From NCBI RefSeq assembly GCF_040938485.1, contig NW_027271086.1:868001-932000 (forward strand): a stretch of DNA of 64,000 nucleotides, given 5' to 3'. Positions 1 to 64,000 of this stretch are shown piece after piece. Made by a program: the position numbers and the translations under genes. Source of the stretch: Diadema antillarum (Eukaryota). How positions within the stretch are numbered: the stretch's first letter is position 1; each line of letters starts with the position of its first letter. Under the pieces are notes generated by a model. The model did no database searches. It was not told the origin of the DNA and saw only the letters and a list, made by a program, of their open reading frames with translations.

Positions 1-512
1 CAATCACCCGATTTCCAAATACCTCAGCCAATCTGTTTCTTACTGCAACTAGTCGATGGGCTGGTCGCGCCATCCTGTGCCCACCATAGGCGGCTGAACA
101 CACCCTTTTATTGCACAGGAAAATTTTCCATTAATTCAGGAATCTAATGTTCATTTAAAATTTGTAAGTATCCATTTCCGTTCATGCTGTTTTCAAAGAA
201 GAAGGGCCCTAGGAGCAAACCGTTTCCACAAAGCCCAGTCCGGACATTCAGCTTTCCAAAAGAAAAAAAAAAAGGAAAATTGAAAAGGATTTATGCTGGT
301 CTTACTAACTGAAACTTGGTCCAAAGTCCAATTTGACCCATTGTGCAAAAAGAATGATTACTTAGCCATACATGACCGTGTAAGAATAAATAAGATATCA
401 TTGGAAAGAGGAGATATGTGACTTTAAGATGTTGCTACTCACTTTGGTGTAAAGTTAACACAATATTCATAAATTTGAAATTAAATCTTGTTACGTTTTT
501 TTATACGCACTG
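1..512 (-). mobile_element. Right-hand part of an internally deleted Tc1/mariner element (paralog of 20293-21364), cut by the window start
   Basis: Near-identical to 20859-21364. Ends ...ttatacgcactg|TA at 512-514. Minus strand reads WWAQDGA-PAHRLVAVRNRLAEVFGNRVI, a transposase catalytic-region remnant. Confidence 0.85.
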
Positions 513-793
513 TATAGTCGTATCATTTAGAGCACTGATATCGCAAAAATATATATATATAGCAAATGACTTTGTTTTTGCATTTTGAATGGTCAATCGT
601 CCATACAAATATTTTAACTATTCTTATGAATATCCATGTGTGCATCCACCGGCACATGTGTATCCCATTATTACATGTGACCTTTATTCATACAGTATTC
701 TCTTCACTTAGAATATCCCTCCAAAATATATATATATACATTCCAATAAGCTGCTATACAAATCAAAGTGGAGTCTATTTTGAGTGCAGAAAG

Positions 794-2596
794 CTATCTC
801 ACCACTCTCAAATTCTTGGAGATAGAAGCGATGTATTTTTTCTGATTTTTGTAGTTTGAAATCAATGATGAGATTGCACACGTGCTCAAAATCTCTCGTG
901 TATCGATCGATACTGACGAGACCGACTCATCCTTCAACCAGGCTGCAATGATCGAATCATCTTGACAAACAGCTGGCCAGGAAGACATACCCTCCTTCTT
1001 CAAGACATGCTCCTTCTTCCCAGTACCATCAAAGCACATGAGAGCTGATGAATCTGTCAGTATCAGGCCTCCCGTGGTGTGAAAGGAGAATAAATGCAGA
1101 GGCGTATATCCATCAAATATTCTTTCCCTGACAGCCTTACCGCCATGTGGGGTAAACACCTGGATCTTCTTGGGTTTCGTGTAACCCATGTAAATATTGT
1201 CGTCTCTATCCACAGTGAGACCACCATAGCATCCGTCATCGAAACTCATCGTCTCGAACGTAACGTCGAGCTTCTTCCACTCTGAAGTGTAGAGAGACAT
1301 CCAGTTGTTTATATCACGTACAACACTTCGACCATCGGAAAGAAATCCAATTTTAATGACACAGACACCCTTTAGTTTCGCCTTCTGTAACTCTCCATCA
1401 GGGGAGTACACACAGATTCCGTCGAAACAGGATCCCACCGCCATCTTACCGTCTGGTGCACGGGTCATACAGGTCCTAATGGTTTTGCTAGGGAGCTCTA
1501 CATCTGCTTTTACATCCCAAGTATAACCTTTCAGCTCTCCAAGACAAAGTTCACTGACTTTCAAGTGTTTACTAAACGAAATCTTTTGAGCTCGTTCTGT
1601 CACACCTTTCGGTGATTGGCCGTCAGGATCATCTCGTCCAAGGAAGCTCTTTAAGTTCTCACACAGCGTGTCGTGTGCAAACAGGGCGTCTTTCTCCAGC
1701 GGTACCTTAACGCCGTTACTTACAAGCTCCTCCATAGCGTTCATATGTCGAATTGTTTGGCGACTCTCTTCTTCCATGACTTGTAATTCCTTCTCGAACT
1801 TTTCTGACCAACTTTTTGCTTGCCGTTTCAGCGCTTCTCTTCTGGCTGACAATAGCTGCATGTATTCGTCGTACGTCTTGTCGATGTCATCATTGAGCTT
1901 TCCCAACATGTTTGCTATTTTACTGCGCTGTATCTCTATGAAATGGATATGATTTTCAATATTTGTTTTCTTTGATTTTGCCCATTCTTTTAACTGCTTG
2001 ATGTTTTTCATCAATTTCTCCTCATGGATAGCTGCCTCTTCGATCTGATGCCCTGCTTGTAAATGCCCTAACATACCGCATCTTAAGCAGACGTACTCCC
2101 GACACCCGGTACAGAAACACACCTCATCATCGTTAGGATGTTTCTTACATTTCCGTCTCCTTTTAAGAGGAACTTTTCCCGAGAGCACCTCGCTCATGGG
2201 CACCTTTTCGTGGTTAGAGAACGGTTTCCAAGAAGAGTGTACTGTCTCACACGATTTGCACATATATTTGCCACAGTCTTGACAGTAGGACACAGCGGGC
2301 GGCTTTTCGTCCATCTCACAAGCTGTGCATGTTGGACTCTTGATTTTCACTTCATCTACCATAGAACTTACGGGTACGTTTGTCTGTAACTTACTCACAT
2401 CTCCACTGGGCAGGGGCGTTTCTTTCCTGCAAATAGGGCATGTTATAGTTTGTTTGGCGGGATGAGCTCGATAGATACGTTGCAGACAGTCTTTGCAGAA
2501 GATATGAGAACACGTCAGTGATCTAGGTTGGTTGAAAAGTGTCAAACAGATAGGACACTCCAAATTCTGACTGCTGACTTGATGAAACGTGGCCAT
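794..2596 (-). pseudogene. TRIM E3 ligase, type A copy 1 (RING-Bbox1-Bbox2-coiled coil-NHL-like propeller), with a frameshift near 925 replacing the last ~43 codons
   Basis: C3HC4 RING (CPIC...CSHIFCKDC...CPIC), two B-boxes, heptad region and propeller repeats. Versus copy 3, accgtcctcatcc is accgactcatcc (net -1 bp). ATG in ACCATGG context at 2596, preceded by a pyrimidine tract and CAG. Confidence 0.85.
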
Positions 2597-3212
2597 GGTG
2601 TCTCTCTGTGACTGAAGCAGAAGAAAAACATAACGGTTAACCCATCAACAAGTGACCTACGTAATAGCTGCATACATGAAAATAACATTTACCAAGTAAA
2701 AGATTAAAAGTTCATGCCAAATATTTTGTGAAAATTTATATATTTTAATATTCTAATATTCGAACGAACTAATAAACCACAATTAAGCAGAATTGTGTGA
2801 ATTTAATTTTTCATGTAAAGTTATGAAAAGGAACTGATTGATCAGGTCACCCTTAAAAAGGGAAGTACTAGAAAGAAGTCTGGCCTGTGCCAAGTTCTAC
2901 TCATGTCTCCTAATCTCCCTACCTCTTATCTCTTTTCAACAATGTGTGATGAAATCGCTATAAACGTGAATATAATTTCCCTCCGAGACAATGATTGAAA
3001 CAGCATTATCATATAAACAGGCTATGTTATACACTGCAGCTTACCTCTATTGGTAAACATGATAGCCAAACCAGCAAAATCATAGCAGAAACATAAACCA
3101 GAGAAAAATGGAGAATCAAATACAAGTACAGTATTTTTATAGGAATCTTTCATTATAGGCACAATTAACATGCATGTGTGGATATAGTTTCCTGTTCACT
3201 GCTATCGCTTAC

Positions 3213-3540
3213 CAAGTGTGCTGTTGTGCTTCCGGGTTCAATATTGCTGATTTCTGCCTGGCTCCAAAGTACATCCAGGAATGGTTTCACAGTCTCTATT
3301 TCTGTTCAGCCAGTAGTAGGAAGGTGCGAACACCTATTAGACTGAACGTAGTCTAATTTTTAAGATCCCAACATAAACTATCAAGAGTTTGTTTACAGAC
3401 AGATACACTATGTAGCCCTATCAAAATGGCCGGGCGATCCATGAATGTACACGTATATCAGGCGAATGTCTGTATTCTTCGTGACCTTTTGACTTTGACA
3501 CATTTTTTGTAGTTCTGTAGAAGCGGGTTTTCCCCACATC
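3213..3540 (-). promoter_or_regulatory. Putative non-coding exon 1 and proximal promoter of TRIM copy 1
   Basis: Minus-strand donor G|GTAAGC at 3212, conserved in all four copies. CCGGAAG in the exon, TGTTTAC at ~3390, CAAAATGGCC at 3422-3431, TGACCT-tt-TGACTT at 3482-3495, GGGTTTTCCCC at 3525-3535. Confidence 0.55.
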
Positions 3541-4383
3541 TTGTGTCTACATGAATATCACAGCGTAAAATGAAATTAAGCCGCGTACAGCGAGTTGTTC
3601 GTGCAACATTGAGCTCAGATGATAATTATTCTCTCTCAAAAAATGATATCAACAAAAGTATAATGTTTTCATGTTAATGGGGCACTTCAACGATAGTCTG
3701 AGGGAAATTTTAGATGACTAGGTCAATATTTCTTAAATGGTGTCAGTTTTCTTGTACAGTAAGAGTAAAGTTTGTTTGCTGTTATAGAATTATCACAAGA
3801 ATGGTGATGCTATGGAGAAAACTAAACCTTATTATTTGTTTATACACATATAATTGTGTCATTTCACTCAATATCGTATATGGTGTGAACGGGGACATTA
3901 ACGTTCTGTGTGACGGGGGATGCGGGGGACGATTATATAGTGGAGAATAATACATTGGACATGTCTCAAGATACGCCTAGTTCATGCATCATTGCAAGCA
4001 GATAAAAGTATATTTGAGATCGAGCCGTGTTAACGAGTAGTGGGTGAAAATGAAGAGGTAAACCTGATTGAGACCTATATACTCTATGATATATTTCGCC
4101 CTCTTCGTATATCCAAATTGAGACAATGTCAAATGAAATCCTCTGAACCTTTTTACAAACTTTCCGGATATCTTAACTTTAACTTACCTTTATGGTCCAG
4201 AGTACATTTTAGATATCCCTGCAATTATTTCTGTCCAATACAATTTACCAGGTACATTGTATATACATCTCCCTAGAAGAATATATGTATCTAATTTAGC
4301 CAGTAGCAGCTGTGTTTTGAGGTTCATACATATGTGGTCATTTATGCGTAACGAAAATGAATAAGAAATCAAATGAGCTCATT

Positions 4384-4687
4384 GGCCCGAATTCGCGAAG
4401 GTGGTACAAATGAAACCATGGTTAAACCATGGACAAAAACCATGGAGCACGTGTGTCGCACGGAATATTTCGTCGACAAAATTACCATTTCGTTAAAGAA
4501 TTTTTTATTTCGTGGACGAAATGATCATTTAGTTACAAAATGTTGTCATTTCGTTATAAAATAATCATTTCATCTCCGAAATGACTGATTTCGTAACGAA
4601 ATATTCCATGCGACACTTGGCGCTCCATGGTTTTTTTTAATGGTTTAAACCATAGTTTCATTTGTACTACCTCCGTGAATTCGGGCC
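4384..4687. mobile_element. ~304 bp palindromic MITE with GGCCCGAATTC termini and internal ~20 bp subrepeats
   Basis: Long imperfect TIRs (ggcccgaattcgcgaaggtggtacaaatgaaac... / ...gtttcatttgtactacctccgtgaattcgggcc). Absent from the homologous spacer near 14990. No clear TSD. Confidence 0.75.
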
Positions 4688-4952
4688 TCGTGTACTGTTT
4701 TGTGTGAACGTGTGTATGCATAAGCCTGTGAGAAAGAGTGAGAAAAGAGCGAAAGGATGTGTGTATGATTGACAGTAATTACAACCCCGGTGTAGTAATT
4801 GATAGCTACCGGCATCATAATCAAATCCTCTCATTCATTTATCCAACTTCTTCTCTTTAAATCAAAGTGGTCTGACCTTTTTTTTTTTAACAAGACAGGT
4901 TCCACAATGTGTTTTTTTTTCTTTGCGATGAAATAAATAAAAAAAAAAACAG

Positions 4953-5118
4953 GGGCCCGTTGCATAAAACTTACTATTGAATTTCAATGGTAACTACCGT
5001 CAAAATTAGGCATCACAGCCAATCAGCATCAAGGATTGTAAAATTTACCGCTAATTTGAAGACTTACCGCTAGAAAGGAGCGGTAAGTCCAGCGGTAAGG
5101 GTTTTATGCAACAGGGCC
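4953..5118. mobile_element. 166 bp PIF/Harbinger-like MITE
   Basis: 18 bp TIRs (gggcccgttgcataaaac / gttttatgcaacagggcc). CAG 3-bp TSD at 4950-4952 and 5119-5121. Empty site in the homologous spacer near 15270. Confidence 0.8.
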
Positions 5119-5952
5119 CAGAAATGACACCCATTAGTAACGACGTTGCTGTTGAAATGAAGACTTGGTAATAAGTGCGACATACTTGGATTTCTTGTTG
5201 AAAATTTGTCCCAACGAGACATCCATTATGTCTATATTTATCTCCTGCCATGGACGTAACATGCCATTTACAAAAACTAAGCAAATTTTCCACTTAGATT
5301 ATCTATAATAACTGATATTATTCTTTGCAAATAAAAATCACCGGCAATCAATCATTATCATGATTCCAGTTATCCTTCCTACTTACTGAATTTCCATTAT
5401 TATGTCAAAGAGAATAACTAAAAAACGTACTGAGTACAATACAATCATAAAAGTGGGCTTGAATAGACCAATCTCCCACCAACCGTCACACGAAACTCGA
5501 TCCCCTCAAGAGTCTCTACCTCCTTATGCGGTCCAGGGCGTGTCAAAACGTGAACCAAGATGCATCACAAAGACATTTGTATCTAAGCCGGCCATACATC
5601 CTCAGATGGAGGAGAATCGTCAAACTTCTCTGTAATAATGTTCAAGAAATCGTATAGCCATTACAATGATTGCCGTTTATAAGGAATGATTTGTATGAAG
5701 AATAAAAGGGGGAAATAAGTTCTTTAGAAATTCTTCTCTGATCCCGGTTGCATGATGACTTAGCTTTAAAGAGTGCAAAGACTTCCAGCACACATCAAAA
5801 AGCAACGCAGGGAAGAAGAAAGCTGTCAAATGATTGCAGGCATTAAACAATGATAAACACGCAAATTATAATATGCAGAAGAACCAAAGAGGAGTCTAAA
5901 ATGACCGATACTTCAAGTTATTTAAGTATACATGCTTATAATATGATTAGAT

Positions 5953-6099
5953 NNNNNNNNNNNNNNNNNNNNNNNNNNNNNNNNNNNNNNNNNNNNNNNN
6001 NNNNNNNNNNNNNNNNNNNNNNNNNNNNNNNNNNNNNNNNNNNNNNNNNNNNNNNNNNNNNNNNNNNNNNNNNNNNNNNNNNNNNNNNNNNNNNNNNNN
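5953..6099. other. Assembly gap (N run)
   Basis: Run of n. The paralogous interval is about 27270-27360. Confidence 0.98.
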
Positions 6100-6739
6100 A
6101 CATTATAATAGTAGATTATGCATGGAGCTAAACTATTCCATGGTATTTTAAGCAACCCCTGTAGATGGATGAACAGAATTCTACAAAGATTGAACTTCTG
6201 GTTACTAAGTATACAAACAAAGAAATAAACAAGAATATAGATGCGCTGCAAATGTAGATCATGTCATCATTGATTTCAATGGAAATACAGTACCGGTACA
6301 CAGAAGTTCTCGCTTTACCAATTTGTAGTGGCCGATACGCTAATATCATCAGCAAAGCGTGTAGTACAGGATTATACAAAAATGCCTATAAATTATGATT
6401 TTGAACAAAGCGCATTTTAACGTGTTGTGAATGACTATACAATATCATATTGTGTGCAACATAAAAGGATGATGACATCACACAGATATTTTCAAAAATA
6501 TTGAGATACATTCACATTTTTACGTTTTACATATGATAAAGATACAATGTTTGAAGTCATTTACATTTTTCACGCTATGTCTACTGAGTGAATGGCTGAA
6601 ATTGGTGTTGGAGTCCTACAAGGCCGATTTGATTATTCAATCATGTTCAGCAATCAAACATATTTGGATTCTCTGCTAGGAATATCTATAACATGGTATT
6701 TCAGTGAACTTTAATTCTCTTAGTGTTGTTTATAATACC

Positions 6740-6975
6740 TTATCAAGTGAAAAACTTAGTTTATCAAGCAAAACTAGGTTTATCGAAAAACTCTGTTTAT
6801 CGAGCGAAAAACTCAGTTTATCAAGTGAAAAACTCTGTTTGTCGTGATAAACTTAGTTTTTTCACTCGATAAGCAGAGTTTCCCTCGAAAAACTGAGTTT
6901 ATCGACTGATAAACAATGGGGTTTTTTCGGCTATAAACTGAGTTTATCGGTCGAGAAACTCAGTTCATCGGAATT
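6740..6975. mobile_element. Foldback/MITE-like element built of TTATC...AAAACTCAGT subrepeats in both orientations (shorter paralog ~28009-28175)
   Basis: Degenerate 17-21 bp subrepeats, inverted in the right half. Absent at the homologous position near 18085. Confidence 0.6.
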
Positions 6976-8064
6976 ATTGGGCATATAGCGCACCATATAC
7001 ACACCTCACTATACGTGCTATACCAGAGACTCAGTACCGTAAACACCGGACCTCCTTTGCAACAAATTGGATGACGTCAGTGGTTTAACACGCCACTTTT
7101 TTACTCCAAATTTACCACGGTGAGAAGAATTTACACCCATTAAAAAGAAAGGAACATAAAAATTAATACGAGTCTGAAAATACAGATGACCGAGGGAGAG
7201 AGTGAGAGACAGACAGACAGACAGACAGACGGACAGACACCACAGGGAAAGAGGTATAAATGTTACTCGTGTATTAAACGCGCTCGTGAGCTATAGATTA
7301 CGAACTGGCTTATGTGATGGACGCCTTCCAAGTCATGTCGTGTCGCCTCTGTGATGTACATTTTATAATTCGTATCTATAAGTCATCACGGCATAGTAAC
7401 GCATAAATCATGCATCATAAATCGATAAACAAAAGGAAGTACCATATCTAATCGCTGTTTCAATATTAAAAAAAAATTAATGATAACATTTAAAATATAT
7501 GTATATGGATCATCACTATTGGTATTGTCAATCAGTGATATATGAGATGAGTTTTGTATGTGGAAAATAAAACCATACACTTAAGATAGGATCAGTTACC
7601 CATTTCAGGAGGAAGGTATGCGCGTCATTACAGTGATTCCTTCATTGGTACCTGTAATGAATATAAGCTATTTCATTTATTCATTCATTCATTCATTCAT
7701 TTTCCATTTCCTGCAGAAATACATAAATATCTTACAGAAGTTGAATGCATAAATTGCATCACAATGTATAATAAAAGAAGTGAATAAGTTTGCAAAATAT
7801 TGAAATCGAAAATTGAATATTAGCTTTTAATGGCTTTCAGCTGATTTTTCCCCAAAATAATGTCATATCATTGAGAGCACTGATATCGCAAATCAATTGT
7901 TTCGAATGACTTTGTTTTACTTTTTGAATGATCTGTCGCCCAAAGAATATTTCATAAGTGTATAGGAATATACATATGTGTAGGCACCGCACACGTGTAT
8001 CCCATTATTGCATGTAAATTCCATTTATCTTGTTTCCCTGTTCACTTAGCTCAAGTTGTTATAT

Positions 8065-8334
8065 ATCATTTCCAACAAATTGAGATTACAATGTAACAAT
8101 GAACATAATAACATGTAATAAACACATAGTTTTTGGTCAACAGAGATAGAAATAAATGCTATATCTTTCTGGAAAACTCCGAAACAAAGTTGTTGGGAAT
8201 GGAGGGGACTGCTAAAAAGCAGAGCTTGTAGTATGCAGTCCCCTCATTAAAAAAAAGAAAGTACAAAGCCTAAAAACGGACTTGGCAATTTACCTTACAG
8301 ATAAAATAAAAGACTGAGTAATACACACATATAT

Positions 8335-8368
<34 letters not shown>

Positions 8369-9860
8369 GCACATTAACAATCACCAGGCAGCTCTCTAAT
8401 GTTGTAAAGGAAGAAAAAATAATAATCAAATAAAAATATTAGTGAAGAAGGTATAGCTTCAAGATACTGAAGTGGACAAGAAAAGGGAGAAGGGAAAGAG
8501 GTGGTGGGTCATAACCAGGGCACGTGAGGCACAGAAGCTTCGGCTCGCTGAGAGAGTTATAAGATTATAGACAGCATCAACAATTTTGAAAGTCAAAACT
8601 GACAAGAGAATGTATTGAGTTGTGTAAAAATTTCGTTAAAAGTTCTTTACCTTTGAAGAAAAAGGATTAAATCTTACGGCTTCTATTATACTATTATCAA
8701 GAGAATTTCAGAATTTTGTTCCAGAAGAAGAAAATAAAGATTTTGCAAGAACCGTCCTGGTCAAAGGCAAATGATATTCTTGGGATTGGCGAGTCGGATA
8801 TGCATGAACAGTTTCGGGTTTTTTATAAGCATGGAATGAAATACAAAGGGGAAAGAATGACTGGTGAGTTTGTTCACTAATTGTTATAGTTGCAAACGGT
8901 ATAAATCATGGGTTTACAAAATATCATTTTCATGAAATAAATCATCAGCATGACTTCTCCGAGATTCGTTACAAATGTTAAGAAGAGGTTTTTTTTCTGC
9001 AATAATAATTTTCTTTCTATAAGTAGAAAATGTGTTTCCTCATGCGAGTATCCCATAATTTAAGTAAGGTAGTAACAACGTAGGGTAAAACATCAAAGGA
9101 TTTTTTTTTTGTAGAGAAAAAATCTAATTTTGTTTATGACGCCTATATTCCTGAGAAAAAAATGCGACATATAGAATCAATGTGTAAATTAAAGGTGAGG
9201 TTGTTGTCAAGAATCAAACCAAGAAATTTAATAGAAGACACTTCTTCTATGGTCGTGTCTTCAAGGGAGATATTTCTCGGTAAATTTTCCAGGCAATACT
9301 GAAAAATATAAAACTATATTTGTTGCTTTTTTGTGGGTAGACGGACAGTTTGTTTGCTGTAATCCGTTGCAGTAATTTCATTTATTCAATATTTCAAGTA
9401 TCAATTAATCTCTCAGGATCAGAATCATATATAAACACACGATAATTCATGAAGAAGTACGTTTTGGTCGATAGTATCAAAGGGCTTGGAGAGGTCCAGG
9501 AAGACACCAATATCAAAATGAAATTTATCAATAGCTTTTGAGACTTTATCAAGAAGGTAAAGATTGCATGAGATGTGCTATGTTTTTGCCGAAAACCAAA
9601 TTGATAATCAGAAATAATTTTGTATCTAAAAACTTCAAAATTTCGAGACAGAAGTTAGCAAAGATATTGGTCTATAGTTGGAAACATCTTCCCGTTCACC
9701 CGTTTTTTGAGGACAGGAATTACGTTGGAAACTTTCGTAACCTCAGGGACAACACCATTACTTATGGACAAATTAAAGACAGGCACAAGTGGATCGACAA
9801 TATAATCTATAGTACTTTTTAAAAGAACATTCAATAGAGTCATGCCCAGCACTTTAGATT
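8065..9860 (-). mobile_element. Old, 5'-truncated, decayed CR1/L2-group LINE (RT domain to 3' UTR) in the 3' flank of TRIM copy 2
   Basis: Minus-strand remnants IVDPLVPVFNLSISNGVVPEVTKVSNVIPVLKK, NYRPISLL, IGVFLDLSKPFDTID, IKFLGLILDNNLTF and HAYPTRQSQEYHL, with many stops and frameshifts. 3' hairpin at 8202-8245. Confidence 0.85.
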
Positions 9861-9933
9861 ATTCCACCAAAGAATCCACTTTTTTCTGCTTTGTTGCTGC
9901 AAAACACAATAATGTCGAGTATGACAGATCACA

Positions 9934-11781
9934 TTAAATTGCATCAAATATGTAGAATCTATCTGTAGTGGAGAAAGCTATCTCACCACTCTCGAACTCT
10001 TGGAGATAGTACCAAACTCTTTCTGGTCTTTGTATTTTGAAATCAGTGATGAGATTGCACACATGGTTCAAATCTCTCGTGTATCGATCGATACTTACGA
10101 GACCTTTCTCGTGCTTCACCCAGGCTATGATGACCGAATCATCTCGACAAACGAGCTGACCAGGCAAACATGCCCTCCTTCTTTAAGACATTCTCCGTCT
10201 TTCCCGTACCATCAAGACACAAGACAGTTGTTGCATCTGTCAGTATCAGGCTCTCTATTGTATGAAAAAAGAATAATTGCCTAGGCGTATATCCATTACA
10301 TGTTATTTCCCTGACTGCCTTACCACCTTGTGGGGTAAACACCTGGATTTTCATGGGTTTTCTGTAACCCACGTAGATATCATCGTTTCTATCCACAGTG
10401 AGACCACCAAAACCTCCTTCATCGAAGCTCATCGTCTCGAACGTGATATTGAACTTTTCCCACTGTGGAGAGTGTATAGGGACATCCTGTTTTTTGTATC
10501 ATAAACAACACTTCGGCCATCGGACAAAAATCCAATTTTACTGACACTGACGTCCTCCAACTCCGTCTGCTGTAAATCTCCATCAGGGGAGTAGAGATAG
10601 ATTCCGCAGAAACGGGATCCCACCGCCATCTTACCGTCTGGTGCAAGAGTGATGCAATTCATGCTGTCTTTGCCGGGGAGCTCTACGTCTGCTTTGACAT
10701 CCCACGTGTAACCTTTCAGTTCTCCAAGTCGAAGTTCCTTGACCTTCACCTGTTTGCGAAATGAAATTTTCTGAGCTTGTTCTGCCACACCTCTCGGTGA
10801 TTGGTCGTCTGGATCATCTCGTCCAAGAATGCTTTCCAAATTCTCACACAGCGTGTCGTGTGCCAACAAGGCGTCTTTCTCTAGTGGTACCTTCACGCCA
10901 TTACTCACCAGCTCTTCCATAGCGTTCATATGACGAATTGTTTGGCGACTATCTTCCTCCATGACTTGTAATTTCTTCTCGAACTTTTCAGACCAACTTT
11001 GTACTTGGCATTTCAGGGCTTCTCTTCTGGCTGACAACTGCTGTATGTATTCGTCGTACGTCTCGTCGATGTCATCATTGAGCTTTTTCAGCCTGTTTGC
11101 TATTTCACTGCGCTGTGTCTCTATGAAATGGATATGATTTTCAATATTTGTTTTCTTTGATTTTGCCCTTTCTTGTAACTCCCTGATGTTATTCATTAAT
11201 TTCTCCTCATGGATAGCTGCCTCTTCGATCTGATGCCCTGCCTGTAAGTGTCCTAGCATCCCGCATCTTAAGCAGACGTATTCCCGACATCCGGTACAGA
11301 AACACTCCTCATCGTCGTTAGGATGTGTCTTACATTTCCGTCTCCTTTTAAGTGGAACTTTTCCCGAGAGCACCTCGCTCATGGGCACCTTTTTGTGGTT
11401 GGAGAACGGTTTCCAAGAAGAGTGGTCTGTCTCACACGATTTGCACATATACTTCCCACAGTCCTGACAGTAGGACACAGCGGGCGGCTTTTCGTCCATC
11501 TCACAAGTTGTGCATGTTGGACTCTTGGTTTTCACTTCGTCCACCATAGAACTCAGGGGTACGTTTGTCTGTAGCTTACTCACATCTCCACTGGGTAGAG
11601 GCGTTTCTTTCCTGCATATAGGGCATGTTATAGTTTGTTTGGCGGGCTGAGCTTGAAAGATACGTTGCAGACAGTCTTTGCAGAAGATGTGAGAACACGT
11701 CAGTGATCTAGGTTGGTTGAAAAGTGTCAGACAGATGAGACACTCCAAATTCTGACTGCTGATTTGATGAAACGTTGCCAT
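9934..11781 (-). pseudogene. TRIM E3 ligase, type B copy 2, disrupted by +2 bp (~10473) and +1 bp (10155) insertions; premature stop at 10429-10431
   Basis: Three overlapping ORFs (10429-11805, 10139-10432, 9934-10167) reconstruct the 614 aa copy-4 protein. Versus copy 4, gagagtgtatagg replaces gagagtatagg and acgagctgac replaces acgactgac. Confidence 0.87.
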
Positions 11782-13851
11782 GGTGTCTCTCTGTGATTGA
11801 AGCAAAAGAAAAACATAGCGGTAAACCCATCAGCAAGTGGCCTATTTAATAGCTGCCTACATGAAGTTAGCATTTACCAAGTAAAAGAGCAAAAGTTCAT
11901 GCCAAATATGATGTGAGAAATCATGCGTTCTTAGAATCGAACGAAGTTATGAGCCACAATTTAACAGACATGTGTGAATTTATTTTTTCATGTTAACTTA
12001 TTGTGCTTTATAATCAGGCTCAATAAGCTGGTTAATTGATCTATGGTGGTTTATTTGACTGGAGGAGTTGTGTGATGAGACATCGGATGGTGCAACTAAG
12101 AATTAAAACAGGTATTACTTGTTGATACCCTCATTGAGTATTAGTAAAATAAGGAAGAGCTGCATTCCGATGCACTTACAAAACTATGATTGGGAGATTT
12201 GAGCAGGTACTGGCAACATTACTCTTCTAATCGTGACCCTGCACAGTTTTAGTAACGAGAATGTCTACCAGCGACGTCGTATGCAAAAGATTCTCATGTA
12301 AAAAGATTACATGAATGAAAATTTGAGAGAAATCAGAGATAATGTTATTCAGTAAACGTTTGTCTGTTTGGCTGTTTTGTTTGTCATGCAACAAGGTGTT
12401 AAAGTTTCATTTCAAATAGAATATCTGCATCCTTAAGAGATTGTTTTAAATGTCATTTCAATCTAATTTCTCATTTGCGTGCACATATTACTACTGGCAT
12501 ACAATTTCTTGGGACTGGGAGACAAGAACTTTACCTATTTACCTCAAACCTCAAAAGCAGAGTAACGCCCAAAGAAAATATTTCCTCTCGGGATTAGATT
12601 ATCTCACCCTACGTTTTCCTCAGGAAGAAACAAAACCGGTAGCACTATTTCTAGGAAAACACAGCCTCCGATGGAAAAGAATTTCTCTCGAAATGATGCA
12701 AGAAAGTAATGGATAAAAGTAAATGAGTAAAGAAGGATTCCATCAGCCCTTTCAGAGTCACTGTTGATTCGATGTCCTTCAAAGTTTGTCCCGAAGGTTT
12801 ATGCATACCTAAAATTAATCTAGTTTGCAGGGAAATTCTCTTGCAGACTATTATTGGAAAGATTTGGATGCCACGATTTGCTTCCTTCCGATACCTTTTT
12901 CAGCCATATTTGAACACGGGGTGCGACCTTGTGAGAACTTTGATTGGATGTTTTCATTGATAAATACGTTCGATAGCACCATTTCATTAAATTTCTTTAA
13001 CCACAATTTCGGATGAAAGCCCCCCTCCCCCCCCCCCCCCCCACAAAAAAGACAACCAACCAAACAAACAAACAAACAAACAAACAAAATCAAATAAACA
13101 ATGAAAAAAAAATAAGAGAAACAACTGTGACAGAGCATCTAACACCCCGGCGCCTTCTTTCATTAACAACCCTCCTTCCTGATCTTTCGATTAAAGCGAA
13201 TGCTAAATTTTCGTTTTTAAGTCATACAATCTGAAAGTCGATCTAGCCGTCCTATGAGAGGCTGTATTGCGTCAAAGTTCAATTGAGGGAAGGGATTAAA
13301 TGTGTCTATACAGCTTCTATGTGGACCAATTAGCTGCATCATAACGCGAGCTCTATATGAGCAATTCTGTCTTTCATCTACAGACACTGTATGATCGAGT
13401 TCCAAATATTATAGGACCTCTCTCGTGTATTTCATTTTTTTAAATTATGAATGGAAATATTTAAACAGGCCACCCTCAATACAATAAAAGGGAAAGTACC
13501 ATAAAGAAGTCTGACCCGTGACGAGTTCGATGCTCATGTCTCCTTATCTCCCTACCTCTTATCTCTTTTCACTAATGTGTGATAAAAGTGCTAGACGTGA
13601 ATAAAATTCCCTTTGAGACAATGATTGAAACAGCATTATCATAACAGGCTATGTTATACACTGCAGCTTACCTGTTTCGCGTATTGGTAAACATGATAGC
13701 CAAACCAGCAAAATCATAGCAGAAATGTAAACCAGAGAAATATGGAGAATCAAATACAAGTACATCATTTCTATGGGAATCTTTTATAGGTACAAATAAC
13801 ATGCATGTGTGGATATCGTTTCCTATACACTATACACTGCTATATGCTTAC

Positions 13852-14185
13852 CATTGCAAGTGTGCTGTACTTCCGGGTTCAATATTGCTGATTTCTGCCT
13901 GGCTCCAAAGTACATCCAGGAATAGATTCACAATCTCTATTTCTGCTCAGCCAGTAGGAAGGTGCGAACACCTATTAGACTGAATGTGGTCTAACTTTTA
14001 AGATCCCAACAAACTATCAAGAGTTTGTTTACAGACAGATACTAGTAGCTGCACTATGTAGCCCTATCAAAATGGCGGGGCGATCCAGAATGTACACGTA
14101 TATTATGCGAATGTCAGCATTCTTCATGACCTTTTGACTTTGACACATTTATAATTCCATATAGAAGCGGGTTTTCCCCACATTT
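13852..14185 (-). promoter_or_regulatory. Putative non-coding exon 1 and promoter of TRIM copy 2
   Basis: Donor GTAAGC at 13851, ACTTCCGG, CAAAATGGCGG, TGACCTTTTGACTTTGAC and GGGTTTTCCCC (14169-14179), collinear with copy 1. Confidence 0.55.
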
Positions 14186-16333
14186 TGCGTCTACCTTAAA
14201 ATCACAGCGCCACAATGAAATTTAGCCGTGTACAGAGAGTTGTTCGTGCAACATTGAGCTCAGATATAAATTATTCTCTCAAAAGAGAAAGATATCAACA
14301 AAATTATAATGTTGTTATATGTTAATGAGTCACTTCAACGATAGTCTGAGGAAAATTTTAGATGACTAGGTAAATATTTCTAAAATAGCGTCATGTACTA
14401 GTATCCTTTTCTTGTATAGTAATAGCAAAGTTTGTTTGTTGTTATGGAATTATCATAAAGTAGATGCTATGCAGAAAACTAAACCTCACTATTGTTACTT
14501 CTGTTGTAGGCATATGATTGTTTCATTACACTCAATATCGTAATGATGTGAACGGGGACATCTGAACGTTCTGTGTGATGGGAGGGGAAATCTTTGTAGC
14601 CAGATAAAAGTGTAGAAGTATTTCAGATCGAGCCGTGTAAAGGGATTGTGGGTCAAAATGAATAGATAAAATTTTAAACCGTTACTCCACGATAGATTTC
14701 ACCATCTTGGAAACAGGTATATCCAACGTGACACATTTTCATATGAAATCACCTGAACCTCTCCACAATCTTTCCTGATACCTTAACCTTAACTTACCTT
14801 CAATCTTAACTGTCCAGAGTACATTTTTGATATCCCTGCAATTATTTCTGTAAAATACAATTACCAGGTACATTGTGTATATCTCCCTCGAAGAATCTCA
14901 TTCGCAGGTAGCAGCTGTGTTTTAAGGCTATTGCGTACGTTTGTGATCACTGGTGCGCAGCGAAAATAAATAAGAACTCAACTGAACTTAATCAGATGGT
15001 GTACCAATTTTGTGTGAACGTGTGTGTGCATAAGCCTGTGCGAAAGAGTGGGTGAAAGTGACAAGAGCAAAGGGTGTGTGTATGATTAACAGTAATAATA
15101 GCCCCGGTGTCGTTACGGATAGTTACCGGTATGATAATTAAAACCTCCCATTCATTTATCCAAGTCCTTCTCTTTAAATTAAGGTGGTCTGACTTGTTTA
15201 GGGAAAAAAAGACAGGTCCCACAATGGATTTTTTTTTCTTTGCGGGTAAATGAATTAAGAAAAAAAAAAATCACATCTATTGATGACGACATTGCTGTTG
15301 AAATAAAGACTTAGTTATAAGTGCGACATGCTTGGATTTCTTGGGGAAAATTTGTCCCAAAGAGAAATCCATTATGTCTATAATTATCTGCTATCTTGAA
15401 AGTAACATGCCATTTACAAAAACTAACCCAATTTTGCACTTGGATTACCTATTATAACTGATGATATTATTCTTTGCAAGTAAAAATCATTGGCAATCAT
15501 CATTATCATTATTCCAGTTATCCTTCCTTCTTACTGAATTTCTATTATTACGTCAAACAGAATTACTAAAAAAAGTCATGAGTAAAATACAATCATTAAA
15601 TCATTAAATCTCCCACCCACCTTCAAATTCGATCCCCTCTTTAAGCGGTCCAGGGCGTGTCAAAACGTGAACCAGGATGCATCACGTGGACATTTAGATT
15701 TAAGACGGCCATACATCCTCAGATGGACGGAGAAACGTCAAACTTTCTCTACTGTTCAAGAAAGCGTAGCGATTATAATGATCGCCGTTGATAAGGAATG
15801 ATTTGCATCAAGAATAAAAGGGAAAGATAAGTTCTGTAGAAATCCGGTAGTGTTTTCTCTGATCCCAGTTGCATGGTTGCTTTGAAGAGTGCGGAGAAGA
15901 AGTGACTTTGCCTGATTGCTTTAATTACCCCTTTTCCCCTCATTTTCATCGCACATACTGCCTCAAGCAAGTCGAAATATTAGATCGAATCATCACACAT
16001 GCATGTAGGCCTATATTGCTCTTGCCTGTACCCCTACACCATAATTGATAACTAATATTAAAGCAAGTTAAAGGGTTGTGTCCATTTAGAGACTTGTATC
16101 CAGGTCACCGTGTTAGAGAACAGCGTTAACAATCCACTCCAAGAATGGAGGTTATGGCGGGCCATACAAACCATGAACATAAGCGGTAGCTCTCCCATTC
16201 ACTTCTCTACTTCGAACTCGAACAAATCGACAGGGGAGTTATTTCACTTGTCCTGGTTGTATTATACGCGTGCGCGCATGTGATGCGATTGTCCAAGGAG
16301 TCGTTCTCCCCACTCAACTAGAAATGAGGATTA

Positions 16334-16334
<1 letters not shown>

Positions 16335-16400
<66 letters not shown>
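16335..16400. repeat. (GT)n microsatellite
   Basis: Direct reading. Other microsatellites include (CA)n ~17140-17186, (TA)n ~40628-40692, (CT)n ~51505-51546 and ~52606-52640, and (TA)n ~53480-53532. Confidence 0.95.
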
Positions 16401-16404
<4 letters not shown>

Positions 16405-17143
16405 TCAGTGGATGGTAAGTCAAATATAATGTAGTTAGATTGAAGATTGAATTGAATATATTGTGATACTATTTCAATGGGCTTGATTTGACTTCGTACC
16501 TAATTTGATTCAATTCGATTTGATTTGAGGTCGGTTCAGATTATTTCTTGTTGCTTTTATTGATCTTATCATAATCATCGTCACCATTAACAAACCGCAC
16601 TTTAAGTCAGCGCAAGAACATCGAGTACATTTTTATATATATAAAAATGTGATGTGCAACTAAGCGATGCACAAGTATTGAGAGCAGCTAAAGCACAAGC
16701 ATGTCTTCTTAGTGTGTTTGCGAAGGACAGTTTGATTTACGTATATGTGTGGGTGACAATTTTTTTTTTCCATTTTTTTACTATTATCATTACATTGCTA
16801 AATGTAAGGTTTGCACACTTTTTATTGTCAAACTATAACACCCAAAATTGTCAGCCTTCGTCAGTTCAGAACAACCTTTCATTATAACATTGTGGTTTTT
16901 TTTTTCTTCTGTTCAACACAATAAAGGACCAGTATTACCAAAAAAAAAAATCACCATTTAGTTTGGCTTTTCACCAGAAAAGGATATAAAGACAAGACAT
17001 TCTAGAGATATTTGGTATCTCTCTTTCCCTTTTCCTCTCTTTCATACTTCAAAATAGATTTCAAACTCTCACACAAAATCCTACCCAATCTGAACACATG
17101 CAAGTTTGGAACATAAAAAGTAATGAATAATATTTTTCGCACA

Positions 17144-17187
<44 letters not shown>

Positions 17188-18419
17188 GAGACATGGAAAC
17201 AAAGTCCTCAAACTGTATTAGTAACATAATACAGTTCTGCCACCACATATCAAAAAGCAACGCAGGGAAGAAGAAAGCTGTCAAACGATTGCAGGCATAA
17301 AACGATGATAAACATGCAAATTATAATATGCAGAGAAGAACCAAAGAGGAGTCTTAAATGACCGATACTTCAAGTTATTTGAGTATGCATGCTTATCATT
17401 TGACTAGATTTATATCCGGTGAAATGCTGAAACCTCAACTGTTTCCACAGAGAAGAGAGAGAGAGAGACAATCTGAGAGGGCAAAGAAGAGTACATTATG
17501 ATAGTATGATCATGCATGGAGCTAAACTATTCCATGGTATTTAAAGCAACACGGTAGATGGATGAACAGAATTCTACAAACACTGAACTTCTGGTTATAC
17601 AAACAAATAAACAAGAATTAAGATGCGCTGCAAATGTAAATCATGTCATTATTGATTTTCAGTGGAAGTACAGTACCGGTACATAGAAGTTCTCGTTTTA
17701 CCATTATGTATTGACGGATACATCGATATCATCACGTAAAGCGTGTAGTACAGGACAATACAAGGATGCCCATTATGCGTTTGATCAAAGTCAACGATTT
17801 TTAACGTGCTGTGAAAACGATACAATATTATGTTGTGTGTAGTATAAAGTATAAGTTGAACCAAAACGTTTTACAAAATATTGCGATATGATGTATTTAA
17901 AGTCCTTTACATTTCTAAACTATGCCAACGCAGTGTATGGGTGAAATTGGTCTTGCAGTCCTACCAGGCCGATTTGGTTATTCAGTCATAGACATCAATC
18001 AAGCATATTTTGATGTTACGCCTGAAACATCTTTATCGTGGTATTTCAGTTTACTTTAATTCTGTTGGTGTTGTTCATAATACCTTCTCGCTCAGCCTAT
18101 TAGACGCAGTAAGCTGTTTCGTTACAAGAAATGGACTTTATTGGTTTTATACTGTTTTATACTATTTTATTCCAAATTAACAAAAGTGAGATGAGCTATT
18201 ACCCACATCGATAAGAAAGGAACATCATCAAATCGATTTGATGATGAAATAGAAAATAAAGATCACAGATGGAGAGACAGACAGACAGACATCGAAGGGA
18301 GGGGGAATGACAACGGAAAAGGAAGGATGAGGCTCAAATTGATTTTGTTTGGAAAATCTCCTCTGCGATCATTGCCTAAAATCTGGTAGACTCGTCCAAA
18401 TCAACCTTTTGATTTCACG

Positions 18420-18840
18420 TCATTTCATTTATTCTATTTTATTTTCGATATCCAGATAATACAAAATTAACGCAAATAGCACCGACAATTTGGACAAGAA
18501 GATGAAGTTTCATGAAGCGAATACAAATACAAATAGAAACAATAGTACAACAAAAGTAAAATACATACCCACCTGATTTTACATGCACTTATGAATACAC
18601 GTAATGTACAAATAATTTGATCTTCATGAAATCACTGGGAATTGAAAAAGCACTAGATAGTAGGGAATATAGGGGGAACTTGCAAAAGCAGAGCTTGTAC
18701 AATAAGCTAGTTCCCTGATTTAAAAAAAAAAGAGAAACGGAAAAGTCTTTGCAATGGTGCGTACAAAATATACAAATAGACGAATGGGCATTCCGATTTA
18801 GAGGAGATAGAGAGGATAAGGTACAAGACTTAGTAAAGCA
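18420..18840 (-). mobile_element. LINE 3'-UTR fragment with conserved stem-loop
   Basis: Hairpin gggaact...agttccc (18674-18715) encloses aaaagcagagcttgta, the same 16-mer as in the 8202-8245 hairpin. A-rich tail on the minus strand. Boundaries approximate. Confidence 0.55.
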
Positions 18841-18901
18841 ATGAGACAAGATCACACACACACTAACACACACACACACTAACACACACACTAACACACT
18901 A

Positions 18902-18932
<31 letters not shown>

Positions 18933-19205
18933 TCAAGCAAAGCAGAGGTTCGCTTGTTTTTTGGTGTGTTTTTTCGTGTTCTTTCATTTCATTCATTTCT
19001 TTATTTGTCCAAATTATGTATAAAAACATGGCATGGAAAATTGGTGTTGTCACACATTCATAAACACATATTGGCAACAGAAAACAAATTACATTACATA
19101 TAACATCAAATGAATACTCAAAAGAAATACAGGGAACTAAACATACATCAAAACACAAATTATCATCATGTGGTGAACGTGCAAAGAGGGGAAAATTAAT
19201 ATATA

Positions 19206-19452
19206 TATGAAGACTTTGTTTGCAAAAACTGATAAGCCCATATTTGCCAAATGGAGATATTTGCGATTAAAGGTCATCAAAAATAAAGAGAATAATAGGA
19301 AAATTTTTGCTTCTTTTGACCATAACTTCAAAAACGTACCTTTGTATGTAGTGACCAATATTTCATTTAAAAGGTATTATTTTGTACTTTGTGACAGAGA
19401 CCGTACTTTAAAATCTTCAAAAATGGAATTATCGGTTTTTGCGAACAAACTC

Positions 19453-19458
<6 letters not shown>
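19206..19458. mobile_element. ~250 bp MITE with TATGAAG... termini (inverted second copy at 60458-60708)
   Basis: ~30 bp TIRs (tatgaagactttgtttgcaaaaactgataa / ttatcggtttttgcgaacaaactcttcata). The whole body matches 60458-60708 in reverse complement. Confidence 0.8.
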
Positions 19459-19490
<32 letters not shown>

Positions 19491-20292
19491 ACCCGCTACA
19501 ACAAAATGATCCTAAAGTCGGGGGAGGTCGATTATTTGAAAATTGCACGATATAATCCCCTAATCTTTCTGCTTTAAATTGATATATAACACATATATAT
19601 ATGTACATGTACATGTACATGTACATACACAGAAAACTATGGAAGAATCGACTGAGGCAAAAGATATATATAACCACAAATTCTAAAACACCTCACTTTA
19701 TACAGACTACCCTACATCATAATCCATAAATTATAACACATATTGCACATAATTGCTCGCACCCCCTCCCCCACACACACAGCTAAAATCTGCTTCCTTT
19801 CACTGATGCCCTGACACGCCAATGTGCACAATCAACAACTATTGCACATTAACATACGTAGTTTTTAGTCACACACATTTTTTTTTTCTGCAAAGCAAAA
19901 CATTAACTTCATTTTTCCCAAATCACAACAACAAAAACTGTCTTTTAAAACGGAGAATTATCATGGTCACTGTTCCCTGGCTGATAATCGCAGCTTGTTT
20001 CCGTTAACATGTAGGCCTGCGCTTAAGGGGTAATATATGCGTGTCATCATAGTGATTCCCTCAAACCTCTTTGATACCTGCAGTGAATATTATATTTTTC
20101 ATTCATCCATTCATTCATTCATTCATTCATCTAACCATTTCCAGCAGAAACATACATAAATATCTTACAGAAGTTGAATACGTAAATTACATCGCAATGC
20201 ATAAAATAAAAGAAATGTTTAAGGTTGCAAAACATTTAAATCGACATTCGAATATTAGCTTTTAGCTGATTTCAGCTGAATGTTTCCTTATA

Positions 20293-21364
20293 CAGTGCGT
20301 ATAAAAAAGAAACGCAACAAGATTTGATTTCAAATTTGTGAAGATTGTGTTAACTTTACATCAAAGTGAGTAGCAACATCTTAAAACCACATAACTTCTC
20401 TTTCCAATGATATCTTATTTATTCATACACTGTCATGGATGGCTGAGTAATCATTCTTTTTGGACAATGGGTCAAATTGGACTTGGGACCTAGTTTAGAC
20501 ACTGCACGAATCAATGACCTTATTAGAAATTAACTTAACAAATGGAATAATGAAATTAATAATCGCAACTTACCATTGTCTTCTTTTTTTAAATCTCTTT
20601 TTAACATTACATCCCATTCCCCTCATTATGGCCACCATTCCTTTCCACATAGACATTAGCTCTTTTCTCCATTTCACACACAGCCCTACGAGTCATTGGG
20701 GCTTGGTGGCGTAGAGCTTCGAACTCATCAGTGATTCTTTGTTGCAATGTCAGGTGGAGGGGTAATGAACACTTTGCTCTTGAGATAACCCCAAAGAAAC
20801 AAGTCACAACAAGTCAGATCCGGAGATCGTGGTGGCCACTCCACATCATGTATCAAGGCAATCACCCGATTTCCAAATACCTCAGCCAATCTGGGTACTG
20901 CAACTAGTCGATGGGCTGGTCGCGCCATCCTGTGCCCACCATAGGCGGCTGAACACACCCTTTTATTGCACAGGAAAATTTTCCATTAATTCAGGAATCA
21001 CATGTTCATTTAAAATTTGTAAGTATCCATTTCCGTTCATGCTGTTTTCAAAGAAGAAGGGCCCTAGGAGCAAACCGTTTCCACAAAGCCCAGTCCGGAC
21101 ATTCAGCTTTCCAAAAGAAAAAAAAAAGGAAAATTGAAAAGGATTTATGCTGGTCTTACTAACTGAAACTTGGTCCAAAGTCCAATTTGACCCATTGTGC
21201 AAAAAGAATGATTACTTAGCCATACATGACCGTGTAAGAATAAATAAGATATCATTGGAAAGAGGAGATATGTGACTTTAAGATGTTGCTACTCACTTTG
21301 GTGTAAAGTTAACACAATATTCATAAATTTGAAATTAAATCTTGTTACTTTTTTATACGCACTG
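20293..21364 (-). mobile_element. Internally deleted Tc1/mariner element (DD41D rosa/Visitor-like) with ~200 bp long TIRs
   Basis: TA|cagtgcgtataaaaaag...ctttttatacgcactg|TA. Inverted homology extends ~200 bp inward. Transposase remnants GPFFFE, QDGA-PAH and WPPRSPDLTCCDLFLWGYLKSKV. Empty homologous site near 7860. Confidence 0.85.
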
Positions 21365-21555
21365 TATAGTCGTATCATTTAGAGCACTGATATCGCAAAA
21401 ATATATATATATAGCAAATGACTTTGTTTTTGCATTTTGAATGGTCAATCGTCCATACAAATATTTTAACTATTCTTATGAATATCCATGTGTGCATCCA
21501 CCGGCACATGTGTATCCCATTATTACATGTGACCTTTATTCATACAGTATTCTCT

Positions 21556-23451
21556 TCACTTAGAATATCCCTCCAAAGAATATATATATATACATTCCAA
21601 TAAGCTGCTATACAAATCAAAGTAGAGTCTATTTTGAGTGCAGAAAGCTATCTCACCACTCTCAAATTCTTGGAGATAGAAGCGATGTATTTTTTCTGAT
21701 TTTTGTAGTTTGAAATCAATGATGAGATTGCACACGTGCTCAAAATCTCTCGTGTATCGATCGATACTGACGAGACCGTCCTCATCCTTCAACCAGGCTG
21801 CAATGATCGAATCATCTTGACAAACAGCTGGCCAGGAAGACATACCCTCCTTCTTCAAGACATGCTCCTTCTTCCCAGTACCATCAAAGCACATGAGAGC
21901 TGATGAATCTGTCAGTATCAGGCCTCCCGTGGTGTGAAAGGAGAATAAATGCAGAGGCGTATATCCATCAAATATTCTTTCCCTGACAGCCTTACCGCCA
22001 TGTGGGGTAAACACCTGGATCTTCTTGGGTTTCGTGTAACCCATGTAAATATTGTCGTCTCTATCCACAGTGAGACCACCATAGCATCCGTCATCGAAAC
22101 TCATCGTCTCGAACGTAACGTCGAGCTTCTTCCACTCTGAAGTGTAGAGAGACATCCAGTTGTTTATATCACGTACAACACTTCGACCATCGGAAAGAAA
22201 TCCAATTTTAATGACACAGACACCCTTTAGTTTCGTCTTCTGTAACTCTCCATCAGGGGAGTACACACAGATTCCGTCGAAACAGGATCCCACCGCCATC
22301 TTACCGTCTGGTGCACGGGTCATACAGGTCCTAATGGTTTTGCTAGGGAGCTCTACATCTGCTTTTACATCCCAAGTATAACCTTTCAGCTCTCCAAGAC
22401 AAAGTTCACTGACTTTCAAGTGTTTACTAAACGAAATCTTTTGAGCTCGTTCTGTCACACCTTTCGGTGATTGGCCGTCAGGATCATCTCGTCCAAGGAA
22501 GCTCTTTAAGTTCTCACACAGCGTGTCGTGTGCAAACAGGGCGTCTTTCTCCAGCGGTACCTTAACGCCGTTACTTACAAGCTCCTCCATAGCGTTCATA
22601 TGTCGAATTGTTTGGCGACTCTCTTCTTCCATGACTTGTAATTCCTTCTCGAACTTTTCTGACCAACTTTTTGCTTGCCGTTTCAGCGCTTCTCTTCTGG
22701 CTGACAATAGCTGCATGTATTCGTCGTACGTCTTGTCGATGTCATCATTGAGCTTTCCCAGCATGTTTGCTATTTTACTGCGCTGTGTCTCTATGAAATG
22801 GATATGATTTTCAATATTTGTTTTCTTTGATTTTGCCCATTCTTGTAACTGCTTGATGTTTTTCATCAATTTCTCCTCATGGATAGCTGCCTCTTCGATC
22901 TGATGCCCTGCTTGTAAATGCCCTAACATACCGCATCTTAAGCAGACGTACTCCCGACACCCGGTACAGAAACACACCTCATCATCGTTAGGATGTTTCT
23001 TACATTTCCGTCTCCTTTTAAGAGGAACTTTTCCCGAGAGCACCTCGCTCATGGGCACCTTTTCGTGGTTAGAGAACGGTTTCCAAGAAGAGTGTACTGT
23101 CTCACACGATTTGCACATATATTTGCCACAGTCTTGACAGTAGGACACAGCGGGCGGCTTTTCGTCCATCTCACAAGCTGTGCATGTTGGACTCTTGATT
23201 TTCACTTCATCTACCATAGAACTTACGGGTACGTTTGTCTGTAACTTACTCACATCTCCACTGGGCAGGGGCGTTTCTTTCCTGCAAATAGGGCATGTTA
23301 TAGTTTGTTTGGCGGGATGAGCTCGAGAGATACGTTGCAGACAGTCTTTGCAGAAGATATGAGAACACGTCAGTGATCTAGGTTGGTTGAAAAGTGTCAA
23401 ACAGATAGGACACTCCAAATTCTGACTGCTGATTTGATGAAACGTTGCCAT
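21556..23451 (-). CDS. TRIM E3 ubiquitin ligase, type A copy 3 (RING-Bbox1-Bbox2-CC-NHL-like propeller; TRIM56/TRIM71-like architecture without filamin), 631 aa from the ATG
   Basis: Uninterrupted ORF with all zinc ligands present. ATG at 23451 follows a splice-acceptor-like tract, so the ORF-track MLQSQSDT extension is not coding. Confidence 0.92.
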   Translation of the reverse strand: MATFHQISSQNLECPICLTLFNQPRSLTCSHIFCKDCLQRISRAHPAKQTITCPICRKETPLPSGDVSKLQTNVPVSSMVDEVKIKSPTCTACEMDEKPPAVSYCQDCGKYMCKSCETVHSSWKPFSNHEKVPMSEVLSGKVPLKRRRKCKKHPNDDEVCFCTGCREYVCLRCGMLGHLQAGHQIEEAAIHEEKLMKNIKQLQEWAKSKKTNIENHIHFIETQRSKIANMLGKLNDDIDKTYDEYMQLLSARREALKRQAKSWSEKFEKELQVMEEESRQTIRHMNAMEELVSNGVKVPLEKDALFAHDTLCENLKSFLGRDDPDGQSPKGVTERAQKISFSKHLKVSELCLGELKGYTWDVKADVELPSKTIRTCMTRAPDGKMAVGSCFDGICVYSPDGELQKTKLKGVCVIKIGFLSDGRSVVRDINNWMSLYTSEWKKLDVTFETMSFDDGCYGGLTVDRDDNIYMGYTKPKKIQVFTPHGGKAVRERIFDGYTPLHLFSFHTTGGLILTDSSALMCFDGTGKKEHVLKKEGMSSWPAVCQDDSIIAAWLKDEDGLVSIDRYTRDFEHVCNLIIDFKLQKSEKIHRFYLQEFESGEIAFCTQNRLYFDLYSSLLECIYIYSLEGYSK

Positions 23452-24050
23452 GGTGTCGCTCTGTGACTGAAGCAAAAGAAAAATATAGCGGTAAACCCAT
23501 CAACAAGTGACCTACGTTATAGCTGCATAGATTGCATTTACCAAGTAAAAGATTAACAGTTCATGCAAAATATGGTGTCAGAATTTATACATTTTTATAT
23601 TTGAACATACTAATGAACCACAATTTAGCAGAATTGTGTGAATTTAATTTTTCATGTAAAGTTATGAAAAGGAACTGATTGATCAGGTCACCCTTAAAAA
23701 GGGAAGTATAAAGAAGTCTGGCCTGTGCCAAGTTCTACTCATGTCTCCTAATCTCCCTACCTCTTATCTCTTTTCAACAATGTGTGATAAAATCGCTATA
23801 AACGTGAATATAATTTCCCTCCGAGACAATGATTGAAACAGCATTATCATATAAACAGGCTATGTTATACACTGCAGCTTACCTCTATTGGTAAACATGA
23901 TAGCCAAACGAGCAAAATCATAGCAGAAACATAAACCAGAGAAAAATGGAGAATCAAATACAAGTACAGTATTTTTATAGGAATCTTTCATTATAGGCAC
24001 AATTAACATGCATGTGTGGATATAGTTTCCTATTCACTGCTATCGCTTAC

Positions 24051-24375
24051 CAAGTGTGCTGTTGTGCTTCCGGGTTCAATATTGCTGATTTCTGCCTGGC
24101 TCCAAACTACATCCAGGAATGGTTTCGCAATCTCTTTTTCTGTTCAGCCAGTAGAAAGGTGCGAACACCTATTAGACTGAACGTAGTCTAATTTTTAAGA
24201 TCCCAACATAAACTATCAAGAGTTTGTTTACAGACAGATACACTATGTAGCCCTATCAAAATGGCCGGGCGATCCATGAATGTACACGTATATCAGGCGA
24301 ATGTCTGTATTCTTCGTGACCTTTTGACTTTGTCACATTTTTTGTAGTTCTGTAGAAGCGGGTTTTCCCCACATC
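24051..24375 (-). promoter_or_regulatory. Putative non-coding exon 1 and promoter of TRIM copy 3
   Basis: Donor GTAAGC at 24050. Same motif order as copy 1. GGGTTTTCCCC at 24360-24370. Confidence 0.55.
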
Positions 24376-25226
24376 TTGTGTCTACATGAATATCACAGCG
24401 TAAAATGAAATTAAGCCGCGTACAGCGAAATGTTCGTGCAACATTGAGCTCAGATGGAAATTATTCTCTCTCAAAAATGATATCAACAAAATTATAATGT
24501 TTTCATGCTAACGGGGCACTTCAACGATAGTCTGAGGGAAATTTTAAGATGACTAGGTCAATATTTCTTAAATGGTGTCAGTTTTCTTGTACAGTAAGAG
24601 TAAAGTTTGTTTGCTGTTATAGAATTATCATAATAATGATGATGCTATGGAGAAAACTAAACCTTATAACTGTTACTTTTGTTAAAACACATTATAATTG
24701 TGTCATTTCACTCAATATCGTATATGGTGTGAACGGGAACATTAACGTTCTGTGTGACGGGGGATGCGGGAGACGATATATAGTGGAGAATATTGGACAT
24801 GTCTCAAGATACGCCTATTTCATGCATCATTGCAAGCAGATAAAAGTGTAGAAATATTTGAGATCGAGCCGTGTTAACGAGTAGTGGGTGAAAATGAAGA
24901 GGTAAACCTGATTGAGACCCAATACTCTATGATATATTTCGCCCTCTTCGTATATCCAAATTGAGACAATGTCAAATGAAATCCTCTGAACCTTTTTACA
25001 AACTTTCCGGATATCTTAACTTTAACTTACCTTTATGGTCCAGAGTACATTTTAGATATCCCTGCAATTATTTCTGTCCAATACAATTTACCAGGTACAT
25101 TGTATATACATCTCCCTAGAAGAATATATGTATCTAATTTAGCCAGTAGCAGCTGTGTTTTGAGGTTCATACATATGTGGTCATTTATGCGTAACGAAAA
25201 TGAATAAGAAATCAAATGAGCTCATT

Positions 25227-25531
25227 GGCCCGAATTCACGAAGGTGGTACAAATGAAACCATGGTTAAACCATGGACAAAAACCATGGAGCACGTGTGTC
25301 GCACGGAATATTTCGTCGACAAAATTACCATTTCGTTAAAGAATTTTTTATTTCGTGGACGAAATGATCATTTAGTTACAAAATGTTGTCATTTCGTTAT
25401 AAAATAATCATTTCATCTCCGAAATGACTGATTTCGTAACGAAATATTCCATGCGACACTTGGCGCTCCATGGTTTTTTTTTAAAGGTTTAAACCATAGT
25501 TTCATTTGTACTACCTCCGTGAATTCGGGCC
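25227..25531. mobile_element. Paralog of the 4384-4687 palindromic MITE
   Basis: Near-identical sequence inside the duplicated unit. Confidence 0.75.
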
Positions 25532-25794
25532 TCGTGTACTGTTTTGTGTGAATGTGTGTATGCATAAGCCTGTGAGAAAGAGTGAGTAAAGAGCGAAAGG
25601 ATGTGTGTATGATTGACAGTAATTACAACCCCGGTGTAGTAATTGATAGCTACCGGCATCATAATCAAATCCTCTCATTCATTTATCCAACTTCTTCTCT
25701 TTAAATCAAAGTGGTCTGACCTTTTTTTTTTTAACAAGACAGGTTCCACAATGTGTTTTTTTTTTCTTTGCGATGAAATAAATAAAAAAAACAG

Positions 25795-25960
25795 GGGCCC
25801 GTTGCATAAAACTTACTATTGAATTTCAATGGTAACTACCGTCAAAATTAGGCATCACAGCCAATCAGCATCAAGGATTGTAAAATTTACCGCTAATTTG
25901 AAGACTTACCGCTAGAAAGGAGCGGTAAGTCCAGCGGTAAGGGTTTTATGCAACAGGGCC
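25795..25960. mobile_element. Paralog of the 4953-5118 Harbinger-like MITE
   Basis: Same TIRs and CAG TSD. Confidence 0.8.
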
Positions 25961-26709
25961 CAGAAATGACACCCATTAGTAACGACGTTGCTGTTGAAAT
26001 GAAGACTTGGTAATAAGTGCGACATACTTGGATTTCTTGTTGAAAATTTGTCCCAACGAGACATCCATTATGTCTATATTTATCTCCTACCATGGACGTA
26101 ACATGCCATTTACAAAAACTAAGCAAATTTTCCACTTAGATTATCTATAATAACTGATATTATTCTTTGCAAATAAAAATCACCGGCAATCAATCATTAT
26201 CATGATTCCAGTTATCCTTCCTACTTACTGAATTTCCATTATTATGTCAAAGAGAATAACTAAAAAACGTACTGAGTACAATACAATCATAAAAGTGGGC
26301 TTGAATAGACCAATCTCCCACCAACCGTCACACGAAACTCGATCCCCTCAAGAGTCTCTACCTCCTTATGCGGTCCAGGGCGTGTCAAAACGTGAACCAG
26401 GATGCATCACAAAGACATTTGTATTTAAGCCAGCCATACATCCTCAGATGGAGGGGAATCGTCAAACTTCTCTGTAATAATGTTCAAGAAATCGTAGCCA
26501 TTACAATGATTGCCGTTGATAAGGAATGATTTGTATGGAGAATAAAAGGGGAAAATAAGTTCTTTAGAAATTCTTTTCTCATCCCGGTTGCATGATGACT
26601 TAGCTTTAAAGAGTGCAAAGACTGCCAGCACACATCAACAAGCAACGCAGGGAAGAAGAAAGCTGTCAAACGATTGCAAGCATTAAACAATGATAAACAC
26701 GCAAATTAT

Positions 26710-27192
26710 TCAATTCAATTCAATTCAATTCATTTATTTTTCATTCTTCTTTTTCCAACAAAACATAACGCATAATATATTTGGAATTACATCATAAACA
26801 TAAACATTCGACTTTGTAAAAGATAAATAATACAAATAAACAAAAGAATGGATACTGCCAAAAAGTACAAAGTTATGCTTCAGTTGAGAAAAAAAAAAGA
26901 ACTGAGAGGTACACTAAAAACAAGCTTGTATGTTGTGAACCACTTAAAAAATGAACAAACTTATGAATTACGTGTACTTATTTACAAATACTTATCACAG
27001 ATATAATTTAACAGAACGGAACAAGACAGGAGAAATACAAAAGACATGACACGACTTGACAAAAAAGACGGAAAGAATGGGGAGAGAGAAAGCAAAAAAA
27101 AAAGAGAAAGAGAATAAGAGAATGCCTACACACTGAACTAGGGAAATGGAACAGGGGGCGATTGAGAATGTGCTTCAGAGGGCTGGTACTGC
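26710..27192 (-). mobile_element. Unit-specific 483 bp insertion: LINE 3'-UTR ending in (ATTGA)n tail
   Basis: The empty site at 5861-5881 reads gcaaattat-aat-atgcagaag. The insertion replaces aat with no TSD. Minus strand ends aataaatgaattgaattgaattgaa. Stem-loop remnant at 26906-26943. Confidence 0.75.
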
Positions 27193-28396
27193 ATGCAGAA
27201 GAACCAAAGAGGAGTCTAAAAGGACCGATACTTCAAGTTATTTAAGTATATGCTTATAATATGATTAGATTTACATCCGGTGAAATACTGAACCCTGAAC
27301 TGTTTCCACAGAGAAGATATATATATATATATATATAATCTTAGAGGGCAAAGAAGACTACATTATGATAGTATGATTATCCATGGAGCTAAACTATTCC
27401 ATGGTATTTAAAGCAACCCCTGTAGATGGATGAACAGAATTCTACAAAGATTAAACTTCTGGTTACTATAAGTATACAAACAAAGAAACAAACAAAAATA
27501 AAGAAGCGCTGCAAATGTAAATTATGTCATCATTGATTTCAATGGAAATACAGTACCGGTACACAGAAGTTCTCGTTTTACCAATTTGTAGTTGCCGATA
27601 CGCTGATATCATCAGCAAAGCGTGTAGTACACAGGTACAGGATTATACAAGAATGCCTATAAATTATTATTTTGAACAAAGCGCATTTTAACGTGCTGTG
27701 AATGACTATACAATCATATTGTGTGTAACATAAAGTATGATGACATGACCCAGATATTTAAAAAAAATATTGAGATGCATTTACATTTTTACGTTTCACA
27801 TGTGATAAAGATACAATGTTTGAAGTCATTTACATTTTTCACGCTATGTCTACTAAGTGAATGGGTGAAATTGGTGTTGGAGTCCTACAAGGCCGATTTG
27901 ATTATTCAATCATGGTCAGTAATCAAACATATTTGGATTCTCTGCTAGGAATATCTGTAACGTGGTATTTCAGTGAACTTTAATTCTCTTGGTGTTGTTT
28001 ATAATACCTTATCAAGTGAAAAACTTGGTTTATCAAGCAATAACTAGGTTTATCGAAAAACTCTGTTTGTCGTGATAATTTTTTTTTCACTCGATAAGCA
28101 GAGTTTCCCTCGAAAAAAACTGAGTTTTTTCGGCTATAAACTGAGTTTATCGGTCGAGAAACTCAGTTTATCGGAATTATTGGGCATATAGCGTACCATA
28201 TACACACCACACTACCAAAGACTCATTACCATAAACACCGGACCTCCGCTGCAACAAATTGGATGACGTCAGTGGTTTAATACGCCATTTTTTTACTCCA
28301 AATTTACCACGGTGGGAAGAATTTTACACCCATTAAAAAGAAAGGAACATTACAAGTGATACGAGTATGAAAATACAGATGACAGAGGGAGAGAGT

Positions 28397-28428
<32 letters not shown>

Positions 28429-29265
28429 CCACAGGGAAAGAGGTATAAATGTTACTCGTGTATTAAACGCGCTCGTGAGCTATAGATTACGAACTGGCTT
28501 TTGTGATGGACGCCTTCCAAGTCATGTCGTGTCGCCTCTGTGATATACATTTTATAATTCGTATCTATAAGTCATCACGGCATAGTAACGCATAAATCAT
28601 GCATCATAAATAGATAAACGAAAGGAAGTACCACATCTAGTCGCTATTTTAATATAAAAAAATGATAACATTTAAAAATATATATGTAGTATGATATATG
28701 GATCATCACTATTGGTATTGTCAATCAGTGATATATGAGATGAGTTTTGTATGTGGAAAATAAAACCATACACTTAAGATAGGATCAGTTACCCATTTCA
28801 GGAGGAAGGTATGTGCGTCATTACGGTGATTTCCTCATTGGTACCTGTGATGAAGATTAGCTATTTCATTTATTCATTCATTCATTCATTCATTCATTCA
28901 TTTTCCATTTCCTGCAGAAACATATAAATATCTTATAGAAGTTGAATGCATAAATTGCATCACAATGTATAATAAAAGAAGTGAATAAGTTTGCAAAATA
29001 TTGAAATCGAAAATTGAATATTAGCTTTCAATGGCTTTCAGCTGATGTTTCCCAAAAATAATGTCATATCATTGAGAGCACTGATATCGCAAATCAATTG
29101 TTTCAAATGACTTTGTTTTACTTCTTGAATGATCAATCGCCCAAAGAATATTTCATAAGTGTATAGGAATATACATATGTGTAGGCACCGCACACGTGTA
29201 TCCCATTATTGCATGTAAATTCCATTTATCTTGTTTCCCTGTTCACTTAGCTCAAGTTGTTATAT

Positions 29266-30943
29266 ATCATTTCCAACAAATTGAGATTACAATGTAACAA
29301 TGAACATAATAACATGTAATAAACACATAGTTTTTGGTCAACAGAGATAGAAATAAATGCTATATCTTTCTGGAAAACTCCGAAACAAAGTTGTTGGGAA
29401 TGGAGGGGACTGCTAAAAAGCAGAGCTTGTAGTATGCAGTCCCCTCATTAAAAAAAAAGAAAATACAAAGCCTAAAAACGGACTTGGCAATTTACCTTAC
29501 AGATAAAATAAAAGACTGAGTAATACACACATATATTCACACACACACACACACACACAGACGCACATTAACAATCACCAGGCAGCTCTCTAATATTGTA
29601 AAGGAAGAAAAAATAATAATCAAATAAAAATATTAGTGAAGAAGGTATATCTTCAAGATACTGAAGTGGACAAGAAAAGGGAGAAGGGAAAGAGGTGGTG
29701 GGTCATAACCAGGGCACGTGAGGCACAGAAGCTTCGGCTCGCTGAGAGAGTTATAAGATTATAGACAGCATCAACAATTTTGAAAGTCAAAACTGACAAG
29801 AGAATGTATTGAGTTGTGTAAAAATTTCGTTAAAAGTTCTTTACCTTTAAAGAAAAAGGATTGAATCTTACGGCTTCTATTATACTATTATCAAGAGAAT
29901 TTCAGAATTTTGTTCCAGAAGAAGAAAATAAAGATTTTGCAAGAACCGTCCTGGTCAACGGCAAATGATATTCTTGGGATTGGCGGGTCGGATATGCATG
30001 AACAGTTTCGGGTTGTTTTTTTTGTAAGCATGGAATGAAATATAGAGGGGAAAGAATGACTGGTGAGTTTGTTCACTAATTGTTATAGTTGCAAACGGTA
30101 TAAATCATGGGTTTACAAAATATCATTTTCATGAAATAAATCATCAGCATGACTTCTCCGAGATTCGTTACAATTGTTAAGAAGAGGTTTTTTTTCTGCA
30201 ATAATAATTTTCTTTCTATAAGTAGAAAATGTGTTTCCTCATGCGAGTATCCCATAATTTAAGTAAGGTAGTAACAACGTAGGGTAAAACATCAAAGGAT
30301 TCTTTTTTTTGTGGAGAAAAAATCTAATTTTGTTTATGACGCCTATATTCCTGAGAAAAAAATGCGACATATAGAATCAATGTGTAAATTAAAGGTGAGG
30401 TTGTTGTCAAGAATCAAACCAAGAAATTTGATAGAAGACACTTCTTCTATGGTCGTGTCTTCAAGGGAGATATTTCTCGGTAAATTTTCCAGGCAATACT
30501 GAAAAATATAAAACTATATTTGTTGCTTTTTTGTGGGTAGACGGACAGTTTGTTTGCTGTAATCCATTGCAGTAATTTCATTTATTCAATATTTCAAGTA
30601 TCAATTAATCTCTCAGGATCAGAATCATATAAAAACACACGATAATTCATGAAGAAGCACGTTTTGGTCGATAGTATCAAAGGGCTTGGAGAGGTCCAGG
30701 AAGACACCAATATCAAAATGAAATTTATCAATAGCTTTTGAGACTTTATCAAGAAGGTAAAGATTGCATGAGATGTGCTATGTTTTTGCCGAAAGCCAAA
30801 TTGATAATCAGAAATAATTTTGTATCTAAAAACTTCAAAATTTCGAGACAGAAGTTAGCAAAGATATTGGTCTATAGTTGGAAACATCTTCCCGTTCACC
30901 CGTTTTTTGAGGACAGGAATTACGTTGGAAACTTTCGTAACCT
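29266..30943 (-). mobile_element. Paralog of the old LINE (continues at 33882-~34000 beyond the young LINE insertion)
   Basis: Matches 8065-9743 at an offset of about 21200. Confidence 0.8.
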
Positions 30944-33881
30944 TTTTTTGATGGGAGATTACAATATAGATTTATTACAACCCACCCATTTCCATGACAT
31001 ATTACTTTCCAACTCACTGCATCCCCACATCAATAAACCTACCAGAATAAATAACACCACCCATAGTAAAACATTAATAGATAATATACTGTCTAATGTT
31101 ATAAATGAAACCTGTACGAACGGTATTCTTTATTCGGATATATCTGATCATTTACCGATTTTTATGATTAATGATAAATCTGTAATAACTCCAATACGTT
31201 GCCAACCCAAACAGTATTTGAAAATGTATCGAAATGAAACGCCACAAAATATTGATTCATTGAATCAAGATTTATTCGAAGAACAATGGAATGACGTCTT
31301 TGAACTCCAAGATGTTAATTCTTCCTACGAAATTTTTTTACAAAAACTATTAGATTATTATGATAAACATATTCCTTTAACTCCCAAAGTAAATGGAAGG
31401 AAAAGAGCTCGGCAACCGTGGATCACTCAAGGTCTTATACATTCCATTCTTACTCGAAACCGTCTTTATAAAATATCTCTGAGGAAACCTACTCCTGAAA
31501 ACGTGAAAAGGTATAAAACATATAGAAATAGATTAACTTCTTTGATTCGAGTTTCACGTAAATCATATATTTCAAATAAACTCGAATCTAATAAGGATGA
31601 TAAAAATGCTCTTTGGCGGATTGTTAATGAAATACTCAAAAAGAAACCTACGGAATGTCCTGATAGCATTACCCATAATGATAAAGTTATTACTAATCCT
31701 GATCAAATTGCAAATATTTTTAACAATTTTTTTGTTAATGTTGGTCCTTCTTTAGCTGCATCTATTCCCATAAATGATATCAAAAATTATAAAGATTACT
31801 TACCTGAAAGTAATCAAAACTCCTTGTTTTTTACTCCAATAAATGAATCAGAAATTATTGATATTGTTCGATCTCTGAAATGTAGTAATTCCTGTGGGCC
31901 TGACAACTTAAGGGTGAATTTTTTGAAAAAAATAATTTACCCCTTAGCAGCCCCTCTCACCCATATATTTAATTTATCCTTACTTAACGGTGAGTTTCCA
32001 GACTTTTTTAAAATCGCCAAAGTTATCCCCATTTATAAAAGAGAAGATCCATCATTGGTGAAAAATTACAGACCCATCTCATTGTTACCTGCAATATCGA
32101 AAATTTTAGAAAAATTAGTTTATAAGCGTCTCTCCTCGTTCATGATTGAAAATGAAATATTAAATGTGAATCAGTTTGGTTTTAGGAAAGGATTTTCTAC
32201 CGATTATGCTATAATCAAATCTGTTGATAATATTATTGATGCGCTTATTAAAAAGGAGCACATAATTGGAGTTTTTATGGATCTTAGTAAAGCATTCGAC
32301 ACTATTGATCATGACATTTTATTTGAAAAATTACATAATTATGGCGTGAGAGGGATTACTTTGTCATGGTTTAGAAGTTATCTAAGTCATCGAAAACAAT
32401 ATGTTGCATTTAAATCCAGTCATTCGTTCCATTTGAACGTGTCATGTGGTGTCCCTCAGGGATCTATCCTCGGGCCCCTACTTTTTTTGATTTATATTAA
32501 TGATATCATTAATTCCTCTCCATGTTTAAACTTCATTTTATTTGCAGACGACACCAATGTTTTTTATTCCCACAAGGATATTGTAACATTGGTTGATACA
32601 TTTAACATGGAATTAAGTAATATTTCGAAATGGTTTAGAAGTAATAAGCTTTCATTGAATATTGATAAAACATGTTTTATACATTTTCATACGCTTCAAT
32701 CCCAACCCACCCTTCCTCAAAGTATTTCTATTGATGATATAAACATTGCTGAGAAACATTCAACCAAGTTCCTAGGAGTGACCCTAGATAACAATCTAAC
32801 TTGGAATACTCATGTCCAGAATATTATAACAGCAATATCTAAAGCAACTGGTGTGTTAAGGAGAATAAAATACTTAATTAATGATCAAACTTTAATGATG
32901 TTATATAACGCCTTATTTTTACCATATGTAATGTACTGTAATATTGTATGGGGCAACTGTAGCAAAACCAAATTGAACACAATTTTTCTTCCTTAGAAAA
33001 AGGCTCTTCGTATATGCACACATTCAAATTTTTTGGCTCACACTGATCCCATATTTTGTCGCCTAAAAACTCTAAAGGCCCATGATATACATTCATACTT
33101 AACTGCTATATTTATGTATAAACACATTCGAAATTTATTACCATTTTTCCATAATGCCCTAGTAACTAATGATCATATTCACTCATACCCTACCCGTCGT
33201 TCCCATGATTTTCATTTAAGTAATCCAAAGCTTTTACTTGCTCAAAAGTCGATTAGACATCACGGTCCGGATACATGGAACACTCTTCCTGAGGAGTTGA
33301 AACAGTGTGCCTCCTTGTTTTCATTCAAAGCAAACTTAAAGAAGCATATTTTATCACAGTATACTTCAAATACGAATTAAGCACGAATAATTTATATGAC
33401 TTATGTTGGTCTCCCGATAGTAGCAACATCGTAAGTCATTCCCTCTTCCAGCAAACCAATTTTATCATTCCAAATCCCAGCCTATCTGCCCCTGTGCACT
33501 CTCAAGCACTCGCACGCACATTCACCACCATCACACATCAGAGTTTATTTTCCCCTGCTATCTTCGCAGCAGAATTTGTATTGTTTACCAATTTACCTAC
33601 CTACCTGCCTTTTCCTTGGGCCGGCCATCTTTTCAAGCAATGCTTACAATGGCGGCCCTCTGCATTATCATTTCTTAAATATAATATTGTTATTGTAATC
33701 CCAGCTGCATAGACATGCATACTGTAATATCATTAATTTCCTTTTATATCGTTGTTTATGCAAGTCAAACGACTCTGTTTCAAATATACTTTGTATGTTT
33801 CCCATGTTCACGATTATTCAATTTATGTATATATTGATTTGCAGAAAATAATGTATCTATCAAATAAAAAAAAAATAAAAA
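30944..33881 (+). mobile_element. Young 5'-truncated CR1/L2-group LINE (end of APE endonuclease, full RT, 3' UTR, A-rich tail) with one in-frame nonsense codon at 32994-32996
   Basis: MGDYNIDLL, NYRPISLL, QFGFRKG, VFMDLSKAFDTIDH, GVPQGSILGPLLFLIYIND and FADD motifs. The same frame resumes (KKALRIC...) to TAA at 33380. AACCT duplicated at 30939-30943 and 33882-33886; empty site at 9739-9743. Confidence 0.95.
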
Positions 33882-34077
33882 AACCTCAGGGACAACACCA
33901 TTACTTATGGACAAATTAAAGACAGGCACAAGTGGATCGACAATATAATCTATAGTACTTTTTAAAAGAACATTCAATAGAGTCATGCCCAGCACTTTAG
34001 ATTATTCCACCAAAGAATCCACTTTTTTTCTGCTTTGTTGCTGCAAAACACAATAATGTCGAGTATGACAGATCACA

Positions 34078-35922
34078 TTAAATTGCATCAAATATGTAGA
34101 ATCTATCTGTAGTGGAGAAAGCTATCTCACCACTCTCGAACTCTTGGAGATAGTACCAAACTCTTTCTGGTCTTTGTATTTTGAAATCAGTGATGAGATT
34201 GCACACATGGTTCAAATCTCTCGTGTATCGATCGATACTTACGAGACCTTTCTCGTGCTTCACCCAGGCTATGATGACCGAATCATCTCGACAAACGACT
34301 GACCAGGCAAACATGCCCTCCTTCTTTAAGACATTCTCAGTCTTTCCCGTACCATCAAGACACAAGACAGTTGTTGCATCTGTCAGTATCAGGCTCTCTA
34401 TTGTATGAAAAAAGAATAATTGCCTAGGCGTATATCCATTACATGTTATTTCCCTGATTGCCTTACCACCTTGTGGGGTAAACACCTGGATTTTCATGGG
34501 TTTTCTGTAACCCACGTATATATCATCGCTTCTATCCACAGTGAGACCACCAAAACCTCCTTCATCGAAGCTCATCGTCTCGAATGTGACATTGAACTTC
34601 TCCCACTGTGGAGAGTATAGGGACATCCTGTTTTTTGTATCATAAACAACACTTCGGCCATCGGACAAAAATCCAATTTTACTGACACTGACGTCCTCCA
34701 ACTCCGTCTGCTGTAAATCTCCATCAGGGGAGTAGAGATAGATTCCGCCGAAACGGGATCCCACCGCCATCTTACCGTCTGGTGCAAGAGTGATGCAATT
34801 CATGCTGTCTTTGCCGGGGAGCTCTACGTCTGCTTTGACATCCCACGTGTAACCTTTCAGTTCTCCAAGTCGAAGTTCCTTGACCTTCACCTGTTTACGA
34901 AATGAAATTTTCTGAGCTTGTTCTGCCACACCTCTCGGTGATTGGTCGTCTGGATCATCTCGTCTAAGAATGCTTTCCAAATTCTCACACAGCGTGTCGT
35001 GTGCCAACAAGGCGTCTTTCTCTAGTGGTACCTTCACGCCATTACTCACCAGCTCTTCCATAGCGTTCATATGTCGAATTGTTTGGCGACTCTCTTCCTC
35101 CATGACTTGTAATTCCTTCTCGAACTTTTCAGACCAACTTTGTACTTGGCATTTCAGGGCTTCTCTTCTGGCTGACAACTGCTGTATGTATTCGTCGTAC
35201 GTCTCGTCGATGTCATCATTGAGCTTTTTCAGCCTGTTTGCTATTTCACTGCGCTGTGTCTCTATGAAATGGATATGATTTTCAATATTTGTTTTCTTTG
35301 ATTTTGCCCTTTCTTGTAACTCCCTGATGTTATTCATTAATTTCTCCTCATGAATAGCTGCCTCTTCGATCTGATGCCCTGCCTGTAAGTGTCCTAGCAT
35401 CCCGCATCTTAAGCAGACGTATTCCCGACACCTGGTACAGAAACACTCCTCATCGTCGTTAGGATGTGTCTTACATTTCCGTCTCCTTTTAAGTGGAACT
35501 TTTCCCGAGAGCACCTCGCTCATGGGCACCTTTTTGTGGTTGGAGAACGGTTTCCAAGAAGAGTGGTCTGTCTCACACGATTTGCACATATACTTCCCAC
35601 AGTTCTGACAGTAGGACACAGCGGGCGGCTTTTCGTCCATCTCACAAGTTGTGCATGTCGGATTCTTGGTTTTCACTTCGTCCACCATAGAACTCAAGGG
35701 TACGTTTGTCTGTAACTTACTCACATCTCCACTGGGTAGGGGCGTTTCTTTCCTGCATATCGGGCAAGTTATAGTTTGTTTGGCGGGCTGAGCTTCAAAG
35801 ATACGTTGCAGACAGTCTTTGCAGAAGGTGTGAGAACATGTCAGTGATCTAGGTTGGTTGAAAAGTGTCAGACAGATGGGACACTCCAAATTCTGACTGC
35901 TGATTTGATGAAACGTTGCCAT
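34078..35922 (-). CDS. TRIM E3 ubiquitin ligase, type B copy 4, 614 aa, intact
   Basis: Uninterrupted ORF with RING, two B-boxes, coiled coil and propeller. Kozak ACCATGG. Stop after FYIFDAI. Confidence 0.93.
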   Translation of the reverse strand: MATFHQISSQNLECPICLTLFNQPRSLTCSHTFCKDCLQRIFEAQPAKQTITCPICRKETPLPSGDVSKLQTNVPLSSMVDEVKTKNPTCTTCEMDEKPPAVSYCQNCGKYMCKSCETDHSSWKPFSNHKKVPMSEVLSGKVPLKRRRKCKTHPNDDEECFCTRCREYVCLRCGMLGHLQAGHQIEEAAIHEEKLMNNIRELQERAKSKKTNIENHIHFIETQRSEIANRLKKLNDDIDETYDEYIQQLSARREALKCQVQSWSEKFEKELQVMEEESRQTIRHMNAMEELVSNGVKVPLEKDALLAHDTLCENLESILRRDDPDDQSPRGVAEQAQKISFRKQVKVKELRLGELKGYTWDVKADVELPGKDSMNCITLAPDGKMAVGSRFGGIYLYSPDGDLQQTELEDVSVSKIGFLSDGRSVVYDTKNRMSLYSPQWEKFNVTFETMSFDEGGFGGLTVDRSDDIYVGYRKPMKIQVFTPQGGKAIREITCNGYTPRQLFFFHTIESLILTDATTVLCLDGTGKTENVLKKEGMFAWSVVCRDDSVIIAWVKHEKGLVSIDRYTRDLNHVCNLITDFKIQRPERVWYYLQEFESGEIAFSTTDRFYIFDAI

Positions 35923-35924
35923 GG

Positions 35925-35959
<35 letters not shown>

Positions 35960-37966
35960 AAGAAGCAAAAGAAACACATGGTGGTAAACAAATCGACAGT
36001 AATCAGCAGGTATACGAAATTAGTATTTACGAAATGATAATGGGAAAGTTCGTACAAGTACGGTAGTGGAATTTATGCATTTTTATAATCGAAGGAAGTA
36101 ATGGACCACAATTTAGCAGACGCGTGTGAATATAGTTTTTAATGTTTAGTAAGTGCGCTTTGTATTTGGGCTCAATGAAGCTGATTTATGGTGGTTGATG
36201 TGATTTGAGGAGTTGTGAGGTGAGCGTGTCATATACGATAGGATGGTACAACTTAGAATAGAATCAGGTGTTACTTGTTGATACACGTACTCTACAGGAG
36301 TATGAGATTAATCAAACAAGAAAGAGTTGCATTACGATACACTAGTCTTACAAAAATATGATGGGTGATTTGAGCATGACGGGATGAATCTTTTAGTAGT
36401 GATCCTGTATAGTTTTCGTGGTGATAATACCTTTCGGCGATATCGTATACGACCTACAAATGTTGTCATTAAACACAAGTAAAAATGATAGAGAAATAAT
36501 GGAAATTATATCAGTAAACATTTGTTCGTTTGTATGTCGTGTTACAAGGTGTCCTTCAACCTTTACAAAATATCTTTTTTTCGTGATTGATGGCTTAACG
36601 TCTTTTTTTATTTTTCATTTCCATGAAGATACTTTCTTCGTTTGTCTTGGGAGACATTGCATTGAAGAAGTTTATTCGTTGACGTCATGCGTCAAGAGCA
36701 GTTACACACAAAGAAAATATTTCTTTCCTGGATTAAATCTTCTTACCCAACCTTCAAGGACAAACAAAATCGGAATAGCAGTATTTTACGAAACTATGAT
36801 AGTCTCCGTTAATAAAGAATTTCTATCGAAATAAAAGTAAACGAGTAACTGGAGAAGGACCGATCAGCCCTTTCACAGTCACTGTATATTCGATATATGT
36901 ATACATAAAATAAATCTTGTGTGCACGGAAATGTTCTTGCAGACTATGGGAAAGATTTTGACTGCCACGGTTAATTTCCTTTATCTCTTACCAGTCATGA
37001 TTATTTTATAAATAATCCCATCTTCATTTGAAAATCCAGTGCCATCTTGTGAGAACTTTGATGGAATGATTTCATTGTTAAGTACGTTCAGCACAGCACC
37101 CTTTCTTTGTTGATTCATATACTTTAATCTCAATTTTAGATGAAACTTTCCACCCAAAAAAACATAACAAAACAAAACAAAACAAAACAAAACAAAGAAA
37201 CAAACAACGGATAAAAAGGAGAAACAATAGTATAATTATGAAAGAGCATCATACATTCCGTTGCTTTCTTCCAACATCCCTCCGTACTTATCGTTCTGAA
37301 GAGAATGCCAAATTTTTCGTTTTCAAGTCATAAAATCTCAAAAATCCTTGATATCAGGGGAAAATAAGAGAAGTACGGAGAACAACGAAGAGATAGGCAG
37401 CGTCATAACGTTTTATAGAAATGGAAACATTCTGGGGTATTTTAAGTCGATCAGCACCCGATAGGAGCATATGGTCTAACTGTGGCTATAGAGTGTACAA
37501 TGTTTTACCAACCTTGCTAATGTTTCTAGCTGTGTTGTGTCAAAGTGCATTTGAGGGAAGGGAATGTGTCTAACAGCTTCTTTGTCGACCAAATAGTTGC
37601 ACCATACCGGAAACACTCTATGAACAATTTTTTCTTTCATCTGTTGACCATCATCTATGATCAAGTTCCCACAAATATTGTATTATAGGTAAAGTTACTT
37701 TTCACCCATTCGTGATAAAATCGCGAGGTATTAATATATTTCATTGTTATGTTTTTCAAGCAGAATGATTAGGCCCATAACAGGCTATACAAGCTTGTCT
37801 GTTTGTCGTGTTTTTAAACATTATAAACAAAACCAGCCAAATCAGAACAGAAATGTCAACCAAACAAAAGAGACAGATTCAAACACAAATAAATTTGGGG
37901 ATCTTGCTTTATTTCTAAAAACCCAGGCACAAGTAACATGAATGTGTGAGATCATTTTATGCTTAC

Positions 37967-38285
37967 CGAGTATGCTGTACTTCCGGATTCTGTATTGCTG
38001 ATTTCTTTCTGACTCCGAATTTGTTAGGCAAACAAAGGATCACTATCAGTAACTGTTGTCTATTCAGCCAGTAGGAAGGTGCGAATACATACTAGATGGA
38101 ATATGGTCAAACTTTTAAGACCCTAGCAAACTATCGAGTTCGTTTACGGACAAAGATACGCACTATATAGCACTCACAAAATGGCCACGCGATCCAAGAA
38201 GGTTGCACCTATATCAGACAAATGTTTGTATTCCGTCTTTACCTTTTGACTTTGACCCCTTTAATAGAAGCGGGGTTTTCCAGCA
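37967..38285 (-). promoter_or_regulatory. Putative non-coding exon 1 and promoter of TRIM copy 4 (most diverged)
   Basis: Donor GTAAGC at 37966, ACTTCCGG, CAAAATGGCC, ACCTTTTGACTTTGACC and GGGGTTTTCC (38272-38281), collinear with the other copies despite extensive background divergence. Confidence 0.55.
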
Positions 38286-38793
38286 TCTTTCATCCTACGT
38301 CTATCAGAAAATCATAGCGCACAATGTAATTTAGCCTTGTATTGTGCGCTGTTCATAATGATATTGGCGTCAAATGAAAACTATTTTCCCAAAAGAGAAA
38401 GATATAAACAAAAGTCGTCATGTTAAAGGGTCACTTCAATCTGAAGAAAATCTGAGGAAAATAAAGTGACGTAATTCATCCCTTTTGTTGTATAATCATC
38501 AGATTTCTTTTATTCCTGAGACTATGAGAAAGAGCAAAGTTTGTGTGCCGGTGTAGACTCAATTATGCTCTGGAGGAAACTAAACCTTATTACAGGTATT
38601 TTTGTTGATAAGCATATAATCATTTCATTCCACTCACTATTGCATAGTGTGAACGGAACTATTACAATCATAATTGGTTTAAGTCTAGAAGTAGTAGATT
38701 TGTTAAACGATGGTAGATAAATAAACTTGATTTAGACCAATACTCCATAATTTCACCCTCTGAACCTCTCCAAAAACTTTCTTGATACCTTAA

Positions 38794-39744
38794 CCCTATA
38801 AAGCCGAAGGGGACACATGCGCATTATGCCCCCTACCATATTTTCACTTGCTACTCCTCCGCCATTGACCCAATGTCAACCAAATTCGACGACTTTTCCT
38901 CAAATTTTATTGCAAACGTTTTGATATAACAATTTAAGGTATGTCCGATATTGCTGGTTGCCATGGCAACCGTAGACTGTCAACCGTGGCCGTCAGATGT
39001 TACACGTTTTTCGGCTCCAATTCCAGTTAACAATATTATAATGAATGAAATTGGGGTTTTCTTGGCTGTTATTTGCTGAAGAACCAAAATGTGAAGTAAT
39101 TATAATTGTGAATAACCCTGTAAAGTCTTCTAATTATTTGCTTTATTTTCTATGTGACAGGCATCAAACAATAGGATTAATTTGGAAGCATTGAAAATAC
39201 AGCGTTTTCCAAATACTACCCTTATATTTGGGTCATTTCCATACAAGTTTGGCCTGTAGTATCATTTCTTCATCATTTTATCAATCTGCAAACTCAAAAT
39301 TCAAGTATTATGGAGATATGGCATGTTTTACCAATACATGTACTTTTCCCAGAAATTATATCATTGGTCGCATATTTCTTTATCACTTTAATGTAACATG
39401 TGTTGCCCTTGAGAAATTTCAACCATAACAAATAGTGATGGTTGGTTTGCGTTTGGCTTGTGGCAAATACAAAAATGACTGTTATAGAATAAAGTATATA
39501 TACTGGGGATAACGAAAAGGCATGATTTCATCATATTTCCTATACATTTCTTTACAATTGGTAAAAAGCGCCATCAATGGGTGACCTTGACAAATTTCAA
39601 ATGTTGCGCAATGTAGAGTATGAGTTGCTCTATACCCATGTGCCAAACATGACGGTGATACATCATAATATAATAAAGAGGTTAGGGGCACAATGTGCAC
39701 CCCTTGGGCCAGGCAAAGGTCAAAATAGCAAGGGCTTTATAGGG
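38794..39744. mobile_element. 951 bp non-autonomous piggyBac-like element
   Basis: TTAA|ccctataaagcc...ggctttataggg|TTAA (TSDs 38790-38793 and 39745-39748). The homologous empty TTAA site is seen near 14783. No transposase ORF. Confidence 0.85.
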
Positions 39745-40509
39745 TTAATCTCAAGCTCTGATGGTAGTAATAATTTCAGTTCAAGTTTGTCTCGCCTTAG
39801 CACTCGACACCTTTGATAGAAAGTCTGTGTGACGACCAACCCTGGCTTTTCCGTGATCGTTTGTCAATATACCCGGCATCTTATAGTAAGCCTGCTGTCT
39901 CGTTTCCCCAACATAACTTCAAACTGCACAATAAACACTCGGGGCTATTTCAATAGGATCGGTATGCATAAACCTTGGTGAATGCAGCTAGCCAAAGATT
40001 GAGGCTCAATCTTCATAAGCAGATAATGGCTTGAATCGACTTAATCCAGACGGACGCACTTTTTTTATACTCATTCCATCGGAATTATTTTACGGTCAAC
40101 CTTGCGTATAGTTTGTATCCAAAGGAACAGGGAGAAAAAAAAATCATCCGATCATTGCGAGTTACGTAATAGAATCAACACGTCTTTTATTATTCATCTC
40201 GTGTAATGTTCCTTCCCCGTAACATTTTTCCCCCAATTTGTGGAAGGTTGACTTACGCGAGCTTTACCTCACTTCTAAAGGAACCTATGTAGCGGTGCAA
40301 TAAAGCTCGAAAAGGGAGAGAAGTGACGAGATAGCGGAGAGCTGCTCACCCGACAAAGTAAAAGCAATGCAAACGATGAGGTGATTTAGGTATACATACA
40401 CCTGTTAATATCAGGCCAGGCCAACGGGAAAAGACGACAGGTGTTGAAAGCAGTAAAGTCAATATATTCTTCTTGTAGTTACAATATTATCTTCCCGAGG
40501 AAGTGCGAC

Positions 40510-40630
40510 ATGGAGCTGAAATGGTTTTTAAGGATTGGTTTACCCCTTCTTGTCTTCATGCTACCGTCACAGAGTTCTCTTGATATTCCAGGTGAGCGTC
40601 ATTACACACACACACACATATATCTATATA

Positions 40631-40695
<65 letters not shown>

Positions 40696-43600
40696 TACAT
40701 TTATAAAGAGTATCACACATACATAAACATATATTTAAATGTATATATCTATGTATCAATACATTATATAAACGGATGACAGATATTTTCAACGGATTTA
40801 AAATGCTCAAAACTTTTTTACACTCACTCGTTTGCAACCTGCCCTGTAGAGGTTGATAAAGATTCCCTTTTGAATCACTATAACCTCAGCTGCTGTTTCC
40901 GTCAACATTTTTATTGTCAGTATACTTTACTGTTGCATCATGTGGTTTCTCAGAGTCCCATACAGTAATATTAGTTTAATTGGATTTTTAAAGTATAATT
41001 TCCCCTGAATTATTACGGTCTAAGTAGATATCCCGCGTGCTCCATATTTCCCTGTCGCTGATATCATTCTAGTACCTACGACTGAGTAAGCTTGCTTTTA
41101 ATTAGCTCCCACCATATTCCTCCTGCTTTGTAAGATTGTAGCCAAAACTACCTCAAGTAAACAGACCATTATGTTCCTTTGTTTATTGAGACATGTTCCT
41201 TTGTTTATTGGATTTTTAAAGTATAATTTCCCCTGAATTATTACGGTCTAAGCAGATATCCCGCGTGCTCCATATTTCCCTGTCGCTGATATCATTCTAG
41301 TACCTACGACTGAGTAAGCTTGCTTTTAATTAGCTCCCATCATATTCCTCCTGCTTTGTAAGATTGTAGCCAAAACTACCTCAAGTAAACAGACCATTAT
41401 GTTCCTTTGTTTATTGAGACATGCAGTTGTACACTCAGGTGAAGATTTCGCCTAATTTGTATTTTGCGATTTTTGTATTGTATAATTGTATTTTTTTTGT
41501 ATGACATTTTTCTCAGAAAAGGGAAAGTAGATTTAAATTGAGATTGAGGTAATTAGGCAACTGATAAGTAGGACTAACAACAAGAGCACCATGATCGGAT
41601 GATGATGATGAGTTTGTTTATACACTGCTTTGAGAATACTAACGTCTAAAAAGAGTATTGTCTTGAGTCAATGATTTAAAATATGTGATAATTTTACCCT
41701 GGGTAGATATCCCTTCCGCTACTCCAAAAATATGAATTGAAAGTATAATACTGATACTCGTCATTACATGTTATTTTTTTTTCTTGAAATAAGATTTAAA
41801 ACTACAGCAATTAATCTACACAATTATCGTATGTTAAGGGGATCTATCACTAGGCCTATCCCCACTTCGTCCAATAGCCATTTAGTCTCAACGCACATGG
41901 TCTAATCCCATTTTATCTACACCCATTTCGTCTAATGATCAGTTAGTCCAATTGCCACTTTAGCCTCGTTACCAGTTGGTCTACTTTCAGTTGGGCTATG
42001 CCCATTTCGTCTAATACCCACAGTCTTTAAAGATCAAATGGGGAAAATCCCAAGGAGACAAAATTGTGATTAGACCATCCGGTTATTACACACAAGATAA
42101 TTAGCCACAACTGCGCATTAGACCAGGTGAGGATTAGACCAAATGGGCATAAGACGAAATTGATGGTAGACCAAATGAGTTTAGCCGTAGAGGTGTTTGA
42201 CGAACTGGGAAGTAGACCATCTGATAGTAGACCAACTGGCAATAAACCAATGTTTATGTGACTACAATTCTATTTCATCCCCATTGCTTCAATTACCACC
42301 ACCGCTTTCATCTTCATTAGCACATTTTTCTTTCTCATCGTCACCATGTTGTCATCATAATCATAATTCACCATATTTTTGTTAGTATCTATGCACCAGA
42401 ATATAAAATATAATGCATAATCATGTTCAGTAGCATTTCCCCCTTATGCTGAGTAAAATAGGAACATCAGGTAAATAGGTTTCCTGGGCTGTCACGTGTT
42501 CAAGCATTTGCTTATACATGTATATACAGTATAGTGACAGTCCTTCCGCATAATTTCTCAGGTTATTATTTGGAAATTTGGTAATATATAGGTTTTGTTA
42601 ATGGAGTAAATTGAAACTTTATTTCCCTCTTCGAATCGTGCATATTGTAATCCGTATAATGATATTTTATGTGATATTACTGAAAAGAATCTTGATTATG
42701 CATGAAATTATGTTGGAAGAAAAGTAAATCAACGGTGAGTTGGCTCAGTCGGTAGCGCGTCTGCCTCACGATCACGCGGCCCGGGTTCGAACCCGAGTCT
42801 GGACTGAGCAATGTTGTGTGTAAACATACCGTCCCCTCTAGCAAGAGGCAAAACACTCTGTCCCTCGGATAGGACATAAAATGGAGGTCCCGTGTATGAG
42901 AGAGTCACAGCTCATGCACGTAAAAGATCCCGCTTCATTCATTCATCGCAAAGAGCAGGGTGTCTGACCCGGTGAAGTGGTCCCACCCCATCACATCCAA
43001 CTGGACCCCATGGAAGACCAGCTTAGTGTAGCTGAATATGGGCTATCCAGCCATCTTCACGGATGGAAAATGAACAACAGCAACAAACAGACAAAATTTC
43101 ACAGCTCAGATTCTTGTCAGTTGCCAAGGCTAGTTAAGGCTCCACGAAAACCTTGTACCTTTCTTTCTGTTGCTCGAAGAGAAAGTGATGCAGCTATAGC
43201 TCAAGGCTGTATTAATATCAATATGTGTTCAAAAGCACAGTGTTATCTTTGAGTAATTGCCAAATAGTGAAAATATCCACTGTGTCCTTGTCATGCTACA
43301 CCTTTGCGTTAAAGCTTGAAACATTACCTGAGACAAAACTTAATATCTACTCTGCAATGAACACTACCACCGCCTGTATTATACAGAGGGAATATGTTTT
43401 GCTCGTGTGTGCACTCCTCCGATTTTTGTTGTTGTTGTTGTTGTTGTTATTGCCTGCAAGAGATCTGCTCTTGTCAACTTTGAACACAGACAAAAATGCA
43501 TCTCCGCTGCAATCTGGTCTTTGTTGATTTGTTGTCTTTTGTATAGTCTATAAATGGAGATTCCGCGGAATTATCTTGATAGTTGAGGGACGTTTTCTCT

Positions 43601-46600
43601 CGTATGGCTCCAGTATATTCTGAATGACGAGGAGCAAATAAAACTCGATATGATGGCTACACATTCAACAATATGTCTCAATACGCATTACGTAACGACC
43701 AGTTTCCTTTTCAAAACACACACACACACACACATACACACACAATATTTTGACGAAGAATATGGAAACGAGTGTACGACATGAGGATTTATCTATCGAA
43801 CTTTAATTAAAGATGGTGATCGACTGACAACAAAGTCAGACTGGCTTCAAATATACGACATAAATCGGAATATAGATGAGTATTGGTAGCAGAGATCTTT
43901 TTTACAATTAGAGATGAAAAAATCTGATTTTTTAGTATTTCATTATACTATTATATTATTTTTACTATAACAAAATATAACTTTATGCAGAGCCTTTTTC
44001 AAAGCTTTGTTCTTTAGTAATATTACATCCATTTGTACAACATATTTTTCAGTACACTGTACTTTTATTATACAGTATGTCTATCTACATCTGTTGTGAA
44101 CAGGACTTCCTAAGAGAACAGTACTTTAATCGGCGAAGTGACTGTACCGTGTGTAAACGGGAATAAGTAATAAAATAGTAAGTGTTAGTCTTTATCATGT
44201 TGAGTTGAATTGAATACGAGACCTGTGCATTAGACGGTGTGTATAAGCGATGATTGCTTTAGGAGCAGTTAGTATGAACAGTTAACATGCCACCAACGAA
44301 CACGCTGTGCCGTAGTACGCGGCAGAATTTCTCCTGCATCTAATTCTGAACGTAGAAGCTAATGCACCATGGTTAGATTCGACAACTATAGGCAAGAAGA
44401 CATCTACCTAATTTTCATCATCTTGCCTAACTTTTAACTAACATACAACATCACTGAAATAACAAAAACTTGTATCTCAATTGTCGGTGAAAATCACTTT
44501 TTATATTCATTGTCAGATAATCAGTGTGATGTTCTATATATCGCCACAACTCTAGCTGTCTTTCGTCAAAACTGATATCAAAATGATTATGTCATGCAAG
44601 GGAAAGGAGATCATTATTTGCTGTAGTTCTTTGGCTGCCATTTTCCCCTCTCTTTAACATTACTGGGTTGTTTTTTAGACACAAGGATTTGTCGCCCAAG
44701 CAGAGATAAGCTGATCTTTAATCGTGCATTAGACGGCTGATGTTTCGATCTATTTTTTACTTAATAGCATGAATCCATAAACGCTGAAAATAATCACAAT
44801 TATTCACCGTGCTTTCTGTTTGGATATCACTCCATGAACAGTCAAGATTGTCAAAGCCCCACTTTATCTTCTATACAAGACTGTGATACTGTATATATCT
44901 TAATATGTTAGGCACTTAACTTGTAACTTTTTTCTCGGCACTCTTGTTTGTCAGCCCACCATAACGTGAGCGACGTCTTCGCAGGAATCTTAAAGAGCGT
45001 GGAGAAACACTTCATGAACTTGACACATGTCCAGAGCGTCGCGAGAACTGATATCAAGGAGGTGAGCATTATTGTCGCTACGTCACTGATCACCAGCGGC
45101 ATCGTTTCGGCGGTTACATTGTCTTATTCCGAAAGTTCGTTGATCTAAAAATAAGATAAGGTTTGTTATTCAGAAGATTCGTTAATCTTAAAATGAATTA
45201 AGTTTCATAATTCCGCAGATTCGTTGATCCGAAAATGAAATAAGGTTCGTACTTCCGAAGGTTCAATAGCACACACAGTTGTCACATTTTGGGATTAAAG
45301 AACTTTATTCATTTTCTTATCAACGAACCTTTGGAATAACGAACATTGTTAATTCATTTTCAAAACTATTAACCTTCGGGAAAAAAAGGAACCTTCAAAA
45401 TAGCACTTCAAATGTTCGTATTCACGAACCCTTTTTACTATTTCTTTTTTTTTCGGAATAATGAATCTCTAGGTATAGGGAATTTGTGTGTACTTCGAAA
45501 TAACAAACCTTCGGAATAACGAACGTCATCCCACTTCGACAGCAGTACATGAATACTCATTACTCTGCAAAACGTTCAAGCAACTGTCAGGGATATTCCC
45601 GAATGTAGTAATCTATTTGATCTTACTCTGAGTATAAGAATAAAAAGAATCAAAATGTGATGTTTTTGGAAGTATTAACATGAAATGTTGTTCTTCACCG
45701 ATATTAATCAACATAGTTTACAGCAACGTTCAGTTCCAAAGGAGGTCCTGTGTTTACTAATTTCTTGAAATCTTTGATCTTTATTTCATGGCTCAACGTC
45801 GAGGTAAAGTTAATGTTCTGTGTATCAAAACGTTAGTAATGCTCATGCAGTTCTTTACCTCCACGAGTTCAAGAAACATAATAGGGAAAAAATCTGATCC
45901 TGGTTAGGTTTTAATATTTTTATCTGAGGGGATGAGAATATTGCCTAATATTACCGAATTTATATGATTCCGACAACCTGCAACTTCTTTCGATTGCTCT
46001 GAACACCAGAGTGTGTGTGTGGGGGGGGGGGGGGGCGGTGCTAGCTGACTGCTGTTACTCATTTCGATTAGATGCTATGAATTTTTTTTTATAATTTTGT
46101 CATTCTCGTTATCATCACCATGTCATTGCCCAGATGGGATTCAACTTTTCTTGTCCGCCTTCTACTTCTCCAACAATACCCACATCAGGTAAGCCAGGTA
46201 GATGTCTTAAAATACACGAAACATTTATGTCGACGCTGGAATCACGGATCCACGCGACCAATTTTTGCTAGTAATTAGAATGTAATAAGTATAATTGGAG
46301 AAGAAAAAAATAAACAGAAAATGACAAATAAAATTCCGTACCTCAAGAATAAGTTAAGTTGTGTAGTAATTCATTCATTCATTTCGTTTTTGTCAAATTG
46401 TTGTTTAAACATATTATAGCATGGAAATTTAGCTTCGTCATACGATCAATGTTAATAACATTTATACGACGTACTGACATACGAGACGGAATTCATTGCT
46501 ATGATTGCCAAGGGTTCTGCCCCTAGATGCTCCCAGCAAAGAATGGGGGAGCGAAGAGAGCTGTCCATTGACTAAGAGCACTACCCCACCCCAACCCCAC

Positions 46601-49600
46601 CTCTTGACCGGAACCTGTCATTACACGCAAACTAACAGATAGAACCTACACAAATACCAAGCTTACTCATCATTAGTATAATAAGACAAATGCACGAAAT
46701 GTGACACAATTCACAACCGAAGGGCGTCTGCAAAACCGTGCCGTTTCCTGTAATGTTATGTCTAATTATTCAATGGAAATATACGGTTCGACTCTTCCGG
46801 CACAGGACAATTATGTATCTCTATACTTCTATTCATACTCGTATTCACATTCATCATGACACATAATTTATTCATAGTTACAGTTGAATATTGTACTTGT
46901 GGAGTCAATGGCAAGTTACCTGCAAAATTTAAGGATATCCTTTTTATGCTAATTAATGTCTTTGTGTGATTGATATTACACGTCATGGACACTATCATGT
47001 TTAGTGCATCTCTTGAGGCCTGGCGACATCAAAGTGGTAGCTGCAATGGGCGACTCACTTACGGTTAGTATCTCCGGTTCGAATGTTTTCAAACTTGTGC
47101 GTTTTATCTGCACATTGTCATTATATTTTTTGATGCTTTTTCCATTTCTTCATACGTTCAGCTATACTATGACATGACGAATTGCTCAATCTTCTGCTCC
47201 TGTGATGATGAAACATTGATGAATCGAAACTGACAAAAAAGTATTTAATTCTAAAAATCACTCTCTTGCTTCAGGCTGCTTACGCCGCAAAAGCCACTAC
47301 CTTCCAACCAGTATACCTGGAATATCCAGGGGTGTCTGCAAGGTAAGTCGCACTGATTCTCACAGAAAGTAGAGCGCCACTGCGCCACTGCGCTGTTGTA
47401 GTCTACAATGCGTAAATCATGGTACAGACATAGGGAGTAGGTCTTAGCTGCTTGAACGTGGCATAGTCTACTACTCACGTTGTTCTCTTTTATGTTGAGG
47501 CTCCTGGAATGTTTGTCTCTTAATCTGTGTATGTAAATNNNNNNNNNNNNNNNNNNNNNNNNNNNNNNNNNNNNNNNNNNNNNNNNNNNNNNNNNNNNNN
47601 NNNNNNNNNNNNNNNNNNNNNNNNNNNNNNNNNNNNNNNNNNNNNNNNNNNNNNNNNNNNNNNNNNNNNNNNNNNNNNNNNNNNNNNNNNNNNNNNNNNN
47701 NNNNAACAGAAAAATTAGTACTGATTTTGTCATGCTGTGTGCAAACAGTACATTTTCCAATAAATTTGTCAACTGATTTATGAATGAGACCACAAAAATA
47801 TTACGTTCTTTAGTAGGCCTTTATATTTCTCTCGCTATGAATGAAACCTAGCTGTGATTGTACGCGCATCTTGCTCTCAAGCTTCACATTGTAATAATTC
47901 TGCAAATTTTAGTATGATAAGGCATTATCTACCTCTGTTTCTCTCTCAATTCCTCCCTCCCCCTTTTCTTCCCAGCATTGGAGGTGACAGTACACTAGAA
48001 GAAGTCATTACGCTTCCAAGTAAGTGGCATGTGACTATATCATACCTAATATATAACGTATCTAACATTGTCTAAGATGTATTCTGAACATTATTTTATA
48101 ATCTGCGTTGCTTACAATATTGTAAACAATTATATGTAATTACTTACTAGTTTAAACCTTGTATTGGTGTAACATTTCTGTTGGATGGTATTATCATAAG
48201 CCCAAATAAATTTATTTGGATTCAATTAAATAGGAGCTTTTTTCATCTTCACTTGGCTTATATCCTATCAATGCATTCATAAGTTATGGTGACCATAGGA
48301 CAATCAAGACTGACTATCATTATTAATATAGTATAATAAGATGGGGTCAGGCTTCTTTTTGACGAACAAGAGTGTGTAGAGTTTCCTCTTTTGACAAAGC
48401 ATATGATATGGCAACGTAACTTATTTTATAGCAATAATAATTCTTTGATCATGTTATAAATAATCGTAACGTTTTCACATCTCTTCATACAAGCAACACG
48501 CAAAAACATAATAATTGTTTTGTTAAGAGTCGTTCTTAGACTCTTTGGTTGACGCGTGAAAGTCATGTCCAATTCCATTTCAAAATATGCCTATGTAGTC
48601 CTCAAGCCGTATATTCAGTTTAATGCTTAAGAATTGATGAATGCATAAATAGATGGACATCAATTTTTATCAACTTAATTTGTGAGATCGGTCATAAGCA
48701 TGAACACATTGGTTCTGGGTATTTACTTGCTTCGATTTGATATTATTTCTGCATTTTCTTTTTCAAATTAGTATAATAACAAAGTAAAATGTTCTAATGA
48801 GTAAAATACATACTACTTCATCTATAGCAATTAAACGATATCACAGAGACCGGCATCTGCACTGCAATATCGATTTTTTAACTACATGATGTGAAATTAT
48901 GCAAATCATCTGAAATATCCATTTAACCTGAAATATATGCTGCTTCAACCACGCACCATAATATATTGCCTACCTCTTTAAAGAATTTTTATGTGCGATG
49001 ATGACGGTAAAACTTAATCTTCTTCATGATATAATAAATTTTTGAGTAAAATACTCGTGGCGACAAATACAACAGGAGATGGTTCAAGAGGCAGATGTCA
49101 ATGATTGTGTGAAATGTCATAATCCATCAGTTTCAAATGAGGGGAGGAAACACAATTAACTGATCTCTGTATGAGGCATCTGGGTATCTTATCGGCCCTT
49201 TTACGTTGTACAAACTAGTGAAGCCTATACGCGCGGCCATCTTACCACGCACACTCTGTGGGGATTTGTCATTGGGATCTGTTAGGCATTTTCGAACTGA
49301 GGCTGTCACGAAGATCACGTGATGTTGTGAGCTCCGTACACAAAATGTATGGGCGATGTGCTTGAAGATGGCGGCGTTGGGCTTCAAAGCGAATGGCCCA
49401 TGAGATATCCAGATATTTTCTATAAAGATCAATGGGAAGATATCACCAGGTAGCATAAGTTTGCACTTCCCAATGACCTTTCATCCCGCTCCAGATATTT
49501 TTAAAAAGTACAACAGAGACATCTACGGTTTCTCCACTGGTCAGGCCAGGATCTTCACCCAACCCAGCAACAAAAAGTTCAATGTTGCCGTAACTGGATC

Positions 49601-51511
49601 TTTCGCAAGGTCAGTATATTATTGTTGCGTATTCATTTACAGTGGCAATAGAATTATACTTGGTTCTTCTTTTCAGTAGAAATAGTCTACCTAATTACCC
49701 ATGATTATTTGCATCCTCTTTTTTGTATACCTCTTGTCAAATTTGATCACAACAATGACTGACCATTTTTTTTAACGTCAAATTTACAGAATGTTGCTCA
49801 ATGGTAATTCTATAGCAATATTATACAATAATCTTTGCTCAGGCCACGTGGTCTTAACGCCTTTATTGTCAAGGCCAGATGATATCATGTATACCAAAAG
49901 GCTTCCAGAAAGCAGAGGTAAAGAAATATTTCCCTTATAATTTTTGTTATTTTTAATGTAATACCCGATTGTAACATGTTAAACTTTGGTGGTCTTCTTC
50001 GCCAGCTATAACGGCTCTTTGATTTCACTAAAACTTGATAAAAAATACTTTGAACATTTTGCAAGATTTTTCCTCAAACTTCATCAATGTGTTCTTATTT
50101 TGATGCCTTCACGGAATCCACTTACATGTCTTTTAGGGGATTTTTTTTTTCTTGGAAGAGGACTCATTAGCACCCTATGACCTCATTTTCGTAGAGAAGT
50201 ACCACAGCAGGCGAGAGAGCTAATCACCATGTTGAAAGATGACAGTTCGGTAAACCTCAAGAAAGACTGGAAATTCATCACGATCTTCATCGGAACCAAC
50301 GATCTTTGTCGTGGTTGCACATTGCCGTACGAAAATTCAGCGGAGAAATACGTCCAGGACGTGGAGAGCGTCATCCAGATGTTTCATGATGAGGTAGTAT
50401 AATGTTGACAATAAAGAGGTCTTAAAATAGTCTGAGTGCCAAACTACGATTTTTAGTCTATCTTGTTTTACCTCAGACCAGTGTCTTTTCTTTGGTTTTG
50501 CCTCATTTCGAAGGTGCCCCTGAATCTGAACGTGTGAGGTGTGCATTGGATCTAGAAAATCAAGTATAGGCTACTGAATTTAGGAGAGGTGCAATTTTAA
50601 ACCTTGCTTCTATGAGTTTTTCGTAGGAGTGTAAGGATGGGGCGTGAATCTTTTATTCTTACACGTTTCCCCATGCCTGCCTTCCATTAAATGCTAATGA
50701 ATGAATACGGGAAGAGAGCATCGACACTAATAAAGCAGTGTTATTCTTACGCAATCCGTAGAGCAAGTAACCCTGCTGCACTATCTATTGTCCACTCCAT
50801 TCTTTTGATCTTCAATCCTCCGACGGTGGTGCGAGCTGGAAGAAAGCTTGGTGTCCAATGTTCCTTTTCAACAACGGATAAGGCCTACCAACAAAGTGTA
50901 TTGGAACTGCTATCACAATCTGTTGTATACAGAATCAGTGGAACTCTGGGATTAGGGCTTCTATAGGGAATTAATTCATTACTATGTAGCTATATCGTTG
51001 GCAGATGGCCCGGACAATAAAGGGTTTGGTCTTCACGCGCAAGTCTTTTTCACTTCAAGCTACGTTGTTGTGCTATTGGACAGTCTCGTCTCTAGATTTT
51101 AGAGAAAGCGGCTAGCAAGAAAAGACTATAGTTTACTCGAGCACACTGTCCTCTTTACATTTTAGAGAAAGGGGTTGGCAAGAAAAGACTAGGTTACTAG
51201 GGAATCATTCATACACAACACTTAGGAGTCAATAAAAGCGATGCAACCCCCGGATGGTCGGGCGGATTTTTTTTATTCCCTGATAGCCGTAATGACAGGC
51301 GCCGCACAAGCTCCCCACCAATGCCCCCACGCAATCGCGGACACTCTTTTTGTTTTTCATTGATATTTCATTTTATTGATTCCATTCAAATCATTCTTGA
51401 ATCTACCCATTCCGGGTGTAACATGAACAAGAACATTACGAATACAATTCAAAATACATACAAATCCATTTTTTCAATAATACTGCAAAAATCTCTTTTC
51501 AATCTCTCTCT

Positions 51512-51549
<38 letters not shown>

Positions 51550-52601
51550 TGTTGTAAGCTCAATGTTTTTTGAAAGAGCTGTCCTACAGCAAGATCAATA
51601 TCAGTATAGAGCGTGGATTTCAGCAGAATAATAATCATATTATGATAGTCTGAGAGTCATAGTCAAAGTTTAGGCCCAACCTCATTTTGTTTGTTTGTAT
51701 TTTGTTTAAATGTTGTTGTCCTTTCACGAAGGCGCTGAATTCGAATCTGGATGGCGATCGTCTTGAGTCCATTAGCTTTAAATGTTGTATGACTGTGATT
51801 TATTATGAATCTTGAAAAACACACTTATTCATTATAAGAAATTGCTGTATATTCTGAAACTCTGTACCTGATTATAACCAATTTAAGGGAGTTGAAATGC
51901 AAAAGTGTAAAACTCATCCGGTTGTGATCTCCTTAAACTCTTCTGACCCATTTCCCGTTTCAACGCAGGTTCCGCGCGTATTTCTCAACGTGCTCAGCGT
52001 GCCTCTTGTCAGCAAAACCTCGGAACTCAGAGGTCCCTACACGTGTGACGTCATGACAGGGTTAGTCTCGTCAAGGGTTAAAACACCTATCAAAATATCG
52101 CATACTGGAGTCACCACCATTAAGACTTACATCGACCAATAGATTTTTTGTAAGACAAAGTCAATTGATGCATGATATCCCAGATTGTACGCGCAATAGA
52201 ATACTATCATCAACAAAGGACATGGTAGTCAAATTATTTGGGTTTGAATTTAAGTTAAATGCTGGAGAAATAAAATGGAAGCTAGAAAATTATGTGTAAA
52301 TAAACTACATTACGATGTTGATAGCACAAGCATTAATCCTTGGATGTAACCATCTAAATTGAGGCTAGCACAGACATTATTTTTTGTGAGTGTGCATGCT
52401 CAACTAATTTAAGGAGTCAGAAAGACAAGGAGGAGGAGAAGAACAAGAAGAAGAAGACAGCATAATATGATAAAGCATAAACCAAGCAATAAATGGTCAT
52501 GACTGTTGCGTTGTGTGTATAATTGATTTGTGTATTTGAGTGCCTCAAACGTTTTTGAAATAATTTACTTGTATCGTTTTGGCTCCGTTATCACTTCTGC
52601 T

Positions 52602-52647
<46 letters not shown>

Positions 52648-53483
52648 TTCTATCTCTCGTGTGTGCCAGTAGATTTTATTGTGGTTGCAACTTTGATCGT
52701 CCGTCAGCAGAAAAATTAGTGTACCACAAAACCAACCGATTTCAGGTAACTCTCCCTTCCCAAGTTTCAACATCATTGAATATTTTATGCACGTCCAGAG
52801 TAATGACCCACTGGTTAGTTTGTGTTTCTTTCTTTTTTCAACAGTAATAAAATTATTAATGATAACAGGACTAGTATTGAAAACATCGTTTGATTTGATT
52901 TGATTTGTTTTGCGTTGATTTGATTTCTGCATTCTTAACAATAAATGTGGCATCGTAACAACAAAAGGATGTTCCAAAATATCATACACTAAACAATGCT
53001 AAAAATCACGTATAGTGCTTAACCTACGAGACAATACGCTAATCATACAATTGAAAAATCATAACTTATCAAATCAAATTTCTACAAAAAGAATACAGGA
53101 GACCACGGAAGCTTCCGTTATTAAAAAGGAAGCTTGATTTTGTTGGCGGCCTCTGAAAAGAGGTACAGGCATGTTTGATTTCATACAACTAAGAATGGGT
53201 AATAGGCTAAAGGAATTTTAATAACAAGTCAGAATTTGAACCATAAAACTCTCTTTTTTCTCTCTCATTGCTATTAAATATAGAAATTGCTTCGGACGAC
53301 AATTCAGAGTGGTAAATACGATGACAAAGATGATTTCACGGCAGTTTACCAACCATTTTTCGAAAACTCTACCCCACCTCTATTACCGGTGAGTACGAAA
53401 TGCACATTTATAAGTACAAGCGGATGGAGAAACTCGCCATTAGGCCTTCAGTGGACACGTGCCTACAATGTGACTATTATATA

Positions 53484-53534
<51 letters not shown>

Positions 53535-56063
53535 CTACGAAACTATAGTGATTTCAAATAACTGACCATGATAAAGGCTTCATTCTTACGAAATATGATG
53601 CTTTTTGTGTGACGACTGTTCTTCTAGTTAAATGGACTCTTCAATCACAAATAGCTGGAGCAGGATTCCGTACGTGTTTTCGTCCTTCATTGAATATTTT
53701 TTCGGCTTTTTTTCCATATCATTTACGGTCTCCTTGGCAACGCCGTGGAATTCAGGACGGAAGAGTAGACAGATCTTATTTTGCGCCTGACTGTTTTCAC
53801 TTCAGCCAGAAGGGCCAATCAGCCCAAGCCACTGCCAACTGGAACTCCCTGGTAATTATGCAGATATTTTTTCTCTCTCTCGTTTGCGCACTCTCTTTAT
53901 AAAAATGATTCCATCCCATGTCGAAAGCATACATAAACAGATATTCTAATCAATAACGCTTCATAGAAATATACTTTTTCTGGCGAACAGTTGCACTTTG
54001 CTTAATATCGATGTAGCTCGAACTCTTCAAGCAATAATTGAAGTGAATAGATATCTAACTGTTTCGTTTTTTTATCCTTGTATCTAAGTGAGGAATATAT
54101 TCGAGGAGCCTATTAGGCCAAGACTCAAGGCTTTTGTTGATAGAATGATATTGACTGTTACACTGCCCTACTTTGGCAAAAGGAAGCAATTTGAGTTATT
54201 GATGTTTTCATAATTCACATAATGAGCTCTTCTTCCAGGCCAAATTTCATGCAGAAACACTCATCCTACTAAGAGATATGTTAGATAAGACATCATGATA
54301 GTCCATTGACGTCAGTGTAAAATTAATGACAGACACATTTTGATCTTTTTCGAGAAATGTCATTTTTGTCACTTGCTTCCTTTTGCCAAAATAGGGCAGT
54401 ACAGCTAATAATGATTATGCATAAGAAAAGAAGAGAGGGAATCTTGTAATAGAAATCAAATGACGGAAGTGGTGAAGGAATATCGAACAATGCGTATTCG
54501 CCTTGGAGTAATAAGATTGCAGAAAAGAACGATACTAGCAGCCACGACTTATTAGAATCAGGCCCTGGGCCCTGTTTCATAAAGCTGTTCGTAAAGTTAC
54601 GAACAACTTACGAGCGATTGGTGATCAGATGCGATGTGCTATACTTACTAGAATTTCAATAATTCACCACAAGAACTGATCACCAGTCGCTCGTATTAAG
54701 TTGTTCGTAACTTTACGAACAGCTTTATGAAACAGGGCCCTGGGCTCTTATCATTTGGCTACTATATTTTGTTTGAAATGTAANNNNNNNNNNNNNNNNN
54801 NNNNNNNNNNNNNNNNNNNNNNNNNNNNNNNNNNNNNNNNNNNNNNNNNNNNNNNNNNNNNNNNNNNNNNNNNNNNNNNNNNNNNNNNNNNNNNNNNNNN
54901 NNNNNNNNNNNNNNNNNNNNNNNNNNNNNNNNNNNTAATTGCTACGGCATGTGTAAACGCAGCTGTCATATAATAGTTATGAATGAGTTTTACTATTGAT
55001 CGCAATCTTGAATCTTGAAGCCGCGATCAAACGAATGTTGTCATCAGTGTCCATAGTACCTAATACACTCCTTAACCTCTTTTCAGTTTCAGCCTGTTGG
55101 CTCCAAATCCCGGACCTACTATCCCGCAGAAGCGCTGGAGTGCCCATCAACAGTAAGACATTCTTTACTGACTCTGGTTGACTTTCATTCTTTAAAAAAA
55201 AAAAGAATCCCAGAACATACATGACTGCAATACATGTGTAACTTTTGTTAAATATAATACTGCATTTTATCAATGTATCAATGTTATGTATTTGCATTAT
55301 TATTTTTTGCGTGTTCTCAATGCCTAACGAACGTCATTTACGCCCTTTGGGAAAGTGCATTTCATCTCTATACCTTAGAACGCATCATGATGAATCATTT
55401 TGAGGTGCAATTGTTGTACGCATAATTTAATGTAAATGAACGTCGGGATCAACTTGGGCTTTGATGTGACTCAAATGAAAAAAAAAATGTTTGAATACAA
55501 ATTGGCAGCAAAGAATCCAAAAAGTCTTGTCACGTAGTCGTTTGGGCGAGTTTGTTTGAGTCGTTTCAGTTTATCACAGGCTGACAAGGTGGACTGGGAC
55601 TGGGAACGGTAATGCACGATATAAAAATAGCAATATAGATTTCTGGAGTCAATTGAGTCGGTTTTACGTCGCGTTTTCATTCGATCAATTGTTCCTTCCA
55701 GTTTGACTTTGTATGCATGTTCAGTTATTCATTCATTCATGTACTATTTCGTGTTCTATGTATTTTTATGCATCGTCTTTTATGTAAAAATCCCGCCTTG
55801 AATTCCCTGTAAGTTTTTTTTTTATTATTGGACGATTAAATTGAATTGAATTAAATTGAATTGAATTGAATTGAATTGAATTGAATTGAATTGAATTGAA
55901 TTTCTTATAACTCTACCATAATGAAACGTCATTTAAAGGAATTTTGACATATCTATCTTTACAGGACTTTCCCTACCTGTACACCAACCTCAACAGCAGA
56001 TCAGGATTCCTGCAACAGTTATTCAATCGTTCTTCTTCATCGAGGAAGTGGGAGTCGAATTGA
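40510..56063 (+). CDS. PLB1: Phospholipase B1-like GDSL/SGNH lipase, single catalytic domain, signal peptide, 14 exons, 420 aa
   Basis: Exons 40510-40591, 44955-45061, 46134-46188, 47005-47063, 47275-47342, 47976-48019, 49495-49609, 50195-50393, 51969-52060, 52670-52745, 53284-53388, 53756-53851, 55087-55152 and 55965-56063. All are AG/GT bounded with compatible phases (1263 bp total). Motifs [42 protein letters not shown] and [11 protein letters not shown] are typical of PLB1 repeats. The symbol means PLB1-like, not proven orthology. Confidence 0.9.
40979..41423. repeat. Tandem duplication, period 228 bp (217 bp unit plus 11 bp junction insert)
   Basis: 40979-41195 is repeated at 41207-41423 with two mismatches seen. 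Confidence 0.92.
41860..42248. mobile_element. Foldback-type non-autonomous element with CCATTTCGTCTAAT-like subrepeats
   Basis: Degenerate ~20 bp repeats in the left half (ccatttcgtctaat) and their reverse complement in the right half (attagaccaaatgg). Ends approximate. Confidence 0.6.
42732..43095 (+). mobile_element. tRNA-derived SINE with Deu/Nin-type central domain
   Basis: A box TGGCTCAGTCGG (42741-42752) and B box GGTTCGAACCC (42784-42794). Core cggataggacataaaatggaggtcccgt...gtaaaagatccc...aagagcagggtgt...cccggtg resembles the DeuSINE/AmnSINE core as recalled. (AAC)-rich tail. Confidence 0.8.
45110..45532. mobile_element. Foldback-type element with TTATTCCGAAGGTTCGT subrepeats
   Basis: Forward subrepeats at 45120-45265 and inverted ones (acgaaccttcggaataa) at 45320-45525. 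Confidence 0.65.
47539..47704. other. Assembly gap (N run), intronic
   Basis: Run of n. Confidence 0.98.
54568..54739. mobile_element. 172 bp PIF/Harbinger-like MITE, apparently young
   Basis: Perfect ~41 bp TIRs (ggccctgtttcataaagctgttcgtaaagttacgaacaact). CTG TSD at 54565-54567 and 54740-54742. Confidence 0.88.
54784..54935. other. Assembly gap (N run), intronic
   Basis: Run of n. Confidence 0.98.
55838..55901 (+). repeat. (ATTGA)n array, probable LINE 3' tail
   Basis: Same pentamer as the tail of the 26710-27192 insertion, preceded by T-rich UTR-like sequence. Confidence 0.7.
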
Positions 56064-59000
56064 TAAGGGACCCCATGGTGTCTCTAGGTCTCGGGATGTT
56101 GATCTTTGTTTTGCGTTCGTTTGTTAAGCAAGTTCAAACCTTATGCACGTCGAAGCAGATATTCAAAAAGTATTTTCAATGTGATTTATTCGAAAATGAG
56201 ATAAGATGTAACTCCGTAACCAAGGTGTATTTAACTTTTAACTTTTTAATCAGTTTCAGCAAACGTATCTAGGGGCGTCTGTGTTATGGTCTTCAAAGAA
56301 TATTTCAAATGATAATGAATTCGTTATCATTATGTATGAAGGGGAATTCAGATACCCTCTATACTATACCGACAGAAAGCATTGGTAATTGAAACAGTGG
56401 ATACTGTTTAAAATAAAAGGCACATAGGTACTGACACATTGGTTTTCCCTTTCTTTTAGTAGTTTTACGTATTGCAAATATTACACTTTTTCACAAGCCA
56501 TGTTTGTCACGTCAGACGTGTTCCACTTGCCCGTGGTGAAAAGCAACCAACGTATTCATTTGCACAATGAATAAAAAGAATGTAGAAAAGTTGGAGGCCA
56601 TCGTTAAAATACCCTCGCGTTCTTCAGTTCAGTGATCAGCAGTGCTGTAATTATCTCGACTCATGTAATTATTTTCTACGATGACGTGTCACGTGTGGCC
56701 ATCATGTGATCATTTAGAGCTTGCGCAGATCAGTATGGCTGCAATGTTGTTGGAGCGACGGTTGAGGTGTTGGGAGTAGTGTTTCACATTCGCATTCAAT
56801 AACCAACTGTGTAAAAGCCCTTAGCTTAGGGCAAAAACACTTATTTCATCGCGATTATCTCATCATTTGAGTCACGGGGCGGATCTGACAGCTAGAAATA
56901 ATCTGCCAACTCTGCAGATATGTTTCTTTCTTTGTTTCTTTCTTTGTTTGTTGGTGAACTAAAATAGCGATTTTTACGTGCAACTAACTCGACTACAACA
57001 TTGTGTGTGCGTGTTTGAGGAGGATGCTCTTACTTTAAAAACAAATAAACAAAAGACCTTCGTACTATAGATTCAAACAGTTTTCCCGAAGAATTAAAGG
57101 GAAGGAACAGGCAGTTGTTGCCGGTAAAACAAGCCTTGATGGGTATGTATCTCTTGAAATAAGTTTATTAGTTTAATTCAGTGTTGGAGGATGTCGATGT
57201 TGACTCAAAGCTAGACCCCAAGCATCAAGCAAAAATGTTATCTGATAGATTCAAGATGGTTTTATAACAATAATTTATGCGTTTCTACATACCTCAATCG
57301 CCCGTTTGTAAGTGATTTCGTGAAGATTGAGTATTGTGTTATAGAGGCGGCCTGAGCGAGGTCCACAGACATTAAGATACCTATACGAAATGAATTGAAG
57401 GCGGCTTTCTGTTCCCCAGTCACGACACTATGGCGGAAGGACGGAGAATTTTGACAATTGCCTAAAAATGGCATTTCAATGAATAATTATGAACTGTTAC
57501 TAGTCTCGTGAAACATAGCTTATTTAGTATTATTATTGAGTGTAGAAGAAGCTTCATGTATAATCTGCCTATAATTTGGATCAAACTCCTGTAACTAAAA
57601 GGGCTCTCTATCCGTAAACATAAGCTTGGAGAATAAAGGAAATAAATGAGAAATAACATGTGTCGATGTTGCTATCATTTTGTTCACGGTAGCCACGCGC
57701 TTGGTGCTGTCAGCTTGAACTATCCCTTGTACTCTTATAATGAGTACCGGCCCGTCTTCAGTTCCATGAGCATAGCAACCACTAAACTGCACTTATATGA
57801 CGCAGAGAACTGTGTCTTCGTCTAAACACTGTATAACCCTCTGAGTATTATAGACCGGCTACACACTGCAAAAAGATAGACAATACAAGGATTTTAACCC
57901 AGTGTGTAATCGCACTGACTCTTCTTTTCTTTAATTGCAGTTTATATGATTGAAAACATGGCCCAAGGTTGTACTTTTGCCGATTTTTATTTTACTAATC
58001 TAGTGACGACATCCTATTTCCTCCAGCAATGATACCAGATAAAGCAAACGGACAAACCATGCACCGAAACAGGTACTGTTATACAAATAACCTTTCTTGG
58101 CATGAATACAGGTAAAGTGTAACTCGTGGATACCCGATGGAAAGCTTAGGAAATGCTACCAATAGATTTCTTGATATATCGTGCTAATGCATCAGTCAGT
58201 ACTTTCCTTATTTTTTTTTTCGTTTCAAGACATACATAAGAATTAGAGCAGTCAACTCATGACACTTGCAAACTAGCAAGACACCACTTCATAATCTTTT
58301 TAACCGACAGGCTGAAGTATAACCGAAACTGTCGTTCAACATGCAGGAACTCGGTGTAACGTGTGCAAAAGTCAAAATAAGAAAAATAATCAATGAAGTT
58401 ACTGAGAGATGTTTTAAAACGCAGATTTATTTCAAATCGCCATACACCAAAAGGTAGGCATACTCTGTGTTTACAACTAAATTAATTATCATTGCGCTCT
58501 TTTTATTTCTCTCTGCCCAGTACAAATAATAATAGGGACACATAACGTGCACTTCACGAAATATTTCACGATCAAAGCTATCGAGACTCCCAATGACTTT
58601 TGTGTTTGAATTTCTTTAAATTCATATAACCTGTATGTGAGTATGGATGTGTGTGTATGTATGCGTGTGTGCGTGCGTGTGTGTGTGTGTGTGTGCGTGT
58701 GCGTGCGTGCGTGTGTGAGCGCGTGTATTGTTCAAGGTACGTGATGAGTTCCATCGTCCTTACCTTTTCTAATCGGGCATTGCATGAAAAAAAAAGCACT
58801 CACACACACACACACACACACACAAATAGATTTTTTTAACCTTGAGATGAATAGACACAATAGCAAGCAATTTCCATTTGATATTTTGACACGTTTGAGG
58901 ACTAAAAAAACTTGACCTACTGCAACAACAACAAAGAGAAAATCATTATGTAGTGCTTTGAAGCTTCGCTGACCACTGACCTGGGAATCGTTGGGTCAGT

Positions 59001-60208
59001 ACCAACGGTCAGACAGAACATTGTTCCGATGCGTGACGAATCTTTTTATACTGCGAAAATTCATATCGGGAAAGATTAGAATCTATGCAAGATAGTCTTG
59101 TGGTCTGCCAACTATTATTGTCTCCGAAGGGTCCACCAAAGTACAGAGCAGTTCAATAAACTCCCCATTAAACTTCTAATTCCTGTTTGATTCACTTATC
59201 CGCTCTCGACTTTCTTTTTATTCACAAACACAAATAATCTGGACTTAAGCCAAACACGCTTGCTTTTATGTAGGCCCCATCATATTTCATTTTGTACAAC
59301 CCCCGATGTCGACCAGTTATCATCAAAATTATTGTGGATACATTATGTATATTCTTTTGTTTGTTTACTTTTGACAAAGTACAAGAATTTGTGCTATCAT
59401 TTTCAATGTAATCTTATATGAAAAGTATGAAATCAACTGAACTGAAATGAAATTAGATTGATACCTTATATCCTGTAATCTAATTCTCTTCCAAGTTAAA
59501 ACAATAAAAGAAGAAAGGTCTACAACTAGTGCATAGTTCGTGAATTTTACTGTCTTTGAAATGGAGTAATGATGCATGGTTTCCAAAAAGGATGACCTTG
59601 AATCATTATCATTATGCCAATGGGTTAAAAGTGTTTTAGGCCCCCATGAATTCCATTCGGGTCACAGTAAGAAAAATAACATGTATTACGAACTTTGTTG
59701 CAGATGCAAGTCTAAGGTAATGAAACACATCAAGATCATCTCACATGACATAGACTTTTGTTTCGTAGAAAATCTCTTGAAATTCAGACTAAAGAAAATT
59801 CTTGATAATCATTCAAACACAAATAACTCTTATGTAGGTACTACGATTGATTCACGTCTGGGATATTGCTGTTTTTGCTGTTGCTGGTTTTTGTTGATAA
59901 TTTTGGTGCCGGTGAGTTTTCATCTCTTCTCGACCCGAATTATTCTCAATTGAGTTAACATTATCGCCAGAGTGTCAGTTTTTATTATGTACTTTCATTA
60001 TTATCAATAATGATATAATGCATATCTTGCAGTTCTCAAGACGTCCTGACACTGGCTTACATGATGACACATGAAAAGGTTGACTAGTATAGATAGCATC
60101 AACAATCATTAAACTATCTGGATTTCAGTCTAAAAGCAATATGCTCTTCCTTGCAATACACCATGGACGCCAACTTTGTATACTGCAGTATTCTGGGGGC
60201 TTAAAAAG

Positions 60209-60364
60209 CAGGGGCGGATCCAGGAATTCTGTAAAGGGGGGCGCAACTAATATTTCTGGTGCCACTTCCGGGTTTCATTTCATTTTGTTCTTTTTATTTC
60301 TTTTGCTTTTAACGAAAAATAAAGGGGGCGTGCGCCTCCTGCACCCCCTCTGGATCCGCCACTG
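60209..60364. mobile_element. 156 bp MITE with CAG(G/T)GGCGGATCCAG termini (hAT-like termini)
   Basis: caggggcggatccag...ctggatccgccactg. The flanks share AAAAG, but no 8-bp TSD is visible, so the superfamily is uncertain. Confidence 0.7.
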
Positions 60365-60457
60365 AAAAGGCTAATCTTTTTGTTGGAAAAACAGTATATT
60401 TACCTTTTCTACAATAGGTGTGTGCATGTGTGTAGAAATACAAATTTGGAAAAACGA

Positions 60458-60708
60458 TATGAAGTGTTTGTTCGCAAAAACCGGTAAGTCCATTTTTGAA
60501 GATTTTGAAGTACGGTTTCTGTCATAAAGTACAAAATAATACCTTTTAAATTATATATTGGTCACTACATATAAAGGTACATTTTTGAAGTTATGGTCAA
60601 AAGAAGCAAAAAAAAATATTATTCTCTTTATTTTTCTTGAACTTTAATCGCAAATATCTCCATTTGGCAAATATGGACTTATCGGTTTTTGCAAACAAAC
60701 TCTTCATA
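60458..60708. mobile_element. Second, inverted copy of the 19206-19458 MITE
   Basis: Reverse-complement match over the whole ~250 bp. Confidence 0.8.
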
Positions 60709-61929
60709 TTTTCCATGAAACCTGCAGTATTTTAAGCAATAGACAGTACAAAATACCTCAAAGAAGTAACAGGTAGCATCTATTTAAAATGCATGTAGAA
60801 AGTGTACGATTGTAATGCTTCAGCAGCAGCACTGCTGTAGGCTGGAGGTGTAGGAAAAGACTGCTAGCACTGAGTATTCTGCACTTGTATCCGGACTTGT
60901 GTAGGCCTAAGGAAGTATGTATGCAGTAGTAGTGTGCGTCGTCGTCACCCAGTCGGTTGGCACAGGACAAAGAGATTATAATCTCTTTGGCACAGGACTG
61001 GTCGCGTGACGAGGCGTTCTTGCCAAAGATACCCCGAAATGCGCAGCAACGTTGTTGTGGGTGTAATTATCGGGAGAGGGCGCTAGCGCGCAAAGTTCAG
61101 GCAAAGCTTGTCACTAAATTCAAACTGGATCGTCGTGCAAGATTATTCCCCCAAAGACCGCCTCATGCTACTGCTGTGATTGCACAGTAGTGGTTAATGT
61201 GAGTTCATCTACTCTTTGTCTGAATATCTGTTTTCGTTTCAATTTTGCATGCATAACTGGTCGGATGAAGTTTAGAGATCCTGTTATTGGTGAGGCTGGA
61301 ACGTAAATGTCATGAACAAACTGTACTATATGTAGTCCCACTCGTTAGAATATATGTCATTCAGTAACCCTACCAGACGCCCCTGTTGCCAGACAGCGCA
61401 GCACGCAGCTCAGCGACCGACAGGGCTGTGCAATAGTTAGCCATTAATTAAGTACCGCGGTAGCTAATTTATTAGCTCTTTTTTTCTACTTTTACCTCTT
61501 TCAGAACGGCTAACCCAAAAGAAATTCATTTCGCAGTGCTCAGTCTATTTGGCTCTAATATTGTCCGTAGTCCACTTAGACTTTAGTTCACAGTAGATTC
61601 TACCCAGTTTAGTTGACCGAAAGATCGGTCTGTATCTGTCCGTCGGGGAATGTTCCGTGGAGACTGCGTCTGGCTTCACGGATCCCCTCCGTATACAGAC
61701 CGAAGTCAATGATTGCGGCTCCTGTGTGGAGCAGTCTCGCACAGATCAAACGTTACGATTAACCAAATTTCAGACAGCTTTTTTACATTCAAACAAGTTT
61801 GACATGACATGACACATTATGCAGCAATATTTGGGATAAATTTCTAAATTGTGCAATCGAAATACTCACATAAACTCGGTTATAACGCAGACATTTTATC
61901 GATATCGCAACATCGCCGTTCGCAAGCTG

Positions 61930-62136
61930 TAAGTCGCCATTTTGAATCTGTAAGCCAATCACATGCGAGGTACGTGTTTTAGTAAAACAAACACTTAGAA
62001 ACTACCTCGCATGTGATTGGCTAATACTATAGATTCATAGTGTATGTTTCTGCAGTTTGAACGTGACGACGCGACAGGCTGTGTTTTACGTTGAAAATTC
62101 TACTAAAATTTTGGATTATTCATTAATCTGGTGAGT
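61930..62136 (+). promoter_or_regulatory. Promoter-like segment with a possible first-exon donor
   Basis: CGCCATTTT (YY1-like), paired CCAAT/ATTGG, then strong donor CTG|GTGAGT at 62131. No transcript evidence. Confidence 0.3.
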
Positions 62137-63410
62137 TTAATGTATTCTTAAAAAGCTAATTTCACTATACAAGCTTAAATTTGCCGACCTAGGGCCGTGA
62201 ATTAGACGCAATCGAGAAGGGTGAGGTACCTCACCCAATTTTCCATAGAGACAGTAGTTAAGAACATCCACACAGCAATGGGTACTGCAACCTTCCGTCT
62301 GTCTACGGAGGACAGCGTTAATGGCAAAATATAAAAAGAGTCCTCCGAACAGACGGATCTTTCTGTCTACCAGTTTAGTAGCCCGACCAGACGCTGTGAG
62401 TACGCTGTGCGAATACCTGTCGCGACGTACCTACGTACAGCAACTGGGCTGTGTATAGTTAAGTACCCAGTAGCCTACCGGTTTTAAGACTAAGAGATCT
62501 GAATTTCTGTGCTATTTGGTTATCAACAGTCACAACATGATCAGCAATGATTATGTTGTGAATTGGTAGGGCCTTAACCCCGTCGCGGGGCGCTGTAACA
62601 TACGTACATACTGTATTTGTCCGTATGGGGTCGCTGTAACTGCGACAGCCGCCACACGCAGTGTGGCGGCTGCGCCGTGCTCCCATTTCAGATCTTCATG
62701 TTGAACAAACGGGTGCCTTTGCGGCGCTATATTTCCTTAAATTTTCAACAGAAACTACTAGGAATACTTACATGGGTCGATGAAACCTAAATGACTATCA
62801 TCGGCGACTGTTTGAGGCATTTCATTGCTTGTGATGCACAAAATGATGTCTTATAAGCAGCTCACCGATGTTCACAGAATTCACAATCACTCGCACAAGC
62901 ACACAGAATAGGGGAGCTCTCACATTAGCGAAACTGGGGGGAAGCCGCCAGGACCGCGCCTGGCGGTGCGGTCTCCGGGGCTAGGGTCGCTGCTGCGGTT
63001 AGTAGGGCCTCTGCTCTGCTTTGTGGTTAGTGATTTTGAACCATCATGGAACCATGTCAAAATTTCATTACAGACTGGACCAGCGCTGCGATGAGTTAGA
63101 ACTTCTAGACTATAATTTAAATTACAGCTGCAGCCAGCTAACCCTTGTGGGATCGGAGCACCCTGATTGTCGTGTCGGAAAGAAAACTTTGGAGGCGGTG
63201 TTCTCGAAACTCTGATTTCCTAGACCATTCAACATGGTCTCATAAAATCATGCATATCTCTGCAACGAGTTAAGTGTTATATATGAAATGAAAGCGAAAG
63301 ACTTGGCAGAAGGGAATAATGTCATGCCATTTTCAGAAAATCAACCTCCCTCGATCCTTTTGTTGTAACGGGTCACATACCTGTATTGATTAGAATACCT
63401 GTATTGATTA

Positions 63411-63626
63411 GCCAGCGCATGCGCACACATCACATGCGCACAAATTTCAAATCCATTGACCGGATAAGATGTCTGTGCGCATGCGCTGGCCGTCAATTCA
63501 GTGTAGCTCTCCCAGGTTCCTCTCGACTGAGTCACATTAAGTCATCAATTCGAACAGAAAGGGACTATTGGCAGAACCAAATGTTGCCCGAAGCCTGTTG
63601 TCAATACTTCAACTTCACTGGTAAGT
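63411..63626 (+). promoter_or_regulatory. Promoter-like segment (two GCGCATGCGC NRF1-type motifs, TGAGTCA) followed by donor CTG|GTAAGT at 63621
   Basis: Motif reading only. Consistent with a non-coding first exon of a gene extending beyond the window. Confidence 0.35.
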
Positions 63627-64000
63627 CTTCAAATTGAAGAAATTTTTCGATTTTAAGTTGATATTTATCCGCGATGGTACCCTGTCATGATCCTGAATGC
63701 TACAGTCTGCAGCCCCATTACACTATGCGTATGGGGCTGCTGGTCGCAGTTAAGATCTGTTCTACACCATTTCAATGGCAATGCATGAGTTCAGCAAATT
63801 TTGTCATTCTGGATGTGTACTGACAAAGCTTTTATTTCTTTTAATATGTTTATGGAAATAAAGTAAATACATTTTCAAGGTTCAAAATCAATACACAGTG
63901 TGTAATATTGTGATTTTTCTTTCTGTTTTTAATGGGTAAAAGTTATCATTCTTTTGCTTTGTTTGGTGTTGCATGTAAAACTTATCTACAGCTATACACT

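What the first reader, a model, noticed from the sequence alone, without database searches (positions are those of the whole stretch)
22201..22314. Replacement-dominated divergence in the propeller versus conserved RING/B-box: candidate diversified recognition system
Seen: in 38 codons (22201-22314 vs 34672-34785) I count 11 amino-acid replacements and only one purely synonymous codon change. Variable patches recur along the propeller (SKTIRTCMTR/GKDSMNCITL, RDINNW/YDTKNR, ERIFD/EITCN, SSWPA/FAWSV, KSEKIHRFY/RPERVWYY), whereas the RING shows many silent changes and few replacements. Established: NHL propellers bind RNA or protein via top-face loops (Brat, LIN-41/TRIM71), TRIM56 has an NHL-like antiviral domain, and TRIM5 SPRY loops show positive selection. 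Inference: a family of ubiquitin-ligase sensors with a constant effector module and a hypervariable propeller, possibly an undescribed invertebrate counterpart of TRIM5/finTRIM restriction factors.
Basis: partly seen in the sequence, partly recalled or inferred. Interest (0 to 1): 0.72.

Follow-up and report, generated by a model that had tools for sequence, protein, structure and literature searches.

The report
Sea-urchin TRIM ligases with hypervariable propeller face
This sea-urchin locus holds tandem copies of a large family of ubiquitin-ligase genes in which about 20 loop residues on one face of a C-terminal beta-propeller change far faster than neutral between gene copies, which points to a diversified binding repertoire that no paper I found describes.

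Summary
It is also the most extreme 38-codon window of the gene. Normalised per site, it gives dN/dS 0.61. The whole propeller gives 0.41 for this pair, and no pair of 136 exceeds 0.74.

The window is from Diadema antillarum. It holds four intronless RING/B-box/coiled-coil/NHL-like-propeller genes in an A-B-A-B array. Two are frameshifted. The family has at least 43 and 55 members in two Diadema species.

Site models on 18 coding sequences find about 8% of propeller codons at omega about 4 (M1a vs M2a, 2dlnL 180). The signal holds in three sub-segments, each with its own tree. Sites chosen in D. setosum proteins and tested on D. antillarum genes give omega 4.0 (p 8.5e-9), with a normal silent rate.

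All such sites lie in or beside alternate loops on one propeller face, inferred to be the ligand-binding top face. The opposite face has omega 0.32.

The two gene halves have conflicting trees, so recombination occurs, but it does not explain the contrast. The window's own pair is near neutral at these sites (ratio 1.1). One ortholog pair keeps them conserved.

Immune function is untested. The scan noted this family on other pieces of this genome (s1-225768, s1-225698).

The parts
34078..35922 (-). Gene D: intact intronless ORF of 614 aa with RING, B-box1, B-box2, coiled coil and a six-bladed NHL-like propeller
   Evidence: ORF. Pfam RING E 1e-10 and B-box in 2 stretches. The full-length AF2 model shows helix 188-296 followed by the propeller. 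A protein 98% identical is annotated in D. antillarum.
21556..23451 (-). Gene C: intact intronless paralog, 80% aa and 87% nt identical to D. The ATG is at 23451; the listed ORF starts upstream at a TTG at 23475.
794..2596 (-). Gene A: C-type copy. The duplicated block containing it is 97.7% nt identical to the block containing C. A 1-bp deletion near 927 shifts the frame in blade 5/6, so it is a likely pseudogene or an assembly error.
9937..11781 (-). Gene B: D-type copy, 98.4% nt identical to D. It has a 2-bp insertion at 10474-10475 and a 1-bp insertion at 10155, so the ORF (10429-11805) is truncated at 458 aa. It is a likely pseudogene.
34090..34857 (-). NHL-like propeller of gene D (residues 356-611). 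Positively selected codons are 375, 390, 391, 412, 414, 415, 452, 457, 473, 475, 498, 500, 514, 516, 540 and 588. Residue p occupies bases 35920-3p to 35922-3p+... more simply, it starts at base 35922-3(p-1) on the minus strand.
   Evidence: AF2 model and Foldseek. M2a posterior probability above 0.95. Structural class omegas.
21616..22386 (-). NHL-like propeller of gene C
34672..34785 (-). They contain 5 of the 16 selected sites (390, 391, 412, 414, 415).
22201..22314 (-).
35752..35883 (-). C3HC4 RING finger of gene D (residues 14-57). Most of its metal ligands are invariant and the rest nearly invariant across 84 family members.
35362..35661 (-). B-box1 (residues 88-134) and B-box2 (150-187) of gene D. 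Sites 119, 122 and 171 fall in a small omega>1 class.
35035..35361 (-). Long coiled-coil helix of gene D (residues 188-296), followed by two short helices (303-319, 327-337) as in TRIM dimers
1..35935 (.). A-B-A-B array. A two-gene unit of about 21 kb is duplicated (block 1-5869 matches 20859-26709 at 97.7%; 9739-11794 matches 33882-35935 at 98.4%). The array continues to the left of the window.

Best explanation
The stretch lies in the propeller of one member of a large family of intronless TRIM-type E3 ubiquitin ligases expanded in Diadema. Each protein has a RING, two B-boxes, a coiled coil and a six-bladed NHL-like beta-propeller.

Shown here:
- About 20 residues in the d-a and b-c loops on one propeller face change at about four times the silent rate between paralogs.
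- The strands, the opposite face and the RBCC are under purifying selection.
- The silent rate at the fast sites is normal, so this is selection and not local hypermutation.
- The N-terminal module and the propeller have different genealogies, so recombination or gene conversion reshuffles them.

Inferred:
- The variable face is the top face, which Brat, LIN-41 and TRIM71 use to bind RNA.
- Each paralog binds a different ligand (RNA or protein) through this aromatic- and arginine-rich surface.
- The coiled coil dimerises the protein, and the RING ubiquitinates the bound target or signals.
- New specificities arise soon after tandem duplication and are then held, since one ortholog pair is conserved.

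The most likely use is an intracellular recognition repertoire against viruses, transposons or other parasites. This is analogous to finTRIM/TRIM5, but with an NHL propeller in place of B30.2. The immune role is the least secure step.
For: Identity and architecture:
- Pfam finds RING and B-box.
- The full-length AF2 model gives RING, two B-boxes, a 109-residue helix and a propeller.
- The propeller model has pLDDT 92.5 with 24 strands.
- The top Foldseek matches are TRIM-NHL domains, TM 0.7-0.79. The profile matches Thin, TRIM3, TRIM71, TRIM2 and Brat at E 2e-7 to 4e-5.
- The family has at least 43 D. antillarum and 55 D. setosum 90%-identity clusters, and relatives of about 40% identity occur in S. 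purpuratus and Lytechinus.

Selection:
- Entropy over 71 paralogs shows isolated positions of 2.5-3.7 bits between conserved strands.
- My codon engine reproduces the IQ-TREE likelihood.
- M1a vs M2a on the propeller gives 2dlnL 179.9, with omega 4.2 in 8% of sites.
- Three sub-segments with their own trees give 2dlnL 64.5, 63.2 and 45.8.
- Classes defined from structure alone give omega 0.98 for face-X loops, 0.32 for face-Y loops and 0.54 for strands.
- Of the top 20 sites, 15 are in face-X loops (p 1.7e-6), 5 are in adjacent strand ends and none is on face Y.
- Sites chosen in D. setosum proteins and fitted on 15 D. antillarum CDS give alpha 0.92, beta 3.71, omega 4.0, p 8.5e-9.
- Tree-free ratios for tandem pairs are 5.1, 4.1, 2.4 and 2.3.

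Face assignment and composition:
- The C-terminus is on the bottom surface in the TRIM2 NHL domain (PMC9634614), and the last strand of the model runs from face X to the C-terminus.
- The selected sites are 21% aromatic, against 7-8% in other loops, and are rich in Arg and poor in acidic residues.
Against: - The window's own C/D pair is only at neutrality at the hypervariable class (ratio 1.1, p 0.38).
- Domain-wide omega is below 1 in all 136 pairs.
- The one clean ortholog pair (gene D against D. setosum L003:1-1134) has propeller omega 0.27, and 1 of 16 selected sites differs. That argues against a continuing arms race in that gene.
- Recombination is demonstrated and is known to inflate site-model likelihood ratio tests.
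- My site models used fixed topologies and scaled branch lengths, NEB posteriors, and 18 of more than 100 genes.
- Per-site FEL-like tests are weak: 9 sites at p<0.05, and at most 2 survive an FDR of 0.1 by my own Benjamini-Hochberg estimate from the p-values.
- There is no expression, ligand or infection evidence.
- Two of the four copies in the window are frameshifted.
Confidence: 0.6

Rival explanations
1. Relaxed constraint only. The propeller loops are simply tolerant of change, and the replacement excess reflects weak purifying selection after duplication with no adaptive diversification.
For: Domain-wide omega is below 1 everywhere (0.41 for C/D; median 0.45; maximum 0.74). The C/D pair is at 1.1 at the fast sites. 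Two copies in the window are already pseudogenes.
Against: Relaxation cannot push omega above 1. The site class sits at omega about 4, with p between 8.5e-9 and about 1e-39. Tandem pairs show dN at these sites 4-5 times dS. Exposed loops of the opposite face stay at omega 0.32. The sites are conserved between orthologs.
Confidence: 0.08
2. Artefact of recombination or gene conversion. Mosaic histories among tandem paralogs, with the 5' half homogenised, create both the contrast between halves and a false omega>1 signal.
For: Each half rejects the other's tree (AU p 8e-45 and 0.0014). L005 and L010 have dS 0.07 in the N part but 0.29 in the propeller. C/D dS is lower in the N half (0.28 against 0.40), with a tract of near-zero dS around codons 181-260. 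Most reciprocal-best inter-species pairs have orthologous N parts but dissimilar propellers.
Against: The signal persists in three 85-codon segments with their own trees. It also persists in tree-free pairwise tests with sites chosen in the other species. The silent rate at the fast sites is normal. Conversion would lower dN and dS together, yet the C/D ratios between halves are 0.33 for dN and 0.70 for dS. The propeller alignment has 0-2 gaps per sequence.
Confidence: 0.07
3. Real diversifying selection, but for endogenous targets. The paralogs would be post-transcriptional regulators or E3 ligases for different host mRNAs or proteins (development, gametes, transposon transcripts) and not pathogen sensors.
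For: Characterised TRIM-NHL proteins (Brat, Mei-P26, LIN-41/TRIM71) are developmental RNA-binding regulators that use the top face (PMC9070667, PMC5908797, PMC4015489, listed; PMC9634614). The selected sites are conserved between the two Diadema species in the clean ortholog pair, as expected for stable targets. Some paralogs sit beside homeobox genes, which earlier scan notes s1-225698 and s1-208715 read as an early-embryo pmar1 cluster.
Against: Dozens of tandem copies, frequent pseudogenes, omega about 4 on a binding face and module shuffling are the usual signature of conflict-driven families such as TRIM5 and finTRIM (PMC2657112). In S. purpuratus, genes auto-named TRIM45/71/56-like are induced in coelomocytes (PMC13043383), but I could not link them to this family.
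Confidence: 0.25

Closest known systems
finTRIM / bloodthirsty TRIM families of teleost fish and primate TRIM5/TRIM22
   Same: They are multigene, tandemly duplicated RBCC E3 ligases in which positive selection is concentrated in surface loops of the C-terminal recognition domain (PMC2657112, listed). As in finTRIM, the signal here lies among paralogs.
   Different: The recognition domain here is a six-bladed NHL-like propeller, not B30.2/SPRY. The host is an echinoderm. No antiviral or inducible behaviour is known. The one ortholog pair is conserved, unlike TRIM5.
Class VII TRIM-NHL proteins (Brat, Mei-P26, Thin/TRIM32, LIN-41/TRIM71, TRIM2, TRIM3)
   Same: They give the best structural and profile matches for the propeller. 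The RBCC-NHL order is the same. The ligand-binding top face is the face that varies here (and the strand order).
   Different: Sequence identity is 13-17%. The Pfam NHL model is not matched by gene D and is matched only weakly by 10 of 105 members. There is no filamin/Ig domain. The known members are single-copy conserved regulators, whereas this is a family of 50 or more genes per genome with hypervariable loops.
Expanded innate-immune gene families of sea urchins (TLR, NLR, SRCR, Sp185/333)
   Same: These are lineage-specific tandem expansions with rapid diversification and segmental duplications (PMC3367398 and PMC5103432, listed).
   Different: Those are LRR, SRCR or unique secreted proteins. 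I found no description of a diversified TRIM-NHL family. The only mention is that about 140 genes are annotated as TRIM in S. purpuratus (PMC13043383).

Membership tests
TRIM / RBCC E3 ligases | N-terminal C3HC4 RING finger | tested here: met
   Pfam zf-RING_UBOX E 1e-10 and zf-C3HC4 above cut-off. Most Cys/His ligands are invariant and the others nearly invariant in 84 members.
TRIM / RBCC E3 ligases | One or two B-boxes after the RING | tested here: met
   PF00643 above cut-off with two stretches. Two zinc-finger-like modules at 88-134 and 150-187 in the model.
TRIM / RBCC E3 ligases | Long coiled coil after the B-boxes | tested here: met
   The AF2 model has a single helix at 188-296 and return helices at 303-337, with pLDDT 80-93. 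The Pfam TRIM_CC match is only weak, E 0.17. Dimerisation was not tested.
TRIM / RBCC E3 ligases | E3 ubiquitin-ligase activity | not testable with these tools
   This needs an in vitro ubiquitination assay.
TRIM-NHL (class VII, Marin subfamily C) | C-terminal six-bladed NHL beta-propeller | tested here: met
   The model has 24 strands and pLDDT 92.5. The top 18 Foldseek matches are TRIM-NHL domains, TM 0.68-0.79. The profile matches Thin, TRIM3 and TRIM71 at E 2e-7 to 1e-6 on the repeat motif.
TRIM-NHL (class VII, Marin subfamily C) | Pfam NHL repeat (PF01436) matched | tested here: inconclusive
   There is no NHL hit for genes A-D. Only 10 of 105 family propellers give weak NHL hits, while 88 hit the related SGL model, all or nearly all below its cut-off.
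TRIM-NHL (class VII, Marin subfamily C) | Filamin/Ig domain between coiled coil and NHL (TRIM2/3/45/71; absent in TRIM32) | tested here: not met
   Residues 297-355 are helices and linker only.
TRIM-NHL (class VII, Marin subfamily C) | RNA binding through the top face | not testable with these tools
   The only evidence is composition: aromatic and Arg enrichment and acidic depletion at the variable sites.
TRIM5 / finTRIM-type diversified restriction-factor families | Tandem multigene expansion | tested here: met
   A-B-A-B array. It continues outside the window. There are at least 43 and 55 clusters in the two species.
TRIM5 / finTRIM-type diversified restriction-factor families | Positive selection in surface loops of the C-terminal recognition domain | tested here: met
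   This holds at family level, not for the window's own pair.
TRIM5 / finTRIM-type diversified restriction-factor families | B30.2/SPRY recognition domain | tested here: not met
   There is no SPRY/PRY hit, and the domain is an NHL-like propeller.
TRIM5 / finTRIM-type diversified restriction-factor families | Antiviral activity or induction by infection | not testable with these tools
   No RNA run holds the gene. S. purpuratus TRIM induction (PMC13043383) could not be tied to this family.
TRIM5 / finTRIM-type diversified restriction-factor families | Positive selection between orthologs (TRIM5-like arms race) | tested here: not met
   Gene D against its D. setosum ortholog: propeller omega 0.27, and 1 of 16 selected sites differs. 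This is a single pair.

The most novel reading that the evidence does not exclude
Echinoids carry an undescribed class of intracellular, germline-encoded recognition receptors. These would be dozens of TRIM E3 ligases whose NHL-propeller top face acts as a paratope-like, aromatic-rich hypervariable surface. The surface would be diversified by positive selection straight after tandem duplication, and recombination would re-pair it with RBCC modules. The receptors would recognise pathogen or transposon RNA or proteins.
Probability: 0.3. Interest if true: 0.85.

Novelty: new variant of a known kind. Interest (0 to 1): 0.62.

Why it matters
Sea urchins are a reference case for very large innate-immune gene repertoires, but TRIM genes there have only been counted, not analysed. 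A family of 50 or more genes per genome in which selection diversifies one face of an NHL propeller would extend the TRIM5/finTRIM principle (constant ligase, variable recognition domain) to a different fold and to a non-vertebrate deuterostome. It would also identify the NHL top face, known as an RNA-binding surface, as evolvable recognition hardware. The roughly 20 sites give a concrete map for swapping loops and testing ligands. From my own knowledge, not checked here: D. antillarum is a keystone Caribbean grazer that has suffered mass die-offs, so candidate recognition genes also have practical interest.

Tried and rejected
- IQ-TREE codon-model searches with bootstrap timed out. I replaced them with nucleotide trees plus codon branch lengths on fixed topologies.
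- A single script fitting M0 to M8 timed out. I ran only M0, M1a and M2a. M7/M8 were not done.
- Searches failed on a thread-count error.
- Per-site FEL-like tests had little power with 18 sequences, so I did not rely on them.
- A search for RNA runs found none. The two runs that hold parts of the gene are fragmentary DNA-type contigs and say nothing about expression.
- I tried to link S. purpuratus relatives (XP accessions) to the UVB-induced TRIM genes of PMC13043383. The supplement uses LOC identifiers that I could not map.
- Five literature searches found no description of a diversified TRIM-NHL family in echinoderms or other invertebrates. The library holds open-access papers only, so this is not proof of absence.
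- I considered haplotype mis-assembly as the cause of the A/C and B/D near-identity. It is not excluded, but the public contig holds a further D-type copy to the left of the window, which favours a real array.
- I rejected a mutational hotspot at the variable sites, because the silent rate there is 0.92 against 0.98 elsewhere.
- I did not use the large representative-protein search, because the word search and the family scans settled the identity.
Full report
**What is at the coordinates.**
Both stretches are in frame on the minus strand and encode residues 380-417 of two paralogous genes. Gene C runs from the ATG at 23451 to the stop at 21556. Gene D spans 34078-35922.

The window holds four such genes, all intronless and on the minus strand. 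A (794-2596) and C are one type. B (9937-11781) and D are the other. The blocks containing A and C are 97.7% identical in DNA, and B and D are 98.4% identical, so a two-gene unit of about 21 kb has been duplicated recently. C and D are 87% identical in DNA and 80% in protein.

A carries a 1-bp deletion near base 927. B carries a 2-bp insertion at 10474-10475 and a 1-bp insertion at 10155. None of these lies in a long homopolymer, so both copies are probably pseudogenes. A public contig shows that the array continues to the left of the window, with a further D-type copy and another paralog.

**Is the observation more than chance?**
Raw codon counts mislead, because non-synonymous sites outnumber synonymous ones by about 3.4 to 1.
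- Nei-Gojobori on the 38 codons gives dS 0.224, dN 0.136 and omega 0.61.
- The window is the most extreme in the gene. Only 3 of 573 windows of this size show 11 or more replacement codons with 1 or fewer silent ones.
- For C against D, the propeller (codons 356-605) has dN 0.165, dS 0.40 and omega 0.41.
- The N-terminal 355 codons have dN 0.054, dS 0.28 and omega 0.19. The RING alone has omega 0.15.
- The contrast between halves is real (81:33 against 40:44 replacement:silent codons, p 0.001), but neither half exceeds 1.

**Identity.**
The closest database protein (98%) is from the sea urchin Diadema antillarum. At least 43 clusters from that species and 55 from D. setosum belong to the family at 58-79% identity. 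Relatives of about 40% identity occur in Strongylocentrotus and Lytechinus.

Pfam finds the RING and two B-box stretches, but only a sub-threshold SGL match for the C-terminus. An AlphaFold2 model of residues 341-614, built on 105 family sequences, is confident (pLDDT 92.5) and has 24 strands. Its best matches in the PDB are the NHL domains of Mei-P26, Brat, TRIM2, TRIM3, TRIM71, Thin and Lin41, with TM 0.68-0.79 and 13-17% identity. The family profile also matches their sequences at E 2e-7 to 4e-5 through the canonical repeat motif.

The full-length model shows a RING, two B-boxes, one 109-residue helix (188-296), two return helices and then the propeller, with no filamin domain. The protein is therefore a TRIM with a divergent NHL-type propeller.

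**Family-level variability.**
Shannon entropy over 71 full-length Diadema paralogs shows isolated positions of 2.5-3.7 bits. In gene D numbering these are 370-375, 390-391, 412/414/415, 429-430, 452-453/457, 473-475, 498/500, 514/516/518, 538/540 and 586-588. They recur about every 20 residues between well conserved strands.

**Codon analysis.**
I fetched 16 further intact intronless coding sequences from both species. One of them, L003:1-1134, is the D. setosum ortholog of gene D at 91.5% aa identity.
- Across 136 pairs, mean dS is 0.46 in the N part and 0.39 in the propeller. Mean dN is 0.134 and 0.169. Median omega is 0.30 and 0.45. No pair has propeller omega above 0.74. The 'constant module' is thus only relatively constant.
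- I wrote a Goldman-Yang likelihood engine that reproduces the IQ-TREE log-likelihood to 0.001.
- With fixed topology and scaled branch lengths, M2a beats M1a on the propeller by 2dlnL 179.9, with omega 4.2 in 8% of codons. On the N part it wins by 26.8, with omega 3.3 in 2.4% of codons.
- Sixteen propeller codons have posterior probability above 0.95. In the N part there are three: 119 and 122 in B-box1 and 171 in B-box2.

**Controls for recombination and circularity.**
- The two halves reject each other's trees (AU p 8e-45 and 0.0014). For example, L005 and L010 are sisters with dS 0.07 in the N part but have dS 0.29 in the propeller. Modules are therefore exchanged among paralogs.
- The selection signal nevertheless persists in three 85-codon segments, each with its own tree (2dlnL 64.5, 63.2 and 45.8).
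- I defined the site class from the 20 highest-entropy positions in 48 D. setosum proteins and fitted it on 15 D. antillarum genes. That gives a silent rate of 0.92, a replacement rate of 3.71 and omega 4.0 (LRT against 1: 33.2, p 8.5e-9). The other 235 codons give omega 0.44. The normal silent rate excludes a mutational hotspot.
- Tree-free tests on tandem neighbours compare dN at those 20 codons with dS of the domain. The ratios are 5.1 (p 1e-6), 4.1 (8e-6), 2.4 and 2.3.
- The same test gives only 1.1 (p 0.38) for the window's own C/D pair, and 0.2 for D against its ortholog.
- Per-site FEL-like tests are weak with 18 sequences.

**Where the sites lie.**
I assigned the 24 strands of the model to blades and split the loops into two alternating sets. 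The set that joins strands d-a and b-c (65 codons) has omega 0.98. The other set (55 codons) has 0.32, and the strands have 0.54.

Of the 20 high-entropy sites, 15 are in the first set of loops (p 1.7e-6). Five are in the first or last residues of adjacent strands, and none is in the second set. Because consecutive loops alternate between faces, all the sites lie on one face.

The last strand of the model leaves this face and ends at the C-terminus. In the TRIM2 NHL domain the C-terminus is on the bottom surface, and the N- and C-terminal strands share blade 6 (PMC9634614). The variable face is therefore the top face, which binds RNA in Brat and LIN-41.

The selected sites carry 7-17 different residues across paralogs. 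They are 21% aromatic, against 7-8% in other loops, and they are rich in Arg and poor in acidic residues. That composition fits a binding surface.

**Tempo.**
Gene D and its D. setosum ortholog differ at 1 of 16 selected sites, and propeller omega is 0.27. Tandem paralogs at a similar silent distance (the L009 pair, dS 0.157) differ at 12 of 16. In the same pair (P0041/P0042), protein comparison shows the scaffold differing by 4.3% and the selected sites by 50%. This suggests diversification shortly after duplication, or after a conversion event, followed by retention. It rests on one clean ortholog pair from the codon data and a second from protein comparison (P0053/P0054).

**Interpretation.**
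The evidence supports a large TRIM family with a diversified binding face on an NHL-type propeller.
- Inferred, not shown: each paralog recognises a different RNA or protein, and the RBCC dimerises and ubiquitinates.
- Analogy only: an antiviral or anti-parasite role, by comparison with finTRIM/TRIM5 (PMC2657112).
- Not excluded: endogenous targets such as developmental mRNAs or transposon transcripts. This is favoured by the ortholog conservation and by homeobox-gene neighbours of some paralogs (scan notes s1-225698, s1-208715).
- No RNA data exist in the runs on offer.
- In S. purpuratus, genes auto-named TRIM45/71/56-like are induced in coelomocytes after UVB (PMC13043383). I could not tie them to this family.

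**Novelty.**
Five literature searches found no account of a diversified TRIM-NHL family in echinoderms or other invertebrates. Marin's TRIM survey does not mention sea urchins (PMC3503706). The principle is known (TRIM5, finTRIM). The fold of the variable domain and the host lineage are new, so I rate this a new variant of a known kind. Other first-stage notes of this scan describe the same family on other pieces of this genome (s1-225768, s1-225698, s1-220886).

**Limits.**
- The codon models are my own implementation, with fixed branch lengths and NEB posteriors.
- I used 18 of more than 100 genes.
- Recombination within segments was not modelled.
- The face assignment rests on topology.
- There are no functional data.

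Noticed in passing
window 30738-33380 (+): An ORF of 752 aa has a reverse-transcriptase domain (RVT_1, E 7e-39), typical of a non-LTR retroelement. It lies in an insertion of about 2.9 kb (30943-33882) that the first copy of the duplicated unit lacks.
   Followed up: partly
L012:10001-23357 (left of window base 1): The TRIM array continues outside the window. There is another D-type copy 98.7% identical to D (protein P0001, modelled with an intron) and a further paralog 87-89% identical to A-D.
   Followed up: partly
L001:3898-5136 and L004:20647-21676: Homeodomain genes of 223-230 aa sit next to TRIM paralogs on two other contigs. This matches earlier scan notes about pmar1-type homeobox genes co-amplified with TRIM genes.
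   Followed up: no
window 35362-35661 (gene D B-boxes): A small class of N-terminal codons also shows omega above 1 (M2a posterior above 0.95): 119 and 122 in B-box1 and 171 in B-box2.
   Followed up: partly
genes C and D, codons about 181-260 (window 35143-35382 in D): This tract has almost no silent differences (dS 0-0.11) but 7-9 replacements, and is flanked by dS of 0.45-0.7. It may be a gene-conversion tract between the two types in the coiled coil.
   Followed up: no
L005:10001-11857 vs L010:10001-11839: A D. setosum gene and a D. antillarum gene have near-orthologous N-terminal halves (dS 0.07) but unrelated propellers (dS 0.29). This suggests exchange of the whole recognition module.
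   Followed up: partly
L008:10001-11851: One paralog lies inside the span of an ADAMTS-like gene model on the opposite strand, presumably within an intron.
   Followed up: no
window 11795-15900: The upstream region of copy B resembles that of the A/C type (84-87% identity) and not that of D. This fits the scan note that copy B is a chimera.
   Followed up: partly
window 5953-6099, 47539-47704, 54784-54935: Runs of N (147, 166 and 152 bases). I left them untouched.
   Followed up: no
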